Shown: positions 1 through 64,000 of the stretch, piece by piece
How the letters are laid out: every line of letters starts with the position of its first letter
Position numbering within the stretch: position 1 is the stretch's first letter
Origin: an uncultured Desulfosarcina sp.
Lineage (GTDB): Bacteria > Desulfobacterota > Desulfobacteria > Desulfobacterales > Desulfosarcinaceae
Direction: 5' to 3'
NCBI GenBank assembly: GCA_963674945.2
Contig: CAXXWQ010000003.1
Coordinates: 224,001-288,000, forward strand
Length of the DNA stretch: 64,000 bases
Position numbers and translations under genes: made by a program
The notes under the pieces: model-generated
What the model saw: only the letters and a program-made list of their open reading frames with translations
What the model was told of the DNA's origin: nothing
Databases searched by the model: none

Positions 1-1
1 C

Positions 2-97
2 ATGCTCGACCGCAACCGGCCTTACCTCTTGTCGGGAAAGGTGGAGACCAACTGGGGGGCGGTGACCCTTACCGTGGATGGGGTGGAAAGGATCTAA
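2..97 (+). CDS. 3' end of a gene running in from the left edge; probably the C-terminal OB-fold of a DNA polymerase III alpha (DnaE/DnaE2-like) protein
   Basis: Manual translation ...MLDRNRPYLLSGKVETNWGAVTLTVDGVERI* (TAA 95-97) resembles DnaE-type C-termini; only 31 residues are visible. Confidence 0.5.
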   Translation: MLDRNRPYLLSGKVETNWGAVTLTVDGVERI

Positions 98-237
98 CGC
101 CATGTTGCATGCCAATTGATTCAAGGAATATGGCAGTCACATCAAGGCTGGCGAATTTTATCGTGTGTCTTGTCTATTTCACGAATCAATCGCAATCGAT
201 TGCCGTCACGAAGGGGATCGGCTTCATGGCCGTTTCT

Positions 238-2382
238 TCACCCCTTGATCAATAATTCTCTCTTGAAAGGTAGCTCTCGTAACCGGACGCCCGTCGCCGC
301 AAAGACTGCATTGGCCACAGCAGGGGCGACCGATGGAAAAACAGGCTCACCAACTCCTCCTGCGTTACGGTCGTTTTTCGCGATATGCACCTCTATTTCG
401 GGCACCTCGGACATGGTCAGCACAGGGTATTCATCATAGTTGGCCGTCTTCACGCCGCCGTTGTCAAAACTGACCTTTTCATGAAACGCCACGCTCAATC
501 CCATGACAACACCGGCTTCGGCCTGAGCCCGGATCGCATCCGGGTACACGGCAGTTCCGCAATCTATGGCGCAGTGCATCTTATGCACGGTAATGCTCCC
601 GTTTTTTCCGACCGATACCTCTGCCATATGAGCAGCAAAGGAGTCAAAACATGACGTTACGGCAACCCCTCTCGCTCTGCCCTTGGGAACAGGGCTGTTC
701 CATCCTCCCTTCTCAGCTGCGAGAGACAGAACCTCATAGGGCCTGGAGCCTTTTTCCATGTGATCCAGGCGGAATCGAACCGGATCTTTTCCGGCTGCAT
801 GGGCCATCTCGTCCATAAAAGACTCCACAACGAACGCATTCACCGAGTATCCCACCGAACGCCACCACCCCACGGTGATGGGAAGATTCATCATCACGTA
901 GTCCACATACATGTTCGGAAACGAATAAGGCATATCCCGGATGCCTGAAACCGCATCGGGATCGATGCCGTTTTGCACGGCCTGGGGCATCAACCGGGAC
1001 ATGACGGACGGGGCAACAACCTTATGCGACCAGGCGATCAACCGGCCCTCTTTATCCAATCCGGCTTTTATCGTGCACTGACTTGCCGGACGAAACCGAT
1101 CGTTGGCAAAATCATCCTCGCGGGTCCAGATCACTTTTACCGGACGGTCCAGTGTTTTGGAAAGCAATACCGAGTCGACAACCGCATCCTGTTCCCCGCG
1201 CAGACCGAATCCTCCGCCGGCCGGCAAGGTCATGACCTCCACTTTCTCAACTGGCAGACCTGTTAACCTGGATGCCGTTGCCTGGGTGGCGGTTTGACCC
1301 TGGGTCGGCACCCATATTCTGCAGCAACCTTTTTCCACATGGGCGGTGCAATTGATCGGTTCTGCCTGGGCGTGAGAAATGTAAGGAAGTTTGTAAGATT
1401 GTTCCATCGTCTGAGCAGATTGCGCCAATGCCTTGTGAACATCACCGCTGTTTTCGGCCACTGCCCCCGGTTTTTCAAGATGGGCTTTGAACGAAGCATC
1501 GATCGACTGATCATTCAAGTCAGGACGGGACCCCTCGGACCACTTGATGTCGAGCGCATTCCGCCCCTGCATGGCGGCATACGTCGTTTCCGCACATACG
1601 GCGACCCTGTCTTCCAATGGTACTACCCTGATCACCCCTTTGACGGCCAGTGCCGCCTTGGCATCATAGGATTGAAGAGACGCTCCGTATCGGGACGGCC
1701 TGGCCACAACGGCGATGCACATGCCGGGTATGGTGAAATCGAGACCAAAAATCGTTTTTCCCATCACTTTGTCCGGAATATCCAATCTTTTCCTTGGGGT
1801 GCCGATAATGCGATAATTCTTTGGATCTTTAAGGGGAGGATTTTCGGGAACCGGACGTTTTGCGGCGACTTCCGCCAACTGTCCATAGGTTCGGCTACGC
1901 CCGTCCGGATGGTTGACGTTTCCATCCTTTGCGATACATTTTTTAGCGGAAAGCCCCCACTGTTCGGCTGCCGCTTCAACCAGCATCTGCCTGGCCGCGG
2001 CGCCGACCTTGCGAAGCAACGCCCACCGATGGCGGATGCTGCTGCTTCCGCCGGTCACCTGTGCATGCCACACGGGACTTTTGAAAGGCTCGGCGGCAAG
2101 CGCCATTTTTACCTGCACCCTTTCCCAGGCCGCATCCAGTTCATCGGCGATAATCATCGGGATGCCGGTGTGCGTTCCCTGGCCGAGATTGGTCTGACCG
2201 ACCCAAACGGTGACCGTATCATCGGTCGCAATCTCCAGAAACGCGTGGGGTTTGAACGGAAGTCCCGAAGCGCCCCTTGCCGAAGATGCATTAAACAGGT
2301 TTATAGAACCCGAAAAAGCGGTGGCGGCAATCACCAAACTGCTTTTCTGTAAAAATGATCTTCTCGTCATATCGGTTCTCAT
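238..2382 (-). CDS. Xanthine oxidase-family molybdopterin-binding subunit (IorB/PaoC-like) with Tat signal
   Basis: 714 aa; N-terminal TRRSFLQ twin-arginine motif; GQGTHT, GGGFG, WWRSV and GGVGEP motifs. Confidence 0.9.
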   Translation of the reverse strand: MRTDMTRRSFLQKSSLVIAATAFSGSINLFNASSARGASGLPFKPHAFLEIATDDTVTVWVGQTNLGQGTHTGIPMIIADELDAAWERVQVKMALAAEPFKSPVWHAQVTGGSSSIRHRWALLRKVGAAARQMLVEAAAEQWGLSAKKCIAKDGNVNHPDGRSRTYGQLAEVAAKRPVPENPPLKDPKNYRIIGTPRKRLDIPDKVMGKTIFGLDFTIPGMCIAVVARPSRYGASLQSYDAKAALAVKGVIRVVPLEDRVAVCAETTYAAMQGRNALDIKWSEGSRPDLNDQSIDASFKAHLEKPGAVAENSGDVHKALAQSAQTMEQSYKLPYISHAQAEPINCTAHVEKGCCRIWVPTQGQTATQATASRLTGLPVEKVEVMTLPAGGGFGLRGEQDAVVDSVLLSKTLDRPVKVIWTREDDFANDRFRPASQCTIKAGLDKEGRLIAWSHKVVAPSVMSRLMPQAVQNGIDPDAVSGIRDMPYSFPNMYVDYVMMNLPITVGWWRSVGYSVNAFVVESFMDEMAHAAGKDPVRFRLDHMEKGSRPYEVLSLAAEKGGWNSPVPKGRARGVAVTSCFDSFAAHMAEVSVGKNGSITVHKMHCAIDCGTAVYPDAIRAQAEAGVVMGLSVAFHEKVSFDNGGVKTANYDEYPVLTMSEVPEIEVHIAKNDRNAGGVGEPVFPSVAPAVANAVFAATGVRLRELPFKRELLIKG

Positions 2383-2385
2383 GGC

Positions 2386-2847
2386 CTACCCTCCCTGTTT
2401 AGCGGTCATTTCGGCAGCCAGCATGATGGCCTGTTTAATCCTCGGATGTGAACCGCATCTGCAAATGACGTTATCCATGGCGTCGTTGACCTGGTCTTCG
2501 GATGGATTGGGTACCCGAGACAAAAAATCAACGGCCTGCAGCATAATGCCGGGCTGGCAGTATCCGCACTGGGGCACCTGTTTTTCGATCCAGGCAACCT
2601 TCACCGGATGATCGTCGGGCAAGCCTTCGATGGTCGTGATGTCACTTCCTTCGACATCTTCCATACTGACCACGCAAGAACGTCGAGCCTCGCCGTTAAT
2701 GAGTACCGTGCACATACCGCACTCTGCAATACCGCAGGTGTATTTCACGCTTGTAATCCCCAGGTTGTCCCGCAGGACCCATAACAAAGGGGTCTCCGGA
2801 GTCGCATCGACCTTCTTTTCCATACCGTTCACAATTAATGTAAACAT
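2386..2847 (-). CDS. (2Fe-2S)-binding small subunit (IorA/CoxS-like)
   Basis: CGIAECGMC...C and QCGYC...CRC motifs; GAGGAG RBS; 3 nt upstream of the large subunit. Confidence 0.92.
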   Translation of the reverse strand: MFTLIVNGMEKKVDATPETPLLWVLRDNLGITSVKYTCGIAECGMCTVLINGEARRSCVVSMEDVEGSDITTIEGLPDDHPVKVAWIEKQVPQCGYCQPGIMLQAVDFLSRVPNPSEDQVNDAMDNVICRCGSHPRIKQAIMLAAEMTAKQGG

Positions 2848-3069
2848 TTCGTCTCCTCTATTCGGTTATCCTGTTTATGGTAAGAATGAACCCGGCATTC
2901 CCTGTGCCGATCAGGATGAAGACACCAAACCCAATCCTGGGTTCTTCAGGCGTTCACTTGATTACGATTTGCTCATCGTCTCGCGGACCGATGCCGATCT
3001 TCTCCGTGTGTTCTATACAGTTGCGCCATTTAGAATCAGGTCTGGAAATTGAATCGATATTAACTTTAC

Positions 3070-4725
3070 CCTGAATCAGTGGCCTAATTTTTGCTGTTAG
3101 GATTGGCGCGGGGCGATTGCCTCACACACCATCATTTGTTGATAATTTTTCTCACTATTTTCAAATTTCGAAGGAATTTTGCTCCTGTTTCTCATTCTTT
3201 AGCCATAGCAAATCACCAAGCAAATGCCTGTAAAATTGTTCTTTTAAAAATTATAGCTACTTCATAGCGGAAAGCAAATTCAGACGAAGATAAATCCGAT
3301 CCATCAGTTTGGAAAATGGATTGAGTTGGCCAAAGGATATGTACCATTTTCTACTTCTGGTTACTAATCGACCGGCCATATACATCAAGTCCTGCATGAC
3401 TGTCCGGATTCGACGCCGGGTAACTTTCTTCCGGCGTATACCGGGCAATTCAGTCGGATCACTCTCTTCGATGCTGATTTGTCCGATAATCCGTAGCATG
3501 TTGTACGTCAGCATCGCCAAATGAAGAATCAAGCTATTGGTGGAAAAATGACCGCTCGGCAAGCGCTCCAGGCCCATGTCGGATTTGAGTTCGGAGTGAA
3601 ACTGCTCGCTGGTACCGTGATCGTGATAAAGTCGAATCACCTCATCCGGTGGCAACTGTGCGAGGCTGCACCAATAGGTATCGATCTGATACTCGGGGAA
3701 CAGCAGTACTTGGCCCTTTTTGGTATGCCTTTCGGTAACCTCAAAGATGATTGGGTAGCGCAATGGATTGCCGTTGATGTCTTCAATCGTCTTTCCGATC
3801 CATACACATTTTCCTGAGCGGCAATGCTGTTGCTTGCCGGATTTTTTTGCCAGATCAACCCACTTTTGAACAGATTCTCTACGCAAATTGCGTTTGATGA
3901 TAAAGTGGACATTCTTTCGTGAATCGTCAGGAAAGTTGTCTTGACTGTCGTTTCCTGAATCCAACCTCATCAAAATAGGCTGATCGGTAATTTGCCTGGC
4001 ATAATCCAAGGTGGCGTTGATAAATTCGGGGGTGTTTTTCTGGCAGTGTTGTTTTCCTTCTCTGAACTCAAGATTCACCAGATACCCCTCGGTGCCCAGG
4101 TAGGCAAAGATCGGAGCGAAGCCATCCGTGCCTTTGTAGGTTCTGGAAACGCCTTCCTTTTGAGTCTTTGAGTTGTCAAACGGACTCACATCCATATCCA
4201 AAGGAAGGAAATCACCCGCACTGGTTTGGATGGGTGAAATCGCCGGAGCGCAGGATCGAACCAAATCAACGCCTGCATCCTTAATCAGCTTATCGGCTTG
4301 GTTGCCGATCAAATCGATTCGCTGACGCAATGTCGGGCTTGACGGGCATGCACGATTGCCAATGGCCTTGTTGAAAAATTCTTGCTTCTCACGAAAAATC
4401 TCGATCGCATCGTAATCAGGTTTACCAATACTCATGAGAGCAATCATCGAAGCTAAAATGTCACCATGAGAAATTTTCGGGTCTACACAATGGACGCCGT
4501 TGATCTTTTCGAAACGGAACCTGAAATTTATCGCATCAAGTAATGCGCCGATATTGATCAATCCGCTATGACTGGCAAGTTTTTCCATCTCGTGTTTTAT
4601 GGTGATCGGACGCCGCATTGATTTCACCTCCGAAGTGAGCGTTTAGTGCCCTAATATTACCATAATATATATGTTTTATCAATTGGTTATAGTGTTTTAA
4701 TCAGGTTTTGTGCCACGGAAACAGG
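3070..4725 (-). mobile_element. IS1380-family insertion sequence, intact (1656 bp)
   Basis: Terminal IRs CCTGAATCAGTGGC (3070-3083) and revcomp CCTGTTTCCGTGGC (4712-4725), 11/14 match; flanked by 5-bp direct repeat TTTAC at 3065-3069 and 4726-4730. Confidence 0.9.
3257..4618 (-). CDS. IS1380-family DDE transposase
   Basis: LDMDVS, RLDSG, and YHDHGTSEQFHSELKSD motifs; likely start is ATG 4618 after GAGGTG (ORF track starts at GTG 4627). Confidence 0.9.
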   Translation of the reverse strand: MRRPITIKHEMEKLASHSGLINIGALLDAINFRFRFEKINGVHCVDPKISHGDILASMIALMSIGKPDYDAIEIFREKQEFFNKAIGNRACPSSPTLRQRIDLIGNQADKLIKDAGVDLVRSCAPAISPIQTSAGDFLPLDMDVSPFDNSKTQKEGVSRTYKGTDGFAPIFAYLGTEGYLVNLEFREGKQHCQKNTPEFINATLDYARQITDQPILMRLDSGNDSQDNFPDDSRKNVHFIIKRNLRRESVQKWVDLAKKSGKQQHCRSGKCVWIGKTIEDINGNPLRYPIIFEVTERHTKKGQVLLFPEYQIDTYWCSLAQLPPDEVIRLYHDHGTSEQFHSELKSDMGLERLPSGHFSTNSLILHLAMLTYNMLRIIGQISIEESDPTELPGIRRKKVTRRRIRTVMQDLMYMAGRLVTRSRKWYISFGQLNPFSKLMDRIYLRLNLLSAMK

Positions 4726-5534
4726 TTTACGTTAGCGTTTCATCAGAGAATATTTCGATCCGAAAACAGTCAATGTCGTGTCCGGTCGAGCTGCAGGGTT
4801 TCACGGTACTGATGGTAGGCACAAAAGGTTAATTCTTTTCGCGATCCCTATGATAATAGATTCATATATCGCACGACAATAGAGCGGATAAAAAAGATAG
4901 ATACCTTGATCGTCTATTGATTTCAAGGCAAACATCATCGATCCCATATATTGCAGTCGCCCATTTTGTCCCGAAGCACAGATTAGGAATCACCAACGTA
5001 TTGCAACATCAACTTACCGATCTATTAATTTTAAAACTTACAGTTAGTTATTTTCTTATATGATTTCTTTCTTCCGGGTATTGCGTCGGCCGGATGTTAT
5101 TGGCCATCACCTCAAAGTCAGCGTGACTTGATATTCTTTAAAATTTCGTTATACCCGAATTGACACAGTGCCATGAATGCGATAGAATATTTGCACATGC
5201 TTCAATTCCGAATGAAACTTTGCGAACGTCTCATTCCTTGTTGAATAGCGAGGTTCTTTTTTCATTCTCTTTCTGAGCGGAAACGCATATTCCAAAGTTC
5301 GACGATCGCACCGTATGACTGATGCGGTAAGATCGGCAATTCAAGCGGTTCAAGCGGCCGAGACGGGTTTCGCCTGATTTCAGATATATTCATTCGATTT
5401 TTCCTTTTCCCCATTTGCTCACAGCAATGGTGTTCATGGAGAACGCCAGCAGAGCGGGCTGTGATTTTTTGGATTTCGTCTTGCCACATTGGCATGACAA
5501 TCTTCATGTTTCTACCGGTTGAGGTACGCAATCG

Positions 5535-6560
5535 ATGAAAGCAATTCCCGTTGCCGAGGCCGTCGGTATGGTTTTGGGACATGATGTGACCCGAATCATA
5601 CCTGGAAAAGAAAAAGGTCCCGCCTTTAAAAAAGGCCACATTATCCGTCAGGAGGAGATTAGAGATTTTTTACGTATGGGCAAAGAGAATATTTTTGTTC
5701 TCGATTTGCATCCGGGCATGCTTCACGAAGACGTAGCCGCCGGGCGCATCGCCAGTGCGGCGGCGGGCGCAGGAATACGCCTGGGCGATCCCGCGGAGGG
5801 CCGTGTGAACATGTTCGCCGAAGACGCCGGCTTGCTCAAAATCGATGTTCCTGCCCTCAAACGGATCAACAGCCTCGGTCAGATCGCTTTTTCGACCCTG
5901 CACACCTTTCAGCCCGTGCGTGCCGGCCAGACCGTTGCCGGTACCCGGGTCGTACCGTTGATTATCGACGAGCGGGAAGTCGTCGAGGCCGAGGCGCTCT
6001 GCGCGGCGAATTTCCCCCTGATTCAGGTCAGGCCATACAAAACTTGCCGTGTGGGGGTGGTGACCACCGGCAGCGAAATCTATCATGGCCGCATCAAAGA
6101 CGGTTTCGGACCGGTGGTCGAGAAGAAATTCCAGGCCCTGGGCAGTAGTGTGATCCGCCAGATCCTGGTTTCCGATGACCGGCAGATGACCGTCGACGCC
6201 ATCCATGAACTGATTGCCGACGGTGCCGAGATGATCATGGTCACCGGCGGCATGTCCGTGGATCCCGACGACCAGACGCCGGCCAGCATCCGGGCCGCCG
6301 GTGGCCGGGTGATCGCCTATGGCGCACCGGTTTTTCCGGGGGCCATGTTCATGCTGGCCACAATCGGGGATATCCCCGTGGCCGGTCTGCCGGGATGTGT
6401 CATGTACTATCCCAACAGCATTTTCGATCTGGTGATCCCGCGTCTTCTGGCCAGCGAGCCGGTGACGCGTGAAGATATCGCCGCCCTGGGACACGGTGGG
6501 CTATGCGCCGGATGTGACGTATGCCGCTATCCCGCGTGCGGCTTCGGCAAAGGCTTCTGA
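5535..6560 (+). CDS. Molybdopterin-binding protein (MoeA/MogA-like domain with C-terminal Cys cluster)
   Basis: TTGSE, TGGMSVDPDD, PGAM and GLPGC motifs; C-terminal CxxCxxCxxPxC; GAGG RBS; directly upstream of mop. Confidence 0.85.
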   Translation: MKAIPVAEAVGMVLGHDVTRIIPGKEKGPAFKKGHIIRQEEIRDFLRMGKENIFVLDLHPGMLHEDVAAGRIASAAAGAGIRLGDPAEGRVNMFAEDAGLLKIDVPALKRINSLGQIAFSTLHTFQPVRAGQTVAGTRVVPLIIDEREVVEAEALCAANFPLIQVRPYKTCRVGVVTTGSEIYHGRIKDGFGPVVEKKFQALGSSVIRQILVSDDRQMTVDAIHELIADGAEMIMVTGGMSVDPDDQTPASIRAAGGRVIAYGAPVFPGAMFMLATIGDIPVAGLPGCVMYYPNSIFDLVIPRLLASEPVTREDIAALGHGGLCAGCDVCRYPACGFGKGF

Positions 6561-6615
6561 TGAAAGGCCCGAACTTCATTGACAGGTTTTTTTATCAAAC
6601 AAAAGGAGAGGAATT

Positions 6616-9336
6616 ATGATTTCACGCAATATCCTGCTCAACGGCACCAACAAGGTTGTGATTGCCTCGGAAAAGGATCGCCTGTCCGATATCCTGCGTG
6701 CCCAGTTGGGGCTGACCGGGACAAAGGTAGGCTGCGGCCAGGGGCAGTGCGGTGCCTGCAACGTCATCATGAACGGCAAGCTGGTACGCTCCTGTATCAC
6801 CAAATTCTCACGGGTCCCCGAGGGGGCGGCCGTGACCACCATCGAAGGCATCGGAACCCCGGGCGGATTGCATCCCCTGCAATTGGCCTGGATCGCCCAC
6901 GGCTGCGCCCAGTGCGGGTTCTGCAGCCCCGGTTTTATCGTCTCGGCCAAGGCCCTTCTGGATGAAAATCCAAGCCCCACCCGCGAAGAAGTCCGTGATT
7001 GGTTCCAGAAAAGCCGCAACGCCTGCCGTTGTACCGGTTACAAGCCCCTGGTGGACGCGGTCATGGACGCCGCCAAGGTACTGCGAAAAGAGATGCCGGC
7101 CGATGAACTCAATTTCAAGATTCCCGCCGACGGACGCATCTGGGGGACCAAATACCCGCGACCGACGGCCATCGCAAAAGTGACCGGCACTCTGGATTAC
7201 GGTGCCGACCTGGGCCTCAAACTTCCCGAGGACCGCCTGAACATGGCGCTGGTGCAGGCCATGATTTCCCATGCCAACATCAACGGCATCGATACCTCCG
7301 AGGCGGAGAAAATGCCCGGCGTGTTCAAGGTCATCACCCACAAGGATGTCCCCGGCAAAAACCGCATCACCGGGCTGATCACCTTTCCTTCCAACAAGGG
7401 AGACGGCTGGGATCGCCCCATCTTGAATGACAGCAAGGTCTTCCAGTACGGCGACGCCATCGCCATTGTCTGTGCCGACACCGAACACCACGCCAAGGAG
7501 GCGGCCGAAAAGGTCAAGGTGGATCTGGAGCCGTTGCCCGAATACATGAGCGCCCCGGCGGCCATGGCCGACGATGCCATCGAGATCCATCCGGGCACGC
7601 CCAATGTCTACTACATTCAGAAAATCGCCAAGGGTGGTGAGATCGCACCGATTTTCGATTCGGCCGACGCGACGGTGGAGGACGACTTCTACGTCGGCCG
7701 CCAGCCACACATGCCCATCGAGCCCGACGTGGGGTTTGCCTATAAAAATGATGACGGCAAACTGGTGATTCACTCCAAGTCCATCGGCCTGCACCTGCAT
7801 GCCTCCATGATCGCTCCCGGCATGGGTGTGGAGCTGGACAACCTGATCATGGTCCAGAATCCGGCCGGCGGTACGTTTGGCTATAAGTTCAGCCCTACCA
7901 TGGAAGCCCTGGTGGGCGTGGCCGCCCTGGTCACCGGACGGCCCTGTTTCCTCAAATACGATTACCACCAGCAACAAACCTACACGGGCAAACGTTCACC
8001 GTTCTTCATGAACATGCGTTTTGCAGCGGACAAGGACGGCAAGCTTCTGGCCATGGAAACCGACTACAGCGTGGACCATGGGCCTTACTCGGAGTTCGGC
8101 GACCTGTTGACCCTGCGTGGTACCCAGTTTATGGGTGCCGGTTACGACATCCCCAATATTCGTGGTGAGGGGCGCACGGTCTGTACCAACCATGCCTGGG
8201 GATCGGCGTTCAGGGCCTATGGTTCCCCCCAGAGCGAGTTCGCCTCGGAAGTACTGATGGACGAACTGGCCGAAAAACTGGGTATGGATCCTTTGGAGAT
8301 CCGCTACAAGAACGTTTACAGGAAAGGTTCCACGACGCCTACCGGTCAGGATCCGGAAGTCTACAGCCTGCCCGAAATGATCGATATCCTGCGTCCAAAA
8401 TACAAGGCGGCCCTGGACAAGGCCAAGGCCGAATCCACCGCCGGGACGAAAAAAGGCGTCGGCATCTCCGTTGGCGTATACGGCTGCGGTCTCGACGGCC
8501 CGGATGCCTCAGAGGCCTGGGTGGAACTCAACGCCGACGATACGATCACCGTCTACTCCTGCTGGGAGGACCACGGCCAGGGCGCCGATGCCGGTGCGCT
8601 GGGATCGGCCTTCGAGACGCTACGGGTGACAGGAATTACGCCGGATCGGGTGAAACTGGTGATGAACGACACGAGCAAGGCTCCCAATTCCGGTCCGGCC
8701 GGCGGCAGCCGCTCCCAGGTCATGACCGGCCAGGCCATTCGAAAGGCCTCCGAAGCGCTGGTGGCGGCCATGAAAAAACCGGACGGCGCTTACCGCAACT
8801 ATGCCGAAATGCAGGCCGATAAAATCCCGGTGCATTATGCAGGGCAGTGGACCGCCCCGGCCACCAACTGCGACGAAAACAGCCAGGGTTCGCCGTTCTC
8901 GGTCTACATGTACGGTGTTTTCATGGCCCAGGTGGCCGTGGAGACGGCCACCGGCAAGACCACGGTGGAGAAAATGACCCTGGTATCCGACATCGGCAAG
9001 ATCAACAACCGCCTGGTGGTGGATGGCCAGATGTACGGTGGCATGGCCCAGGGCATCGGCCTGGCGCTCACAGAGGACTACGAGGATATTAAAAAGCATT
9101 CCACCATGGCCGGTGCGGGATTTCCCTACATCAAGCAGATTCCTGACGACATGGAATTGATTTATGTGGAAACCCCGCGTAAGGACGGCCCATACGGCGC
9201 CGCCGGCGTGGGCGAGATGCCGTTGACCAGCCCCCATGCGGCGATCATTAACGGGATTTACAATGCCTGCGGCGTTCGCATCACCCGATTGCCGGCCTTG
9301 CCGGAAAAGGTGCTGGCCGGATTGCAAGCCAAGTAG
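6616..9336 (+). CDS. mop: Molybdopterin-dependent aldehyde oxidoreductase (Desulfovibrio Mop type)
   Basis: 906 aa; two N-terminal [2Fe-2S] motifs fused to the Mo domain; [20 protein letters not shown] and GVGEMP motifs match Mop architecture. Confidence 0.93.
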
Positions 9337-9368
9337 CAGCCTAGCGCGTTAGTGGCGTTTAAAAAGAG

Positions 9369-9405
9369 AAGGCGACCGTTGGCAAAGACTGCCAACGGTC
9401 GCCTT
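9369..9405 (+). terminator. Perfect 16-bp hairpin after mop (partial terminator or mRNA-stabilising stem)
   Basis: AAGGCGACCGTTGGCA-aagac-TGCCAACGGTCGCCTT; no U-tract on the + strand. Confidence 0.6.
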
Positions 9406-9425
9406 GACATAACGGGAATACCACC

Positions 9426-11714
9426 ATGGAACAAAGCGAGCTACGCCAATGGGAGCGCCTTTGCATCCAGGACGAACCGGCACCCTGCGCGGCGTCATGC
9501 CCGCTGCATGTGGATGTGCGTGCATTTATCGGGCATGTGGCAAACGGTAACTGGGCCAAGGCAAGAACCGTCTTGAACAAGACCATGCCCCTGGCAGGAA
9601 TTCTGGGTCGCATTTGCGACGCTCCCTGCCAGGCGGCATGTAACCGCGCCAAGATCGGCGGGGCGATTCGCATCGGCGCGTTGGAGCGGGCCATCGTGGC
9701 CCGTGACGACAAGCCCAAACGGGTGCTGCCCCTTCCAAAAAAAACAATCCGGGTGGCGGCGATCGGCAGCGGTTTGAGCAGTCTGACCGTGGCCTGGGAC
9801 CTGGCGCGCAAGGGCTATGACCTCACGGTATTCGAAACCGGTGGTCAAATCGGTGGCGTCTTGGCAAGGCAGTATCCGCAGCAGCTTTCGAAGGAAACGA
9901 TCGAAATTGAAGTCAAACGCATCGGCCAATTGGGTGTGCGCTTTGAAACCCACGCCGTCCTGGACGAAACTGCCATACGGGAATCCTTTGCCGCCGTGTT
10001 TGTGGGCCTGGACGGGATTTCCGATCCCATCTTCGCTTTTACGCCGGCAAGTCCGCTTCCCGAGGGACGCTTTGCCGGGGATACCCGAACGGACGGGGTC
10101 TTCGCCGCCGGCGGTTACGCCTCGCCGGTGTGGCAGGCCGCTTCCGGGCGCTGGTGCGCCACCTCCATGGACCGCTGGCTGCAAAAGGTCTCCATGGACG
10201 CCGGTCGGGAAAACGAGGGGCCTTACGAAACCCGGCTTTTTACCGACCTGGAGGGGATCACCTCGGTGCCGGCGATAGCCGTGGCCGACGCCATCGAAGG
10301 TTATTCACAAGACGAAGCCCGGGCCGAGGCGGGCCGTTGTCTGCAGTGCCAGTGTCTGGAATGTGTCAAGGTTTGTACCTTTCTGGAATCCTTCGGCGCT
10401 TATCCAAGACGATACGCCAGGGAAATATACAATAACGAATCCATCGTCATGGGCGAACGCAAGGCCAATAAGCTGATCAATTCGTGCAGCCTGTGCGGGC
10501 TGTGCGAGGCGGTCTGCCCCAACGATTTCGCCATGCAGGACCTCTGCCTGGCGGCCCGGCAGAGCATGGTCAGCCGGAATAAAATGCCGCCGTCGGCCCA
10601 CGATTTCGCCCTCCAGGACATGGCCTTTTCCCAAAGCGAGGCCTTTTTCATGGCGCGCCACCCCCCCGGCGGCTCCCAAAGCCAATATCTCTTTTTTCCC
10701 GGCTGTCAGCTTTGCGCTTCGGCACCGGGACAGGCAATGCAGGTATATGATTATCTGAGGCAAACGTTGACCGGCGGCGTGGGTCTGATGCTGGGCTGCT
10801 GCGGGGCACCGGCCCATTGGGCAGGTCGCCAAGAGCAGTTTTCCGAGGAACTATACCGCTGGGAAGAGGCCTGGAAAGCCCTTGGCAGACCGCGGCCGGT
10901 AGTTGCCTGCGCGACCTGTCGAAAGGTGCTTACGGACCATCTACCGAAAACCCATCCAATTTCATTGTGGGAAGTGTTCCTGGAAACCGGCATTCCCCAG
11001 TCCGGTCTGTATCGACCCAATGGAATGCTGGCCATCCACGATCCCTGTACGTCGCGCGACGCGCCGGCGGTTCAGGAGGCCGTGCGACAACTGGCCGCAA
11101 TCATCGGCATCGCCGTCGAAGAACTGGATCTGGGACGGCAAAAGACCGAGTGCTGCGGGTTCGGCGGTCTCATGGAAAATGCCAATCCGGCCATGGCAAA
11201 AACCGTGATCGAGGCTCGCGGAAAGCGCAGCAGCAGCGATTATTTGGCATACTGCGCCATGTGCCGGGATGCCCTGGCCGGCGTGGGCAAGCGTACCCTG
11301 CACCTTCTGGACGTTTTGTTTCCGGACCCGAGGGTAGCCGATCCGGCGGCCCGGCCCCGTCCCGGCTGGTCCCGAAGGCGGGAAAACCGTCAGCGGCTGA
11401 AAACCAATTCTTTGCGTGACTTGTGGAAAGAAGCCGTCGAAGATCCAGCGCATGATGAAACGTCGATATCGCTTCGCTTTGCACCGGGTGTGGAAGCGAT
11501 TTTGGAATCTCGACGCATTCTGAAGGAAAACCTGCGCCACGTGATCCGGCATGCCGAAGCCGGTGGCACCCGTTTTCGTCACGGCGAGACCGGCCGCTTT
11601 CTGAGCACATGCAGGGTGGGACATGCCTTCTTCTGGGTGGCTTACGAACCAACCGGCGACGGCTACCTGGTTCATAACGCCTATTCCCATCGCATGAAGG
11701 TACTGGGGCCATGA
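9426..11714 (+). CDS. Pyridine nucleotide-disulfide oxidoreductase / Fe-S dicluster / CCG-domain protein (DVU_1558-like)
   Basis: GltD-like N-terminal Cys motif, GSGLSS Rossmann motif, CxxCxxCxxxCP, two CCG motifs. Confidence 0.85.
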   Translation: MEQSELRQWERLCIQDEPAPCAASCPLHVDVRAFIGHVANGNWAKARTVLNKTMPLAGILGRICDAPCQAACNRAKIGGAIRIGALERAIVARDDKPKRVLPLPKKTIRVAAIGSGLSSLTVAWDLARKGYDLTVFETGGQIGGVLARQYPQQLSKETIEIEVKRIGQLGVRFETHAVLDETAIRESFAAVFVGLDGISDPIFAFTPASPLPEGRFAGDTRTDGVFAAGGYASPVWQAASGRWCATSMDRWLQKVSMDAGRENEGPYETRLFTDLEGITSVPAIAVADAIEGYSQDEARAEAGRCLQCQCLECVKVCTFLESFGAYPRRYAREIYNNESIVMGERKANKLINSCSLCGLCEAVCPNDFAMQDLCLAARQSMVSRNKMPPSAHDFALQDMAFSQSEAFFMARHPPGGSQSQYLFFPGCQLCASAPGQAMQVYDYLRQTLTGGVGLMLGCCGAPAHWAGRQEQFSEELYRWEEAWKALGRPRPVVACATCRKVLTDHLPKTHPISLWEVFLETGIPQSGLYRPNGMLAIHDPCTSRDAPAVQEAVRQLAAIIGIAVEELDLGRQKTECCGFGGLMENANPAMAKTVIEARGKRSSSDYLAYCAMCRDALAGVGKRTLHLLDVLFPDPRVADPAARPRPGWSRRRENRQRLKTNSLRDLWKEAVEDPAHDETSISLRFAPGVEAILESRRILKENLRHVIRHAEAGGTRFRHGETGRFLSTCRVGHAFFWVAYEPTGDGYLVHNAYSHRMKVLGP

Positions 11715-11923
11715 AAAACGACGATATCCGGCCCGAAGATTTGAAATGGCGCTGCGAGACCTGCCAGCGCGAACTGGTGGTGGGGCCGGTGACGGTGACC
11801 TACATGGATAATCGGTTTACCACGGAGCTGCCTTATTGCCCGACGTGTAAAGCCGTGCTGATTACCGATCGGGTGGCATTGGGGAAGATGGCGGAAGTGG
11901 AGCAGATCCTTGAAGACAAATAA
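11711..11923 (+). CDS. Small Cys-pair redox protein (DVU_1557 family)
   Basis: 70 aa; CETC...CPTC; ends LEDK; ATGA overlap with the upstream gene. Confidence 0.8.
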   Translation: MKNDDIRPEDLKWRCETCQRELVVGPVTVTYMDNRFTTELPYCPTCKAVLITDRVALGKMAEVEQILEDK

Positions 11924-11924
11924 A

Positions 11925-12632
11925 ATGGATCGACCCTACGAATCCGCCGCGTTACGTGCCGTCACAGGGCCGACGATCCGGCCGGGCGGTTTGGCGCTCA
12001 CGCATCGGGCGGTCGAAGTCTGTGGCTTGGGTTCCGGTGCACGGGTGTTGGACGTAGGCTGCGGAACAGGTGCCACGGCAGCCTGTTTGGAAGATCATCA
12101 TGACGCCTCCGTGGTGGGCATGGATCTTTCGTCCACCCTGCTTTCCGACGCGATCCGGCATTACCCTGAAATGGCGGCGGTCAGGGCCGACGCCATGGTG
12201 CTTCCATTTACGGCAGGAGCATTCGATGCGGTATTTGCCGAGTGTGTCTGCTCCCTGCTGCCCGATGCAGCCGCAGCGATAGAGGGCTTTTTCCGGATAT
12301 TGCGGCCGGGCGGCCATCTGGTGGTGGCGGACCTGTATTGGCGGACATGGAATTCGGCGGCGATTCGGCCCAAAGTCTCCTTTTACGGCTGCCTGGCGGG
12401 CGCCGTTGACCGGCACACCATGATCCGGCGCATCGAAACCGCCGGGTTCAAAATCCATTTATGGGAAGATCACTCGGATTTTCTCAAACAGCTTGCCGCC
12501 CAGCTCGTATGGGCCGGTATTCCGCTCAGCAACTGGTTGGATGGCGATTGTGCATCAAGGACCTGCCGATACGGCCGGCGTCCCGGATACTGTGTAATCG
12601 TTGCTCGCAAGAAAGAAAAAACCCATGGATGA
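11925..12632 (+). CDS. trsM: Class I SAM methyltransferase (DVU_1556 family)
   Basis: RPGG, LDVGCGTG and AECV motifs; operon position; ATG at 11925. Confidence 0.8.
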   Translation: MDRPYESAALRAVTGPTIRPGGLALTHRAVEVCGLGSGARVLDVGCGTGATAACLEDHHDASVVGMDLSSTLLSDAIRHYPEMAAVRADAMVLPFTAGAFDAVFAECVCSLLPDAAAAIEGFFRILRPGGHLVVADLYWRTWNSAAIRPKVSFYGCLAGAVDRHTMIRRIETAGFKIHLWEDHSDFLKQLAAQLVWAGIPLSNWLDGDCASRTCRYGRRPGYCVIVARKKEKTHG

Positions 12633-13071
12633 TTACCAGATTCAAATGTTGAAGATGGCAGGTACCGGTTACTCTTGCAGCCAGATTCTCATCCGAATGG
12701 CCTTGGAAACACGGGGCGAGGAGAATCCGGCCCTGGTACGCACCATGGCCGGGCTGGCCTACGGTTGCGGCAGTGGGAGGGGAAGCTGCGGTGCCCTGAC
12801 CGGCGGTTGCTGCCTTCTGGCCCTGTATGCCGGTAAGGGGGCCGATGCGGAGTCGGAATCGGATCAATTCCCTTTGATGCTCGATGAAATGAGCGCGTGG
12901 TTTGAAGAAAGGGTGGGCGCCCAATACGGCGGCACCACGTGCCAGATCATCACCGGCGAGGACGGCCCCGCAGCATCACGCAAGCGCTGCGGACAGATCG
13001 TGGCCGAAACCTTCGCCAAAGCCATGACAATCCTGACCACCCATGGTTTCGACCCTTATGACGCCGACTGA
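12625..13071 (+). CDS. C-GCAxxG-C-C family protein (DVU_1555 family)
   Basis: YSCSQ...CGALTGG...TTC...RC motif pattern. Confidence 0.85.
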   Translation: MDDYQIQMLKMAGTGYSCSQILIRMALETRGEENPALVRTMAGLAYGCGSGRGSCGALTGGCCLLALYAGKGADAESESDQFPLMLDEMSAWFEERVGAQYGGTTCQIITGEDGPAASRKRCGQIVAETFAKAMTILTTHGFDPYDAD

Positions 13072-14422
13072 ACAGACCACCCAAAGCCTCTGCCCTGTCT
13101 GCCTAAAGCGGATCGACGCCCGGCGCACGATTCGTGGCGATCGGGTCTTTCTGGAAAAAATCTGCCCCGATCATGGCAGCTTCAGCGTACGCATCTGGGA
13201 CGGAGAGCCTGGATTTTCCACCTGGCAGCGACCCAAAACCCCCACTCATCCGGCTATCCCCGGTCATGCCGTGGAAAAGGGCTGCCCTTTCGATTGTGGA
13301 TTGTGCCCGGAGCATCGCCAGCGCTCCTGCACGGTAATTTTGGAGGTTACCGACCGCTGTAACATGGACTGTCCGGTCTGTTACGCCGATTCAAGAAGCG
13401 CCGGCGACGATCCGCCCATTGCGACAATCGAAGGCTGGTTCAAGGCGGCGTTCCACGTCAGTGCCGGCAGCAACATCCAGCTTTCCGGCGGCGAGCCGAC
13501 CCTTCGGGACGATCTTCCCCGCATCGTTGCCATGGGGCGCGAGGCGGGTTTCGATTTTATCCAGATCAACACCAACGGGCTGCGGCTGGCCAGTGACGAG
13601 GCGTTCCTTCGCGACCTCAAAGATGCCGGGTTGTCCTCGGTCTTCCTGCAATTTGACGGGACACGTGATGCCGTCTACGAAAAACTTCGCGGCCGGCCGC
13701 TTTTGGCAACAAAAAAAACCGCTATCGAGAAGTGCGGACGGTACGGTGTCGGCGTTGTGCTGGTTCCCACCCTGGTGCCGGGCATCAACGATGACGACAT
13801 CGGCAATCTGATGCGCCTGGCCGCAGACCATGTGCCGGTAGTGCGATCCATTCACTTTCAGCCGGTCAGCTATTTCGGTCGTTTTTTTCATTCTCCGACC
13901 GATGGCGATCGCATCACCCTACCGCAACTCATGCGCCTGATCGAAGAAGAGACTGATGGCGTCTTCAAAGCCTCCGCGTTTTCGCCGCCGGGCTGTGAGA
14001 ACAGCCTTTGCAGTTTCAGCGCCAGCTATCTGGTCATGCCGGACGGCGATGTGCGGGCCGTGGGTCGCTCCGCGGGCACCTGCTGTCCCAAACCGATCCC
14101 TGCCGAAGTCGGTGCTGCCGCCGCTATCGATTTCGTATCCCGGCAGTGGCGGGCGCCGCAGTCATGCTGCGGAACACTTTCTCCCCGATCGTCCGGCAGC
14201 GGCTCAAACAGTCCGGATACCATGGATCTGGATGTTTTTATCCAGCGCGCCCGCACTTACCTGCTCTCCGTGTCGGCCATGGCCTTTCAGGACGTTTGGA
14301 ACCTGGACCTGGAGCGGGTGCGCGACTGCTGCATTCACGTCATGGCACCGGATACACGGCTGATTCCCTTTTGTCTTTACAATCTGACCAGTCAGACCGG
14401 TGAAAGGCTCTACCGCCCATGA
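13058..14422 (+). CDS. trsS: Radical SAM protein TrsS (Cys form; no in-frame TGA)
   Basis: N-terminal CPVC/CPDH zinc ribbon, CPFDCGLCPEH, CxxxCxxC (CNMDCPVC), C-terminal AFQD..DLERVRDCCIHV..IPFC. Confidence 0.85.
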   Translation: MTPTEQTTQSLCPVCLKRIDARRTIRGDRVFLEKICPDHGSFSVRIWDGEPGFSTWQRPKTPTHPAIPGHAVEKGCPFDCGLCPEHRQRSCTVILEVTDRCNMDCPVCYADSRSAGDDPPIATIEGWFKAAFHVSAGSNIQLSGGEPTLRDDLPRIVAMGREAGFDFIQINTNGLRLASDEAFLRDLKDAGLSSVFLQFDGTRDAVYEKLRGRPLLATKKTAIEKCGRYGVGVVLVPTLVPGINDDDIGNLMRLAADHVPVVRSIHFQPVSYFGRFFHSPTDGDRITLPQLMRLIEEETDGVFKASAFSPPGCENSLCSFSASYLVMPDGDVRAVGRSAGTCCPKPIPAEVGAAAAIDFVSRQWRAPQSCCGTLSPRSSGSGSNSPDTMDLDVFIQRARTYLLSVSAMAFQDVWNLDLERVRDCCIHVMAPDTRLIPFCLYNLTSQTGERLYRP

Positions 14423-15768
14423 CGACGGTTCCCATCACACCGTTGGATGACTGGATTCGCCGCAAGATCGGCATGGACGGGGATCGATCCTTGACCAGGA
14501 CCGCCCTGGCAGAATACCAGCTTCAGGCCCTCAACCGTACCATCGACCTTGCCCGGAGCAATAGTTCCTTTTACCGGACGCATCTGGCCGGCCTTCCCGA
14601 TTCGTCCCTACCCGACCTGGATCGCTTGCGCGAACTGCCGTTTACCACAACCGATGATATCCTCCGGGACCCACTCGCCCTGGTCTGCGTTTCCCAAAGT
14701 GACATCGCCCGGGTGATCACCATGGAGAGTTCCGGCACCACGGGGCGGCCGAAGCGAATCTTCTTTACCGACGCCGATCTGGAATTGACTATCGATTTTT
14801 TTCACCACGGCATGTCCACACTGGTGGAACCGGGCCAGCGGGTACTGATTCTGTTGCCCGGGGCGCTTCCGGACAGCGTCGGTGATCTGTTGACCAGGGC
14901 ACTTGACCGCATGGCAGTGACCGGCATCGTCCACGGACCTGTACACGATCCTGCCGCCGCCGTCCATGCGGCGATCACAAATAACGTCGACAGCCTGGTG
15001 GGCATCCCCGTCCAGGTACTGGCGATGGCTTGCGTGGATGAGGGAGATCGCCTGTCCGGTCTGATCCGGACCGTTCTGCTCAGCACCGACTATGTTCCCG
15101 ATGCAATCGTTCGGCGCATCCAAGCGGCGTGGAAATGCCGGGTCTTCAAACATTACGGCATGACCGAAATGGGCCTTGGCGGTGGTGTCGAGTGTGCGGC
15201 CCTTTCGGGCTATCACGTGAGAGAATCCGACCTGTTGGTGGAGATTGTCGATCCTCAGACAGGTTCACCGGTGCCGGGCGGCAGTATCGGTGAACTGGTA
15301 TTCACGACCCTGACCCGGCGGGGCATGCCCCTGATTCGATACCGAACCGGCGACCTGGCCGCCCTCGATACCGGTGCCTGCATTTGTGGAACAACGCTTG
15401 CGTCCCTTGCCGTCGTCATGGGGCGGGAAACGGGGGCGGTTGACCTCGGCGGGCATCGGCTTCACCTCGCCGAGATAGACGACGTGCTGTTCAATGTTGA
15501 ATCCATCCTGGATTTTTCGGTTCGGATCGACACGTCCCATGCCGTGGACAGACTCGATCTGACGATCAGCCGGCGGCCGGAGGTATCTTTGGAAGCGGTA
15601 ACGGCATCGGTAGAAAAGGCTCTTTCGAAAATACCCGCCATATCAAATGCCAAGGCGGCCAAGCGACTGAAACTTCGGGTAAAACCGGCAAAAAGCGCTA
15701 CGGCAGCCTCCTCCGGCAGTACCAAACGGCAAATGCACGACCACCGAAAAAGGACGCAAAAACCATGA
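14419..15768 (+). CDS. AMP-dependent CoA ligase, PaaK-like (DVU_1553 family)
   Basis: SSGTTGRPK, YGMTE and RYRTGD motifs. Confidence 0.85.
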   Translation: MTTVPITPLDDWIRRKIGMDGDRSLTRTALAEYQLQALNRTIDLARSNSSFYRTHLAGLPDSSLPDLDRLRELPFTTTDDILRDPLALVCVSQSDIARVITMESSGTTGRPKRIFFTDADLELTIDFFHHGMSTLVEPGQRVLILLPGALPDSVGDLLTRALDRMAVTGIVHGPVHDPAAAVHAAITNNVDSLVGIPVQVLAMACVDEGDRLSGLIRTVLLSTDYVPDAIVRRIQAAWKCRVFKHYGMTEMGLGGGVECAALSGYHVRESDLLVEIVDPQTGSPVPGGSIGELVFTTLTRRGMPLIRYRTGDLAALDTGACICGTTLASLAVVMGRETGAVDLGGHRLHLAEIDDVLFNVESILDFSVRIDTSHAVDRLDLTISRRPEVSLEAVTASVEKALSKIPAISNAKAAKRLKLRVKPAKSATAASSGSTKRQMHDHRKRTQKP

Positions 15769-16823
15769 ATACCATTTTTGACACGGCCTATGCTTATCTT
15801 GAAGCGGACACGCCTTTTGTCCTGGCCACCATCGTCACGCATGCCGGATCCACGCCGCGTGAATCTGGCAGCAAGATGATCATCACATCAAAGGGCAACG
15901 GCATCGGTACCATTGGCGGCGGCCTTCTGGAGGCCCGGGCCATGTCGCGGGCCGTTGAGTTGATGGGATGCCGTGCTTCGGCCCTCATCTCTTTTGATCT
16001 TACCGCCCGGACGGTTTCGACCATGGACATGATTTGCGGCGGTAAGGCCGAAGTGCTGCTCGACTATATCGCGGTCACACCAGAAAATCGTGCTGTGTTC
16101 GGGGCCTGGTCGAAGATGCTGGCCGCCGGCGGTAAGGGATGCCTGCTCACCCGCGTGTTGGCGCCTGTCGAGGATGGGGAAACCCTCCGGGTGGATCATG
16201 CCCTGGCCAACGCTCGGGGAGAGATCGAAGTCGGTTCGTTTGCGCCGTCAGCCGGACTATTGGACCAACTGGCCGCGTCCGCCACGTCACCGGAGATGCG
16301 ATCCATCTCCATCGATGGCGGATTCGTTGTGCTGGAACCGGCCCTTCGCGTCTGCACGGCTTACATTTTCGGCGCCGGCCACGTCTCACGACCGACGGCT
16401 CAGATGGCTGCCCTGGTCGGTTTCCAGGTAAATGTGGCCGACGACAGGGATGAATACGCCAATGCCCGGCGGTTTCCCGAGGCCCATGAGATCCGCGTCC
16501 TGAAGGACTTCGTTCACTGCATGCCCGACAAGGATCTGGGACCGGACGACTTCGTGGTCATTCTCACTCGGGGGCATCTTCACGACAAGACCGTACTGGC
16601 CCAAGCCCTTCGGACCGAAGCCGGTTACGTCGGCATGATCGGCAGCCGGAAGAAACGGGACGCCATCTACCGCATGCTGCAGGATGAAAGCTTCACACAG
16701 GCTGATATTGATCGGGTGCACGCGCCCATTGGCTTGAACATCGGCGCCGAAACCCCGGAGGAAATCGCCCTGAGCATCGTCAGCGAAATGGTCGCCGTTC
16801 GGGCAGGGCATAAATTGAGGTAG
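15765..16823 (+). CDS. xdhC: XdhC-family Moco chaperone / aldehyde oxidoreductase maturation factor
   Basis: GSTPR, GTIGGG, MICGG, FGAGHV, GMIGS and AETPEEIA motifs. Confidence 0.9.
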   Translation: MNTIFDTAYAYLEADTPFVLATIVTHAGSTPRESGSKMIITSKGNGIGTIGGGLLEARAMSRAVELMGCRASALISFDLTARTVSTMDMICGGKAEVLLDYIAVTPENRAVFGAWSKMLAAGGKGCLLTRVLAPVEDGETLRVDHALANARGEIEVGSFAPSAGLLDQLAASATSPEMRSISIDGGFVVLEPALRVCTAYIFGAGHVSRPTAQMAALVGFQVNVADDRDEYANARRFPEAHEIRVLKDFVHCMPDKDLGPDDFVVILTRGHLHDKTVLAQALRTEAGYVGMIGSRKKRDAIYRMLQDESFTQADIDRVHAPIGLNIGAETPEEIALSIVSEMVAVRAGHKLR

Positions 16824-16824
16824 C

Positions 16825-18018
16825 GTGGCGGGAAGAAATACAATGCAGAATCGACCAAATCTTTCGGCAGTCGTTCTGGCCGCCGGGCTCTCCACCCGCA
16901 TGAAACGGTTCAAGCCCTTGCTGAAGTTAGGGAAACGGCGTGTGGTAGAACGAGTCGTCTTTTCGTACCGGAATGCCGGCATCGAGGATATCGTCGTGGT
17001 CGTGGGGTATCGAGGGGAAGAGGTGCGCCGGGTGCTTGCACCGCTCGGTGTGCAATGTGCGGACAATCCCGATTACCAAAAGGGAATGTTATCATCGGTT
17101 TTGGCCGGTGTCCGGACTCTGCCGTTGGATTGCCGCGCCTTCTTTCTTCATCCGGCGGATATCCCGTTGGTGCGTCCCCAGACCGTGGTTCGACTGGCGG
17201 AAACGTTTCAGGCAAGCCACAGCACTGTTGTGTACCCGACATTTAACGGACGACGGGGGCACCCCCCCTTGATTGATGCCGGTGTGGTGCCTCGACTGCT
17301 GCGGTGGTCAGGGCGTGGCGGGATGCGGGCCTTTCTCGGCGGATACGATGCCGCCAGTCTCGATTTGGCGGTTGCGGATGAAGCCGTCGGATTGGATATG
17401 GACACGCCGGCCGACTACCGGCGGATGCTGGATCGGCTTCAACACGAGGGTGTACCATCCAGAGATGAATGCCGGATGCTGATGGAAGGTATAATCGCGC
17501 TGCCTCCGGTGATCCAGGCCCATAGCCGCGCGGTAGCCAGGATTGCCCGGCAAGTGGCGATGGCCGTGAAAAAAGCGGGCATCCGGATCGATGTCGATCA
17601 GGTATACGCGGCGGCCCTGCTTCACGATATCGCCAGACTTGAGGAAGATCACGCAAGTGCCGGTGCACGGCTGCTCGAGCGGCACGGCTTTTTCCGCATT
17701 GCCCCTGCCGTGGCCACCCACATGGCACTTGATGTGGAAGACGGCCGTCCCATCGACGTGGCACAGATCGTCTATCTGGCCGACAAGCTGGTCCAAGGAG
17801 ATCGATCAGTTGGTTTGAATCAACGGTTTTCTCGGGCCATGGAGAAATTCGGTCAGGACCCTGCAACCGCTTCCGCCATTGAACACCGGCTTGACACGGC
17901 CCGTCGCATTAAAAAGCGAGTGGAGGCGATCACAGAGCATTCCCTTGAAAGCTTGATCCATGGTGCCGGCGAAAAGGAGGGGACGGATATTGACATCGGA
18001 AGAATCAAACCCGAGTAA
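16825..18018 (+). CDS. MocA-like nucleotidyltransferase fused to an HD domain (DVU_1551 family)
   Basis: LAAGLSTRM..KPLL, GHPP and DMDTP motifs; C-terminal H...LLHD..H; alternative start ATG 16843. Confidence 0.85.
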   Translation: MAGRNTMQNRPNLSAVVLAAGLSTRMKRFKPLLKLGKRRVVERVVFSYRNAGIEDIVVVVGYRGEEVRRVLAPLGVQCADNPDYQKGMLSSVLAGVRTLPLDCRAFFLHPADIPLVRPQTVVRLAETFQASHSTVVYPTFNGRRGHPPLIDAGVVPRLLRWSGRGGMRAFLGGYDAASLDLAVADEAVGLDMDTPADYRRMLDRLQHEGVPSRDECRMLMEGIIALPPVIQAHSRAVARIARQVAMAVKKAGIRIDVDQVYAAALLHDIARLEEDHASAGARLLERHGFFRIAPAVATHMALDVEDGRPIDVAQIVYLADKLVQGDRSVGLNQRFSRAMEKFGQDPATASAIEHRLDTARRIKKRVEAITEHSLESLIHGAGEKEGTDIDIGRIKPE

Positions 18019-18634
18019 AACCGAGGATCATCTCATCTATCTGTTGCGACATGGCGAAATCGAGAATCCGGGCGGGAAGCGTTGTTATATTGGCCGTCAG
18101 GATCTGAAACTCAATGAAAAGGGCCGAAGCCAGGCATGCAGTTGGGCCGAGCAATTCGCCGACGTCGAACTGGAGTCAATTTACTGCAGTCCTCTGCGTC
18201 GCTGCCTGGAAACGGCCGAAATTATCGGCACACGATGCGGTCTGACGCCGGAGCCTGTCCGAGCGATGCAGGAGATCAACCTGGGGACGTGGGAAGGGCA
18301 GCGCATGGAGACCATCCGGACCCGACATCCCAAAGACTTTTCCCGGCGCGGCGAAGAGCTCGCCGATTTTCGCATACCCGGCGGGGAATCCTTTTCGGAT
18401 CTGCAACAGCGTTCGTGGTCGGCCTTCGAGGAACTGGCCAGTCGTCACCGGCGGCCGGTCCTGATGGTGACCCATGCCGGCGTAATACGCGTAGTGTTAT
18501 GCCGGCTACTGGGCATTCCGCTGCAGCACCTCTTTCGTATCGGTCAAACGTACGCCGGTCTGACGCTGGTCCACCGGGGGCCGGCCGGCTATCGCCTGCA
18601 ATCGCTCAACCTGACGAACCTTCCGGCCCTCTGA
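17990..18634 (+). CDS. Histidine phosphatase family protein (CobC/GpmB-like)
   Basis: LLRHGE, SPLRRC, GGES and VTHAG motifs; probable TTG start at 17990 after GGAGGG. Confidence 0.85.
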   Translation: MTSEESNPSKTEDHLIYLLRHGEIENPGGKRCYIGRQDLKLNEKGRSQACSWAEQFADVELESIYCSPLRRCLETAEIIGTRCGLTPEPVRAMQEINLGTWEGQRMETIRTRHPKDFSRRGEELADFRIPGGESFSDLQQRSWSAFEELASRHRRPVLMVTHAGVIRVVLCRLLGIPLQHLFRIGQTYAGLTLVHRGPAGYRLQSLNLTNLPAL

Positions 18635-18693
18635 CCGGCCGCTGCATCAAACCGATGTACGGCAGCCTGCTTTATGGAAAACTGCTATTTTCG

Positions 18694-20142
18694 TCAGTCT
18701 TCGATAAAAGTATATACTGTTTTCGTTTTCAGATAGGCGTCTACGCCTGCCCAGCCATATTCGAGCCCCCAACCCGATTGCTTGTACCCACCAAAGGGCA
18801 TGGCCGGATCGGCTACCAGCTGGCAATTGAGCCAGACCATACCGGCTTCCACCCGCTTGGCCAGTCTATGTGCCCGTGCACTGTCCTGGGTCCAAACGGC
18901 GCCCGCAAGCCCGTAAGGCGTATCATTGGCCATGGCAATCGCCTCTTCCTCCTCATCAAACGGAACGACGGCGACAACCGGCCCGAAGATCTCCTCGCGC
19001 ATCAGTCGCATGTCCTCGCGAACATTGGTGAGCACCGCAGGTTCCACGAAATAACCGCGCCGATCCAGTCTCTTTCCACCCGTGACCACCTCCACACCCT
19101 GCTCTTTTCCTTCTTCGATAAAGCCCATGACACGTTTCAGCTGTGATTCACTGATGATTGGACCAATGTGGGCGCCCTCATCCTGTGGCCCGCCAAGCTG
19201 CAACGTTTTCGCGAAGTTCGCCAGTCCTTCCACGACCTGTTCGTATATGCCTCGCTGGGCATAAATTCGCGAACCGCAGACACATCCCTGCCCGGACCCG
19301 GCAAAAATACCCACTCCGGCCCCGAGTATGGTCTTGGATAAATCCGCGTCGTCGAAAATCAGAACGGGTGACTTGCCCCCCAGCTCGAGGGTCAGCCGTT
19401 TCAGGTTGCCTGCCGATGCCAGAACAAGTTTTTTTCCAACCTCCACCGAACCGGTAAATGAGAGTTTGTCCACACCTGGATGTGCGGATAGCGCCGCACC
19501 GGTGATGCTGCCGGAACCATTTACCAGATTGACGACACCGTCGGGGACACCCGCTTCTTTCAGTAAATCCATCAATTTCATCGCGGAAAGAGGCGTCAAG
19601 GATGATGGTTTCAACACGCAGGAACAGCCCGCAGCCAGCGCCGGGGCCACCTTTGACAAAGCAACGTACAGCGGCCCGTTCCAGGAAACGATCAGACCGG
19701 CCACTCCGTATGGCTCCTTCAATGTATAGGCATGAAATTGAGACGTTGTGCCGGTAATTCCACCCGTCATCCGGATATCATTTGAGATTCCATAGAGTTT
19801 TGTGCACCAGCCGGCGAAATATCGCACGAACTCCGAACTCGTTGAAATGAGAATGTTAAGCTGCATCTCATTCATTCCCGTATTGCGGGATTCGATTGCC
19901 GCGAGTTCAGCCACATCGCGCTCGAGGATATCGGCCAACCGCCACAGAATCTTGCCTTTCTCGGATGCAGGCTTGAGTCTCCATATACCGGATTCGAAAG
20001 TCTCTCTTGCACGCGCAACAGCCTCGTCGACAGCGTTCTGCCCACCTTCAGGAATCTCAGTGATTTGTTCTTCCGTCGAGGGATCAATGACCGGAATCAT
20101 CTTTGTGCTGCTGTTCTTTTCTCCCGCAATTTGATTCGACAT
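18694..20142 (-). CDS. NAD(P)-dependent aldehyde dehydrogenase (phenylacetaldehyde-DH-like)
   Basis: FTGS, LELGGKSP, catalytic GQGCVC, EEIFGP and PFGGYKQSG motifs; ATG 20142 after AAGGAG. Confidence 0.92.
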   Translation of the reverse strand: MSNQIAGEKNSSTKMIPVIDPSTEEQITEIPEGGQNAVDEAVARARETFESGIWRLKPASEKGKILWRLADILERDVAELAAIESRNTGMNEMQLNILISTSSEFVRYFAGWCTKLYGISNDIRMTGGITGTTSQFHAYTLKEPYGVAGLIVSWNGPLYVALSKVAPALAAGCSCVLKPSSLTPLSAMKLMDLLKEAGVPDGVVNLVNGSGSITGAALSAHPGVDKLSFTGSVEVGKKLVLASAGNLKRLTLELGGKSPVLIFDDADLSKTILGAGVGIFAGSGQGCVCGSRIYAQRGIYEQVVEGLANFAKTLQLGGPQDEGAHIGPIISESQLKRVMGFIEEGKEQGVEVVTGGKRLDRRGYFVEPAVLTNVREDMRLMREEIFGPVVAVVPFDEEEEAIAMANDTPYGLAGAVWTQDSARAHRLAKRVEAGMVWLNCQLVADPAMPFGGYKQSGWGLEYGWAGVDAYLKTKTVYTFIED

Positions 20143-20278
20143 GATTTTCTCCTTCTTGCAGTTTTGAAGCATTGTTAAAAGGCGAAGTCATCTACCTACA
20201 ACACCGTATATTAGAACGACGACGAATTCAGATATCAGGATCAAAAGTCATTGTTGTCGTAACAGGCAAACGCAATCA

Positions 20279-20737
20279 CTAGGTAGCAAGCAACCTTCTT
20301 ACGAATTGAGTGACTTTGCCCAAAGAGACCAACAATTCATCTAGCTCCTTCTTAGAAAGTGGCTCCAGTCTCTCTCGGGTAGTCTTGTAGAACCGATCCA
20401 TCACCAATGAAATGCATTGCCGTCCCTCGTCTGTCAGGGAAACAATGCTCTTTCTACGATCAGTGGGATCCGGCTCTCTGGATATTTTCCCGGTAGCCGA
20501 TAACTCACTGGTGAGCCGCGTCATCTGTGTTTTGGAGATCACTAGTATATCACCGAGTTCAGAAATGCTCATCTTTCCACTGTCATGTAACACCTTCAGC
20601 ACCTCGAAATGATAGCGCGAAATATCGATACCGGGATCTCTCAGCTCTTTTTTGAAGACTTTTTCAATAATTTCACGGAGCACTTTTGGTGAATCCACAA
20701 GCAGTTCCATGATTTTTTCGATGGATTTATCTTCCAT
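20279..20737 (-). CDS. MarR-family transcriptional regulator
   Basis: 152 aa winged HTH; DPTDRRK..VSLTDEG. Confidence 0.88.
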   Translation of the reverse strand: MEDKSIEKIMELLVDSPKVLREIIEKVFKKELRDPGIDISRYHFEVLKVLHDSGKMSISELGDILVISKTQMTRLTSELSATGKISREPDPTDRRKSIVSLTDEGRQCISLVMDRFYKTTRERLEPLSKKELDELLVSLGKVTQFVRRLLAT

Positions 20738-20764
20738 GGAGGCAGTTTAACCCTTTGCATGTAA

Positions 20765-20793
20765 TACACAATGTAAATAGTTTACAATGTAAA
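20765..20793. promoter_or_regulatory. Putative MarR operator (tandem palindromes)
   Basis: Perfect TTTACA-A-TGTAAA at 20781-20793 and imperfect TACACAATGTAAA at 20765-20777, just upstream of the marR start. Confidence 0.55.
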
Positions 20794-20943
20794 TTGTATT
20801 AGCACCGGCAAAGCACCACTGTCAAACTCTTTTTACTGCATGGTCAAAGATGTTGTTGTCAAAACGGACAAATACTCGCGGGCCGTCTGGTGGCAAGGAA
20901 ACGAACAAAAAGGAATAGTGAGTGGTAGAATAAAACGAAGGCT

Positions 20944-21885
20944 CTATTTGAAAGGATATGCCGAACCGAGGATGTTCAATGAGAATTTAAGAATTTTTAC
21001 GATGTGAATTACCTCGAACGCAAGAACGCCGGGGATTGGGAGCATAGTATCCGAAATAAAATTGTGCATTTGTTCACTATCTTTGAATTGTGCAGCGACA
21101 AATATCTGCCATTGACCGGTGATCAGGCTTACATGCCTGGAATTGCTTTGCATTGACAACTCGTTGGCCACTCCATAGAGTGAATCCGCTTGGGATTTAA
21201 TCAGAATGATAACGCTAATTTCATATCCCAGTGCCCTTGGATTAACGATACTGGCAAACCGGATGACTCCGTCGGACAAGAGTTTGTCCAGCCTGGTTTT
21301 TGCATCGGACCTGCTGCAACCAACTGTTTTGGCCAGCGTCGCCATGGTTTGTCTGGGATCCATTTCCATCGCATTGACAATAGACAGATCGATGTCGCTG
21401 GGGAAATGCTTCAACGGTTCTCGAATGGTATCGACTTGGGGCTTGAAATACCTCCATGAATCTCTAACCCATTGATAAGAATGCATAAGATCGAAAGAAA
21501 GAATACCAAGTATATTTGTCAGTTGCTCGGATATCAAGTTTGCCAAGGAAAGCCGATCACGCAAAAGTGCCCATGCCATAATATTGTATCTACCGGCAGT
21601 AAGGGTCACGACCGTCATTGCCGGTAGAGGGGCCAATTCATTGGTCACATCGTCCACTCTTCCTGGATAAGCGTTGATCCCAATCACGATTAAAAACTGG
21701 TATCCCAAAAGCTCAGGGTTGCCAACACACGCTATTTTCAGAATGCCTGCCGATTTTAGTCGGTTCAATCGATAATTAACGGTTGTGCGCTTCATACCGA
21801 TTTTTTTCGCTAAGGTGTGGATCGATTGCCGGGCATCCTCTTCCAGCTCTTCCAGGATCTTGAGGTCGAGTTCGTCGAGTAACAT
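20944..21885 (-). CDS. Double-domain Lrp/AsnC-family regulator (paralog 1)
   Basis: Two HTH + RAM repeats (LDELDLKILEEL.EDAR; DIDLSIVNAM..DPR). Confidence 0.88.
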   Translation of the reverse strand: MLLDELDLKILEELEEDARQSIHTLAKKIGMKRTTVNYRLNRLKSAGILKIACVGNPELLGYQFLIVIGINAYPGRVDDVTNELAPLPAMTVVTLTAGRYNIMAWALLRDRLSLANLISEQLTNILGILSFDLMHSYQWVRDSWRYFKPQVDTIREPLKHFPSDIDLSIVNAMEMDPRQTMATLAKTVGCSRSDAKTRLDKLLSDGVIRFASIVNPRALGYEISVIILIKSQADSLYGVANELSMQSNSRHVSLITGQWQIFVAAQFKDSEQMHNFISDTMLPIPGVLAFEVIHIVKILKFSLNILGSAYPFK

Positions 21886-22159
21886 GATTTCCTCTATACA
21901 TTTTGGTCAAACATCTATTTTCATTTATTATTTTTCGTGGCCCGCACTTATCCTAGTAATTTCGAAATGTCCAGATGATTTTGACAAAAAGGGGCCGCCC
22001 TCCAAGATGTTTAGACGACTTGGTTATGCCCTATTTGCCATATCGTAATTTTTTAGGCCATTTATTAGTCATTTGGTCAATTTAAATTATTTATTATTGT
22101 CATACACAAAACACCGTGATACAGTCAATTGAATAATATGCAAACAGGAGGATTATACC

Positions 22160-24010
22160 ATGACGCAATTGGGTGGGTTTATGGGGAAAGTTCTGCGGGT
22201 TGACTTGAGTTCCGAGAATTTCACCGATGAAACAATAGACGAATCAACTTTGAGGAAGTATTTGGGCGGTACGGGACTGGGCGCTAAAATCATGTATGAT
22301 GAGGTTCCTGCGAATGTCGAGTGGTCTGATCCCGAGAATCGACTGATCTGGTTGACCGGGCCGTTCAATGGTACGAAAGTACCAGGATCTGGACTATATA
22401 CAGTGGCGACGAAAGGTCCCTTGAGCAACATGTTCGTCGCCTCACACTGTAATGGATTCTTCGGTGCCAGATTGAAGTTTGCCGGATATGACACAATCAT
22501 ATTTCAGGGTGCTGCCAAGAATTGGGTCTATCTATACATACATGACGGCACCGCTGAAATTCGCGACGCCTCCCACTTGGTAGGCATGGACAGTTGGGAT
22601 ACCGAGGCAAAACTGAAAGAAGAGATCGGAGAGAAAAAAGTATCCGTTTCATGTATCGGAACTGCGGGAGAAAACCTCGTGAAATATGCCTGCATCTGCT
22701 CCGATCGGGGGCATGTTGCAGCCAGTAATGGGTGCGGTGCGGTAATGGGATCCAAAAAAATAAAAGCAATTGTCGTCCACGGGAATGCAAAAGTTCCCAT
22801 ACACGATAAAGAGAGTTTCAACGCCGATGTCAAAGCATGGTGGCAAGAACTGGAAACGACACTATGGGGCATGATGATCCCTCCGATGGGTACAAGTTGC
22901 CAGTACTCCGCATCCCACGATATAGGATTTCTCGCGGTAAGGAATTACACGGCCAGTATCTTTCCGGAACACACCAAGTTTAACGGGGACAGCCAGCGGG
23001 CCTACTACCAGGGCAAACGCCGTCCTTGCTACGCCTGCAAGTGGGGCCATTGTCACGAGATTGAGCTGAAGTCGGGCCCCCATAAGGGAGAAATTGTCGA
23101 GGAGTCGGAGTATGAGGGCGCGGTTGCATTCAGCAGCAATATCGGCAACACCGACCTTGATGCAACCCATTGGCTGAATAACGTGAACGATCGCCTGGGA
23201 ATGGATGCCAAGGAACAGGCGTCTGTCATCGGCCTGGCCATCGAGTGCTATGAGAAAGGCTTGATCACCAAAGAGGATACCGATGGAATCGAATTGACCT
23301 GGGGCAATGTCGATGCGGTGGAGACCTTGCTGCACAAGATCGCCAAACGGGAAGGGTTTGGTGAAGTATTGGCCGAAGGTGTCATGAGAGCGGCGCAGAA
23401 GATCGGCGGCGATGCCCCGAATTTTGCAGTCCACAATAAAAAGGGACACGCGCCCCATGTCATCGATAGCAGAGGGATGTGGTTCATCATGTTTTCCATG
23501 GCCACCACCGATATGGGCGCCGGCGCAGCCGGGGATATGGGAGACGTTGGAGACCTCTTGCCTACTGTGGGCGCCGAATTTATGAGTCCCGATGCGGCCC
23601 ATTCTCCGGACCATGCCCCCAAAATGCTTCCCATAACGATGCGCAGGGCACAATTCATCGATAGCCTGGGAATCTGTATGTTTGTCTCCGGAGTTCAACT
23701 AAAGCATGTCGCCAAAACGCTAAGTTCCGTTACCGGTTGGGATTTCACCTGGGAGGAGGCCGCAGAAGTCGGTTACAGAATCCATTGCCTGTTACGGCTC
23801 TTTAACATGCGATGCGGACTCACCCGGGAAAACGACGGCGTTTCTCCCAGGATCGCCGAAGCGCCGATCGAGGGGCCTGCCAAAGGGATAAGTGTCGCCG
23901 ATAAATGGGATCAAATGCTCGACACCTATTATGACGGCCTGGGTTGGGATCGAGAAGGCCGCCCGCTTCCCGAAACACTGAATAAACTTGGGTTGGAAAT
24001 GGTGCCATAG
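22160..24010 (+). CDS. aor: Tungsten aldehyde:ferredoxin oxidoreductase family protein
   Basis: 616 aa; YLGGTGLG, GAVMGSKKIKAI, CYACKWGC, D.LGMD, DSLGICMF and YY..LGWD..G.P motifs. Confidence 0.92.
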   Translation: MTQLGGFMGKVLRVDLSSENFTDETIDESTLRKYLGGTGLGAKIMYDEVPANVEWSDPENRLIWLTGPFNGTKVPGSGLYTVATKGPLSNMFVASHCNGFFGARLKFAGYDTIIFQGAAKNWVYLYIHDGTAEIRDASHLVGMDSWDTEAKLKEEIGEKKVSVSCIGTAGENLVKYACICSDRGHVAASNGCGAVMGSKKIKAIVVHGNAKVPIHDKESFNADVKAWWQELETTLWGMMIPPMGTSCQYSASHDIGFLAVRNYTASIFPEHTKFNGDSQRAYYQGKRRPCYACKWGHCHEIELKSGPHKGEIVEESEYEGAVAFSSNIGNTDLDATHWLNNVNDRLGMDAKEQASVIGLAIECYEKGLITKEDTDGIELTWGNVDAVETLLHKIAKREGFGEVLAEGVMRAAQKIGGDAPNFAVHNKKGHAPHVIDSRGMWFIMFSMATTDMGAGAAGDMGDVGDLLPTVGAEFMSPDAAHSPDHAPKMLPITMRRAQFIDSLGICMFVSGVQLKHVAKTLSSVTGWDFTWEEAAEVGYRIHCLLRLFNMRCGLTRENDGVSPRIAEAPIEGPAKGISVADKWDQMLDTYYDGLGWDREGRPLPETLNKLGLEMVP

Positions 24011-24132
24011 GTTTATTGATTCCCATTATAACAAGCATACAGAATGAAAAATTAATTGCGATCTCAATGATAGCGAAGCATTCGAACAGCTCTTCTTTCC
24101 ATTTTTTAATCACATTTCTATAGGAGGATAAG

Positions 24133-24948
24133 ATGACCGATTTTAGTAGCGTAAAGGGTAAAGTTGCGGTTGTGACCGGTGCAGCAAGCGGGATGGGGAA
24201 ATCCATTGCCTCTCTATTTGCCGAAAACGGAATGAAGGTGGTGCTGGCCGACTTCAATGAAGAGGCTGGACAAAAAATCACCAATGACCTGAAAGCCAAG
24301 GGATGCGATGTCGTATTCTGCAAAACGGATGTCAGTAAGGAAAGTGACGTGCAGAACATGGTGAATACAGCCGTTACCACCTGGGGACGCCTCGACGGTA
24401 TCGTCAATAATGCCGGAATTGGTGGCGATTTTGCCCCCCTTCATGAATTCTCCGTGGAAGAGTATGATAAACTCATGGCCATCAACCAGAGAGGTGTCTT
24501 CATGGGTATGAAATATGGCATAGAAGCCATATTGAAGACAAAATCAACATGCGGTTTCGTCATTTGTACCGCCTCCCTTGGTGGCCTGCAGGGAAGTGCA
24601 GGCGTCGGGCTTTATACGGCTTCGAAACATGCAGTGGTCGGTCTTGTACAAAATGCTGCGTTGGATTATGCGAAACATAATATCACCGTCAACGCGCTTT
24701 GTCCCGGAGCAGTGAGAACCGGTATCTGGATGGGGCTGCCCGATGAAGAGATCGATAAATTGGCCGCAGACATGGCGCTCTCTCCCAACGGAAGAGTAGC
24801 GGAACCGTGGGAAATCGGCCACATGGCACTGTTTTTGGCCACGGATATGGCGCGATACATTTCAGGTGCAGCGATTCGGATTGATGCGGCGGCAGGTTCA
24901 GGAAAAGCAATGGATATACCATGGAGACATCCGGAAATTCTTGAATAG
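24133..24948 (+). CDS. SDR-family oxidoreductase
   Basis: TGAASGMG, NNAG and YTASK motifs. Confidence 0.92.
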   Translation: MTDFSSVKGKVAVVTGAASGMGKSIASLFAENGMKVVLADFNEEAGQKITNDLKAKGCDVVFCKTDVSKESDVQNMVNTAVTTWGRLDGIVNNAGIGGDFAPLHEFSVEEYDKLMAINQRGVFMGMKYGIEAILKTKSTCGFVICTASLGGLQGSAGVGLYTASKHAVVGLVQNAALDYAKHNITVNALCPGAVRTGIWMGLPDEEIDKLAADMALSPNGRVAEPWEIGHMALFLATDMARYISGAAIRIDAAAGSGKAMDIPWRHPEILE

Positions 24949-25084
24949 AAGGACAAGTCCAACATACAAAGCTCATCTTGCCTTTGTCAGCCTCTCTTAC
25001 AATTTCAGAATCGGCGTGATGTCCCCTATTATTGGACAAACCGCCGGATGTGAAAAGAAATAAAAAAATAACGTGTTGGTGTAA

Positions 25085-25205
25085 GTCAACGACCACCCAC
25101 AACAAGGGTGGCTTGGATATCCGGTCCATCGGCCGGATATCCAAAAGCATACCGGCGCTATCGTTCGGGTTGTAACCGAGTGCAAAACATCCAGTTTGAA
25201 TACCA
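25085..25205. repeat. ~120-bp double-hairpin element, copy A (inverted homolog of 27136-27262)
   Basis: CCACCC..GGGTGG and GGATATCCGG..CCGGATATCC stems followed by GTTTGAATAC; the reverse complement aligns with 27136-27262. Confidence 0.7.
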
Positions 25206-25237
25206 CCACTCAAACACAAAAACGGGAGGAGTATTAC

Positions 25238-26611
25238 ATGAACGGTACCACGCTGAAAACCACATTGCCCCTGGTGTTAGTGACATTACTGGTGTGTGTG
25301 GCGATGCCGGCTATGGCAAAAGTGACGCCTGAAGAAGCCGCGAAACTGAAAACAGACTTAACCCCCATGGGAAGTGAACGAGCGGGGAACAAAGAAGGAA
25401 CCATTCCTGCCTGGACCGGCGGACTCCCAAAAATCCCCGACGGTATAGACTATGTTACCAAATCCGGAGAACCACACCCGGATCCGTTCGCCGAGGACAA
25501 AATCCTGTTTACCATAACGGCGCAAAATGTCGATCAATATAAAAATAAACTATCTGCGGGTATATTGGAAATGTTCACACTATATCCGGAGACCTTTACA
25601 ATACATGTCTATCCCACCAGAAGATCTGCCGCATATGGTGAAAAATATTATGAGGGGATGTATAAAAATGCCTTGACGGCAGAGGTGCTCGATGACTATG
25701 GCAGTGTAACAAATTTCGTCAGAGGGTTTCCGTTTCCAATTCCCAGAAGCGGCATAGAGGCCATGTGTAATTTTGTTCTCAAACCAATGGGCGCAAAAAA
25801 TATGGTATATAATGTAGGAGGCGGGATTGTACAGGGAAGCGGAAAATGGAACAAACAAGATGCAAAGGATTATTGGGCATATCATATCGATAGTGGAGAA
25901 CCATTTAACCCACAAGACTATATTACTGCAAATATAATTGAAATGACAATGCCCGGCCGCGTGGGCGAATTGTATCTCATGATGGACCCGGCAGACTATA
26001 CGAAAAACGACGCGATCGGCTGGTCATATATACCAGGAATGCGCCGGGTTCGCCGGAACCCCAACATGTTTTACGATGGGCTCGATTCTTCCGCCGGCGG
26101 CATTGGGTGCAGTGACGAATCGTGGATGTGGAAGGGGAAACTCGACCGGTTCGATTGGAAATTGGTCGGAAAAAAAGAGATGTTCATTCCCTATAACACC
26201 TACATGATCGACTCGCTTCCTGACTTTGACGTGATGATGACACCCCATCATCCCAACCCGGAATATGTCCGCTGGGAGCTTCACCGGGTATGGGAAGTCG
26301 TCGGGACCCTTAAGGAAGGTTCTCGGCATATTTACGGCAAAAGACATTACTATCTGGATGAAGACACATGGATAATTTCCATTATCGACAAATACGATAA
26401 GCGTGGAAACCTGTGGCGACTGTCATATGGTTGTGGGACAGAATATTATGACTTTCCTGTATTCCGTCAGACCCAGTACTGGCATTTTGATTTCCAGGTG
26501 GACTATTATGCTGCATTTACTTTTTACAACGGGTATCCGCCCGCTTCTTACGACCCCATACCTGACGATTTCTTCTCGATTCAAAATTTGCGAAAATTGG
26601 GCCGGCGGTAG
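25238..26611 (+). CDS. DUF1329-family secreted protein, paralog 1
   Basis: Signal peptide; LTPMGSERAGN..GTIP.WTGG, PG.RRVRR, RWELHRVW and DEDTW motifs; ATG 25238 after GGAGGAG. Confidence 0.88.
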   Translation: MNGTTLKTTLPLVLVTLLVCVAMPAMAKVTPEEAAKLKTDLTPMGSERAGNKEGTIPAWTGGLPKIPDGIDYVTKSGEPHPDPFAEDKILFTITAQNVDQYKNKLSAGILEMFTLYPETFTIHVYPTRRSAAYGEKYYEGMYKNALTAEVLDDYGSVTNFVRGFPFPIPRSGIEAMCNFVLKPMGAKNMVYNVGGGIVQGSGKWNKQDAKDYWAYHIDSGEPFNPQDYITANIIEMTMPGRVGELYLMMDPADYTKNDAIGWSYIPGMRRVRRNPNMFYDGLDSSAGGIGCSDESWMWKGKLDRFDWKLVGKKEMFIPYNTYMIDSLPDFDVMMTPHHPNPEYVRWELHRVWEVVGTLKEGSRHIYGKRHYYLDEDTWIISIIDKYDKRGNLWRLSYGCGTEYYDFPVFRQTQYWHFDFQVDYYAAFTFYNGYPPASYDPIPDDFFSIQNLRKLGRR

Positions 26612-26644
26612 CAGGATGAAAGACAGCATGTGAAACACGAAGAC

Positions 26645-26683
26645 AACGATAAGGTCGGTAAAACACCGACCTTATCGTTTTTT
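26645..26683 (+). terminator. Rho-independent terminator
   Basis: AACGATAAGGTCGGT-aaaac-ACCGACCTTATCGTT followed by TTTT. Confidence 0.8.
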
Positions 26684-26769
26684 ACGAAGCCACTTGTACT
26701 TACCCCGTGAACGACCATGAATAAAAATTTACATCGAACAGTTGTGTAATTTCGGTCGACCGATTTGAT

Positions 26770-26800
26770 TATATACCCGAGGTTTTCCCTCGGGTATATA
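26770..26800. other. Perfect 13-bp inverted repeat upstream of moaD
   Basis: TATATACCCGAGG-ttttc-CCTCGGGTATATA. Confidence 0.55.
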
Positions 26801-26831
26801 TTGCTTTAACAACGAAGAAGGATCCTTCACG

Positions 26832-27134
26832 ATGGCAAGAGTCGAATTACATGTATATCCCCCACTTTCCTATGAAATGACTTCAAAACGACTTGGCCCA
26901 CATGTTATAGAGGAAGAAATTGACCTTGGTGAAAGACTTGGGGACCTTCTAACCAGATTAGCCAACGGCAGCCAAATCGCATGGAAGAAAATCTTTAATA
27001 CCGATTTGCATCAGATGCGGCCGGGTATCCTGGCAATTCTCAATGGTACAGTTTTGGCCTGGAAAAAAGCGCCAAACACATGTTTGTCAGAAGGTGATCA
27101 GGTAGGTTTCCGAATAACATATCTCGGAGGATGA
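26832..27134 (+). CDS. moaD: MoaD/ThiS-family sulfur carrier
   Basis: 100 aa ubiquitin-like; ILNG, L.EGDQV and C-terminal YLGG. Confidence 0.85.
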   Translation: MARVELHVYPPLSYEMTSKRLGPHVIEEEIDLGERLGDLLTRLANGSQIAWKKIFNTDLHQMRPGILAILNGTVLAWKKAPNTCLSEGDQVGFRITYLGG

Positions 27135-27135
27135 T

Positions 27136-27262
27136 TAGTAGTATTCAAACCGGGTGCTTTGTGCCCGGGACCAACCCAAACAAAGAAAGCAATGATATGC
27201 TATTGGATATTCGGCCTACGGTCGAATATCCGAGTCACCCGCTTTGTGGGTGTTCGTTTACT
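27136..27262. repeat. ~120-bp double-hairpin element, copy B
   Basis: GTATTCAAAC; stem GGATATTCGGCC-tac-GGTCGAATATCC (27205-27231); stem CACCC..GGGTG (27236-27252). Confidence 0.7.
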
Positions 27263-27281
27263 CTGCGCAAGGTGTTTGATT

Positions 27282-28586
27282 ATGCCAAAAGAATTTTCCA
27301 GTAATACGACCAGCTCAAATCAAAATCATGGTATTTGTCTTCAAATCGATGAAAAAGGACGTATCGTACTGCCTCCTGAAATGAAAACCCAATATGGGCT
27401 CAAACCAGGTGCAAAGGTATACCTTTCTGCAGAGAAAAATGGGTTACGCATACGCAACCCGTCGCAACTATTGAAGCTATACATCGAACCAACAAATCGA
27501 TGCAATCTGAATTGCCGTACATGCATTCGCCACAATTGGACGGATCCAGTGGGCATGATGTCCGATGATACCTTTTCCCGCGCAATGAAAGGACTATCTC
27601 AAATTCATCCCAGACCAACAGTGTTTTTCGGTGGTTTCGGAGAGCCGCTTTCTCATCCCAAGATCGTTCAAATGATCGCAACAGTGAAAGGTCTTGGCGC
27701 ATCGGCCGAATTGATCACCAACGGAACATTGCTTACACCGGAACTTTCGCAGCGATTAACAGAGGCAGGAATTGATGTGCTATGGGTATCCATTGATGGC
27801 GCGACGCAGGGAAGTTATTCTTGTATCCGACCTGGTGCTTCACTGCCACAAGTGCTTGAAAATGTAGCCAACTTCCATAACACCATCAAATCGAAATCGA
27901 TTATATCGGATTGTGGCGTTTTCCCCGGTTCCAGGACAAAACTGGGGATTGCGTTTGTCGCAACGAAACGCAATATCGCCGATTTACCTAAGATATTGAA
28001 ATTGGCCCGTGACTTCGAGGCGAGACACCTGATTGTCACCAACGTCTTGCCACACACAAGGGAGATGTGTGATGAACTCCTTTACGATATCACCTCAACC
28101 GAGGATTTATCTCCGGAAACAGTATTGCGCATAAACATTCCAAGGATTGATATGACAGAAACCACTCGCACGCCTTTATATGAAATAATGCGCTACGGTA
28201 CCAATGTCAGCTGGGCCGGCAGCAATTTTGAATCCGTAATGAATAGCTGTCCATTCATAGAAAGTGGTGCTGGGGTAATCGGATGGGACGGCAGTTTCAC
28301 CCCGTGTCTATCACTATTGCATAGTCATACGAGTTTTGTTTTTGGTCGTGAGCGTTTTTCAAAAAAATGGATAATCGGCAACCTGGAAGAAAAAAGTTTA
28401 TCAGACCTATGGAACGACCCGGAACATATTTCTTTTAGAGAACGCGTTCAATCCTTCGATTTTGCACCGTGTACATCCTGCGGTGGTTGTGAACTTGCAG
28501 AGTCCAACGAGGAGGATTGCTGGGGCAATGACTTTCCAACCTGCGGCGGCTGCCTTTGGGCACAAGGTTTAATTCAATGCCCATGA
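27282..28586 (+). CDS. Radical SAM/SPASM protein, tungsten-oxidoreductase maturase type, with N-terminal AbrB-like domain
   Basis: IDEKGRIVLP AbrB motif; CNLNCRTC; C-terminal CTSCGGC...DC.GN.FPTCGGCLWAQGLIQCP; near aor and moaD. Confidence 0.85.
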   Translation: MPKEFSSNTTSSNQNHGICLQIDEKGRIVLPPEMKTQYGLKPGAKVYLSAEKNGLRIRNPSQLLKLYIEPTNRCNLNCRTCIRHNWTDPVGMMSDDTFSRAMKGLSQIHPRPTVFFGGFGEPLSHPKIVQMIATVKGLGASAELITNGTLLTPELSQRLTEAGIDVLWVSIDGATQGSYSCIRPGASLPQVLENVANFHNTIKSKSIISDCGVFPGSRTKLGIAFVATKRNIADLPKILKLARDFEARHLIVTNVLPHTREMCDELLYDITSTEDLSPETVLRINIPRIDMTETTRTPLYEIMRYGTNVSWAGSNFESVMNSCPFIESGAGVIGWDGSFTPCLSLLHSHTSFVFGRERFSKKWIIGNLEEKSLSDLWNDPEHISFRERVQSFDFAPCTSCGGCELAESNEEDCWGNDFPTCGGCLWAQGLIQCP

Positions 28587-28695
28587 CATCGACGGACACC
28601 ACAATACGCTGCTGACTTCTGGTTTTGCAAAACGTGTTTTTCAGCATGGTACCGTTCATGTAATACTCTTCCCTTTTTATGTTTGAATACAACTA
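28587..28695 (-). pseudogene. Remnant of a DUF1329 gene 5' end (RBS, ATG at 28659 and degenerate signal peptide)
   Basis: Minus strand TTCAAACATAAAAAGGGAAGAGTATTACATGAACGGTACCATGCTGAAAA closely matches 25209-25259 (KREEYY-MNGT.LK.T). Confidence 0.7.
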
Positions 28696-28789
28696 GTAAA
28701 TCTGCAAGTCGGACCGATGTAAACTTCATCATGGGTTCTTCCTTCAAGAGATAAATGCCCATTTATCAAATTGAAATACTAAATCCATT

Positions 28790-29335
28790 TGAAAACCGTG
28801 ATCTTGGTCGGTGTTAAAGATTTAGGAACTCCAAAAAGGCTCAGCACCTCTTCAAGGGCATTGACACAAAGAACAGGTTCCAATAATATATTGGAAGGTT
28901 TTGCGGCTGTGCCAAAACAGGATCGCCACAAGATTCATGATTCCGCGTTCCATGGTAATGTATGTGATATCGTCGGTTGAGGGTCAACCTCGGTAGCAAA
29001 CAGGGATGCGCTTTTTGCTGTGGGCGAGGCCCGGCGGTCTGTGATTTTGGGACAAATTGCTTCCCAATTGCCATCGCATAGTAGACGCTGTACTTTCTTT
29101 TCGATAAACGGTAATGTCTTGACGCTTTCGTTGGCGATGGATCGTTCGACTACCGGAAGATGAGTTTTCAGGCGCAATTCATCAATCTTTCGATGCGTTC
29201 CCAGATCTTCTTTTGTAGACTGTAAGCAATAATCGTACGACGAACGCTTAACAGCCAATATTTTGCATTGCAGGGAAATGGTCCGCTTCAGTTCCTTGGC
29301 TTGAATCATTACTTCGCGTCGTTCTGGGGATAGCT
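28790..29335 (-). pseudogene. Degenerate IS3-family transposase (OrfB) fragment
   Basis: Frameshifted pieces: ISLQCKILAVKRSSYDY, KKVQRLL..EAICPK, STDDITYITMERG..LVAIL.W.SRK, CVNALEEVL..FG.P, IFNTDQ. Confidence 0.75.
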
Positions 29336-29683
29336 GCCGTGAACCGCAACGGAAATCGTGGCGTAATGTATCAACGATCAGGATGAAAATGCCGTTTTTG
29401 AGTTTACACCTGCCGGGATTTTTTTATTTATTGTATTCAGAAGACATCAAGCAGTATGGCTTCAGCGTCAGTTCATTGATCGAAAATGATATCGATTGGC
29501 ACCAGGTATTTCGACAAACTAGGATTAGGATTGAACCTTCAATTTTCCGATACTCTCAAAGGCCGGCTCCCCTTTTTGATTTAAGAGGAGAGTGTATAGC
29601 CATCATATAGCGGGTCGCGACACTGTTTCTTTTGAGCTGTCGTATTCATTGTAATTAAAACATGAAAGAGGGAGGAGAGTTAG

Positions 29684-31060
29684 ATGAACACTACTATGGG
29701 TAGAACTCTATTGTCCATGATGTTGGTAATCCTACTGGTGTGTACGGCAATACCGGCTCTTTCGAAAGTGACGTCTGAAGAGGCAGCGAAACTAAAAGCA
29801 GAATTAAACCCCATGGGAGGCGAACGGGCAGGAAACAGAGAAGGGACCATCCCTGAATGGACCGGCGGGCTTTCCAAGATTCCCGAAGACATAGATTATG
29901 AAGCCAAATCCGGTTTGCCCCACCCGGACCCCTTTGCCGATGACAAAATCCTGTTTACCATTACAGCCCAAAATGTCGACCAGTATAAAGACAAACTATC
30001 TGCTGGTATAGTGAAAATGTTCGCACTATACCCGGAAACTTTCAAGATCCATGTCTATCCAACCAGAAGATCTGCCGCATTCGGTGAAAAATATTATGAG
30101 GGAATGTATAGCAATGCCCTGACGGCGGAAGTGATCGATGAATATGGCAGCGTAACCAATTTCATCAAAGGGTTTCCTTTCCCAATTCCCAAAAGCGGCA
30201 TAGAGGCCATGTGTAATTTTATTTTGAGACCGCATGGTGCGAAAAATATAAAAGGCACTTATGGTGGAGGAATCGTGCAGGGAGACGGAAAATGGTCGAA
30301 AACATTCGCAACTGATTATTTTTTATACAAAATTGACGGCGATGAACCATTTGATCCAGAAGAATATGTCTTTGGAAAAATCGTTGAGATGGATATGCCC
30401 GGTCGTGTCGGCGAATTGTATCTGATGATGGACCCCGCAAACTATACGAAAAACGACGCGATCGGCTGGTCCTATATACCAGGAATGCGTCGGGTACGCC
30501 GGAACCCCAACATGTTTTACGATGGGCTCGATTCTTCCGCCGGCGGCATTGGGTGCAGTGACGAATCGTGGATGTGGAAAGGAAAACTCGACCGGTTTGA
30601 TTGGAAGCTGATCGGGAAAAAAGAGATGTACATCCCCTATAACACTTACAAGGTCGAATTGATTCCCGACACCTGGGATCCGATGCAGACGCCCCATTTT
30701 CCAAACCCGGAATACATACGCTGGGAGCTTCACCGGGTGTGGGAAGTAGAATGTACACTTAAAGAAGGCGCTCGCCATCTTTACGGCAAAAGATATTATT
30801 ATCTGGACGAGGATACTTGGCTGATTGCCGTTATCGACAAATACGACAAGCGAGGAAACCTGTGGCGAATGTCATGGGCACATGGAAAACAATATTATGA
30901 CTTTCCTGTATTCCGTCAGACCCAGTACTATCATTTTGATTTCCAGGTGGAGTTTTATGCACCATTTACTTATTTCAACGGCCTTCCACATGAAGAGTAT
31001 ATAGAAATACCAGACGATTTCTTCTCAGTTCAGAATTTACGAAAATTGGGCAAGAGGTAG
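29684..31060 (+). CDS. DUF1329-family secreted protein, paralog 2
   Basis: 458 aa; clearly paralogous to 25238..26611; GGAGGAG RBS. Confidence 0.88.
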   Translation: MNTTMGRTLLSMMLVILLVCTAIPALSKVTSEEAAKLKAELNPMGGERAGNREGTIPEWTGGLSKIPEDIDYEAKSGLPHPDPFADDKILFTITAQNVDQYKDKLSAGIVKMFALYPETFKIHVYPTRRSAAFGEKYYEGMYSNALTAEVIDEYGSVTNFIKGFPFPIPKSGIEAMCNFILRPHGAKNIKGTYGGGIVQGDGKWSKTFATDYFLYKIDGDEPFDPEEYVFGKIVEMDMPGRVGELYLMMDPANYTKNDAIGWSYIPGMRRVRRNPNMFYDGLDSSAGGIGCSDESWMWKGKLDRFDWKLIGKKEMYIPYNTYKVELIPDTWDPMQTPHFPNPEYIRWELHRVWEVECTLKEGARHLYGKRYYYLDEDTWLIAVIDKYDKRGNLWRMSWAHGKQYYDFPVFRQTQYYHFDFQVEFYAPFTYFNGLPHEEYIEIPDDFFSVQNLRKLGKR

Positions 31061-31090
31061 CAGGACGTGAGAAAGCATGTGAGACACGTA

Positions 31091-31132
31091 TAAAAAGAGA
31101 AGGTCGGTAAAAATACCGACCTTCTCTTTTTA
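31091..31132. terminator. Bidirectional rho-independent terminator between converging DUF1329 genes
   Basis: TAAAAAGAGAAGGTCGGTA-aaaa-TACCGACCTTCTCTTTTTA; homologous to 26645-26683. Confidence 0.8.
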
Positions 31133-31152
31133 CGAACCCAGAGGCTGTCACT

Positions 31153-31318
31153 ATGGAAAAATTCGTATTATATGTATATCCCCACTTTCATATGAAACGA
31201 TTTCAAAACGATTTGGCCCACATGTTATACAGAAAAAAATTGATATTGGTGAAACACTTGGGGATCTTCTAATCCAGATTAACGGACAACAACCAAATCG
31301 CATGGAAGAAAATCTCTT
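31153..31318 (+). pseudogene. Truncated, frameshifted moaD copy
   Basis: MEKFVLYVYP / YETISKRFGPHVIQKKIDIGETLGDLL aligns with the N-terminal half of 26832..27134. Confidence 0.75.
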
Positions 31319-32071
31319 CAACGATAGCGATTACCGCCGGCCCAGTCTTCGCAGATTTTGAACTGTGAAGTAGTCTTCCGGCACCTCTTCGTAACTTTCG
31401 GGAGGTAACCCGTTGACCCATCCATTTGCGACCCAAAAGTCAACCTGGAAATCAAAAAGAAAGTACTGGGCGATTCGGTATACAGGAACGTCGTAATGTT
31501 GTACGCCGGTTGAATATGAGGTTTTCCATAGATTTCCACGCGTATCGTACATGTCCTTGACGCCAATCAGCCATGTGTCTTCATCCTGGTAATAAACCCT
31601 TTTGCCATACATATGCCGAGCACCTTTTTTCAAAGTCGCGACGTTTTCCCATACCCGGTGAAGCTCCCAGCGCATGTATTCCGGATTGGGATGATGTGGT
31701 GTGTGCATAACATCCCAATCCGGAAGCAAGTTAATCTGGTTGTTGTTATACGGTATAAACATCTCTTTTTTCTCTTTTGTTAAAACCCAATCAAACCTGT
31801 CGAGTTTGCCCCTGAACATCCAGCCATCGTCCATGCAGCCAATGCCGCCGCCAGTACTATCGATTCCATCATAAAACATGTTGGGGTTCCGGCGCACCCT
31901 GCGCATTCCCGGTATATAAGAATAGCCGATAGAGTCCTTCGTCTCATAATTCGCCGGGTCTTTCATGAGATAAATTTCGCCCTCGTGACCAGTCATTGTC
32001 ATGTTAATCATCGCCCCAAAGACATAGTCGTATATATCTACTGGTTCATTTAATGGGCTCTCAAGTTTATA

Positions 32072-33822
32072 CCTGAATTTTGCACGCAATTAGCTTTAAT
32101 TGGCCACGGTGGCCAATTTTTTCAAAATGACGAAGAGTTCGTTTTCTACTCTAACACATGATCGTTGCCTTTAGTGTGAAGTATACGGTTTGCACGTGTT
32201 TCGTTTAACTGCCCATATACAAAGGAAATTGTCGTGAAAAAAAATTCTTGCATGATATTTTCCCGAGTTACGCAGACGTTCAACATGCCACTTGTCTCCA
32301 CGGCTTCGGTTTCAATCGCGCTTGATCCAGGAAGTCGAGAAAATGGATCATCGCGGGCGTTCTCGCATCGTGTACGGAGAACTTGACCTTGTCACGGTTT
32401 TGATCTTTGACAACTTTTGCGGCAATGAAAAGCAGCTTCAACCTGGCGATCCGGATTGTATTGGATGCCACCGTTTTTAAATGCGGCATCTTTTTTCTGT
32501 CCTGGCTCATGGCGGCAAGCATCTTGATGTAACGCCAAATGTTATACGACAGCACTACAAGTTGAAAGAACGCATAATTGTTTTTGAACTTTGCTGATGG
32601 GATGGCCTCAAGCCCTTCACGTTTGGCCTCACCCACCAGGTTTTCAACGTCAGCGCGTTTATCATACTTGCTGACCACCTCATGGGCCGGCCCTGAAAGG
32701 TTCGTGCAGAATATCCGGTATGTATAGTTGTCGTCTTCAAAGAGTAGGCATTGCACTTGCTGGTTTGAAGTTGATTTGGCTTTCGGTATACGCATGGCCA
32801 CAAACCGGCACGGGGTATCCCAACCAAGGGGCTGATAGACGCAGCTGTTATACTCAACATCCTTGCGTTTCCAGGGCCGATACCAACCTCTCGGATCAAA
32901 GGGCGGGTCGCATCTCTTGTTGGCGATGATGAAGTCATAGCCGCAGTGTCTTGCAGTCTGGACACTTTCCCAGCTCAGGAACTCTCCATCGGCCCGCAGC
33001 AGGACTTGGCGAACACAACCGGGTAAATGGGATTTTGTCTGGAGGATAAAGGCAGCGGTCTGTTTGCCACTGAGTGTTTCACCTTTTCGAAGCTTTCCGA
33101 TAAGACACTCCCGGGTCTGCTCAATGAAGCACAGCACCGGACGGTAACCTTTCTTTCCCCGGTTTTTGGTGTTATGGCCTTTCCTGCCTCCTTGCTGATT
33201 GCCGTACAGCGTCTCGACGGTGGTGTCGATATCGATGCATATCCGGTAATAATTGAAACCCAGTTGTTGCCACACCCGTTCTCGCAGAATGCTCATGAGC
33301 TTCTGAAGGGACTGGGCTTGGTTAATTCCCAAGCTGTCAAGGTATCGCCAGAAGGTGCTCGACACCGGCAACTTTGTCAGTCGGAAAAATCCACACAGCA
33401 TGGCATCGAGTCGGATGTAGGTAAAATGCCAGATTCTGTTAAAGCCTATAAACAGTAGCATCAGAAGTCCTGCCACCATCGAATAGTGGCCCAGCTTTGG
33501 CTGCCGGACAGGCGCATGATAGGTGGAGTTAAATATTTGTTTGAAATCGATCAAATCGAAAAATTTGATCATCGCTAAAAGCCCGCCAAATGGACTTAGT
33601 TGCTCGCTGCATGTCTCATGCGGCGTAGAAGCGTTGATTTTTCTGGCCTTGGCAGCGTTTTTCTTAAACCCTTTGTTCTTGCGGTTTTTACGGCTTTTTG
33701 ATTTACTTGATTTTACCATCTGGGTACCTCCTGTTTTTATTGTGGAAGCATGTCACCTCCCTTTATAACAGGATTCCCAGATGGTTTCTTCCTTATTTAT
33801 GATTCGTCGTGCAAAATTTAGG
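32072..33822 (-). mobile_element. IS1380-family insertion sequence (1751 bp), distinct from the one at 3070-4725
   Basis: IRs CCTGAATTTTGCACG (32072-32086) and revcomp CCTAAATTTTGCACG (33808-33822), 14/15 match; TSD TTATA at 32067-32071 and 33823-33827. Confidence 0.92.
32280..33719 (-). CDS. IS1380-family DDE transposase
   Basis: IDIDTTV, RADGEF and YDKRADVENLVGEAK motifs. Confidence 0.9.
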   Translation of the reverse strand: MVKSSKSKSRKNRKNKGFKKNAAKARKINASTPHETCSEQLSPFGGLLAMIKFFDLIDFKQIFNSTYHAPVRQPKLGHYSMVAGLLMLLFIGFNRIWHFTYIRLDAMLCGFFRLTKLPVSSTFWRYLDSLGINQAQSLQKLMSILRERVWQQLGFNYYRICIDIDTTVETLYGNQQGGRKGHNTKNRGKKGYRPVLCFIEQTRECLIGKLRKGETLSGKQTAAFILQTKSHLPGCVRQVLLRADGEFLSWESVQTARHCGYDFIIANKRCDPPFDPRGWYRPWKRKDVEYNSCVYQPLGWDTPCRFVAMRIPKAKSTSNQQVQCLLFEDDNYTYRIFCTNLSGPAHEVVSKYDKRADVENLVGEAKREGLEAIPSAKFKNNYAFFQLVVLSYNIWRYIKMLAAMSQDRKKMPHLKTVASNTIRIARLKLLFIAAKVVKDQNRDKVKFSVHDARTPAMIHFLDFLDQARLKPKPWRQVAC

Positions 33823-34866
33823 TTATACATATACACATTCCTTGCACTCATTTCCGTCGATCTACCGTTCGCTTGTATAACCCCGCCGCCCATAGAACAA
33901 ATTATAAATTCTACGCCTACCGGCCTGAGAACAAAATTTATCATGGCTTCGGCACCGCTTTTGGCAATAGGAAACGGAATCCCCTTACAGATATTTTTTA
34001 CGCTGCCATACTCATCGACAATTTCTCCCGTTAGGGCATTTTTATATGTCCCTTCATAATGTTCCTTGGAATATGCAGCGGACCTTCTGGTGGGATAGAT
34101 GTGCATCTTGAAGGTCTCCGGGTATCGTTTGAACAATCTCGCAATACCCGGAGATAGTTTGTCTTTATATTGATCGACATTTTGCGCTGTAATGGTAAAC
34201 AGGATCTTGTCTTCGGCAAACGGATTCGGGATGGGCAAGCCGGATTTGGCCACATAATCTATGCCTTCGGGAATTTTGGAGACTCCGCCGGTCCATTCAG
34301 GGATAGTCCCTTCCTTGTTTCCCGCACGCTCGCCTCCCATGGGATTTAATTCTGTTCTCAGTTTCGCTGCCTCTTCTACAGCCACTTTCGCAAGCGACGG
34401 CATTGCCGGAAACACCAGCAGGATCGCCAACATCCCGGACAATATTGTTCTACATGCGGTATTGTTCATGAAGTTCTCCTTTCCCCTTTTGTAATGACTT
34501 CTTCAAAATGAATAGGACAGTGTAAAGAAAATCGTGTTGCGGCCCGCAAGAAAATGGTCTTTCATTCAGGTTACGTACAATCTTTATGGGTTTTGTTTAA
34601 TTAAATTTTTTGAATAATATTCAGTTCAATGGCGATAGTCTCACGAGCAACGAGCATAGCGCAAAAGGTATGCATCGTTGGATATTTTCTGCGACGCTTT
34701 TCACGGTATTAGTGAACCGTGACAATCAATGGATCGTTAGGTTTTGCTCGTATCTGCTTTGAGTAAAAGACAATTTTCTTCATGAAATGAGAAATTTGGT
34801 TGTTTCACAGACGCCTCATTTTCTTTACAGCGCACATGCTTTCCCTGGTTCCTTTATGGTTGGCTA

Positions 34867-36240
34867 TTACCGCCTGCCCATTTTTCGTAAATTTTGAACT
34901 GAGAAGAAGTCTTCCGGTATATCACCATAAGAAATGGGCGGAAGACCGTTGAAAAAAGTAAATGCGGGATAAAAGTCCACCTGGAAATCAAAATGCCAGT
35001 ACTGGGTCAGATTGAATGCCGGAAGGTCATAAAATTGTGTTCCACAAGCATATGACAGTCGCCACAGGTTTCCGCGCTTATCGTATTTGTCGATAATGGA
35101 AATCAGCCACGAGTCTTCATCCAGATAATAATGTCTTTTACCGTATATATGGCGAGCACCTTCCTTGAGAGTCCCCACGACCTCCCATACCCGATGAAGC
35201 TCCCAACGGATATATTCCGGGTTGGGATGACGGGGTGTCATCATCGGTTCATAGCCAGGAAGCAAGTCGATTTTGTATGTGTTATAGGGGATGTACATCT
35301 CTTTTTTCCCGACAATTTTCCAATCAAACCGGTCTAGTTTGCCCTTCCACATCCACGATCCGTCACTGGTCCCGATGCCACCGGCGGAAGAATCGAGTCC
35401 ATCGTAAAACATGTTGGGGTTCCGGCGCACCCTGCGCATTCCTGGTACATAGGACCATCCGATCGCGTCGTTTTTCGTATAGTCTGCCGGGTCCATCATC
35501 AGATACAATTCACCCACGCGGCCGGCCATTGTCATTTCAACGATATTCCCATAAACATAGCTTTGTGGATCAAATTGTTCATCGCCCTCAATTTTATACA
35601 TAAAATAATCTTTTGCAGATTGATCACTCCATTTACCGTTGCCCTGTACAATGCCTCCTCCTACATAATATGTCCAACATTTTGCGCCGTGCGGTCTTAA
35701 TATGAAATTACACATAACCTCTATGCCGCTTTTGGGGATTGGAAACGGAAACCCTTTGGTAAAATTACGTACACTGCCATATTCGTCGATACACTCTGCC
35801 GTCAAGGCATTGCTATACATTCCTTCATAATATTTTTCGCCGTATGCGGCGGATCTTCTGGAGGGATAGACGTGAATCTTGAAGGTATCCGGGTATATTT
35901 CGAACATCTTCAATATACCCGGGGATAATTTGTCTTTATATTGGTCTACATTCTGCGCTGTAATGGTAAACAGGATCTTGTCTTCGGCATACGGATCCGG
36001 GTGAGGCAATCCGGATTTGACCTCATAATCGATGCTTTCGGGAATTGTTGAAAGTCCGCCGGTCCAGGCAGGGATGGTTCCTTCTTTATTTCCCGCCCGC
36101 TCGCCTCCCATGGGATTGAATTCTGATTTCAGTTTTGCTGCCTCTTCAGACGTCACTTTTGAAAAGGCTGGTGTTGCCGTACCCAACAGTAGAATCACCG
36201 ACATCAAAAAGAATAAGGTTTTACCGATAGTACCGTTCAT
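34867..36240 (-). CDS. DUF1329-family secreted protein, paralog 4
   Basis: 457 aa; same motifs as paralogs 1 and 2; AAGGAG RBS. Confidence 0.88.
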   Translation of the reverse strand: MNGTIGKTLFFLMSVILLLGTATPAFSKVTSEEAAKLKSEFNPMGGERAGNKEGTIPAWTGGLSTIPESIDYEVKSGLPHPDPYAEDKILFTITAQNVDQYKDKLSPGILKMFEIYPDTFKIHVYPSRRSAAYGEKYYEGMYSNALTAECIDEYGSVRNFTKGFPFPIPKSGIEVMCNFILRPHGAKCWTYYVGGGIVQGNGKWSDQSAKDYFMYKIEGDEQFDPQSYVYGNIVEMTMAGRVGELYLMMDPADYTKNDAIGWSYVPGMRRVRRNPNMFYDGLDSSAGGIGTSDGSWMWKGKLDRFDWKIVGKKEMYIPYNTYKIDLLPGYEPMMTPRHPNPEYIRWELHRVWEVVGTLKEGARHIYGKRHYYLDEDSWLISIIDKYDKRGNLWRLSYACGTQFYDLPAFNLTQYWHFDFQVDFYPAFTFFNGLPPISYGDIPEDFFSVQNLRKMGRR

Positions 36241-36714
36241 TCAATACTCCTTTCTTAATCAGCGTAGCAATGGCAGGTCTAACCATCATCATCTTCGTCT
36301 TCATCCATTTTATTTAAGTTTATGCAAAGCGTTCTTCAGCGCACAAACCATAACCCTTCATCGTTCCATCATAATATTGGAAGTTCTAATACATATATAC
36401 GTATTCGCATGATAAGCCGAAAGTCGGCCAATGACTTCTTTTCTCTTTTGATAAGATTCCCGGAGGTGAGTTCTAAAAAATTGATTTTTTATTACTAAAC
36501 TGGCAATTGAATAGCGCAATGTAACCGAAGCAGTATTCGTATAAATCCTTATAAACCGTAGATTCGAAACAAGAACTATAACCTAAGGTTGGTACTCTTA
36601 ATGCTGGCTTAATACTTTTCCCATAACGAATCGGGTGCTTGATTCATCGGAAGGGCCGTTTGAATGAATTACTATTTATATATCAAATATTTTCATGCAC
36701 TGCTCTTATTATCA

Positions 36715-37251
36715 TTATGCCAAGCCATGCTTTTTGAGATGTCGATCGACCGCTTCAAAGTACTCTTCGTGTCCATTAACATATGGTCCTTGCGACCCGA
36801 TTGCTTCTTGGAGGAAGACACCGTAATCGTAGTCAGCGACAAAAGTTTGCCAGTTTGTAATTTCATAATTTTCATTGGTTTCGACAAAACCAGTAGAGTA
36901 AAAACTCCACTCTTCACCGGTATCCACGTGATGTCCGGCGAAATGTGTTCGCATAACGAAACCATTTTCGGATGGCCAGCAGTTGAATTCTTTTGGTGCC
37001 CAATCGGGAAACTTGACTGAATAAGAAAGTGCTTCCATGGTCGCGTAGGTGGCCACATCTACGACCATTCCTCCTAATTTTACAGTATTTTGGCGTCCTC
37101 CGGTAAAATATGGTGACCAGAATATGGCGTCCTCCGCGAACTTCCATTCCTCATATTTTTCTCCATCTTTTACGACTAGACGCTTGTAAGCATCACGGTA
37201 GGCTTCGGCCATTCGTCGATGTTTGGCGACCCGTTCCTCAACCTTTGACAT
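36715..37251 (-). CDS. Hypothetical protein, probable SnoaL/NTF2-like fold
   Basis: 178 aa; GGAGG RBS; FAEDA.F..P and F.ET.E..EI..W pattern typical of NTF2-like proteins. Confidence 0.6.
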   Translation of the reverse strand: MSKVEERVAKHRRMAEAYRDAYKRLVVKDGEKYEEWKFAEDAIFWSPYFTGGRQNTVKLGGMVVDVATYATMEALSYSVKFPDWAPKEFNCWPSENGFVMRTHFAGHHVDTGEEWSFYSTGFVETNENYEITNWQTFVADYDYGVFLQEAIGSQGPYVNGHEEYFEAVDRHLKKHGLA

Positions 37252-37295
37252 AATTTTGCCTCCTTTGACCTTACTCGCTTAGTATATTATATAAA

Positions 37296-38108
37296 TTAAC
37301 ACTCCGGTAATTCCTGACGTAGATTATTGCCCAATAAGGGTTTCAAATTATCTTTTATAAAAACAGGTTTTCCAGCCTTATCCGCACATTTGACGATCGC
37401 CCGGACCCATTCTACCTTCGGGGGCTTATAAGGTTTAGTCTGACTTCCTATGATGATCCAATCCGCTTTCGGAACAATACTCGGGCCGAACGCCGGAGGC
37501 AGTTCCATCACATCCTCGAGCAGGGGCTCGAAGGAGAGGTATTTCAGTTTGGCCTTCACTCTACCACTGAAATAATACCACCATGCGTGATAAGCGGTCC
37601 GTGCGTCGCAAACAGTAGACCCTATCCAACAATTGTCTGGAAAGGGAGAACATTTTGTTAAATTCCACGGCCGCTTGGTAAGAAAATAGAAACGGTGCTG
37701 AGGATTGGATCTGATTGCTTTAAATATCTCCCTTTGCCAGTCATAAGGAATCCATTCGGCAAACATTTCGCACATGTTTCCTACAAAGATACCTTTTGGC
37801 TTCCTTTGCCGATTACGAATTACACGGCCTCTTCTTTCTCCGATACACAACGATTTTTTCCCCCGCATTTCTTTCAGCCGTTCAGGCCAGAAACGAGGAT
37901 AAAAAGGATCGGCCAAATGCTGTCTGCGATTTGGATCATCATTTGAAGGTAAGTTTTTATTCGCCAAGAATCTCGTTTTCAAACGCCCGTTTGCTATCTT
38001 CCGAGCATAGCAGTACGCGCAACCTACAAGGCAGCCGGTTATTGGATTCCAGCTATACCCCTGGCTACCATCCGGATTTTTTACCCATTCGACTTTGGTC
38101 CTGTTCAT
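37296..38108 (-). CDS. DUF5131 (phage Gp37/Gp68-like) radical SAM-like protein
   Basis: TKVEW...SWNPITGCLVGCAYCYA, FLTKRP, SFEPLLE, DWIIIG and PVFIKDNL motifs. Confidence 0.85.
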   Translation of the reverse strand: MNRTKVEWVKNPDGSQGYSWNPITGCLVGCAYCYARKIANGRLKTRFLANKNLPSNDDPNRRQHLADPFYPRFWPERLKEMRGKKSLCIGERRGRVIRNRQRKPKGIFVGNMCEMFAEWIPYDWQREIFKAIRSNPQHRFYFLTKRPWNLTKCSPFPDNCWIGSTVCDARTAYHAWWYYFSGRVKAKLKYLSFEPLLEDVMELPPAFGPSIVPKADWIIIGSQTKPYKPPKVEWVRAIVKCADKAGKPVFIKDNLKPLLGNNLRQELPEC

Positions 38109-38141
38109 TCCTGTTCACAAGTGAAGGGGATGCTATATAGA

Positions 38142-38188
38142 AAGGCAGGTTTGGTTGAATAGTAAATATATTCAACCAAACCTGCCTT
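38142..38188 (-). terminator. Perfect 20-bp hairpin downstream of the corrinoid gene
   Basis: AAGGCAGGTTTGGTTGAATA-gtaaata-TATTCAACCAAACCTGCCTT. Confidence 0.7.
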
Positions 38189-38195
38189 ACTCATT

Positions 38196-38885
38196 TTATT
38201 TATTTCTTTCCACCCACCGTTCCATCTTGCCAGCCATCAGCGCCTTGACCTTTTCCAGTGCCTCGAAGGCGGTTTCGCCGTAAGTGTCGGCGCCGATCTC
38301 GTCACACCACTCGGGCGTCATTCCCCATCCGCCGGTGATATAGATCACGTCGTCTCTGACGCCGGCTTCGACCATGGCCTTGTGGATGACACCGCAATAC
38401 GGCGTCACCGGACCGATGATGGCCGAGGCGCCTACGATGTCTGGCTTGTACTTCTTGATCGCCGCAACGAAATCGTCGGCCGACTTGTTCTCTCCGATAT
38501 CGATGGACTTGATGCCTGCACCGGAAAAGAAGGCGGAGACGATTCTCTTGCCGACGTTGTGAAGATCGCCTTCTACCGTGCCGATGATCATCACCTTATC
38601 CTCCGGCTTCCGATTCATTATGGAGGCTTCGACATCCGCTGTCGGCAGCAACTTCTCCATGGCGTCGTTCATGATCTGTCCCGAGATCATCAGGTCGCTC
38701 ATGAACCGGTCATTGGCTTCGTACTCATCGCCGATAATGGTCAACCCGGGGCTTAACCCCTTAACAATGACATCCAGGGCAGGAATCTTGGCATCCATGC
38801 ACTCCTGAACCAGCTGGGCGACCAGGTCGTCATCCAGATCGATAATCGCCTCTTTTAGTTTCTCGAGTATTTCTTCATTTGCCAC
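38196..38885 (-). CDS. Corrinoid (cobalamin-binding) methyl-carrier protein, module 2
   Basis: Cap domain (GLSPGL.IIG); DxHxxG motif GTVEGDLHNVGK; GTG start. Confidence 0.92.
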   Translation of the reverse strand: MANEEILEKLKEAIIDLDDDLVAQLVQECMDAKIPALDVIVKGLSPGLTIIGDEYEANDRFMSDLMISGQIMNDAMEKLLPTADVEASIMNRKPEDKVMIIGTVEGDLHNVGKRIVSAFFSGAGIKSIDIGENKSADDFVAAIKKYKPDIVGASAIIGPVTPYCGVIHKAMVEAGVRDDVIYITGGWGMTPEWCDEIGADTYGETAFEALEKVKALMAGKMERWVERNK

Positions 38886-39001
38886 TGGGATCCGAATCCT
38901 TTAATCGAAGTCGAAGCACGTCAGTGCTTCCGGCGTTCGGGTTGAAGCCGGGTGCAAAACGCCCGGCTTGAATAAAACGAATCAAAAATTGAGATTTCGG
39001 G

Positions 39002-40252
39002 TTATTCATACCTTCCGTATTTTTTCTGCGTTTTGATCGCGGCGTCAATGTGCTCCGCCGGCGCCCAATACGGCGGGAAGATATCGATCGTGAATTTGGG
39101 CATGTGCTTGTGCTTGAGGACGATATCCTTCACCTCTTCCTCAATGGCTGAGATTGGGCCGTTTTCCATGATTTCATCATGGCCGGAAAAACTCATGAAA
39201 CATTCATGTTCGTGATGCCAATCCGCCACCGCTTCCAGGTCACATTCACCGCGTCCGCCGGCACCACCATTCCACATTTCTCCTGCAGGCCCAAGTGCGC
39301 CTTGCTCCCAGACAATCGGAAGCGCTTTCATCGTCATGCCTGTGAGGGGATAACCATGGGATAAGTGGATCGGTCTTCCGAGTTTTTCTTTTGCATAATC
39401 ACTCAGCGCTTTGCCGAGTGTTCTATAAGAATCAAGCATCCATTCTTTGCCACCCAACGGGTAGCTGTCCCACATCGCTCACATCCATATCCCGTCTGGT
39501 TCACACTCATCGATCATGGCTTTACCGAATCCGATGAGAAACTCGGTGGCGATCTCATGGCCTTTCTTTATTATCTCCGGTTGCTTTCGCAGGAAATTGG
39601 GAAACTCCATCCAACCCAACATCCCCATCATCATCAAAAGGTCCGGACCTGGGCAGATTGAAGTCCAAAGCGGCATGGGTATCTTGTACTCGGTGAGTAT
39701 TCGTCTGAACTCCCGGTTGGCCCAGATATAACCTGGATACAAGCCATCCTTGCGAGTATCCGGCACGGGCATGCCCTCTAAATCATCGATGGTTTTGATC
39801 GGCATGGGCGGTTCGATAATCGGGTTTCCATAGTCGATCATGATCGACTGACCGCCCCACATATCCTCGCCGTAATTGATGTTATGAAAGTTGCAATAGT
39901 CCAGTCCGAAACGGGCAGCCGTTGCCAGATGGGTCAATATCCACAGCTTCGGATACAAAAGCGTATCCACCGGCTTTATCGCATCGGAAGAGTGATCCAT
40001 GGCATGACTGATGTAGACGGAGGTCGTCGCAAGGTACGTCAACGTGCGATCCTTATCCTCACCATACATCGTCGCTTTCCAGCGCTCGAGAGGGGTCATC
40101 CCTCCCTCATCCTTAATATTGTTGAGAATCTTTTCACAGTAGCGATCTATCAGTACTTTTTCTTCACGGCTCCACTCAAAATCCAGCTTATCGAGATGCG
40201 TGTTGTACCAATAGGGCGCCGGTTTAATCGGTTTTCTTCCTTGAAAAGCCAT
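39002..40252 (-). CDS. UroD/MtaA-fold corrinoid methyltransferase, module 2; candidate selenoprotein (in-frame TGA at codon 258)
   Basis: ORFs 39479..40252 and 39002..39475 are in one frame (TGG ATG TGA GCG ATG); read-through gives 416 aa colinear with paralog 44075..45295; SECIS-like hairpin follows the TGA. Confidence 0.75.
39449..39465 (-). promoter_or_regulatory. Candidate bacterial SECIS element
   Basis: GCUACCC-GUU-GGGUGGC, a 7-bp stem with one G-U pair, at +14 to +30 after the UGA; the loop begins GU at +21. Confidence 0.65.
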
Positions 40253-40277
40253 AACTCACCGACCTCCTTTTAAATAA

Positions 40278-40619
40278 TTACATCGTTGCAGGCAACACCT
40301 TCATCAAGGCCTCATCGGATTTCCGAGACTTCATTTTACCCTCGGTATACGCTTCCATTGGGGGGACTGTTTTATTATTAATACCTACCCATGTGTCACT
40401 GTCCATTTCAAGGACGCCGTCGGCGGCATCCTCATCGATCTTTTCTTCGCAGTTTTCCACCGTTCCGTCCATGGCCATCTTTAACAGCCAGCCGGTGTTC
40501 AGATCGGAAATGACGAACTGGATAGAGCCACCCCAATCCGCTGAAGAAAATGGGCCTACTTCGTTAATCTTTTCGACCATCGTCTGCATGGCATTTGCCG
40601 CCTCTTCCATCGTTGCCAT
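40278..40619 (-). CDS. SCP2 sterol/lipid-binding domain protein
   Basis: 113 aa; IQF.ISD...ADGVLEMDSDTW..I......PMEAY..GKMK pattern. Confidence 0.8.
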   Translation of the reverse strand: MATMEEAANAMQTMVEKINEVGPFSSADWGGSIQFVISDLNTGWLLKMAMDGTVENCEEKIDEDAADGVLEMDSDTWVGINNKTVPPMEAYTEGKMKSRKSDEALMKVLPATM

Positions 40620-40638
40620 TTACTTTCCCCCGTTTCTA

Positions 40639-41841
40639 TTATGCTTTGGTGATCCCGGCCTCCAATGCCAGTTCCAAGATGTCCAGTGTATCTATATCGG
40701 AGCCTGCTGCATCGATACCATCGATGATGTTTCTCTTGCAGGAAGGGCATGCGGATAGGACGACTTCTGCGCCGACTTCTTCGGCCTGGGCCGCCTTGTC
40801 CATTCCAATCTCCACCGCCAAGTCGTAGTTGATACCCTTGACGCCACCACCGCCGCCACAACACCAGGTTTTTTCACGGTTTCTGACGAATTCCACAATC
40901 TCGATTCCTGGGATGGCTTCGAGAATCTTCCTCGGCTCGTCAAAAACCCGCATGTCACGCCCCAGTTCACAAGGATCGTGATAGACCACCTTCTTTTTCA
41001 CCTCCTTGGTAAACTTCACCTTACCTTGCTCGATCTGCTCTGCCAGTATCTGAACGATGTGTTTTGCCTGGATCTTGTAATCGTCGCCCTCCAACTTCAG
41101 CATCTTGGGATAATCCTGAACGAGGATCCGATAGCAACCGGCGCAGGAAGCGATCACCTTCTTGCCCTTCATCAGCTCATAATTATGCCGCATCAAATCC
41201 CTTGCCAAAAACAGGTTTCCCATCATCAGCATGGGATTGCCGCAACAATGCTCTTCCTCTCCCAGGATGTTAAAGGGGATGTCCAGTATGTTGAGGATCT
41301 TTCCCGTTGCCTGAGCGATCTCTATTTCCCGAAAACTCGACAGGCACCCGACGAAATAGGTAGTATCGGCATTGGGATCCAGTTTGATGTCGGCATCCTC
41401 CGCCCACTCGCCTCTCTCCTCGTTGGGATAGCCCATTACATTCTGTGATTTCTCAACGGTATCGCAGAACATGTGGACCTCATCGGGAAGTTTGGCACCG
41501 GAAGAATATAGTTCGGCTCTTATTGCCTTAACGATGTGCGGATGATCGATCAGCGGGCCAAAGGTTTCCATATCCACGGCACCGCAGGTTTCACGACAGT
41601 TTCCACAGAGAAGACACTCGTAGATCGCCTGGACCGGAGCATCGGTGATATCGTATCTACCCTCTAAGACGTTCCTGCCTACCTCTACCCTGCCAATGGG
41701 GAAATTGGTCCAGAATCCCGCCGTATGCTCACCCGCAGGGCACACCCTGAACACCTTCTGTTCCAAACTATACTTTGAACGACATACGCCACATCGGACG
41801 CACCTCGTCACGCCTTTACGATATTTCTCTAACTCACCCAT
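40639..41841 (-). CDS. Fe-S oxidoreductase (GlcF/HdrD-like; ferredoxin + two CCG domains), module 2
   Basis: CVRCGVC, CLLCGNCRETC, CCGNP, SCAGC, YHDPC, CCGGGGG and SACPSC motifs. Confidence 0.9.
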   Translation of the reverse strand: MGELEKYRKGVTRCVRCGVCRSKYSLEQKVFRVCPAGEHTAGFWTNFPIGRVEVGRNVLEGRYDITDAPVQAIYECLLCGNCRETCGAVDMETFGPLIDHPHIVKAIRAELYSSGAKLPDEVHMFCDTVEKSQNVMGYPNEERGEWAEDADIKLDPNADTTYFVGCLSSFREIEIAQATGKILNILDIPFNILGEEEHCCGNPMLMMGNLFLARDLMRHNYELMKGKKVIASCAGCYRILVQDYPKMLKLEGDDYKIQAKHIVQILAEQIEQGKVKFTKEVKKKVVYHDPCELGRDMRVFDEPRKILEAIPGIEIVEFVRNREKTWCCGGGGGVKGINYDLAVEIGMDKAAQAEEVGAEVVLSACPSCKRNIIDGIDAAGSDIDTLDILELALEAGITKA

Positions 41842-41853
41842 TCTGCCGCCTCC

Positions 41854-43308
41854 TTACGCAAAGAATACACCGGGATTCATGATGTTATTGGGGTCCATAG
41901 TTTTCTTCATGGTCTTGACAAAGTGATAGAATTCCGGCGTCCAATACCTTGCCTGGACCCTGGACATGTGACCCTGGGTGGCCTCCATCACATATCCGCG
42001 CTTAGCAGATTCTTCCAGGAAATCCGCCCACATTTCATAAACTTCCCTGTGAAGCTCTTTATCGGTTTCATCCAGAAACGGGATAAAGGTTGTCATCCCA
42101 TAGCCTGGCCCCGATGACAGAAGGCCGGTGATCAACTGCATTTTGTCGTCGATGCCTCTGTCCTTCAGCCGTTTGAAGAAAAACTCGCGGCCCCACTTGT
42201 AGTTATCCAGAATGTCTCTTCGCGATACGATGAGCTCCAATAACGGTACGCTGCCCATCGTGGCCATATTGTTCATGTCATGGGCAAAATCGAGAAAGGT
42301 CTGGGTGAAAGTCACCACACCCGGCGTAGCCTGTGTTCCTCCGTGCCGTGTGTAACATTCGTCGGCAATCTTGTACTTTAAATCGACCTCTTCCTCGCTG
42401 AGGCCGATATTGATGAAAAACAAGATCCACTTTTTTGGCCCCCCGGGATCGATCATATCGATGTACTCCGGACCGAGCAGCATCCCACTGGTGTATGGCT
42501 GTATATACAAATAGGGGTCCACATTCCACAATTCACTATAGGCTGCAAACGCTTGATCCACCGTATCGAAAAAGTAAGCGTTGCCTTTGCGCGCTTTGGG
42601 CAGTGGGAACATGCGATAGGTTGCCTCGACCTTTATTCCGAACATCCCCCCGTCACCGACGAATAGACCGGCCATGTCCGGGCCATGCATTCCCCTGGCC
42701 CAGCTGTTGCCTCGATACTGGCTAAGCGTCCCCTGGCCCGTTCCGGTGTCCACGATTTCCCCATTGGGCAGAACCACCTTTACGCCATTCAGGTAATGAT
42801 AATTCCATCCGATGGAGTAACTGTACCGGCCGAATCCCCCACCCGGTTCCCCGCTGATGTGACCGCCGAGTGTGTTGATATAGTGGGGAACGCCGGCAGT
42901 GTGGATATCATATCCCTTCTCGTTAACTTTACTGGCCAGCTCGCCCAGGGTTATGCCGCACTGAGCGGTTACCGCCGTATTTTCCTCATCGATCTCAAGT
43001 ACTTTGTCCATTCGCCGCATGTCTACGATAATAGCCCTTCCCGGTTGTCCCTTGGGCACACCGGAAATCGAGGCTTTTCCTCCCATGGGAACCAGAGGGG
43101 TGCGCGTCTGGTTTGCCAGCCTGACAATCTCGACAACCTCCTCCGTTGAACCGGGGCGTGCTACGACACCCTGGGCACTTGCCGGTGGAACACAACTTGT
43201 ATCCTTGGTATAGGATAAAAGAACGGAATAATCATCCGAGACATATGTGGAACCAACGATCGACTGCAATTCCTGATATAGCTCGTGATGTGCTCTAGCT
43301 AATACCAT
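41854..43308 (-). CDS. FAD-linked oxidoreductase (GlcD/VAO-PCMH family), module 2
   Basis: RPGSTEEV, PMGG, TLGG, GPDMAGLFVGDGG.FGI and MDPNNIMNPG motifs. Confidence 0.9.
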   Translation of the reverse strand: MVLARAHHELYQELQSIVGSTYVSDDYSVLLSYTKDTSCVPPASAQGVVARPGSTEEVVEIVRLANQTRTPLVPMGGKASISGVPKGQPGRAIIVDMRRMDKVLEIDEENTAVTAQCGITLGELASKVNEKGYDIHTAGVPHYINTLGGHISGEPGGGFGRYSYSIGWNYHYLNGVKVVLPNGEIVDTGTGQGTLSQYRGNSWARGMHGPDMAGLFVGDGGMFGIKVEATYRMFPLPKARKGNAYFFDTVDQAFAAYSELWNVDPYLYIQPYTSGMLLGPEYIDMIDPGGPKKWILFFINIGLSEEEVDLKYKIADECYTRHGGTQATPGVVTFTQTFLDFAHDMNNMATMGSVPLLELIVSRRDILDNYKWGREFFFKRLKDRGIDDKMQLITGLLSSGPGYGMTTFIPFLDETDKELHREVYEMWADFLEESAKRGYVMEATQGHMSRVQARYWTPEFYHFVKTMKKTMDPNNIMNPGVFFA

Positions 43309-43371
43309 TGATCTTCCTCCGTTTGAAAATTACCGATTCTCCTTTAGCGCGTGTAAGCCATTTACGTAAGC

Positions 43372-44034
43372 TTACACACCCCTTTGGGAACGGATTGTCT
43401 TGACCTTGCCTATGGCATCGACGGCGTTTTCGCCGAAGGCGTCGGCCCCAACTTCGTCGCACCACTCCTGCGTCATTCCCCAACCACCGATTAGATAGAT
43501 CACATCATCCCTTATCCCGGCTTCCACCAAGGCTTGATTGATCACTTTGCAGTATGGCTTCAGCGGTCCGAGGATCGCCGAGGCGCCTACGACCAGTGCA
43601 TTATTCTCTTTTACCGCCTTTACGAATGCTTCGGCCGGTTGGTTCTCTCCAATATCAATTACCTTGTATCCTGCGCCGAGAAACAAAGAGGAAACGATTC
43701 GCTTGCCGATGTTGTGATCGTCACCTTCCACGGTACCAATCACCAGCGTATCCCCCGAGTATTTATCATCTCCAGCGCTGGCTTCTATGGCGGGACGCAG
43801 TATCGGCATGGCATCGCCCATCAGTTCTCCTGCGATCACCATGTCGGCCATGAACCTCTCACCGGTCTCGAAACCTTCGCCAATGATGGTCAAACCGGGG
43901 CTCAATCCGTCCATGATCATATCCATAGGCGCCAGATTCTCCGATAGACCATCTTTGAGCAGTGTATGAATGTTCTCCTCATCGAGGTCGATCATCGCCT
44001 GTTTCAGGCCGGCTAAAATTTCTTCCTTTGGCAT
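43372..44034 (-). CDS. Corrinoid methyl-carrier protein, module 1
   Basis: GTVEGDDHNIGK; paralog of 38196..38885; ATG 44034 after AAGGAG. Confidence 0.92.
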   Translation of the reverse strand: MPKEEILAGLKQAMIDLDEENIHTLLKDGLSENLAPMDMIMDGLSPGLTIIGEGFETGERFMADMVIAGELMGDAMPILRPAIEASAGDDKYSGDTLVIGTVEGDDHNIGKRIVSSLFLGAGYKVIDIGENQPAEAFVKAVKENNALVVGASAILGPLKPYCKVINQALVEAGIRDDVIYLIGGWGMTQEWCDEVGADAFGENAVDAIGKVKTIRSQRGV

Positions 44035-44074
44035 CCTTCGGTACTCCTTCTTACCGTTTTGGTCTGGAAGTCGA

Positions 44075-45295
44075 TTAGTATTTACCGTATTTCTTTGCGG
44101 CGGCAATGGCAGCATCGACGTGCGCCTGCGGGGTATGGTAGTCAATCGCCCCGATCCCTATGGAGAACTTGGGGTGATCCTTTCCATATTCACACCGCAT
44201 TTTAACATCCTCTTCGATATCTGCGGTCGGTCCATCCAGTACGGTCTTGTCCGAAGAGAGGCAGATACATTGAATGTCGTACTCTTTAGAGCTATCGACT
44301 GTCTTTATATGATCCAATCCGCCACCGGTAACCCATCCTTTCAGGCCTTCCGGTCCCATTATCCCTCTTTCAACCACGTGTGGGAGCCACACCGCATCGG
44401 CGGCCACACCAGCCGTGTAATAGACGGGGATGTGGGCACCCACGGTTTTGCAGACCTTTTCATGGTGGTCCAGTGTCCACTCATTTCCCTTTACCGGCAA
44501 CCAGCCGAGCCCGGCAGAAATCCAGAGCGCGTCGGCTCCCATCTCATGGGCGGCAAGACATGAATTAATGTAAAGTTCGTCCGCCATCTCCACGCACTTC
44601 TTAAGCAATTCAGGGTTCTTACGTGTAAGCACCATCAATCCGCTGATACCCGTCATGCCCAGCATCACGATGGCAACCGGTTCGCAAAGAACACCGACCA
44701 TCATCGGCAGAGACTCGGACAAATTAAACTCGTCAAGGAATTTCCTGCACTCTCTTACGGCCCACAGGTATCCGGGGTAGAGGCCATGCTTCCTATGGTC
44801 GGGAATTTCCAGCCCCTCCAGATCCTCCATGGTCTTTATCGCAGGGTCTCCCACCACGACCGGGTTGCCATAATCGATCAACTTAGAATTTGCTCCCCAC
44901 AGATCTTCTGTATAACCGGTTGTATAGGGGAAAATCCAATCCGCTTTGAATCTGGCCGTAAAGGCAAAGTGCTGCTTTACCAGCAGTTTTGGATTTCTGT
45001 ACCCGTCTATCGGCTTTAGCGCATCTGCATTGGAATCCAGTGTTCGAATGGCGTAGACATTAAAAGGCGCCGTTGCAACGAAACAACGGTCTTTTTCCTT
45101 GCCTTCCTGTGTAGCAATCCACCGCTCACGCGGAGTCATCTCTTCTTCTTCGATATTTTTATGTATCTTCTCGCAATAGCGCTCGATTTCCAGTTTCTCT
45201 TCGGCAGACCACTCGAAATGGAGTTCATCCAAAGGCGTGTCATACCAATCGGGCGCATTTTGCATTCTGATCCGTTCTTTAGCCAAGGCCTTCAC
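44075..45295 (-). CDS. UroD/MtaA-fold corrinoid methyltransferase, module 1
   Basis: MTPRERW, IKTMEDLEGLEIPD, NPELLKK, GPTADIEEDVK and TPQAHVDAAI motifs; GTG start after GGAG. Confidence 0.85.
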   Translation of the reverse strand: MKALAKERIRMQNAPDWYDTPLDELHFEWSAEEKLEIERYCEKIHKNIEEEEMTPRERWIATQEGKEKDRCFVATAPFNVYAIRTLDSNADALKPIDGYRNPKLLVKQHFAFTARFKADWIFPYTTGYTEDLWGANSKLIDYGNPVVVGDPAIKTMEDLEGLEIPDHRKHGLYPGYLWAVRECRKFLDEFNLSESLPMMVGVLCEPVAIVMLGMTGISGLMVLTRKNPELLKKCVEMADELYINSCLAAHEMGADALWISAGLGWLPVKGNEWTLDHHEKVCKTVGAHIPVYYTAGVAADAVWLPHVVERGIMGPEGLKGWVTGGGLDHIKTVDSSKEYDIQCICLSSDKTVLDGPTADIEEDVKMRCEYGKDHPKFSIGIGAIDYHTPQAHVDAAIAAAKKYGKY

Positions 45296-45348
45296 CTCCT
45301 TGCTCTTTTGGGCATGGGTTTGGCAATTCGGTTACCCTTAACAGACGA

Positions 45349-45795
45349 TTACACCTCTTCTTTGGCGATCTCCGTGATGTCTTTCTTCATCCACTCGGCG
45401 GCTTCGGTAGAGTCTCCCTTCACCAGCCGGGTCATGTCGTCATCCAGGTCGGACGGCTCGATAATCACCAGCCAACCATCGCCATAAGGATCTTCGTTGA
45501 CCAGCGTCGGATTGTCCAACACCGCCTGGTTGGCCTCCACGATCGTTCCGCTTACGGGTGACAACAATGGTCCGACCCACTTGGCCGTCTCCAGAGTTCC
45601 GAATCGTTTTCCCTGCTTCACTTTCTTGCCGGCTGGGAAAAGCCTCATGAACTTGAGTTCTCCGGCCTGCTTCTGGGCAAAGTCGTCTACGCCGACTCTG
45701 ATTTTGCCGTCTTCGTTTTTCGCCCAGCTGTGCGCCGTGTCCTGCGGCCAGTAGTGAAGATCCTTGTCTACCCAATACTTACCAATCTTCGGCAT
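45349..45795 (-). CDS. Glycine cleavage H-like lipoyl-carrier protein
   Basis: H.WAK..D..IRVGVDDFAQ, lipoyl lysine in LETAKWVG, SPVSG and VNEDPYGDGWL motifs. Confidence 0.88.
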   Translation of the reverse strand: MPKIGKYWVDKDLHYWPQDTAHSWAKNEDGKIRVGVDDFAQKQAGELKFMRLFPAGKKVKQGKRFGTLETAKWVGPLLSPVSGTIVEANQAVLDNPTLVNEDPYGDGWLVIIEPSDLDDDMTRLVKGDSTEAAEWMKKDITEIAKEEV

Positions 45796-45807
45796 ATTTT
45801 ATTCTCC

Positions 45808-47004
45808 TTATGCTTTTGCGATCCCAGCTTCGATACACAGTTCAAGGACGTCCAACATGTCCAGATCGGAACCGGCGGCCTTGATGCCGTCATTGATGTT
45901 GGTCTTGCAGGATGGACAGGCGGATACGATTACCGTGGCGCCGACTTCATTGGCCTGTGCCACCTTGTCCGTAGCGATCTCCACGGAAAGGTCGAAGTCG
46001 AATCCTTTGACACCGCCACCGCCGCCACAGCACCAGGTCTGCTCTTTGTTACTGAAAAACTCCACCACCTCGAGTCCGGGAATCGCGGCAAGGATCTTCC
46101 TCGGCTCATCATACGTCTGCGTGTCTCGACCCAGTTCGCAAGGATCGTGATAGACCACCTTCTTTTTGACCTCTTTGGTGAACTTCACCTTGCCCTGCTC
46201 GATCTGCTCGGCCAGTACCTGAACGATGTGTTTGGGTGTAATCTTGTAATCGTCGCCTTCCAGTTTCAGAATCTTGGGATAATCCTGAAGGAGAACGCGA
46301 TAGCAGCCGGCACAGGAGGCGATCACCGTCTTGTCCTTCATTCTTTCATAGTTGTGACGCATCAGATCGCGGGCCAGCATCAGGTTGCCCATCATCAGCA
46401 TGGGATTGCCGCAGCAACTCTCTTCCTCTCCCAGTATGTTAAAGGGGATGTCCAGAATGTTGAGAACCTTACCCACCGCCTGGGCGATCTCCACTTCCCG
46501 AAAGCTGGAAAGGCATCCGACAAAATAGGTGGTGTCGGCATTGGGATCCAGTTTGATGCCCGCATCTTCCACCCAGTCGGCGCGCTCTTCGTTGGGAAAT
46601 CCCATGACGTTCTGGTTTTTTTCAATGGCCGTACAGAACATGTCGACGTGCTCCGGTAACTCGACCCCGGAGTTGAACAGGTCCGCTCTCAGGGCCTTGG
46701 TGATATGGGGCTGAATGATCCTGGGCTTGAATGTCTCCAGGTCCAGGCACCCGCAGGCCTGCCGGCAGTTGCCACAGAGAAGACAACTGTATGCATATTC
46801 GGCCAGCTTCGGGGTTATTTCAACGGTTCCCTCGAGAACGCCCCTGGCCATCTGATTCCTTCCACGGGATGAATAAACCTCGAAACCTTCGGTATGTTCC
46901 CGAATGGGACAGATCTTCCTGTCGCCCCAGGGGCTGTATTTATGAACGCAGACTCCGCATCGAGTGCACCCGTAGATACCTTTTACGTGTTTTTCTAATT
47001 CCAT
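45808..47004 (-). CDS. Fe-S oxidoreductase (GlcF/HdrD-like), module 1
   Basis: Same Cys motifs as 40639..41841. Confidence 0.9.
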   Translation of the reverse strand: MELEKHVKGIYGCTRCGVCVHKYSPWGDRKICPIREHTEGFEVYSSRGRNQMARGVLEGTVEITPKLAEYAYSCLLCGNCRQACGCLDLETFKPRIIQPHITKALRADLFNSGVELPEHVDMFCTAIEKNQNVMGFPNEERADWVEDAGIKLDPNADTTYFVGCLSSFREVEIAQAVGKVLNILDIPFNILGEEESCCGNPMLMMGNLMLARDLMRHNYERMKDKTVIASCAGCYRVLLQDYPKILKLEGDDYKITPKHIVQVLAEQIEQGKVKFTKEVKKKVVYHDPCELGRDTQTYDEPRKILAAIPGLEVVEFFSNKEQTWCCGGGGGVKGFDFDLSVEIATDKVAQANEVGATVIVSACPSCKTNINDGIKAAGSDLDMLDVLELCIEAGIAKA

Positions 47005-47037
47005 TTATTTTTACCTCTCGCTTACGATAGGACGAAT

Positions 47038-48480
47038 TTATAGATCCCAAATTCCTGGATTCATGATGTTATTCGGGTCGAATGCCTTTTTAAGCTTTCT
47101 CATGAAATCGAAACGCTCTTTGGGCCAGAATTTGGCCATCATTCGCGTCCCCCAGCCCTGATGACAATCCGGGTACCATCCGTTGGAACATGCAAATTCG
47201 GTAGCATCCAAGAAGAGTTGCTGCATTACTTGTCGCGCGTGCGGGTCCTCTCCCTTGGTCCATACGGGCATGGAAACGATCCAGGCGGCCGAACCGGTGG
47301 GAATCATGGTCTCGTTGGAATTGAACGCGACACCTTCCTTGTTGAGCCTGTCGTAGATAAAGTCTCTCATCCCTTGATGGCACGCCGCCACCTGAGAACG
47401 GGCGATATAATACTCAAAAAACGCCCATGTACCCAGGCTGCCGAATTCACCCATCTCCCGGTGTCGCTGCCCATCGAGGGATTGTTTCTTCCAGTCTTCC
47501 GCCGCCGCATGCGTGGCTTCTTCAATTGAATGTTTCGACGCCAGGTCTTTAATGATCTCCAATTTGGCGTCCGTCTCTTTTTGCGTGGTTCCTTTGGCGA
47601 TAATGATGCACATGTGTTTTTTCATGCCCATCATTTCCTGGAATATCTTCACCGGCACGATGATCGCCATGCAGTAATAAGGAAGCGGTTCGACAACACT
47701 CAGCTCCCGGCAGTAATCGTATGCCTGATCCCAACTGTCGCAGTCGAAAGCCAGCGGTACTCTTATGGGAGTATCCTTATACATGCGATACGTGGCTTCC
47801 ACCTTGATCCCGAATGTGCCGGCATCGCCGATAAACATCCCGGTAAGATCCGGGTTTCCCGGATAACGATCGTAGATCATATCGCAGTGAACGTTGCTCC
47901 CCGCACCGGCGCCGGTTTGTACGATCGATCCATCGGGAAGAACCACCTTCACGCCGGGAATATGCGTGGCGTTAAATCCTGCGACAAACAATTCCATTCC
48001 GCCGCCACCGCCGGCAAAACCGGCGATTTGCCCGCCAAGCGTGTCCGGATAAAAGGGTTGAAACGCAGTATGGACATCCCATCCCCGATCCCAAATATAG
48101 GTGGAGAATTCGGATGTGGTCATGCCGGCTTCGGCGGTGACCGTCAGATTGTACTCGTCGAAGTTCAGCATCTTGTTCATGCGCGTCATGTCGACCACGA
48201 TGCCTTTTCCATGCAGCCCCTTGGGAGTGCCGTAGAAAGATGCCCTTCCCCCGCTGGGCACGATGGGAATCTTGGTAGCGTTGGCCAGTTTTACGATATC
48301 CACGACCTCGTCCGTGCATGAGGGACGTACCACGATCCCCTGCTTGTTCGGTGGTAGCGGACTGGTATCCCTGCTATAGGTCTCCAACACCACATCTTCG
48401 TCAGTGACATATTTAGGGCCGACGATTCCTCCCAGATCATAGTACAATGGGTGATGTGCTTTCCGAACGACGACAGCCAT
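47038..48480 (-). CDS. FAD-linked oxidoreductase (GlcD/VAO-PCMH family), module 1
   Basis: RPSCTDEV, PSGG, TLGG, PDLTGMFIGDAGTFGI and FDPNNIMNPG motifs; ATG 48480 after AAGGAGG. Confidence 0.9.
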   Translation of the reverse strand: MAVVVRKAHHPLYYDLGGIVGPKYVTDEDVVLETYSRDTSPLPPNKQGIVVRPSCTDEVVDIVKLANATKIPIVPSGGRASFYGTPKGLHGKGIVVDMTRMNKMLNFDEYNLTVTAEAGMTTSEFSTYIWDRGWDVHTAFQPFYPDTLGGQIAGFAGGGGGMELFVAGFNATHIPGVKVVLPDGSIVQTGAGAGSNVHCDMIYDRYPGNPDLTGMFIGDAGTFGIKVEATYRMYKDTPIRVPLAFDCDSWDQAYDYCRELSVVEPLPYYCMAIIVPVKIFQEMMGMKKHMCIIIAKGTTQKETDAKLEIIKDLASKHSIEEATHAAAEDWKKQSLDGQRHREMGEFGSLGTWAFFEYYIARSQVAACHQGMRDFIYDRLNKEGVAFNSNETMIPTGSAAWIVSMPVWTKGEDPHARQVMQQLFLDATEFACSNGWYPDCHQGWGTRMMAKFWPKERFDFMRKLKKAFDPNNIMNPGIWDL

Positions 48481-49285
48481 TCTAAACCTCCTTGTGCAAA
48501 AGTTACTTTTTTGAAAGCGCTGATTGGAACGATAAATGAAATTCAGTTTGCTGATTATTTGTCCTACGCCAACATTCACTGTATCTAAGGGTTACACGAG
48601 GTTCACCGGAAGCTTACCGATGGCATTTGATTTCAACTCCATAGTATTGGAAACCGAATGGGTGAATCATCAGAAAATCTTTTCTCGGCAAAAAGTGGTC
48701 GGCGACCTTTCTCAAAGGTCGCAACAATCGAAAAGGCATCATTTTCTGCTTGATTGCGCAACACCACAGTCGTGCGAAACATTGCCCCTTTCCGGTTTGC
48801 CTTTATCCCCCATGGTTCTGAGTAGATTCAATCCAAGGGTGGCGGGCAGAAGTCAGCTCAATTTTCGCCAATTCGTTTTGTAAATAAAAACGATTCATTC
48901 TCAAAGCCAACACTATACAATCGTATATGGCCATGTCAAGTTATTATGTCAATCTTTTTCTTATTTTTTTTGGCATTTTTCATTTTTAACAAATTTTCAA
49001 TCTATTATTGACAATTTTATATTTTTATTATTGTCATATTGTAATCTTCTACTAACCAATTTATCGTTAATAGCAATTGACACACCATATTTATTGCCAT
49101 TTTTAAATTTTTTCACTATTTTTGATGTTTTTTTACATGTTTATTCGAATTTATTTTGTCATTTTTAATTAGTTAGATGAGCTTTATTGAATAAAAGATG
49201 GCAGTTATGGTATAGGAATTTTTTACATTTCACGACACACGACAATTGATTCAAACTGTATTATCACGGAGGTTTATAAAATATA

Positions 49286-50218
49286 GTGCAACTCGATAAA
49301 GTTGATCTCATGATTATGGAAGAATTGAAGGAGGATGTAAGACAGCCCGTTCACGCACTGGCAAAAAAGCTGGGGATGAAACGAACAACCGTTACGTATC
49401 GGTTGAACAGGCTTAGATCCGAAGGTATTCTGAGAATCGCTTGTGTCGGTGACCCTGAACTTCTAGGATATCAATTTCTGCTTTTAATCGGGATCAACGT
49501 TACCCCTGGCAAGGTTGACAATGTGATCAATGAATTGGTCTGCCTGCCGGCAGTTGTCGTCGTAACCCTTACCGCTGGCAGGTACAACATTTTGGCGTGG
49601 GCTCTTTTGCGCGATCGTCCATCTTTTGCGAACTTGGTATCGGAGCATCTGACGAAGATACCTCATGTTCTGTCTCTCGATCTCATGCACTCTTTTCAAT
49701 GGATTAGAGATGATTTGAATTATTTCAAATCTCAAGTCGGCGATGTTCGCAAACCTCCGGAATATAGTCCCAGCGACACAGACTTGGCCATCGTTCGGGC
49801 CATGGAGATTGATCCCCGGCAAACTGTCGCAGCATTGGCAAAAACCGTTGGCTGCAGCAGATCCGTTGCAAAGAGAAGATTGGACAGCCTCGTGTCCGAT
49901 GGTATCATCAGGTTTGTCAGTCTTGTTGATCCAAAAGGATTGAAATACGAAATATGGGTAGTTATTTTGGTTAAATCGCAACCTGATAAACAGTATGCTG
50001 TGGCGAAAGAGCTGTCAATGCAAAGTACTTCCACTCATGTCAGCCTGATCACAGGTCAATGGCATATATTCGTAGCAGCGCGGTTTAAAAAAAATGAAGA
50101 AATGTACAATTTTATGTCGAATACACTGTCTTCAATTCCCGGCATTCTGGAGTTCGAGGTTATTCACCTATTAAAAATTCCGAAATACTCATTTAGTAGC
50201 TTTCTCGATTCGAATTAA
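49286..50218 (+). CDS. Double-domain Lrp/AsnC-family regulator (paralog 2)
   Basis: Long shared stretches with 20944..21885 (GMKRTTV.YRLNRL, VVTLTAGRYNI.AWALLRDR, HVSLITGQW); GTG start. Confidence 0.88.
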   Translation: MQLDKVDLMIMEELKEDVRQPVHALAKKLGMKRTTVTYRLNRLRSEGILRIACVGDPELLGYQFLLLIGINVTPGKVDNVINELVCLPAVVVVTLTAGRYNILAWALLRDRPSFANLVSEHLTKIPHVLSLDLMHSFQWIRDDLNYFKSQVGDVRKPPEYSPSDTDLAIVRAMEIDPRQTVAALAKTVGCSRSVAKRRLDSLVSDGIIRFVSLVDPKGLKYEIWVVILVKSQPDKQYAVAKELSMQSTSTHVSLITGQWHIFVAARFKKNEEMYNFMSNTLSSIPGILEFEVIHLLKIPKYSFSSFLDSN

Positions 50219-50232
50219 CCGAGATACAAATA

Positions 50233-51102
50233 TTACTTTTGCTCAGCCATCTTGTGTAGCCTCTGATAAGCGATTTGTCCACCGTCAATGGTTACATCGA
50301 TTCCTGATAAAAAGGAAGCTTTATCGCTCAGCAAAAATTCAATAACATTAGCCATTTCCATGGGAGTCCCCATCCTTTTGAGAGGCGTATATGTATTCAC
50401 CATATCATCCATTCTTCCTCCGGTTTTGATAGACCTCTCCAATTCGGCACGGCTGCCTTCTGTGTCAGCGATTCCAGGCGATATGCAGTTCACTCTGATC
50501 TTATTTTCTTCCCCGAATTGTACTGCATACTTCCGAGTCATCAGGTGGATACCTCTTTTGGATATCGGGTATGCCAAGTTGCAAGCCATTTCCTCACCCA
50601 TTGACAAGATGATGGGCTTGAGTTTTTCTACAACATCAGGGTCGGTATCTGTTGCGTATAATATATCATCGATTTTCTCGAGCATCTCCCTTTTTATCAT
50701 GTATGGTGAGGAAGATCCGAAGAGCACCATGGATGAACCTGCTTCCATGACCGTAGCAAATGCTTGCACGAGGCTGTTCACGCCTACCAGACTGACGTCC
50801 ATAATCAACTTCCAGCGCCCGCAGGCCGGTGTCATGCCGGTTACCGCAACAAGCCCGGTAATTGTGCCGGCAGCAACAGCTGTCTTCACCAGATTGTGGA
50901 TGTCTTCTTTCCGCAAGACGTCACAAACCTGAGCAATAACATCAATGTTCTTTTCATTCATATAAGCGATGCCGTCATCGACCTCTTTTTGGTTTGCTCC
51001 GGTCATAACTACTTTGTAACGCTGTGACAACAGTTCTGAAACTGCAATTCCGATTCCACCGACTTTGGCACCGCCGGCGATAACAACCACATTATTATCC
51101 AT
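50233..51102 (-). CDS. SDR-family oxidoreductase (atypical)
   Basis: VVIAGG..GGIG, YPISK, RVNCISPG and IDGG motifs. Confidence 0.85.
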   Translation of the reverse strand: MDNNVVVIAGGAKVGGIGIAVSELLSQRYKVVMTGANQKEVDDGIAYMNEKNIDVIAQVCDVLRKEDIHNLVKTAVAAGTITGLVAVTGMTPACGRWKLIMDVSLVGVNSLVQAFATVMEAGSSMVLFGSSSPYMIKREMLEKIDDILYATDTDPDVVEKLKPIILSMGEEMACNLAYPISKRGIHLMTRKYAVQFGEENKIRVNCISPGIADTEGSRAELERSIKTGGRMDDMVNTYTPLKRMGTPMEMANVIEFLLSDKASFLSGIDVTIDGGQIAYQRLHKMAEQK

Positions 51103-51143
51103 GTTTTACCTCATTCAATCGTTTTACGCCGTATTACCGGTCC

Positions 51144-51944
51144 TTACAGTAGAGTGCGGCCACCATCAACCGGGAAAAACGTGCCGGTCATGTAATCGGA
51201 AGCCCTGCTGACCAAAAAGAGCACTACCGTTGCGATTTCGTCCGGCTCGGCAAAGCGGAACCAGGGTACCTCCAGGGTCCAGCAATTCATGACCGGGTAC
51301 TCAAACTCCTTGTAGACATTCTGCATTTCTTCGATCCCCGCCATTACTCCCGGGGTGATGGAAGCCCCTGCGGCGATGGCGTTGACCTGTATATTGTAAG
51401 GTGCCAGTTCAAGCGCAAGGGCTTGCGTGAGTGCAGCGATCCCCCCTTTGGAGGCATCATAGTGAGCACAGAATCCATGTGGCCGCATGCCACCAACCGA
51501 TGATATGTTGACGATCTTACCGCCATTTCCTCCTTTTTTCATAACCTCGCAGGCAGCTTGTGAAAAGAAAAACATCGATTTGAGGTTGGTATCGATGATC
51601 TTGTCCCACTGATCTTCGGTGATTTTCGACATTTGGTTGTAAAGGCGAATACCTGCAACGTTGACCAGTATTTCGATGCTGCCAAAAGCCTCCATTGTGG
51701 CTGCGGCTACTTTTTCTGCGTTGGCTGTTGTTGCTACATCCGCCTGAATGGCTTGCGCTTTTCCTCCGGCAGCCTTGATTTCATTCACAACCTGTTCTGC
51801 TGATCCCAAACTTCTATTGGCGATCATAACGCCAGCACCGGCTTCCCCCAGTCTCAATGCGATGGCCTTTCCATAACCCGATCCTCCCCCTGTCACGATG
51901 GCGCCTTTTCCGGTGAGGTCAAATAATTCTTGAATCGATTTCAT
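51144..51944 (-). CDS. SDR-family oxidoreductase
   Basis: TGGGSGYG, NVAG, NISS and YDASK motifs; ATG 51944 (TTG 51950 alternative). Confidence 0.9.
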   Translation of the reverse strand: MKSIQELFDLTGKGAIVTGGGSGYGKAIALRLGEAGAGVMIANRSLGSAEQVVNEIKAAGGKAQAIQADVATTANAEKVAAATMEAFGSIEILVNVAGIRLYNQMSKITEDQWDKIIDTNLKSMFFFSQAACEVMKKGGNGGKIVNISSVGGMRPHGFCAHYDASKGGIAALTQALALELAPYNIQVNAIAAGASITPGVMAGIEEMQNVYKEFEYPVMNCWTLEVPWFRFAEPDEIATVVLFLVSRASDYMTGTFFPVDGGRTLL

Positions 51945-52265
51945 ACTCAAGTGCTACCTCGTTTATGATTTGCTTTGCACTACGATTATTTGGATGCGAG
52001 TTCCTGGATTGCGCGCGTTTTGCATTTGCCATGAATCGGCTTCTGTCAAAGGTTGATATGCCGTCGACGGAAAAAGGGCAACCTGATTATGAAGTTGGCG
52101 CCCTTTTTTGCTAATGCGTCAATGTCTATTGAAGATATACGAATTTCAATTTATTTTGGACAGCAGCGATTGTATATACCATTGTCAGGCCCTCGGGCGT
52201 ATCAACCAAGTTACGAACGCTTTGCGCCTGATTCGTTTTCCGAGCCTCGCTTCCAGAGCATGGTG

Positions 52266-53285
52266 CTACTCCATGTGCACCAGCACCTTAATTCCCTCAT
52301 CCGGGGTTGTGGCGGCTTCAAATGCAGCGGTGATTTCAGATAACGGAAAATGATGCGTCACCATCTGCCTTGGATCCGCCTTACCTTCTCGCATAAATCC
52401 CATCACCTGCTCGTATTCAATATCATAGCCGCTGGAACCCTGAATGGTTAATTGTTTTGACATCACAACAATCGGATTAAACGAAATCTCTTTTTTATGA
52501 ACGCCAACGACGACAATCCTTGCCAGGTGTTTTGTGTATATCATCATCGTATCCAAAAGGATTTGCCCCACACCGGCAGCATCGATATACAGGTCCGTAT
52601 TGGAAAATGTCTCTCTGCGTGTGGCCACTTCACCGTGACACGCCTTCAAAAATTCCAGCAGATCTCCGTCTTTCTGAGGATTAAAGGTATGGGAAGCCCC
52701 CATTTCCATGGCCTTGGCCAATCGAAACGCCGAGATGTCGGAAACAGCAACATCTTTACATCCTAAGGCAATCAGACCGGCAAGAGCAGAGAGACCAATG
52801 GGGCCTGCCCCATAGATGAGCGCTTTGTCACTTGGTTTTGCCCGACCCGAATTAACACCGTGCATCCCCACGGAGAATGGTTCGACAAGGGCACCTTGGT
52901 CAAAACTCAGATCATCCGGCAAAAGATAGAGATTGTGCCCAAGCTTTGCGTCGTGAATCTTTGCATATTCAGAAAACCCGCAAGCCATGCAGGCAAAATC
53001 GCGCCCATAGGGATGGATAAACATCGGCTGCACAACGACTCTCATTCCCTCGGCAATACCCTCGACTTCGCTGCCAACCTGATGAACGATTCCTGAATAT
53101 TCATGACCAAATTCAAATCCAGGTGCAATCCCGGTCTTCATCCCGTCTACCAGATAGGCGAAGGTATCTGAACCGCATATGCCACCGGTAATAACTTTAA
53201 CCAATGCGTCTTTGGGGCCGATCTCCGGCATCGGTTTCTCTTCGATTCGGATATCCTTTGGGCCATGATAGACTGCTGCTTTCAT
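52266..53285 (-). CDS. Zn-dependent medium-chain dehydrogenase
   Basis: GICGSD, GHE and GAGPIG motifs; lacks the four-Cys structural Zn loop. Confidence 0.9.
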   Translation of the reverse strand: MKAAVYHGPKDIRIEEKPMPEIGPKDALVKVITGGICGSDTFAYLVDGMKTGIAPGFEFGHEYSGIVHQVGSEVEGIAEGMRVVVQPMFIHPYGRDFACMACGFSEYAKIHDAKLGHNLYLLPDDLSFDQGALVEPFSVGMHGVNSGRAKPSDKALIYGAGPIGLSALAGLIALGCKDVAVSDISAFRLAKAMEMGASHTFNPQKDGDLLEFLKACHGEVATRRETFSNTDLYIDAAGVGQILLDTMMIYTKHLARIVVVGVHKKEISFNPIVVMSKQLTIQGSSGYDIEYEQVMGFMREGKADPRQMVTHHFPLSEITAAFEAATTPDEGIKVLVHME

Positions 53286-53311
53286 ACAAAATCCTCCTTG
53301 AAATGATCAAC

Positions 53312-53349
53312 AGCCGGGCATTTGCCATTTTTTTCGCAAATACCCGGCT
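53312..53349 (-). other. Intergenic hairpin within the operon
   Basis: Minus strand AGCCGGGUAUUUGC...GCAAAUGCCCGGCU, with a U-G wobble that pairs only on the minus strand. Confidence 0.5.
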
Positions 53350-53358
53350 ACGATCCGT

Positions 53359-53895
53359 TTAGAGATCTTCTTCGGCGATGATTTCGACCACCTTCTCCGC
53401 CGTCTTGCCCGTAACAACTTTGCATTTGTCATGAAGACCCGCCGCCGCCTTCCGCAACCCATCTATGTCGGACATCAACTGAGTAAAAAATTCTTCAGGA
53501 ATCGTATCAGCAGGGGCGTCCATCCCCATCTGGATTTTTCGGCAGACAGTGGTGCCGAATTCCTTCTCGAACCATGTCAATAGCTTGTAGGCCGGCATAA
53601 TGCCCTTAACGATACCGGGTATTTCCTCTTTTATATCCTCACGGCCACGACGAAGTCCCAGTATCATAAGTCCCGCTGCGAGCGCGCCACAGAACTTGCC
53701 GTTAAATGCCATCCCGCCACAAAGGTTGCTCGCCGACAGAAACACCTTTTCGTCCTCCATCCCCAGCGTTTCCTGCAGGGCGAGAAGGGTCGCCTGCGCA
53801 CAACCGCCATACTCAAATTCGTATCGCGCCGCCTTTTCCCGCGCCTCTTCTTTGAGCTTATCAACATCCATCTTCGCCATTTCTTTGTCCTCCAT
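53359..53895 (-). CDS. C-GCAxxG-C-C family protein
   Basis: GGCAQA...GG.....FCGAL...TVCRKI...DKC pattern. Confidence 0.85.
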   Translation of the reverse strand: MEDKEMAKMDVDKLKEEAREKAARYEFEYGGCAQATLLALQETLGMEDEKVFLSASNLCGGMAFNGKFCGALAAGLMILGLRRGREDIKEEIPGIVKGIMPAYKLLTWFEKEFGTTVCRKIQMGMDAPADTIPEEFFTQLMSDIDGLRKAAAGLHDKCKVVTGKTAEKVVEIIAEEDL

Positions 53896-53916
53896 TTCTC
53901 TTTGTCATCGATATCA

Positions 53917-54984
53917 CTATTCTCCAGGCAGCTTTTTCCCGTCGGTTTCAACCAACTCCCAGTGGTATCCGAAGAGTTCTTCACTATCGAGATAGGCAAT
54001 GCCGAATGGATACTCAAATCCGGCGATGCTGGCTTCAAGGTTGTTTCCTCTCGCCTTCAATCGGGTAAGCTCGGCATCTACATTTGCCACACGGCATCCG
54101 ATGTGTTGTATCCGCATAACGTTACGCTTTTTCACAAATTCGCCGTAGACACTCTCACCTTTTGTCGGCTCCATAAATTCAAAGCGGATCGGACCGGCTT
54201 TATAGTATGCCAATGCCTGCGTGCCGTCCACTTGTCTGCCGCGGATGTAGTGGTACGGCAGGGGATAGTCCCTTGTCGTGGAATAGTCTTCCGCAGGGGG
54301 CAATGTCATGTACGGCTTCCATCCGAAAACCTTATCGACCGTCTCCATGGCCTTGATTATGTCGGGTACGGCCACGGTGATCTCGAATACATGAGGACCA
54401 CTGTTCACAAACTGGTAGTCCCGGCTGGTTTCCGGAACGGGATCATTCGGGGTCGTTCCCGGCATGGGGCCGTTGGCTTCAACCAGTTCAAAGTGGAAGC
54501 CGAACAGCTCCTCCGTATCCAGATAGGCAATACTGAAAGGATATTCATGTCCGCAAAGGGTCGCCTGCACGTTGATGCCCCTTTCTTTCAGCGCGGCAAG
54601 TTCGGCCTCCAGATTTGACACGCGACATCCCACGTGTTGGATGCGCATCGCGTTATGCCTTTTGGCAAATTCGCCGTAGATGCTCTCTCCGTCTGTCCCC
54701 TCCGTGAATTCAAACCGGATCGGACCGGCTTTGTAGTAAGCAAGCGCATTGGTGCCTTTCACTTCCTTTCCTTTAAATACATGATGCGGAAGAGGATAGC
54801 TTCGGGTCGTTTCATAATCTTCCACCGGTGGCATCGTACTGTACGGGACCCACCCATACTGCTTCTCCACCGTCTCCATGGCCTTTGGAAGATCGGGGAC
54901 GGCCACGGTGATCTCAAATACGTGGGGTCCGGATCCTACAAATTTGTATTCCTGTTCTCCATAATGCTTCGTAAAATCAACCAT
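53917..54984 (-). CDS. VOC-family (methylmalonyl-CoA epimerase-like) protein with two tandem full-length repeats
   Basis: Two ~165-aa repeats (SGPHVFEITVAVPD...IRFEF...IQH.GCRV...IAYLD.EELFG.H.ELVE); ATG 54984. Confidence 0.8.
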   Translation of the reverse strand: MVDFTKHYGEQEYKFVGSGPHVFEITVAVPDLPKAMETVEKQYGWVPYSTMPPVEDYETTRSYPLPHHVFKGKEVKGTNALAYYKAGPIRFEFTEGTDGESIYGEFAKRHNAMRIQHVGCRVSNLEAELAALKERGINVQATLCGHEYPFSIAYLDTEELFGFHFELVEANGPMPGTTPNDPVPETSRDYQFVNSGPHVFEITVAVPDIIKAMETVDKVFGWKPYMTLPPAEDYSTTRDYPLPYHYIRGRQVDGTQALAYYKAGPIRFEFMEPTKGESVYGEFVKKRNVMRIQHIGCRVANVDAELTRLKARGNNLEASIAGFEYPFGIAYLDSEELFGYHWELVETDGKKLPGE

Positions 54985-55192
54985 TTTTACAGCCTCCCCA
55001 GCCTTTTCACATTGAAATATGATTTGACCCAAGGCAAGCATTCGGCCTTCAACGATTATCCGAAAACTTTTTTCCGTTGGGCATCTGTCCGTGATTCAAT
55101 GTTCACCTATTGGTTTCAACGAGAAACTTCAGCAACTCTTTACATGATGCGGCCAATCGTTCAATTTGGGTTGGATTTCAAAGATCCGTCCA

Positions 55193-55669
55193 CTAGGCGC
55201 CCATCACCGCTTTCATTTGGCTGTTAAGCAACTCCAGCATAACGCCGCCAACCTGATCGGTGTTCAGATAGGCAAATATCGTCCCCATGCCTTCTACTTT
55301 CTTTGAGAAAACCGGTTCAATGCCATCCTTGGCCAGCTCGGCGATCGTGCCGTCGACATCGTCAACGGTACACCGCAAATGCTGCAGACCTTCGCCTTTC
55401 TCCCGAAGAAATTCGGAATGGGGGGTTTCTCCTTCCAGAACCTGAATCAGTTCGAGTTCCAGTTCACCAATTTTGGCAAAAGCCAGCTTCAGACGACAGT
55501 CTTGCGTTTTTCCTTTGAAGGTATATCCCTCCATGGGAACATCCTCCATGACCTTAAAAGGTCCCCAGCCCAGGCGCTGGTAAAACGCTATGGCTTTGTC
55601 CACGTCTTTTACGACTACCCCAACATGATCCACCGGTGGTAATTTCACCCCTGATTCCTGATCCGCCAT
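55193..55669 (-). CDS. VOC-family protein (methylmalonyl-CoA epimerase-like)
   Basis: VDHVGVVV, ELELIQ, GEGLQH and GGVMLELL motifs; ATG 55669. Confidence 0.88.
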   Translation of the reverse strand: MADQESGVKLPPVDHVGVVVKDVDKAIAFYQRLGWGPFKVMEDVPMEGYTFKGKTQDCRLKLAFAKIGELELELIQVLEGETPHSEFLREKGEGLQHLRCTVDDVDGTIAELAKDGIEPVFSKKVEGMGTIFAYLNTDQVGGVMLELLNSQMKAVMGA

Positions 55670-55850
55670 CTCTTCCTCCTTTTCTGTTTGCTTTTTCACA
55701 ACTCCAGATTTACCATCTTACGGTTAATGTGCGAATTTAACTGTTAAATGAAATTACTGTGTAAGTAATCTTCTTCACACCCATTTTATTTTCGCGCTGG
55801 AAGAACGGTGGGCCTGTTCCTATCCCCTGGCAGTTACGATCCTTCTCCTT

Positions 55851-56366
55851 TTAGACACCAAAGTCGTTTTCAATACCCAACGCAAGCTTATCTAACAGCA
55901 AATTGAAAATGATGGTTTCTTCCATAGTCAATTTACTGAAACAAGGTTTCAATCTGGCGGCAATGATCTCCTTTGATATTTCTTGAAATTTTTTGCCGGC
56001 ATCCGTAATCCTGATTTTAATAACACGCTTATCATTGGGATCTCGCAATCGCTCTGCCAAACCATTCTCGACCCACCAACTGACCAGGCGATTTGTTGTT
56101 GCCGGGGGTAAACGAAGCTCTTTTGTCAACCGTCCCATGGCAACGGCGTCTCCCCTGTCAAGAATATCGCTCATAGCAGAAAAAGCGATTGGCCCGGCGA
56201 TCCTTCCAGCACCTAGTGTGATTTCCCCCAGCTTTTTCTCTGCTTCGGCACTGCTACTGTGCATTTCAGCGGCAACCTGATAAAGCAGCTTTTTAAAATT
56301 TCCAACGAAATGCCGGATCTCTCCTGTCAGCCTACCCCCCTGTTTTTCTTCGCTTTCCATGCCCAT
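55851..56366 (-). CDS. MarR-family transcriptional regulator
   Basis: ATTNRLV..WVENGLAER..DPNDKRV..IRITDAG. Confidence 0.82.
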   Translation of the reverse strand: MGMESEEKQGGRLTGEIRHFVGNFKKLLYQVAAEMHSSSAEAEKKLGEITLGAGRIAGPIAFSAMSDILDRGDAVAMGRLTKELRLPPATTNRLVSWWVENGLAERLRDPNDKRVIKIRITDAGKKFQEISKEIIAARLKPCFSKLTMEETIIFNLLLDKLALGIENDFGV

Positions 56367-56819
56367 ATTTGTTTCCGTTATGGAATTACTTTTTCACGCG
56401 AATGCGCATTTATTCGATAAATAAGCGACTATTCTGGGGTTTTTGGTGTTTTAATCGCTCTTTTTGTTTCCGTTTTGAAATTTATTTTCACACTTATTGG
56501 CATTTGTCAATAAAAAGATCTTTAGCGATTCAAGTGGCTGCAAAAAACAGGATACACCTTCAGGAAACGAATCCCAAAAAATAGAATTTCATGGGAAAGC
56601 TGCTGGAATTATTTAAAAAGTCAAATTCGATGGCTGGATAAAGAGAACAAGAAGCGTTTTTTATCATGAATTGGTGTTGCCGAGGATACCACCCTCTCAT
56701 ACAAGTCAATGGTGATTTCCAAAAACAGGTCGAGATCAATATCGTATTTACAATTTGTACACCGCCACACCATTGGAAACAGTACTGCAGACGGGTGGAT
56801 TATCAGGGAGTGGCGGATA

Positions 56820-57659
56820 CTACCGTGCATACCTGTTTGAATAGTCAGGAATCGTTCCCGGCCGTGCCTCTTCAATGACCGTTGCCGTCCCTTTCGCACT
56901 GGCTTCGATAGCCTTGTCCAATGGCATGCTCTTCAGGGCATCGATAATAACGTTGTTCATTTCTCCAGGGACAAGCAAAGGTTGCTTGCCAAGTGCTTCC
57001 AATGCCTGACGTGTCACCTCTTCCGGGCTCATCAGATTGTCCTGAAATTGCTCGCGTTTCAGCCCGGCGGTGGTGATGGCGTCTGTATCTGTTGCACCTG
57101 GCGCCAAAACCAGAAGGTCGACACCGGTGCCCTTCAATTCACCGAAAAGAGCAAATCCGAGACGGTGAACAAAGGCTTTGCTGGCAGCGTAGACAGCCGA
57201 CCATGGACCGGGAATCTCACCCTCCATGGAGCCTGTCAGAATAATACCGCCACGGCCACGGGCCTTGAGCCGTGGCAATAGCCCATGCATCAGCTGCAGC
57301 GGCACACGCGCAATCACGTTGAAGACTGCCATCACACGATCAAGTGGGAAGGACTCGAATTCGCCCTTGAGCCCCCAGCCGGCGTTGCTGATGACCAGGC
57401 CGAGATCATGACTGCCGATGGCGGCGATGATCTGATCGACCGCATCTTCTTGTGCCAGATCGAGCCGCATGAGAACAATCTCGGTTTTGTGCCGGGCAAG
57501 CAGCTCATCCTTCAGCTTTACCATCGGCGCCAAATTGAGATCCACCAGAATCAAATTGAACCCATCTGCAGACAGATGGCGGGCATAGCATGCCCCCTGC
57601 CCGCCGGCGGCTCCTGTGACCAGCGCCCAAGAGCCGTATTTGTCAATGTCCATTGCCAT
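56820..57659 (-). CDS. SDR-family oxidoreductase (DltE/17beta-HSD-like)
   Basis: KYGSWALVTGAAGGQG, SNAG, YAASK and PGATDT motifs. Confidence 0.88.
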   Translation of the reverse strand: MAMDIDKYGSWALVTGAAGGQGACYARHLSADGFNLILVDLNLAPMVKLKDELLARHKTEIVLMRLDLAQEDAVDQIIAAIGSHDLGLVISNAGWGLKGEFESFPLDRVMAVFNVIARVPLQLMHGLLPRLKARGRGGIILTGSMEGEIPGPWSAVYAASKAFVHRLGFALFGELKGTGVDLLVLAPGATDTDAITTAGLKREQFQDNLMSPEEVTRQALEALGKQPLLVPGEMNNVIIDALKSMPLDKAIEASAKGTATVIEEARPGTIPDYSNRYAR

Positions 57660-57837
57660 GCATTTTCACCTTTCCAAAAGATAAGAATCCATATTATGAA
57701 TAAAATTGGAAGTGGTATGATGAATGCGGTGGAGGTCGGTACGTGGCGCACTACCGCACAGCTTCCATGGAATGTCTGAAAAGAGACACGGGCCGTGCCT
57801 CTTCAACCAACGTTAATCAGGCAGAATCCGAATTTGA

Positions 57838-58194
57838 TTACTTGAAGTTGACGTGACCGACAAGCTCCTTTTGCTTGATCATTTGGCTGATTTCCCTTTG
57901 TTTGATCTCGTCCTTGATCGGTTTGATGAATGAGATAAAATCGCCTTGCTCGGTCTGTCGAGATTTCCATTGGTCGACATATCCATAAACGGTCGCAAAC
58001 CCACTGGTCGCGGTACCACAACAGGACATATCGGCAACTTCCATCTCTGTAGTATAAAATAGTTTCCTTTCGTCAAAGTCCAGACAAACCTCATCAAATG
58101 ATCTGAATTGCACACCGGGATTTGTTATCATTTCATTGGACTCTTGCTTGGGGTTCTGGTGTATGTATTTGATTATTTCGATTTCGGTTGACAT
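57838..58194 (-). CDS. Small hypothetical protein with an SCCG motif
   Basis: 118 aa; GAAGGA RBS; D.SCCG...V.GYV..WK motif; function unknown. Confidence 0.6.
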   Translation of the reverse strand: MSTEIEIIKYIHQNPKQESNEMITNPGVQFRSFDEVCLDFDERKLFYTTEMEVADMSCCGTATSGFATVYGYVDQWKSRQTEQGDFISFIKPIKDEIKQREISQMIKQKELVGHVNFK

Positions 58195-58303
58195 TGGTCA
58201 ATTCCTTCATATTGAGTAAATAGGCGATTCGTTTATCTTTGGGAAATATCGTAAAACAGCAATTCGTTTGTCGAGTTTACCGCTTACTAATATTTTTGAA
58301 ACC

Positions 58304-59377
58304 TCAAAGACTTAAGCAGCAATAGTCGCAGATTCTCAGGTTCATATAGTTTTCTTCGTATAGCTTCCGAAAAAGATGATATCTCTGGCTCTTCCGAATC
58401 TCTTTCAAACTCCTGTTTCTTATATTTCCCATGGGAAATCGCAGGTATTCGCACGGAACGACTTGCCCAAAGGCATCAATTGTACAGCTATAATCAAAAA
58501 CCCTGCACTTCTTTCTCGTCCGCTTGATTCCTTTTGGAACTTCACTTGCAGGAAGAGTAAAAAATCGGGTCATGGCAAGGTGGATACCGAGTTTTTTTGC
58601 CTTTTCCTTCAATCGTTGTCGTTTTTTCTCAATGAGTCTTACATTCTTTGGTAATAAATCGGAAGGGATAATTGATCTTCGAGAGGCAACTTTTTCCTGG
58701 AATATCTCATTTGCCTCTTCTACTATATGTTCATCGATAACGGAATAGAATGCGAATTGTACATCCTGAATGCTAAGAGAATGGGCGATGTCCAGTACTT
58801 CGTCGATTCGATCAAGGTTAACTGACGAAACGTTGGTTCGAATGCTTTTATAAACCCTCTTTTCCTTGTCCTTTTCCTGGACAAACGTAATGGCATTGAT
58901 CTGTTTTTCAAATGCATCCTGTCGACCTCTAAGCCGATTGTGAAGTTCTCTTGGCCCGTCAAGAGAGAATTTAATACTTCCAAGACCTGCCGTCACAAGA
59001 GCGGCGGCCCTGTCCGCTGTCATAGAAAGGCCGTTGGTTGTCGTTCCCGTGAATATGCCAAGGTTGCTGCAATGGGCTACGAGTTCATCCAGATGGCTAT
59101 TGAGGAGTGGTTCTCCACCATGAAGTTGCACGGCACGGCAACCTTGCTCGAATAGCTGATCAAATACATTTATGTGCTCTTTACAAGCAAGCTCGTCAAA
59201 CGATGCAACTTTGTTATTTCTATCTGCACTATCCTGCAGAGGAACGTCCTGCATGCGCCATATATTGCAGCTCACACAGCGAGAATCGCACCGTTGTGTT
59301 ACCTCCACGTTGGCACTACGGAGCAAGGCCGTGGGTCGTGCCGCTGAAAAGGTTTTATCTGTGGTGAATTTGGCCAT
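58304..59377 (-). CDS. Radical SAM protein with SPASM/twitch domain
   Basis: CDSRCVSC, GGEPLL, TTNG and SLDG motifs; C-terminal C..G.VVPC..GN..CDYCC. Confidence 0.88.
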   Translation of the reverse strand: MAKFTTDKTFSAARPTALLRSANVEVTQRCDSRCVSCNIWRMQDVPLQDSADRNNKVASFDELACKEHINVFDQLFEQGCRAVQLHGGEPLLNSHLDELVAHCSNLGIFTGTTTNGLSMTADRAAALVTAGLGSIKFSLDGPRELHNRLRGRQDAFEKQINAITFVQEKDKEKRVYKSIRTNVSSVNLDRIDEVLDIAHSLSIQDVQFAFYSVIDEHIVEEANEIFQEKVASRRSIIPSDLLPKNVRLIEKKRQRLKEKAKKLGIHLAMTRFFTLPASEVPKGIKRTRKKCRVFDYSCTIDAFGQVVPCEYLRFPMGNIRNRSLKEIRKSQRYHLFRKLYEENYMNLRICDYCCLSL

Positions 59378-59666
59378 TCAAAGGAGTCTACTCTCTCACA
59401 GATTCAAAAAGATGATTCGGTTTATATCTTAGTCCAATTGCACTCGAAAAGAGGGACAGTAAATGGCCCTAATGTTTCATGAACAAGATAAAAATTTGAT
59501 TGTACCGTACAAGACATTTTCCATTAATGATAACCATTCATTTTCGAAAATCGTACATATTACAAACAAAAACAGTCTGTCAATCCAAAATGACAGGAAA
59601 ATCGGGCAATATGCTTGACATTGCGCTGCAGATTATCTTTTCTGCCATGATGCATGGCACATTCTT

Positions 59667-60545
59667 TTATTTTCCAATTTCATGGATAATATCTTTTTCC
59701 AGATCTTTGAAACATGCAGGCAATGATTTATGTAGCGGCTTGAGAACGAATGGAAAATGGTAACCATTTTTTGTATCAATGGGACCGACATCAAATTGGG
59801 ATTCTATCCATTCTTCTCGTTTTTCTGAGAATCTCATAAATACATTTTCGTACCATCCTGGTCGGGTGCTCCCGGGGGTTCGCTGTTGATAATATTTCAT
59901 CTTGTTTTTAACGGATTTGGGAAGGACATAAGAAAAATGAAAATTATAAATATCCCTTTGGCATAACAATTCATCAGGAAAAAGTTTTGCACCGATTATC
60001 CTCTTTTCAGATGGATCAAAATAACCCCGAAGTGGCAAATGATTGATATAAAGCCCCTCTTTTCGTCGGTAAATGCGATCGATACCTGGAAATTCAATCA
60101 CAACATGCTCATTCTCAATGTCAACTGCACCAATGATGGTTCCGGTATCTCCCCATAAGACGATCTGACGCGGGGCCATGGCGTCATATTCCGGGTATCT
60201 TTGGAACAATTCCACCATATACGGTACGTGGCGGGGGTCAATAAACTCATCAACATCTACATGCCAGATAATATCTCCAGAGGCTACTCGGCTGTATTCA
60301 TGACACATATCGTTTTTTCTTTTCCAGCGTTTCTGAAGAAAGCAGATCTTATTTTCCGGATCTGGGAAATTTTTGATCGACGCAAGCGTTTTGTCTTTAG
60401 AATGGCGATATCCATGAAGTTGTTCCCAAACATCGTCTCCCCCCTCACATATAATAATCTCATGGGCATAAGGGTAAATCAGCATAAGTTGATGTTTGAT
60501 AAACGGCATTCCGTCAATAACAATAATACCGAAGGATATCTTCAT
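59667..60545 (-). CDS. Glycosyltransferase family 2-like protein
   Basis: KISFGIIV, EIIICEG, SKDKT, DxD (VDVDE) and FHFSYV motifs. Confidence 0.75.
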   Translation of the reverse strand: MKISFGIIVIDGMPFIKHQLMLIYPYAHEIIICEGGDDVWEQLHGYRHSKDKTLASIKNFPDPENKICFLQKRWKRKNDMCHEYSRVASGDIIWHVDVDEFIDPRHVPYMVELFQRYPEYDAMAPRQIVLWGDTGTIIGAVDIENEHVVIEFPGIDRIYRRKEGLYINHLPLRGYFDPSEKRIIGAKLFPDELLCQRDIYNFHFSYVLPKSVKNKMKYYQQRTPGSTRPGWYENVFMRFSEKREEWIESQFDVGPIDTKNGYHFPFVLKPLHKSLPACFKDLEKDIIHEIGK

Positions 60546-60586
60546 TTATTTCCCTTTCGACTGGTTCTTTTTTCCTGAAAATAAAA

Positions 60587-60632
60587 TTGCCCCTCGGGTT
60601 GATGGAGGAAGAACTTTCAACCTGAGGGGCAA
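60587..60632 (-). terminator. Rho-independent terminator after the SDR gene
   Basis: TTGCCCCTCGGGTTGA..TCAACCTGAGGGGCAA; T-rich tail on the minus strand. Confidence 0.65.
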
Positions 60633-60755
60633 GCTTGAGTTGTATTTTCTTTGAGAGGAAATACTTTTTATATGTTTTCCTCGGTAGCAATATACAACTT
60701 ATGGATACGTAGTCATAAAAAGACGGCTACGAAAGAATGCAATATGCTATCTTCA

Positions 60756-61496
60756 TTAGTCCATGGTGATAACATGACCGGTGATCCTATCGGTTTCGTC
60801 AGCCAGGAGGAAACATGCAACCTGTGCCACCTCTTCGGGAGAATTCAAACCGCGCGGATTTCTCGGCCCCATTGTGTCATGCACAGCCTGCTCATCCATT
60901 CCCATGGCTCGGAAAGCGCCGAGCGTCAACTCGGTGGGGCAGATTCCTGGCAGGACACAATTGATGTTGATCAATTTCCCCGCGAGTTCGGCAACCATGG
61001 TTTCCATGAGACTCTTCATCACGGCTTTGCCCGCCTGGTATCCGGCAAGGCCCGCAGTTCCGCCGGTCGCCGAAATGAAGAAAAGCATCTTGCCGGTATT
61101 GCGCTCTGAAAAATGTCCCATGATATTGTGGGCGCAATTAAACATGGTGTAGCCGTTGAATTCCACTTGCTGCTTGAAGAAATCAAAATCATAATCCGGC
61201 AAACCTTTGAATACACCGCCGCCGACGGTATCGACCATATAGTCGATACAGCCCATTTCTTCGATGGTTTCCTCTGTTACACTCTTTACGCTATTATAAT
61301 CCATGGCATTGACTTTTTTCACCGCAGCCTTACCGCCGGCATCTTGTATCTCTTTGGAAGTTTTCTCGGCGCTCTCGGTATTGATGTCCCAGATGCAGAT
61401 GTCGACTCCGTTTTTTGCCAGCTCTAACGCGACGGCACGTCCGATTGAATTCTGCGCTGCACCTACGATTACTGCGTTCTTGCCTTTAAATTTCAT
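60756..61496 (-). CDS. SDR-family oxidoreductase
   Basis: VIVGAA..IG, YQAGK and NCVLPG motifs. Confidence 0.85.
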   Translation of the reverse strand: MKFKGKNAVIVGAAQNSIGRAVALELAKNGVDICIWDINTESAEKTSKEIQDAGGKAAVKKVNAMDYNSVKSVTEETIEEMGCIDYMVDTVGGGVFKGLPDYDFDFFKQQVEFNGYTMFNCAHNIMGHFSERNTGKMLFFISATGGTAGLAGYQAGKAVMKSLMETMVAELAGKLININCVLPGICPTELTLGAFRAMGMDEQAVHDTMGPRNPRGLNSPEEVAQVACFLLADETDRITGHVITMD

Positions 61497-61624
61497 AATC
61501 TCCTCCCAGCATCTTTCTTAATAATATTAGGTAAAGAACGTATCCGGCTTGTGAGAATAAATCCCCACCCTCTCCTCATTGTATGAATCTCTGCTTTGCT
61601 TCAGCGTTCGATGTAAGGTATCAC

Positions 61625-61996
61625 TTAGCCTTTCGGATAATCCACTTTTTCCAACGGTTTTACTACCTCAGGATCCATCTCTTCCCACTGGTAAAACCCT
61701 TTTAACTGAAATTTATCGACGTCGAAGTGGCGTCCCTTGGGGATTGCCTCGAATGCCGTTTGAGACAACATGGCGATGCATTCGTCCATATTATCATGTT
61801 CAAATTCGTAAACCGTCAAGCTCATTGAAGGTTCATCGGAAGGATCCAGGTTTTTAAACCTTCGCGCACGAACAAGGCCCACTGTCTCTTTGAGATCGGG
61901 AAGATGCGTATGCAGGTACCATCTATCGAATTCTTCCTCCCTTTCCGGATCTGCACAACTGGTCAAAACCGTAAGCATGAATTTTTTCTTTGCCAT
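61625..61996 (-). CDS. EthD/DUF4286-like dimeric alpha-beta barrel protein
   Basis: PEREEEFDRWY..THLPD...G.VRARRF motif; ATG 61996. Confidence 0.75.
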   Translation of the reverse strand: MAKKKFMLTVLTSCADPEREEEFDRWYLHTHLPDLKETVGLVRARRFKNLDPSDEPSMSLTVYEFEHDNMDECIAMLSQTAFEAIPKGRHFDVDKFQLKGFYQWEEMDPEVVKPLEKVDYPKG

Positions 61997-62209
61997 GATG
62001 ATTCCTCCACCTTTCAATTGTTAAATGCGGCTTGATAGGTATTAGTCGGAGATTGTTGAGTAATTAACTGATAAAAATGTTATAGTCAATAGTAAGTGCG
62101 CACCCAAAAACAAACGAATATCCAAAGTTCAACTCTTCTTATTTTCTCTTACCCACCTGTATCGGGTATGGTTTCTGCCTTCCATGTCTGCCGGTGACGT
62201 GGCACCATT

Positions 62210-63211
62210 CTACTTTGTCCTTTTTACAGGATCGATTCCGAGCAGACGGGCCATGTTGAGACCGAATATCTTGGCACGGTCCTCTTCACTTATCGGTTTG
62301 AATCCGTACTGCTGCTGCAAATCTTCGGGGAACTGGTAGGTCCGGAAACCTTCCACAACGATCGGTTGGGCAATGCTGTCATTGCTCCACAGCACCTTGT
62401 CTACACCGGCATACATGATGGCCTCGCCCAGAAGCTTTCCGAAAAAGCGCGGCCTCGTAAACACGGTTGCATTGAGAAAACTCATCCCGATATGCAGTCC
62501 CGGATAACATGCCGCCAGGGCGTTTAACTCGTGGTGCCACGGCCAGCCAAAATGAAAGGCAAGGATATTCAGATCATAAAAGTCCCGGCATACATCCTCC
62601 AGCGCACCGGGACGACAGGCATGGGTATTTGCGCCATAAATGTATCCATGGCCCATATGCATCCCCAGCATCACGCCCAGCTCCTGCGCCTTGGCGTAGA
62701 ACGGCCAGTACCGCTTGTCATTCAACAGCCATTTTTCTCCGGGAGGATAGATTTTTCCGTACTTGACGCCATGCTCCTTGGCACAGAACTCCAGCTCCCA
62801 GATGGCGTTTTCCACACCCCGGGTCGAGGGCTCGAACACCGGCGCCGGGATGAGTCGATCCGGATACTTGGCACAAGCGTCCAGCATCCAGCTCATGCTC
62901 GGCCCTCTGGGATCCACGTTCATATGCAGGGCCTGCCTGTGCGGTACCAGGCAGCATACGTCGATGCCAGCGTCATCCATCATTTTGATCGAGTGCTCGG
63001 GCTCGGCCGGCCACTCCTTTTTCGCCGCTTCGGGACCAAAATGCTGCTTCATCAGGTCTTTGGCCATGTTCCCATCGGCGGTCATCATCCGCATAACGCC
63101 TTCGACGCTGTTCTCAAACCGCTTCCAGTCACGGTAATGCCTATACTCCTTTGCTTGATTGGCAGGCTCGATGTGCCCCTCGTGCTCGATAATGAAATAA
63201 TCTTTTGCCAT
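62210..63211 (-). CDS. Amidohydrolase-2 family protein
   Basis: MDDAGID, GKIYP, WPFYAKAQELG..MHMG, HFGWPW, KVLWSND and KIFGLNMARLL motifs. Confidence 0.88.
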   Translation of the reverse strand: MAKDYFIIEHEGHIEPANQAKEYRHYRDWKRFENSVEGVMRMMTADGNMAKDLMKQHFGPEAAKKEWPAEPEHSIKMMDDAGIDVCCLVPHRQALHMNVDPRGPSMSWMLDACAKYPDRLIPAPVFEPSTRGVENAIWELEFCAKEHGVKYGKIYPPGEKWLLNDKRYWPFYAKAQELGVMLGMHMGHGYIYGANTHACRPGALEDVCRDFYDLNILAFHFGWPWHHELNALAACYPGLHIGMSFLNATVFTRPRFFGKLLGEAIMYAGVDKVLWSNDSIAQPIVVEGFRTYQFPEDLQQQYGFKPISEEDRAKIFGLNMARLLGIDPVKRTK

Positions 63212-63488
63212 TGATAAAACCCTCCCCTATTAATAAAAGTCCAAGTACTACCCGCCGCCTTCACCGTCAAAGCGAGCGCCGCTTTCCCTCACTTTGTTTC
63301 AGTATCTACGAACTGCGAGTAAATTCGCTGATTTCTTGCACTTTTGCAGGTTGCGTGAACTTGTTGCGTATTCCAAGAATCGACTTACGAATTGGTAGTT
63401 CTTCCTTCTGCAATGACCATTTCGTCTTCTTGCGAGTATGCTTGCATTTGATCGTGGCCCGAAATGTAATCACCGTAAAGTTTCTGAA

Positions 63489-63517
63489 TGATTATCAATT
63501 GACTGATTATCAATTGA
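63489..63517. promoter_or_regulatory. Tandem 14-bp direct repeat, putative operator
   Basis: TGATTATCAATTGA at 63489-63502 and 63504-63517. Confidence 0.5.
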
Positions 63518-63814
63518 AATTTTATTTGTCAATAATAATAATTTTTATAACAACCCATTTCTGAGATTTATCAGTATATTTTGATAAAATGGGTATTTTA
63601 GTGTGATATATATGTACCCAGCAAACAATTATTTCGGGCATTTTGGCATATCAGATCGAATCCGTTTTGGAAAAGATTAGAGAAGGATGTGTTATTTCGG
63701 ATATGATTTTCGTTGTCGCAAAGGTCAGGGAGGCAAACGAAGGATGGCGCCATCGGCAGCAACTGATGGCATCCATACCAGGCAATTGTCTGAAATTGAT
63801 CGTTAAAGCAATGG

Positions 63815-64000
63815 CTATTGCATCAGCGGCAACGATAGCCAGTCAAAAAAATAGTTGATTTCAAACTTTACGTTTCCGAGCAGAGGAATATTGGCATATC
63901 CTGTGATGTCAGGAATCGAAGCCAACGTCTTGGAAATAAAATCATACATCTGATTGATGTCTTGAAACAGTGCTACGGTACTTATTTGCCATTTACCCGT
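63815..64000 (-). CDS. 3' end of a third Lrp/AsnC paralog (partial; runs off the window)
   Basis: Manual translation TGKWQISTVALFQDINQMYDFISKTLASIPDITG...KFEINYFFDWLSLPLMQ* aligns with the C-termini of both Lrp paralogs. Confidence 0.75.
   Translation of the reverse strand, partial: TGKWQISTVALFQDINQMYDFISKTLASIPDITGYANIPLLGNVKFEINYFFDWLSLPLMQ

Follow-up and report, generated by a model that had tools for sequence, protein, structure and literature searches.

A corrinoid and flavin/CCG locus of an uncultured Desulfosarcina sp. belongs to a larger, lipoyl-linked gene system with a predicted UroD-fold selenoprotein

What is the function of a locus in which a flavoprotein, an iron-sulfur protein, a small carrier protein, a UroD-fold protein and a corrinoid protein follow one another twice in series? 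The question is raised by a 64,000-nt stretch of DNA from an uncultured Desulfosarcina sp. (the window), for which an undescribed system coupling corrinoid chemistry to lipoyl proteins and flavin/CCG redox reactions had been proposed. Ten co-oriented genes lie on the minus strand in two blocks (48480-43372 and 43308-38196) with intergenic spacers of 12-116 nt, and Pfam domain assignments confirmed the predicted order and limits. FAD_binding_4 with FAD-oxidase_C, Fer4_8 with two CCG domains, and B12-binding_2 with B12-binding each occur twice, and the CCG and DxHxxG motifs are intact in both modules. The first block encodes FAD1 (47038..48480, minus; 480 aa), a flavoprotein of the VAO/PCMH fold with DCHQG (xQG) where EHG is expected; CCG1 (45808..47004, minus), a 4Fe-4S dicluster protein with two intact CCG domains of the HdrD/TfrB/GlcF type by Pfam; the orphan lipoyl H-protein GcvH1 (45349..45795, minus; Pfam GCV_H), with Lys72 in ETAKWVG and no Cys; MT1 (44075..45268, minus; 397 aa), a UroD/MtaA-fold protein (Pfam URO-D, E 8e-10) with Ser251 at the Cys/Sec column of its family and Cys195 kept; and Cor1 (43372..44034, minus), a methyltransferase-type corrinoid protein with cap domain and DxHxxG. 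The second block encodes FAD2 (41854..43308, minus), a second subfamily of the FAD1 family with EATQG; CCG2 (40639..41841, minus), again with a dicluster and two CCG domains; an SCP2-like lipid-binding protein (40278..40619, minus; 113 aa); MT2 (39002..40252, minus), also of the UroD/MtaA fold; and the corrinoid protein Cor2 (38196..38885, minus), which has five copies on contig C4 at 88-96% identity. The possession of DxHxxG and a cap domain is as expected of the cognate corrinoid proteins of demethylases.

A double Lrp/AsnC regulator identified by Pfam (49286..50218, plus) is oriented divergently and likely controls the operon, and the paralogous loci L001 and L002 also have similar regulators upstream. 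The best sigma-70-like promoter match, TTGACA-16-TATAGT (48912..48939, minus; 11/12 positions), lies about 430 nt before FAD1, in a scan by consensus match only that found 23 sites where 17.1 were expected by chance. Directly after Cor2, a 20-bp hairpin (38142..38188) may act as a terminator; it matched no Rfam family at gathering score.

The two blocks had been regarded as a tandem duplication in which the carrier was swapped. A recent duplication is not borne out by a protein identity of only 36-71% between the modules (FAD 36%, MT 39%, corrinoid protein 54%, CCG 71%). At the DNA level, the main matches were in CCG (77% over 979 nt) and the start of FAD (69% over 524 nt), plus two of less than 50 nt, and a sister relationship of MT1 and MT2 was rejected by the AU test (p 0.00025, 26 rows). 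Nor does a swap describe the third position. The SCP2 gene (E 1.7e-4, 22.3 bits against a Pfam cut-off of 21.3; Atlas 0.94 to SCP2 clusters) normally adjoins a different H-protein, GcvH2, which it directly precedes at three other places in the genome, one for each SCP2 paralog, and in L027; GcvH1 belongs to a FAD-CCG-GcvH1 unit. Of the proposed conserved five-gene order, the second module recurs once, in another phylum (L074), with an extra MT and an SCP2-like third gene (Atlas 0.95), while the order of the first module was found in no other locus.

The window is a satellite of a larger, rare and shuffled gene system that occurs in this genome (G000) and in five others, which are MAGs labelled Chloroflexota, Actinomycetota or Pseudomonadota. 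As noted before, no THF methyltransferase and no activator lie in the window: it encodes neither MtrH nor RACo. It also has no GcvH2 and none of the lipoylation genes. The larger system adds an MtgA-like THF methyltransferase, the RACo activase, LpdA and two separate lipoylation kits. One paralogous cluster in G000 reads MT(s)-Cor-SCP2-GcvH2-MtrH-RACo-LpdA-LplA-LipA-FadL, and another FAD1-CCG-GcvH1-GlcD-like-GlcF-like-LipS2-LipS1-sLplAB-LipT-like. All three MtrH copies in the genome stand beside MT family genes, and THF methyltransferase genes are found within the paralogous clusters L002, L006, L008, L027, L028 and L046. An MtrH copy scored 387 bits, under the MtgA equivalog cut-off of 550, and the copy aligned to MtgA keeps the pterin-binding residues Ser32, Asp75, Asp102, Asn129, Asp194, Ser226, Asn227 and Arg236 (compared after PMC7154762). 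RACo is encoded twice inside the C4 cluster and also in L028, L096 and L097, and AcsB is present in the genome.

The linkage of corrinoid, lipoyl and flavin/CCG genes recurs in 5/5 of the genomes compared in depth (G061-G064 and G597), which were chosen for carrying the MT family and, like the alignment rows given below, are not independent; this supports the proposed coupling. Lipoylation genes and a flavoprotein-CCG pair are in the clusters of all five, GcvH2 in those of four, and MtrH stands beside MT or GcvH2 in four. FAD1/FAD2-type genes (E<1e-100) occur in only three and are missing from the clusters of G062 and G063; SCP2-like genes were seen in two (fetched loci only), KstD-like genes in three, and LpdA lies within the cluster only in G000 and G061. 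The rare families MT, GcvH2 and FAD co-distribute: MT was found in 0/400 genomes of the same phylum and 1/400 in the class of G061, GcvH2 in 0/400 of either set, and FAD in 0/60 relatives. Transposases lie near several of the loci, and a TauE gene adjoins one MT-Cor pair.

The MT proteins form a divergent family of the UroD fold that has an additional N-terminal segment and the Cys/Sec site and is neither MttB- nor MtmB-like; no MtmB was found in G000. The model of MT1 (pLDDT 85.6) is closest to MtaA (4ay7; Z 31.9, rmsd 2.7, 324 aligned) and to UroD (Z 30.7), and the Z scores of 31.9-29.1 for MtaA and UroD compared with 19.8 in the next row place it in this TIM-barrel fold. Membership of the MtaA/CmuA family, defined here by the TIGR01463 cut-off or more than 25% identity to a soluble CoM methyltransferase, was not supported (31.4 against 235.4 bits; structural identity to 4ay7 20%). 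MtaA has an HxC and a distal Cys, visible in the 4ay7 alignment and presumably its zinc site; the family does not keep them, and HxC occurs in that region in 2/129 rows.

MT2 comes out as two ORFs under table 11 and becomes one frame of 416 aa if TGA258 (39479-39481) is read through; alone, it has no Pfam match, yet over 414 aa it shares 39% identity with MT1. In 129 full-length rows the corresponding column holds Cys (110), TGA (10), Ser (8) or Ala (1), and seven of eight short database proteins stop one residue ahead of it. A SECIS-like 7-bp hairpin with a GUU loop (39449..39465, minus) begins 16 nt past the start of the TGA. This hairpin covaries across the family, with 92.9% of 70 cells paired and 14 changed on both sides, compared with 33-53% pairing in slid controls, and the genome encodes SelA, a SelD motif, a SelB-like motif and two tRNA-Sec. 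With a TGA at a conserved Cys, a downstream hairpin and the Sec machinery, MT2 has the sequence features of a bacterial selenoprotein, and the selenocysteine at which the original prediction hinted is well supported as a prediction. The Cys/Sec site is not universal because MT1 has Ser there and 4/129 rows have neither Cys. A term search of a review on prokaryotic selenoproteins from May 2026 did not turn up this UroD-fold family.

The flavoproteins had been predicted to differ from ordinary lactate or glycolate dehydrogenases, and the active-site motif bears this out. We take the C-terminal EHG and the preceding His ligands, seen in PDB alignments, to be catalytic in D-2-hydroxyacid dehydrogenases; EHG is present in 2/70 rows of the FAD family, and Gln (xQG) in 60/70. 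The missing EHG and glcD profile scores of 96-99 bits against 568 speak against GlcD, LctD and LDHD. Alkyl-DHAP synthase, of which the HHHG triad is presumably the active site, was rejected with HHG in 0/70 rows, though the profile aligns over its full length. The FAD1 model (pLDDT 94) adopts the VAO/PCMH fold (Z 36.2, rmsd 2.8, 433 aligned), with VAO and AGPS as the next neighbours (Z 31-32) after D-LDH (Z 36, 19% identity). That the modelled fold is still nearest to D-lactate dehydrogenase counts against the proposal made below. TfrB is the best NCBIfam match of both CCG1 (170 bits, cut-off 385) and CCG2, but the window pairs are not TfrAB thiol:fumarate reductases, as they have VAO-fold flavoproteins and no Fer2_3 domain by Pfam. 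Nearer members, with a TfrA-type flavoprotein and a Fer2-dicluster-CCG protein, occur ahead of the LipS kit in L098 (after GcvH1) and L075 (after MT), both below cut-offs (TfrA-like 674 and 642 against 718 bits; TfrB-like 303 and 298 against 385). TfrAB homologs occupy the FAD-CCG slot in two Chloroflexota.

Two H-protein types of different clades each stand beside their own lipoylation kit, and both carry the lipoyl Lys motif (ETAK in GcvH1, ET[ST]K in GcvH2). GcvH1 travels with FAD-CCG, also in the window, and with the LipS1/LipS2-sLpl(AB)-LipT kit, which is present in L009, L075, L098 and partly in L094. It is not the H-protein of glycine cleavage (94.5 against 115.85 on TIGR00527; no linked GcvT/GcvP), and a true gcvH with gcvT/P sits on contig C2. 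GcvH2 directly adjoins MT, Cor or MtrH wherever it was seen, except in a lone SCP2-GcvH2 pair at C3:1020 kb, and together with LplA/LipA it lies inside the MT-Cor-MtrH-RACo operons themselves (L008, L028, L052, L096, L097). LipA (408 against 203), LpdA (575 against 409) and LipS1 (230.5 against 230) pass their NCBIfam cut-offs and LipS2 (208 against 270) fails. OsmC-like genes lie in the LipS block of G000, G061 and G597, and an HdrB-like gene at the end of L094.

Judged from sequence, we consider it about an even bet (probability roughly 0.5) that the system performs corrinoid demethylation of hydrophobic substrates, with methyl transfer to THF and lipoyl proteins as dithiol redox partner. 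The substrate would be imported by FadL and DUF1302/1329 proteins and held by SCP2. The UroD-fold enzymes would serve as the substrate-side MT1, whose Cys/Sec258 site and neighbouring-strand Cys200 may transfer the methyl group onto the Co(I) centre in the cognate corrinoid protein. From there, the MtgA-like enzyme would hand it to THF and the Wood-Ljungdahl pathway and RACo would reactivate Co(II), both supplied in trans by the clusters on C4 and C3. The flavoprotein-CCG pairs may exchange electrons with lipoyl-GcvH1 at the CCG clusters, as TfrB and HdrB do with CoM/CoB, and LpdA would connect the lipoyl pool to NAD(H). At a guess, the task of GcvH2 might be redox maintenance, either of the Cys/Sec site or of the activation step. 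To our knowledge, no known corrinoid demethylase requires a dithiol carrier. Neighbours of the hydrophobic type include SCP2, FadL and MMPL; DUF1329 has 15 matches in the genome compared with 0-2 in 40 relatives, and four KstD-like genes score about 660 bits (cut-off 789) compared with an occurrence in 1/30 genomes of the genus. Steroid- or terpenoid-type carbon is the leading candidate substrate, in functional analogy to AbeABC, and this assignment is tentative and weaker than the reading of the architecture.

We think it improbable that the lipoyl group is instead a covalent methyl or alkyl carrier, a protein-bound CoM analogue, with MtaA-like UroD-fold enzymes moving the group between corrinoid and the dihydrolipoyl thiol and FAD-CCG oxidizing the S-alkyl arm. 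The closest solved fold is indeed the thiol methyltransferase MtaA, GcvH2 keeps to MT, Cor or MtrH save for the one pair, and the flavoproteins lack a small-hydroxyacid site; in vitro, MtaA also methylates aliphatic thiols and dithiols that are not its native substrates (PMC13618148). However, the lipoyl thiol as final methyl acceptor, an option of the original prediction, is not supported, since the paralogous clusters carry RACo and an MtgA-like THF methyltransferase with intact pterin residues in the same operons, and the HxC and distal Cys of MtaA are lost. Moreover, a single lipoyl arm would not obviously visit both enzymes because GcvH1, by FAD-CCG, and GcvH2, by MT/MtrH, are of different clades.

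Lower odds still are given to organosulfur demethylation, in which MT paralogs would remove the methyl groups of DMS, methanethiol, MMPA or related thioethers and pass them to THF, the sulfur remaining on lipoyl and being handled by CCG proteins as in sHdr-LbpA. UroD-family S-demethylases exist, mlp clusters have been proposed for methyl-S/Se metabolism (PMC10418091), the LipS1/S2-sLpl(AB)-LipT kit was first found alongside sHdr-LbpA (PMC10332631), and the OsmC-like, HdrB-like and TauE genes would fit. Against this, GcvH1 has no Cys where most LbpAs have two, no TusA, DsrE or HdrA was identified among the neighbours scanned, and SCP2, FadL, MMPL and DUF1329 indicate hydrophobic substrates. Least probable is a mobile island with two independent units: the methyltransferase genes would form an ordinary O-demethylase set (MT1/Cor/MT2/RACE), the FAD/CCG genes a dehydrogenase of their own, lipoyl-linked or ordinary, and shuffling would have placed them side by side without functional coupling. 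In favour of this are the unique order of the first module, FAD1-CCG-GcvH1 units that elsewhere precede GlcD/GlcF-like or TfrAB-like genes, the clusters of G062 and G063 without FAD1/FAD2-type genes, the transposases and the D-LDH-like fold of FAD1, but against it stand LplA/LipA and GcvH2 inside the methyltransferase operons, the second-module order in another phylum, the rarity of EHG and a contig size and source shared with MT matches by 7/43 FAD matches (contigs of at least 5 kb).

The preferred reading, demethylation to THF with lipoyl redox partners, has relatives among known systems. As in four-component corrinoid demethylases (MT1, corrinoid protein, MT2 and RACE) such as MtgABC of Desulfitobacterium (PMC7154762) and the steroid C-demethylase AbeABC (PMC11912376), the corrinoid proteins have DxHxxG, the THF methyltransferase is MtgA-like and keeps its pterin site, and there are RACo, many MT1 paralogs, KstD-like genes and a Wood-Ljungdahl host. 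In contrast to them, the operons also include lipoyl H-proteins with lipoylation kits, LpdA, SCP2 and FAD-CCG pairs, and the MT1 component is the divergent UroD-fold family with a Cys/Sec site; a search of the AbeABC paper for "lipo" gave no match. The UroD TIM barrel and several paralogs beside corrinoid and RACE genes recall MtaA/MtbA/MtsA and type 1 mlp clusters, from which the low identity and profile score and the lost HxC and Cys positions separate the family. By definition, mlp clusters have no THF methyltransferase within 20 kb (Kountz and Balskus, PMC10418091), which is true of the window alone and false for the six paralogous clusters with THF methyltransferase genes named above; that paper says nothing about lipoyl groups, GcvH, FAD or sterol.

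With sHdr-LbpA and its sLpl(AB)-LipS1/LipS2-LipT genes (PMC6067878, PMC10332631; ligase specificity in bioRxiv 10.64898/2026.10.01.755906), the system shares a GcvH-like orphan lipoyl protein that neighbours CCG proteins and has lipoylation genes of its own, an E3 proposed to reoxidize dihydrolipoyl and two ligase types able to distinguish two acceptor proteins. Unlike LbpA, which has two conserved cysteines with archaeal exceptions noted (PMC6067878), GcvH1 has neither; the CCG proteins beside it are paired with a VAO-fold or TfrA-like flavoprotein, the cluster is tied to corrinoid methyltransferases, and a scan of neighbouring genes identified neither shdrC1B1AHC2B2 nor sulfur transferases. 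TfrAB, GlcD/GlcF and LdhAB-type enzymes likewise combine a flavoprotein with a dicluster and two intact CCG domains, but here all scores are under the family cut-offs, EHG is replaced by xQG, and the thiol partner is probably a lipoyl protein, not CoM/CoB.

The MT proteins define a UroD-fold family of predicted selenoproteins. If the proposal is true, protein-bound lipoate would have a role beyond the known lipoate-dependent complexes and sHdr, and the bacterial CCG/HdrD- and TfrB-like subunits would gain a concrete thiol partner outside methanogens, a long-standing question. If the reading of hydrophobic substrates holds, the genes would encode candidate enzymes that demethylate lipids, steroids or terpenoids anaerobically and so feed the Wood-Ljungdahl pathway. 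It is possible, though doubtful, that this corrinoid (de)methylation requires both a Cys/Sec UroD-fold enzyme and a dedicated lipoyl protein as catalytic parts, with the lipoyl arm as a protein-bound substitute for coenzyme M/B in bacteria; methyl groups would then be removed from steroid or terpenoid carbon skeletons in anoxic sediments by what may be a new class of B12 chemistry.

The ten open reading frames lie on the minus strand within the limits, and with the domains, that had been ascribed to them, as borne out by ORF calls and Pfam: an FAD oxidoreductase (FAD1), a dicluster protein with two CCG domains (CCG1), a lipoyl H-protein (GcvH1), a UroD/MtaA-fold methyltransferase (MT1) and a corrinoid protein (Cor1) at 48480-43372, followed at 43308-38196 by FAD2, CCG2, an SCP2 protein, MT2 and Cor2. 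The CCG motifs and the corrinoid DxHxxG motif are intact in both modules, the spacers measure 12-116 nt, and consensus matching placed the best promoter-like sequence ~430 nt ahead of FAD1, with a 20-bp hairpin directly 3' of the last gene. The Cor1/FAD2 junction is spanned, with 52 differences over 692 nt, by a contig from another study's run (X4, record 21), and the head-to-tail arrangement is therefore not specific to the present assembly. In further X4 contigs the start of GcvH1 is linked to a CCG2-like end (window 45796/40635), and the end of GcvH1 to a Cor2 start (38884/45348), which suggests other gene orders in relatives, or else paralogs or other organisms; the small-share runs X4-X13 were left out of the habitat reading. 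No RNA family, riboswitches included, reached its gathering score in the window or in loci L006-L009 (sub-threshold hairpin matches only), and no RNA datasets covering 38900-44200 were listed. The operon is followed by a DUF5131 gene (37296-38108, minus strand), which has three close copies in the genome (70-100%), each near a corrinoid/methyltransferase locus, one here and the others at C4:673 kb and C1:353 kb. At 36715-37251 on the same strand lies an ORF of 178 aa that has a good ribosome-binding site but no Pfam match and is present as a single copy in the genome.

The original prediction had further proposed a tandem duplication with exchange of the carrier, GcvH for SCP2; a recent duplication was rejected, and the exchange was not borne out. 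Identity between the modules is 36% for FAD, 71% for CCG, 39% for MT and 54% for the corrinoid protein. The nearest tree row of MT2 is a metagenomic gene with an in-frame TGA (66%), and that of MT1 a Chloroflexota gene (51%); a single MT1+MT2 clade was rejected by an AU test (26 rows, p 0.00025). The orphan H-proteins of the genome form two clades: the GcvH1 type of the window follows FAD1-CCG at three places, while GcvH2, with four copies, comes after SCP2 in three cases and ahead of MtrH, an MtgA-like THF methyltransferase, in three. SCP2 and an H-protein thus normally co-occur, and the window holds a shuffled subset. The true glycine cleavage cluster lies on contig C2, away from these loci, so that GcvH1 and GcvH2 are extras.

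A THF methyltransferase and a RACE-type activator are indeed missing from the window, but not from the genome (7.08 Mb, 98.7% complete, 5.7% contamination), where both occur on contig C4 beside the same gene types. The cluster at C4 643-707 kb additionally encodes the MtrH/MtgA-like protein, the corrinoid activase RACo, LpdA (575 bits, NCBIfam cut-off 409), an LplA-like ligase, LipA (408, cut-off 203), FadL and a further GlcD-like/GlcF-like pair. A second lipoylation kit on C4 comprises LipS2-like (208 bits, cut-off 270), LipS1 (230.5, cut-off 230) and LplA-DUF116 proteins, with the LipT position taken by a flavoprotein of the geranylgeranyl-reductase family. One MtrH copy, aligned to MtgA with E 2.8e-103, keeps the THF-binding residues named in the available text of PMC7154762. 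AcsB is present; a scan for FTHFS with a single motif gave no match in the genome, which does not imply absence. The methyltransferase family counts 15 full-length copies, ~11 of them distinct and 5 with TGA; paralog counts are inflated by an exact 3330-nt direct repeat (C4:686998-693786; MT-Sec, Cor, MT) that either arose very recently by duplication or is an artefact of assembly. A broken lipA copy after RACo (C4:667775-668110) and a short methyltransferase remnant after an FAD1-CCG copy (C3:547429-547689) are consistent with ongoing shuffling and decay.

MT2 is interrupted by an in-frame TGA. Across 129 full-length rows, an alignment that counts the genes of this genome twice, this column holds Cys in 110, TGA in 10, Ser in 8 and Ala in 1, and seven of eight short database proteins end one residue ahead of it. 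Cysteines aligned to selenocysteine are usually catalytic or redox residues. A 7-bp hairpin, its loop GUU or GGU, begins 16 nt past the TGA; over the 10 TGA genes 92.9% of 70 cells are paired and 14 cells have changes on both strands of the stem, compared with a paired share of 33-53% in slid controls, though only 4 of 7 pairs covary, a level reached by shuffles too, and the structure derives from one tested sequence. The genome encodes SelA, a SelD motif with its own TGA, a SelB-like motif and two tRNA-Sec. MT1 has Ser in this column but retains a second cysteine, Cys195, at the end of the neighbouring strand in the predicted model; both Cys positions occur in 96 of the 129 rows and neither in 4. 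A term search for uroporphyrinogen, UroD and MtaA gave no matches in the accessible portion of the May 2026 selenoprotein review (PMC13188914).

The MT1 model matches MtaA (Z 31.9) and UroD (Z 30.7) ahead of the next outside group (19.8), but the protein lacks the HxC...C positions of MtaA and falls below the MtaA/CmuA family cut-off. It also departs from the type 1 mlp cluster as defined in the available part of PMC10418091, an assignment that was rejected, and AbeA/EmtA (MtmB) was not found in the genome. FAD1 is nearest in fold to D-lactate dehydrogenase (Z 36.2, 19% identity); in its family xQG stands at the place of the EHG motif (60 of 70 rows have Gln and 2 have EHG), and the GlcD-like paralog is also devoid of EHG. 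By motif, both an ordinary lactate/glycolate dehydrogenase and an alkyl-DHAP synthase were ruled out for the FAD proteins. CCG1 and CCG2 match TfrB best, far under the NCBIfam cut-off.

The genes present, their linkage, the motifs and the TGA signal are observed, and every chemical step is our inference. At a probability of about 0.5, we favor a corrinoid demethylation in which THF would receive the methyl group, coupled with a lipoyl dithiol relay that would serve the CCG enzymes and perhaps also the Cys/Sec site. A published precedent is the sHdr-LbpA system, which carries the same LipS kit according to the text available of PMC10332631 and for which formation of dihydrolipoyl and its reoxidation by E3 were proposed (PMC6067878, in part). 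Two ligase types are described, in the accessible section of bioRxiv 10.64898/2026.10.01.755906, as telling acceptor proteins apart by surface charge, which fits two H-proteins with two kits. Prediction of an MT, SCP2 and GcvH2 complex from one C4 operon scored 0.00, neither for nor against binding. That the lipoyl group is instead a covalent methyl or alkyl carrier appears unlikely, even though MtaA takes non-native thiols and dithiols (PMC13618148, available text). Methylthio demethylation with the sulfur carried on lipoyl is somewhat more doubtful still. Least probable, we consider, are two independent units.

The methyltransferase family is rare. Of 8000 scored candidates, 140 proteins belonged to it at E<=1e-10; it had 10 loci in genomes and 13 in metagenomes, and was found in 0/30 same-genus genomes (two weak matches in remoter relatives), 0/400 same-phylum genomes and 1/400 genomes in the class of G061, a carrier; GcvH2 was found in 0/400 of either draw and the FAD family in 0/60 relatives. 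The five genomes examined in depth were picked as carriers and are not independent draws. Operons occur in G062 (L028: MT-Cor-MT-Cor-MT-MtrH-GcvH2-RACo-LipA-GlcD-like-GlcF-like) and in the Actinomycetota MAG G063 (L096: Cor-MtrH-GcvH2-RACo-LplA-LipA-GlcD-like-GlcF-like). G061 has SCP2-GcvH2-MtrH-MT (L027), MtrH..RACo-LpdA-LplA-LipA..FAD1-CCG (L097) and CCG-GcvH1-TfrA-like-TfrB-like-OsmC-LipS kit (L098), and G064 has MT-Cor-GcvH2 (L033), MtrH-LplA-LipA-MT (L052) and FAD-CCG-GcvH1-GlcD-like-CCG..sLplAB..HdrB-like (L094). In G597 (1.2 Mb), in which no H-protein was found, FAD2-CCG-SCP2-like-MT-MT-Cor-MT (L074) and MT-TfrA-like-TfrB-like-OsmC-LipS kit (L075) are present; the third gene of L074 scores Atlas 0.95 against clusters in which 30-40% of the members have SCP2. 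The five-gene order was thus kept elsewhere once for module 2 (L074, one extra MT), whereas that of module 1 was encountered nowhere else. G065 (Desulfobacterium sp. N47 record) has a split MT gene only, which lies at the end of a contig and is preceded by OYE, flavocytochrome-like and sigma-54 regulator genes (L036:10001-10966). G064 also holds a separate, more ordinary UroD-UroD-corrinoid-ETF-CCG cluster, ~25% identical to the family (L054:7046-15178).

Gene neighbourhood favours hydrophobic substrates, possibly steroids or terpenoids. SCP2, FadL, MMPL and DUF1302/1329 genes lie in or next to the clusters, and DUF1329 has 15 matches in the genome, some of them fragments, versus 0-2 in 40 relatives. 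Four KstD-like genes (~660 bits, under the 789 cut-off; best solved relative 7p18) are present, the type occurring in 1/30 same-genus and 3/5 other MT genomes. In G063, MtmB-like, corrinoid and KstD-like genes adjoin the lipoyl/MtrH/RACo operon (L032:144-5216, L096:2-3578), a set resembling the AbeABC/EmtAB steroid (de)methylase; AbeABC demethylates a KstD-activated steroid, with the methyl passed to THF (PMC11912376, text in part). G064 and G597 have CrtO-like flavoproteins encoded ahead of MT genes. Several DUF1329 genes occupy window 25196-36240, with a DDE_Tnp_1_4 transposase (32280-33719) apparently dividing one of them into halves at 33753-34469 and 31331-32089. Upstream of the operon and co-oriented with it, 50233-57659 (minus strand) encodes SDRs, a Zn-alcohol dehydrogenase, a C_GCAxxG_C_C protein, two glyoxalase-fold proteins and MarR; in L097, MtrH and RACo likewise flank a glyoxalase and SDR pair. 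Contig C4 encodes four glycyl-radical enzymes of 838-881 aa (L111, L112, L116 and L117) near sigma-54 regulators as well as KstD-like, OYE, SDR and FadL genes.

We found no description of this system in the openly available main text of PMC and bioRxiv papers. It fuses two known kinds of system, and there is a real chance of new chemistry. Near-members of TfrAB (thiol:fumarate reductase) fill the same slot in two Chloroflexota, inside a lipoyl-protein maturation cluster (L075:1232-4500, L098:1822-5090). TfrAB is named for the CoM/CoB thiols; next to a lipoyl protein and its kit, a dihydrolipoyl dithiol would be the obvious donor, and these loci lend themselves to a clean test of whether lipoyl can stand in for CoM/CoB.

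Follow-up and report, generated by a model that had tools for sequence, protein, structure and literature searches.

UGA codon 258 of a gene on the minus strand of the window, i.e. the whole 64,000-nt stretch of DNA that was analysed, very probably stands for selenocysteine (Sec) in a new selenoprotein family of known fold, within an uncharacterised corrinoid-lipoyl gene system. For the protein as a whole we favour, with a probability of roughly 0.6, a 416-residue selenoprotein with a UroD/MtaA barrel and Sec258 that would act as a corrinoid-coupled methyl or alkyl transferase. Observed are a lone in-frame TGA, a Cys/TGA column in the homologs, a covarying hairpin tied to the TGA, Sec genes in the genome, and an adjoining corrinoid gene.

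The gene and its reading frame

The gene has the following features:

39002-40252, (-), UroD/MtaA-fold gene, 416 codons plus TAA, with a lone in-frame TGA
40263..40268, (-), Shine-Dalgarno-like AGGAGG, 10 nt 5′ of the ATG
39884..39886, (-), codon of His123, position computed from the reading frame
39653..39655, (-), codon of Cys200, position computed from the reading frame
39479..39481, (-), TGA codon 258, putative Sec, final residue of model strand 254-258
39449..39465, (-), SECIS-type hairpin, 17 nt, 7 bp, GUU loop at +21..+23, covarying among TGA copies

The initial annotation had joined two open reading frame fragments across one TGA and had expected that pipelines would miscall the gene. 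Frame 40252-39002 indeed has its only stop at codon 258 (DGIWM-*-AMWDSYP on read-through), and the database record of the gene ends at 257 aa. The gap-free alignment across codon 258 to the UroD-fold paralog in the window was also seen, and the paralog has Ser (TCT) at this site. As a read check for sequencing error, a Logan contig of one public run spans 38688-39881 with 0 differing letters; the run is possibly that of the source sample, and the identity speaks against an assembly slip only. Given TGA or Cys at this column in homologs, and the identical contig, we reject a nonsense mutation or a sequencing error. Genome-wide reassignment of TGA is unsupported, since TGA recurs at one column only, together with the hairpin, and the selA and selB matches are stop-free. 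The single TGA with its downstream hairpin is a confirmed observation.

Codon 258 in paralogs and homologs

The source genome contains 15 copies of the gene (tblastn), with TGA at column 258 in five, TGY in nine, and TCT in one; two of the TGA copies are identical, as are some of the Cys copies. A protein search yielded 59 homologs. Of these, 32 stop exactly at residue 257, 24 have Cys, and three have Ser, in line with the initial expectation of Cys or TGA at this column; for most of the 32 truncated homologs, TGA is deduced from the protein end alone. In the rows with DNA, the stop is TGA in 15 of 15 cases and other stops number zero. The TGA rows originate from the source genome, a Chloroflexota MAG, and metagenome contigs (8 rows), so that the TGA is not a strain-specific mutation, as had initially been considered. 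Three GenBank MAG records end at the stop (MFC2017821.1, MFC1925667.1, MFC2017788.1), and Pro is aligned at column 258 in two loci of related genomes.

The sequence 3′ of the stop is conserved like that 5′ of it, with median pN/pS values of 0.49 and 0.40, respectively (uncorrected, from 91 non-independent pairs). No more than 6 of 14 copies have an ATG among the five codons after the TGA; in the window gene it lies two codons downstream. A dead or split gene is unlikely because conservation after the stop equals that before it and because so few copies have a nearby ATG. The family shows a single UGA in an open conserved frame, Cys homologs, and the UGA in unrelated genomes, as expected for Sec-encoding UGAs. 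Judged from the sequences, it is highly probable that UGA258 encodes Sec.

A hairpin that accompanies the TGA

The hairpin begins after a 13-nt spacer from the TGA, with the position and shape that had initially been proposed. Its fold stability alone is unexceptional (z −1.52): when the 71-nt stretch was shuffled 200 times, 11 of the products folded equally well. Of the 804 genomic TGAs that lie between long open stretches, 49 satisfy a loose hairpin criterion. These 49 include several that we assign by motif to known Sec genes. Another candidate TGA of the source genome (G000:C4:2429129) turned out to be the ordinary stop of dnaE.

It is the association of the hairpin with the TGA across homologs, not the hairpin itself, that exceeds chance. 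At least six of the seven pairs are formed in 12 of 13 distinct TGA contexts, versus 0 of 24 Cys contexts and 0 of three others. In the 13 distinct TGA contexts the stem (+14..+30) is paired to 94.5%, and four of the seven pairs vary on both sides, bearing out the covariation proposed as a check. None of 500 shuffles matches this and slid positions pair to 32-53%, in a control that ignores the relatedness of the sequences. The pairing couples amino acids (YPLG, YPLD, FPLG, FPLE). The exception is the TGA copy at G000:C4:656225, in which 3 of 7 pairs form at the usual position and a hairpin folds a few bases further downstream, a possible case of SECIS turnover.

The bSECIS terms given in the accessible part of PMC13188914 comprise a loop of 3-9 nt, a stem of 4-16 bp, G in one of the first two loop places, a spacing of 16-37 nt, and an MFE <= −7.5. 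The bacterial SECIS geometry claimed initially agrees with them: scored by a purpose-written script and not by bSECISearch, the window gene (MFE −9.9) conforms, as do 10 of 13 TGA contexts overall and 0 of 24 Cys contexts. The loop position is the same in two other genes of the source genome, selD and that of an octaheme cytochrome from a catalogued Sec family. An Hmc-like cluster (G000:C4:2871152) includes the gene of an octaheme tetrathionate-reductase-family cytochrome, a catalogued Sec family, in which a TGA accompanied by a 7-bp hairpin interrupts the frame.

Sec machinery and a second UCA tRNA

The source genome encodes selA and selD, the latter with a TGA of its own, along with two selB genes and two tRNAs with the anticodon UCA, so that the check for selA, selB, selC, and selD found all of them. 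One UCA tRNA is of the canonical tRNA-Sec type, with G73 and a GCCA end. The second (G000:C3:572702-572794), likewise with the anticodon UCA, combines A1:U72 with U73 and immediately precedes the second selB. An arrangement of selC* tRNA-Cys(UCA) with selB* is already described in the accessible text of PMC5389517; here, the selC*-type tRNA and the second selB (G000:C3:570751-572794) are found near a YedE-family selenium transporter gene. Because the second UCA tRNA is of the selC* type, Cys insertion at Sec codons is possible in the source organism, and in certain circumstances codon 258 may specify Cys. Given the selC*/selB* arrangement, dsrA, and acetyl-CoA synthase, the source organism would appear to be a deltaproteobacterial sulfate reducer. 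A second, divergent cysS-like gene with a 763-codon open frame was noted at G000:C1:209660-211018; it does not adjoin selB* and is no more than a candidate cysS*.

Fold, conserved residues, and family assignment

The structure model of the read-through protein is a UroD-type barrel with codon 258 at the end of strand 254-258, as the initial annotation had held for the UroD/MtaA fold. Residues 123, 200, and 258 each lie at or just past a strand end in the model. Cys200 is present in 32 of 32 truncated homologs and in 71 of the 84 rows of a wide alignment; 11 of 27 full-length homologs are without it, several of them from the clade found most often beside lipoyl genes. Position 123 is His in 32 of 32 truncated and in 4 of 27 full-length homologs. 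The wide alignment contains no further conserved ligand. The conserved Cys200 and His123 and the lipoyl-system context are additions to the initial annotation.

The read-through protein has zero matches in Pfam, including PF01208, although paralogs exceed the PF01208 cut-off. It likewise has no match to the MtaA/CmuA HMM (TIGR01463/NF040654), NCBIfam 20.0 has no model for it (one chance match, TraS, E 0.019), and a single-sequence PDB search with it found nothing. The window paralog scores 31.3 bits against the MtaA/CmuA HMM (cut-off 235.4). By sequence, the closest solved transferase is MtaA (PDB 4ay7, E 2.4e-25); a match to CdmB (E 4.5e-10) covers the C-terminal half only. By the sequence features tested, the protein is UroD-superfamily corrinoid-transferase-like and not MtaA/CmuA, Mlp, or HemE. 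Of the initial designation as a corrinoid methyltransferase, the fold and the corrinoid gene context stand, whereas the MtaA/CmuA cut-off is not reached and the His-Cys-Cys triad is absent. Transferase activity is predicted from fold and gene context.

Gene neighbourhood

The neighbouring genes in the window are:

47038..48579, (-), second FAD-linked oxidoreductase, opens the same-strand run
45808..47004, (-), second Fe-S/CCG-domain protein
45349..45795, (-), GcvH-like lipoyl-carrier protein
44075..45295, (-), UroD-fold paralog, 39% identical, Ser at column 258
43372..44145, (-), second corrinoid protein
41854..43308, (-), FAD-linked oxidoreductase, GlcD/VAO/PCMH fold
40639..41841, (-), Fe-S/CCG-domain protein, best NCBIfam match TfrB, below cut-off
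40278..40619, (-), SCP2-like small protein, homologs beside family genes in the Chloroflexota MAG and a metagenome contig
38196..38885, (-), corrinoid protein (B12-binding, B12-binding_2), directly downstream of UroD(TGA)
37296..38108, (-), DUF5131 protein, link to the system putative
36715..37251, (-), SnoaL/NTF2-like protein by language-model features, single copy in the genome, link putative

The order in the window is FAD oxidoreductase, CCG, GcvH-like, UroD(Ser), corrinoid, FAD oxidoreductase, CCG, SCP2-like, UroD(TGA), corrinoid. A corrinoid gene lies within about 1.2 kb of 13 of the 15 copies in the source genome; the tandem copies at C4:2157556 and C4:2158793 have no corrinoid or lipoyl match within 8 kb. 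The main cluster (G000:C4:678001-698000) contains several UroD-family genes and a corrinoid gene, plus MtgA-like, RACo, LpdA, LplA, and LipA genes; no MtgA-like or RACo gene was found in the window near the UroD(TGA) gene. The MtgA-like protein scores 386.7, which is under the MtgA family cut-off of 550. The order SCP2-GcvH-MtgA recurs in the Chloroflexota MAG, and family genes have LplA-LipA-LpdA beside them in one metagenome contig and in two genomes of the same order; the outside contigs are mostly short, and the absence of a gene there says little. FadL and DUF1329 genes lie near several of the source genome's copies.

The GcvH-like proteins retain a Lys in a motif that we take to be the lipoylation motif. 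They are of two types, one following FAD-CCG genes (45349-45795 of the window) and the other lying between SCP2-like and MtgA-like genes, the latter seen in two groups of bacteria (L060:6113-6583; L076:649-1113). At G000:C4:686998-693765, a UroD(Cys)-corrinoid / UroD(TGA) block is exactly duplicated in tandem, and further identical copies (C3:970938, C4:109739/2650395), some near transposases, were found. These result either from recent duplication or from an assembly effect (genome contamination 5.69%). Elsewhere in the window, four DUF1329 genes lie at 25196-36240 (14 DUF1329 matches genome-wide), one of which (31331-32089 and 33753-34469) is broken by a transposase (32280-33719). A molybdenum-enzyme cluster at 5535-18018 includes aldehyde oxidoreductase, Fe-S/CCG flavoprotein, SAM methyltransferase, radical SAM, AMP-binding, XdhC, and MobA-HD genes.

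Distribution and history

In a quick tree built from the sequence before column 258, 40 rows are united at SH-aLRT 100, 37 with a stop and three with Cys; three rows duplicate others. The Cys rows represent two source-genome genes that are nested among stop rows and keep 4 of 7 pairs, and on this topology are best read as reversions from Sec. Two truncated proteins, P0068 and P0069, fall outside the main stop clade and end just before column 258 (7 of 8 members of the P0068 cluster have 267 aa). They are possible independent Sec gains, judging from the protein ends alone.

In a sample of the class, 7 of 300 other genomes match, three of them strongly and none with TGA. The family was not found with the query at E 1e-10 in 400 further genomes of the source organism's phylum or in 400 genomes of the phylum of the Chloroflexota MAG, and a search of plasmids gave no match. 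Two genomes of the same order have SelB and no TGA copy. The family is rare and patchy, and multi-copy where present.

Proposed mechanism and alternatives

As a first step, SelB would bind the hairpin and Sec would be inserted, which is highly likely. Second, Sec258, Cys200, and His123 would probably lie at the barrel mouth and form the catalytic site in place of the MtaA zinc triad. Third, the protein would be the first methyltransferase, with a hydrophobic organic substrate as donor of the methyl or alkyl group and the Co(I) corrinoid protein as acceptor; RACo would keep the corrinoid active, the MtgA-like protein would transfer the group to tetrahydrofolate, and Wood-Ljungdahl oxidation would be coupled to sulfate reduction. 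By analogy, we regard this route from substrate via corrinoid and tetrahydrofolate to the Wood-Ljungdahl pathway as reasonably likely as a whole. A substrate-facing transferase is favoured because transferase, corrinoid protein, activase, and folate methyltransferase are the parts of demethylating systems in the accessible texts of PMC10418091 and PMC13222342. Genes for lipid-type transport and carriers hint at a hydrophobic substrate. Among substrate classes, we consider a sulfur-linked methyl group the likeliest, and the FAD/CCG pairs could oxidise the product.

The initial annotation had offered a metal ligand or an alkyl-accepting nucleophile as roles for Sec, and both are kept. In a fourth step, which we prefer tentatively, the selenolate would act as a covalent nucleophile in a pair with Cys200, and the pathway would have its thiol or redox partner in the GcvH-like protein, lipoylated and acting with LpdA. 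We place this chemistry before a zinc-ligand role, a close rival that is conceivable if somewhat doubtful, since His123 is not conserved throughout the family and a lipoyl system is available. The fourth step is weakened by the lack of Cys200 in several members of the lipoyl-adjacent clade.

If Sec were a metal ligand, His123, Cys200, and Sec258 would hold zinc at a new location for the activation of a thiol or thioether, the task of the His-Cys-Cys triad in MtaA, and the lipoyl genes would serve the FAD/CCG oxidoreductases only. Sec rarely serves as a zinc ligand, the scarcity of His123 in full-length homologs (4 of 27) means that the triad is not family-wide, and the alignment offers no other conserved ligand; we consider such a site unlikely. 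It draws support from the invariance of His, Cys, and stop in 32 of 32 truncated homologs, at or just after strand ends, and from the one GcvH type that always follows FAD-CCG genes. The accessible text of PMC10418091 also describes a His-Cys-Cys zinc in UroD-family S-methyltransferases.

Rather unlikely, too, is a reaction in reverse, from the corrinoid to a thiol (free or of dihydrolipoyl GcvH-like protein), or a reductive C-S/C-O cleavage with a lipoyl reductant. MtaA, the closest solved transferase, is a corrinoid-to-thiol enzyme, lipoyl genes co-occur across phyla, and 15 diverged paralogs could work in series. Yet the many paralogs suit many donor substrates, and MtgA-like protein, RACo, and corrinoid protein are the usual substrate-demethylating set in the accessible parts of PMC10418091 and PMC13222342. 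That UGA258 is read mainly as Cys, by the selC*-type tRNA and the second SelB, yielding a thiol enzyme by recoding, is very unlikely: the second tRNA matches selC* tRNA-Cys (PMC5389517, accessible text), but canonical tRNA-Sec with G73, selA, and selD are present, and the Chloroflexota MAG with TGA copies has one selB above cut-off. A true stop followed by a dead or separately made 157-codon open reading frame, to which the ATG two codons after the TGA and database halves listed as separate proteins might point, is hardly credible, given that codon and column agree across 13 distinct contexts drawn from metagenomes and two named groups, that a close ATG occurs in a minority of copies, that the stop falls within the barrel, and that the hairpin covaries.

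Returning to the selenoprotein with a nucleophilic Sec, a far-reaching joint reading can be formulated, which is unlikely to hold in all its parts. The UroD/MtaA superfamily would have in this family its first lineage of selenoenzymes, and an undescribed anaerobic pathway would start from it. A Sec-Cys pair would move methyl or alkyl groups among a hydrophobic substrate, the corrinoid, and a GcvH-like lipoyl arm, the lipoyl protein being a protein-bound counterpart of coenzyme M or a reductant that recycles a selenenyl-sulfide. Sec would have been gained once in the large clade and lost twice in the source genome, with maybe two further gains.

Novelty and significance

Table 1 of a May 2026 review (PMC13188914) lists 119 selenoprotein families, none of them PF01208 or MtaA-like, and the main text and four supplements of deep-Sep (PMC12013277) contain no uroporphyrinogen, URO-D, PF01208, or MtaA entry. 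Our literature searches gave no report of Sec in a UroD-family protein or of the gene set; further published candidate lists could include the family. It had initially not been recognised as a standard selenoprotein family, which agrees with its absence from Table 1 of PMC13188914 and from NCBIfam 20.0. The family thus appears, with good probability, to be undescribed as a selenoprotein.

To a catalogue dominated by thioredoxin-like folds, such a family would add a large TIM-barrel enzyme linked to methyl chemistry on B12. Its proteins are mis-annotated as fragments of 256-257 aa in at least 32 database clusters, including GenBank MAG records, and a simple HMM fix recovers them. The Sec, Cys, and Ser versions in one genome, with nested Cys copies that have lost the hairpin, are a test set for the contribution of Sec to corrinoid-linked transfer. 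In two groups of sediment anaerobes, lipoyl genes are conserved in association with those for corrinoid protein and folate methyltransferase, which points to an uncharacterised catabolic route.

Comparison with known systems

HemE has a catalytic Arg motif and a catalytic Asp. Neither is found in the protein described here, which is 11-17% identical to HemE, has Ile in the column of the catalytic Asp, and belongs to a multi-copy family with corrinoid genes. Compared with MtaA (PDB 4ay7; TIGR01463), the identity is 17% and about 50 N-terminal residues are extra. The His-x-Cys...Cys positions of MtaA are not conserved; instead, Cys200 and Cys/Sec258 lie on earlier strands, aligned to Met and Ala of MtaA. 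The accessible parts of the selenoprotein lists report no Sec in MtaA.

According to the accessible text of Kountz and Balskus (PMC10418091), type 1 mlp clusters resemble the present system in having several UroD-family genes, a corrinoid protein, and a reductive activase in Sec-capable anaerobes. The Mlps differ in keeping the His-Cys-Cys triad, their clusters are without a folate methyltransferase, whereas the main cluster of the source genome has MtgA-like and lipoyl genes, and no description of Sec within an Mlp was found in that text. The CdmB, OdmB, VdmB, MtvB, and MtoB systems share the set of transferase, corrinoid protein, folate methyltransferase, and activase genes (accessible text of PMC13222342), and this four-part demethylase set is complete in the main cluster. 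CdmB requires no zinc, as described there; systems of this type are distant in sequence, and that text describes no Sec or lipoyl partner for them. With respect to Sec in place of Cys in methyl-handling or B12-linked proteins, the family is like HgcA, arsenite methyltransferase, MduS, methylated-DNA-protein-cysteine methyltransferase, and BtuF (PMC13188914, Table 1), which belong to other domain families, none of them PF01208 or MtaA-like.
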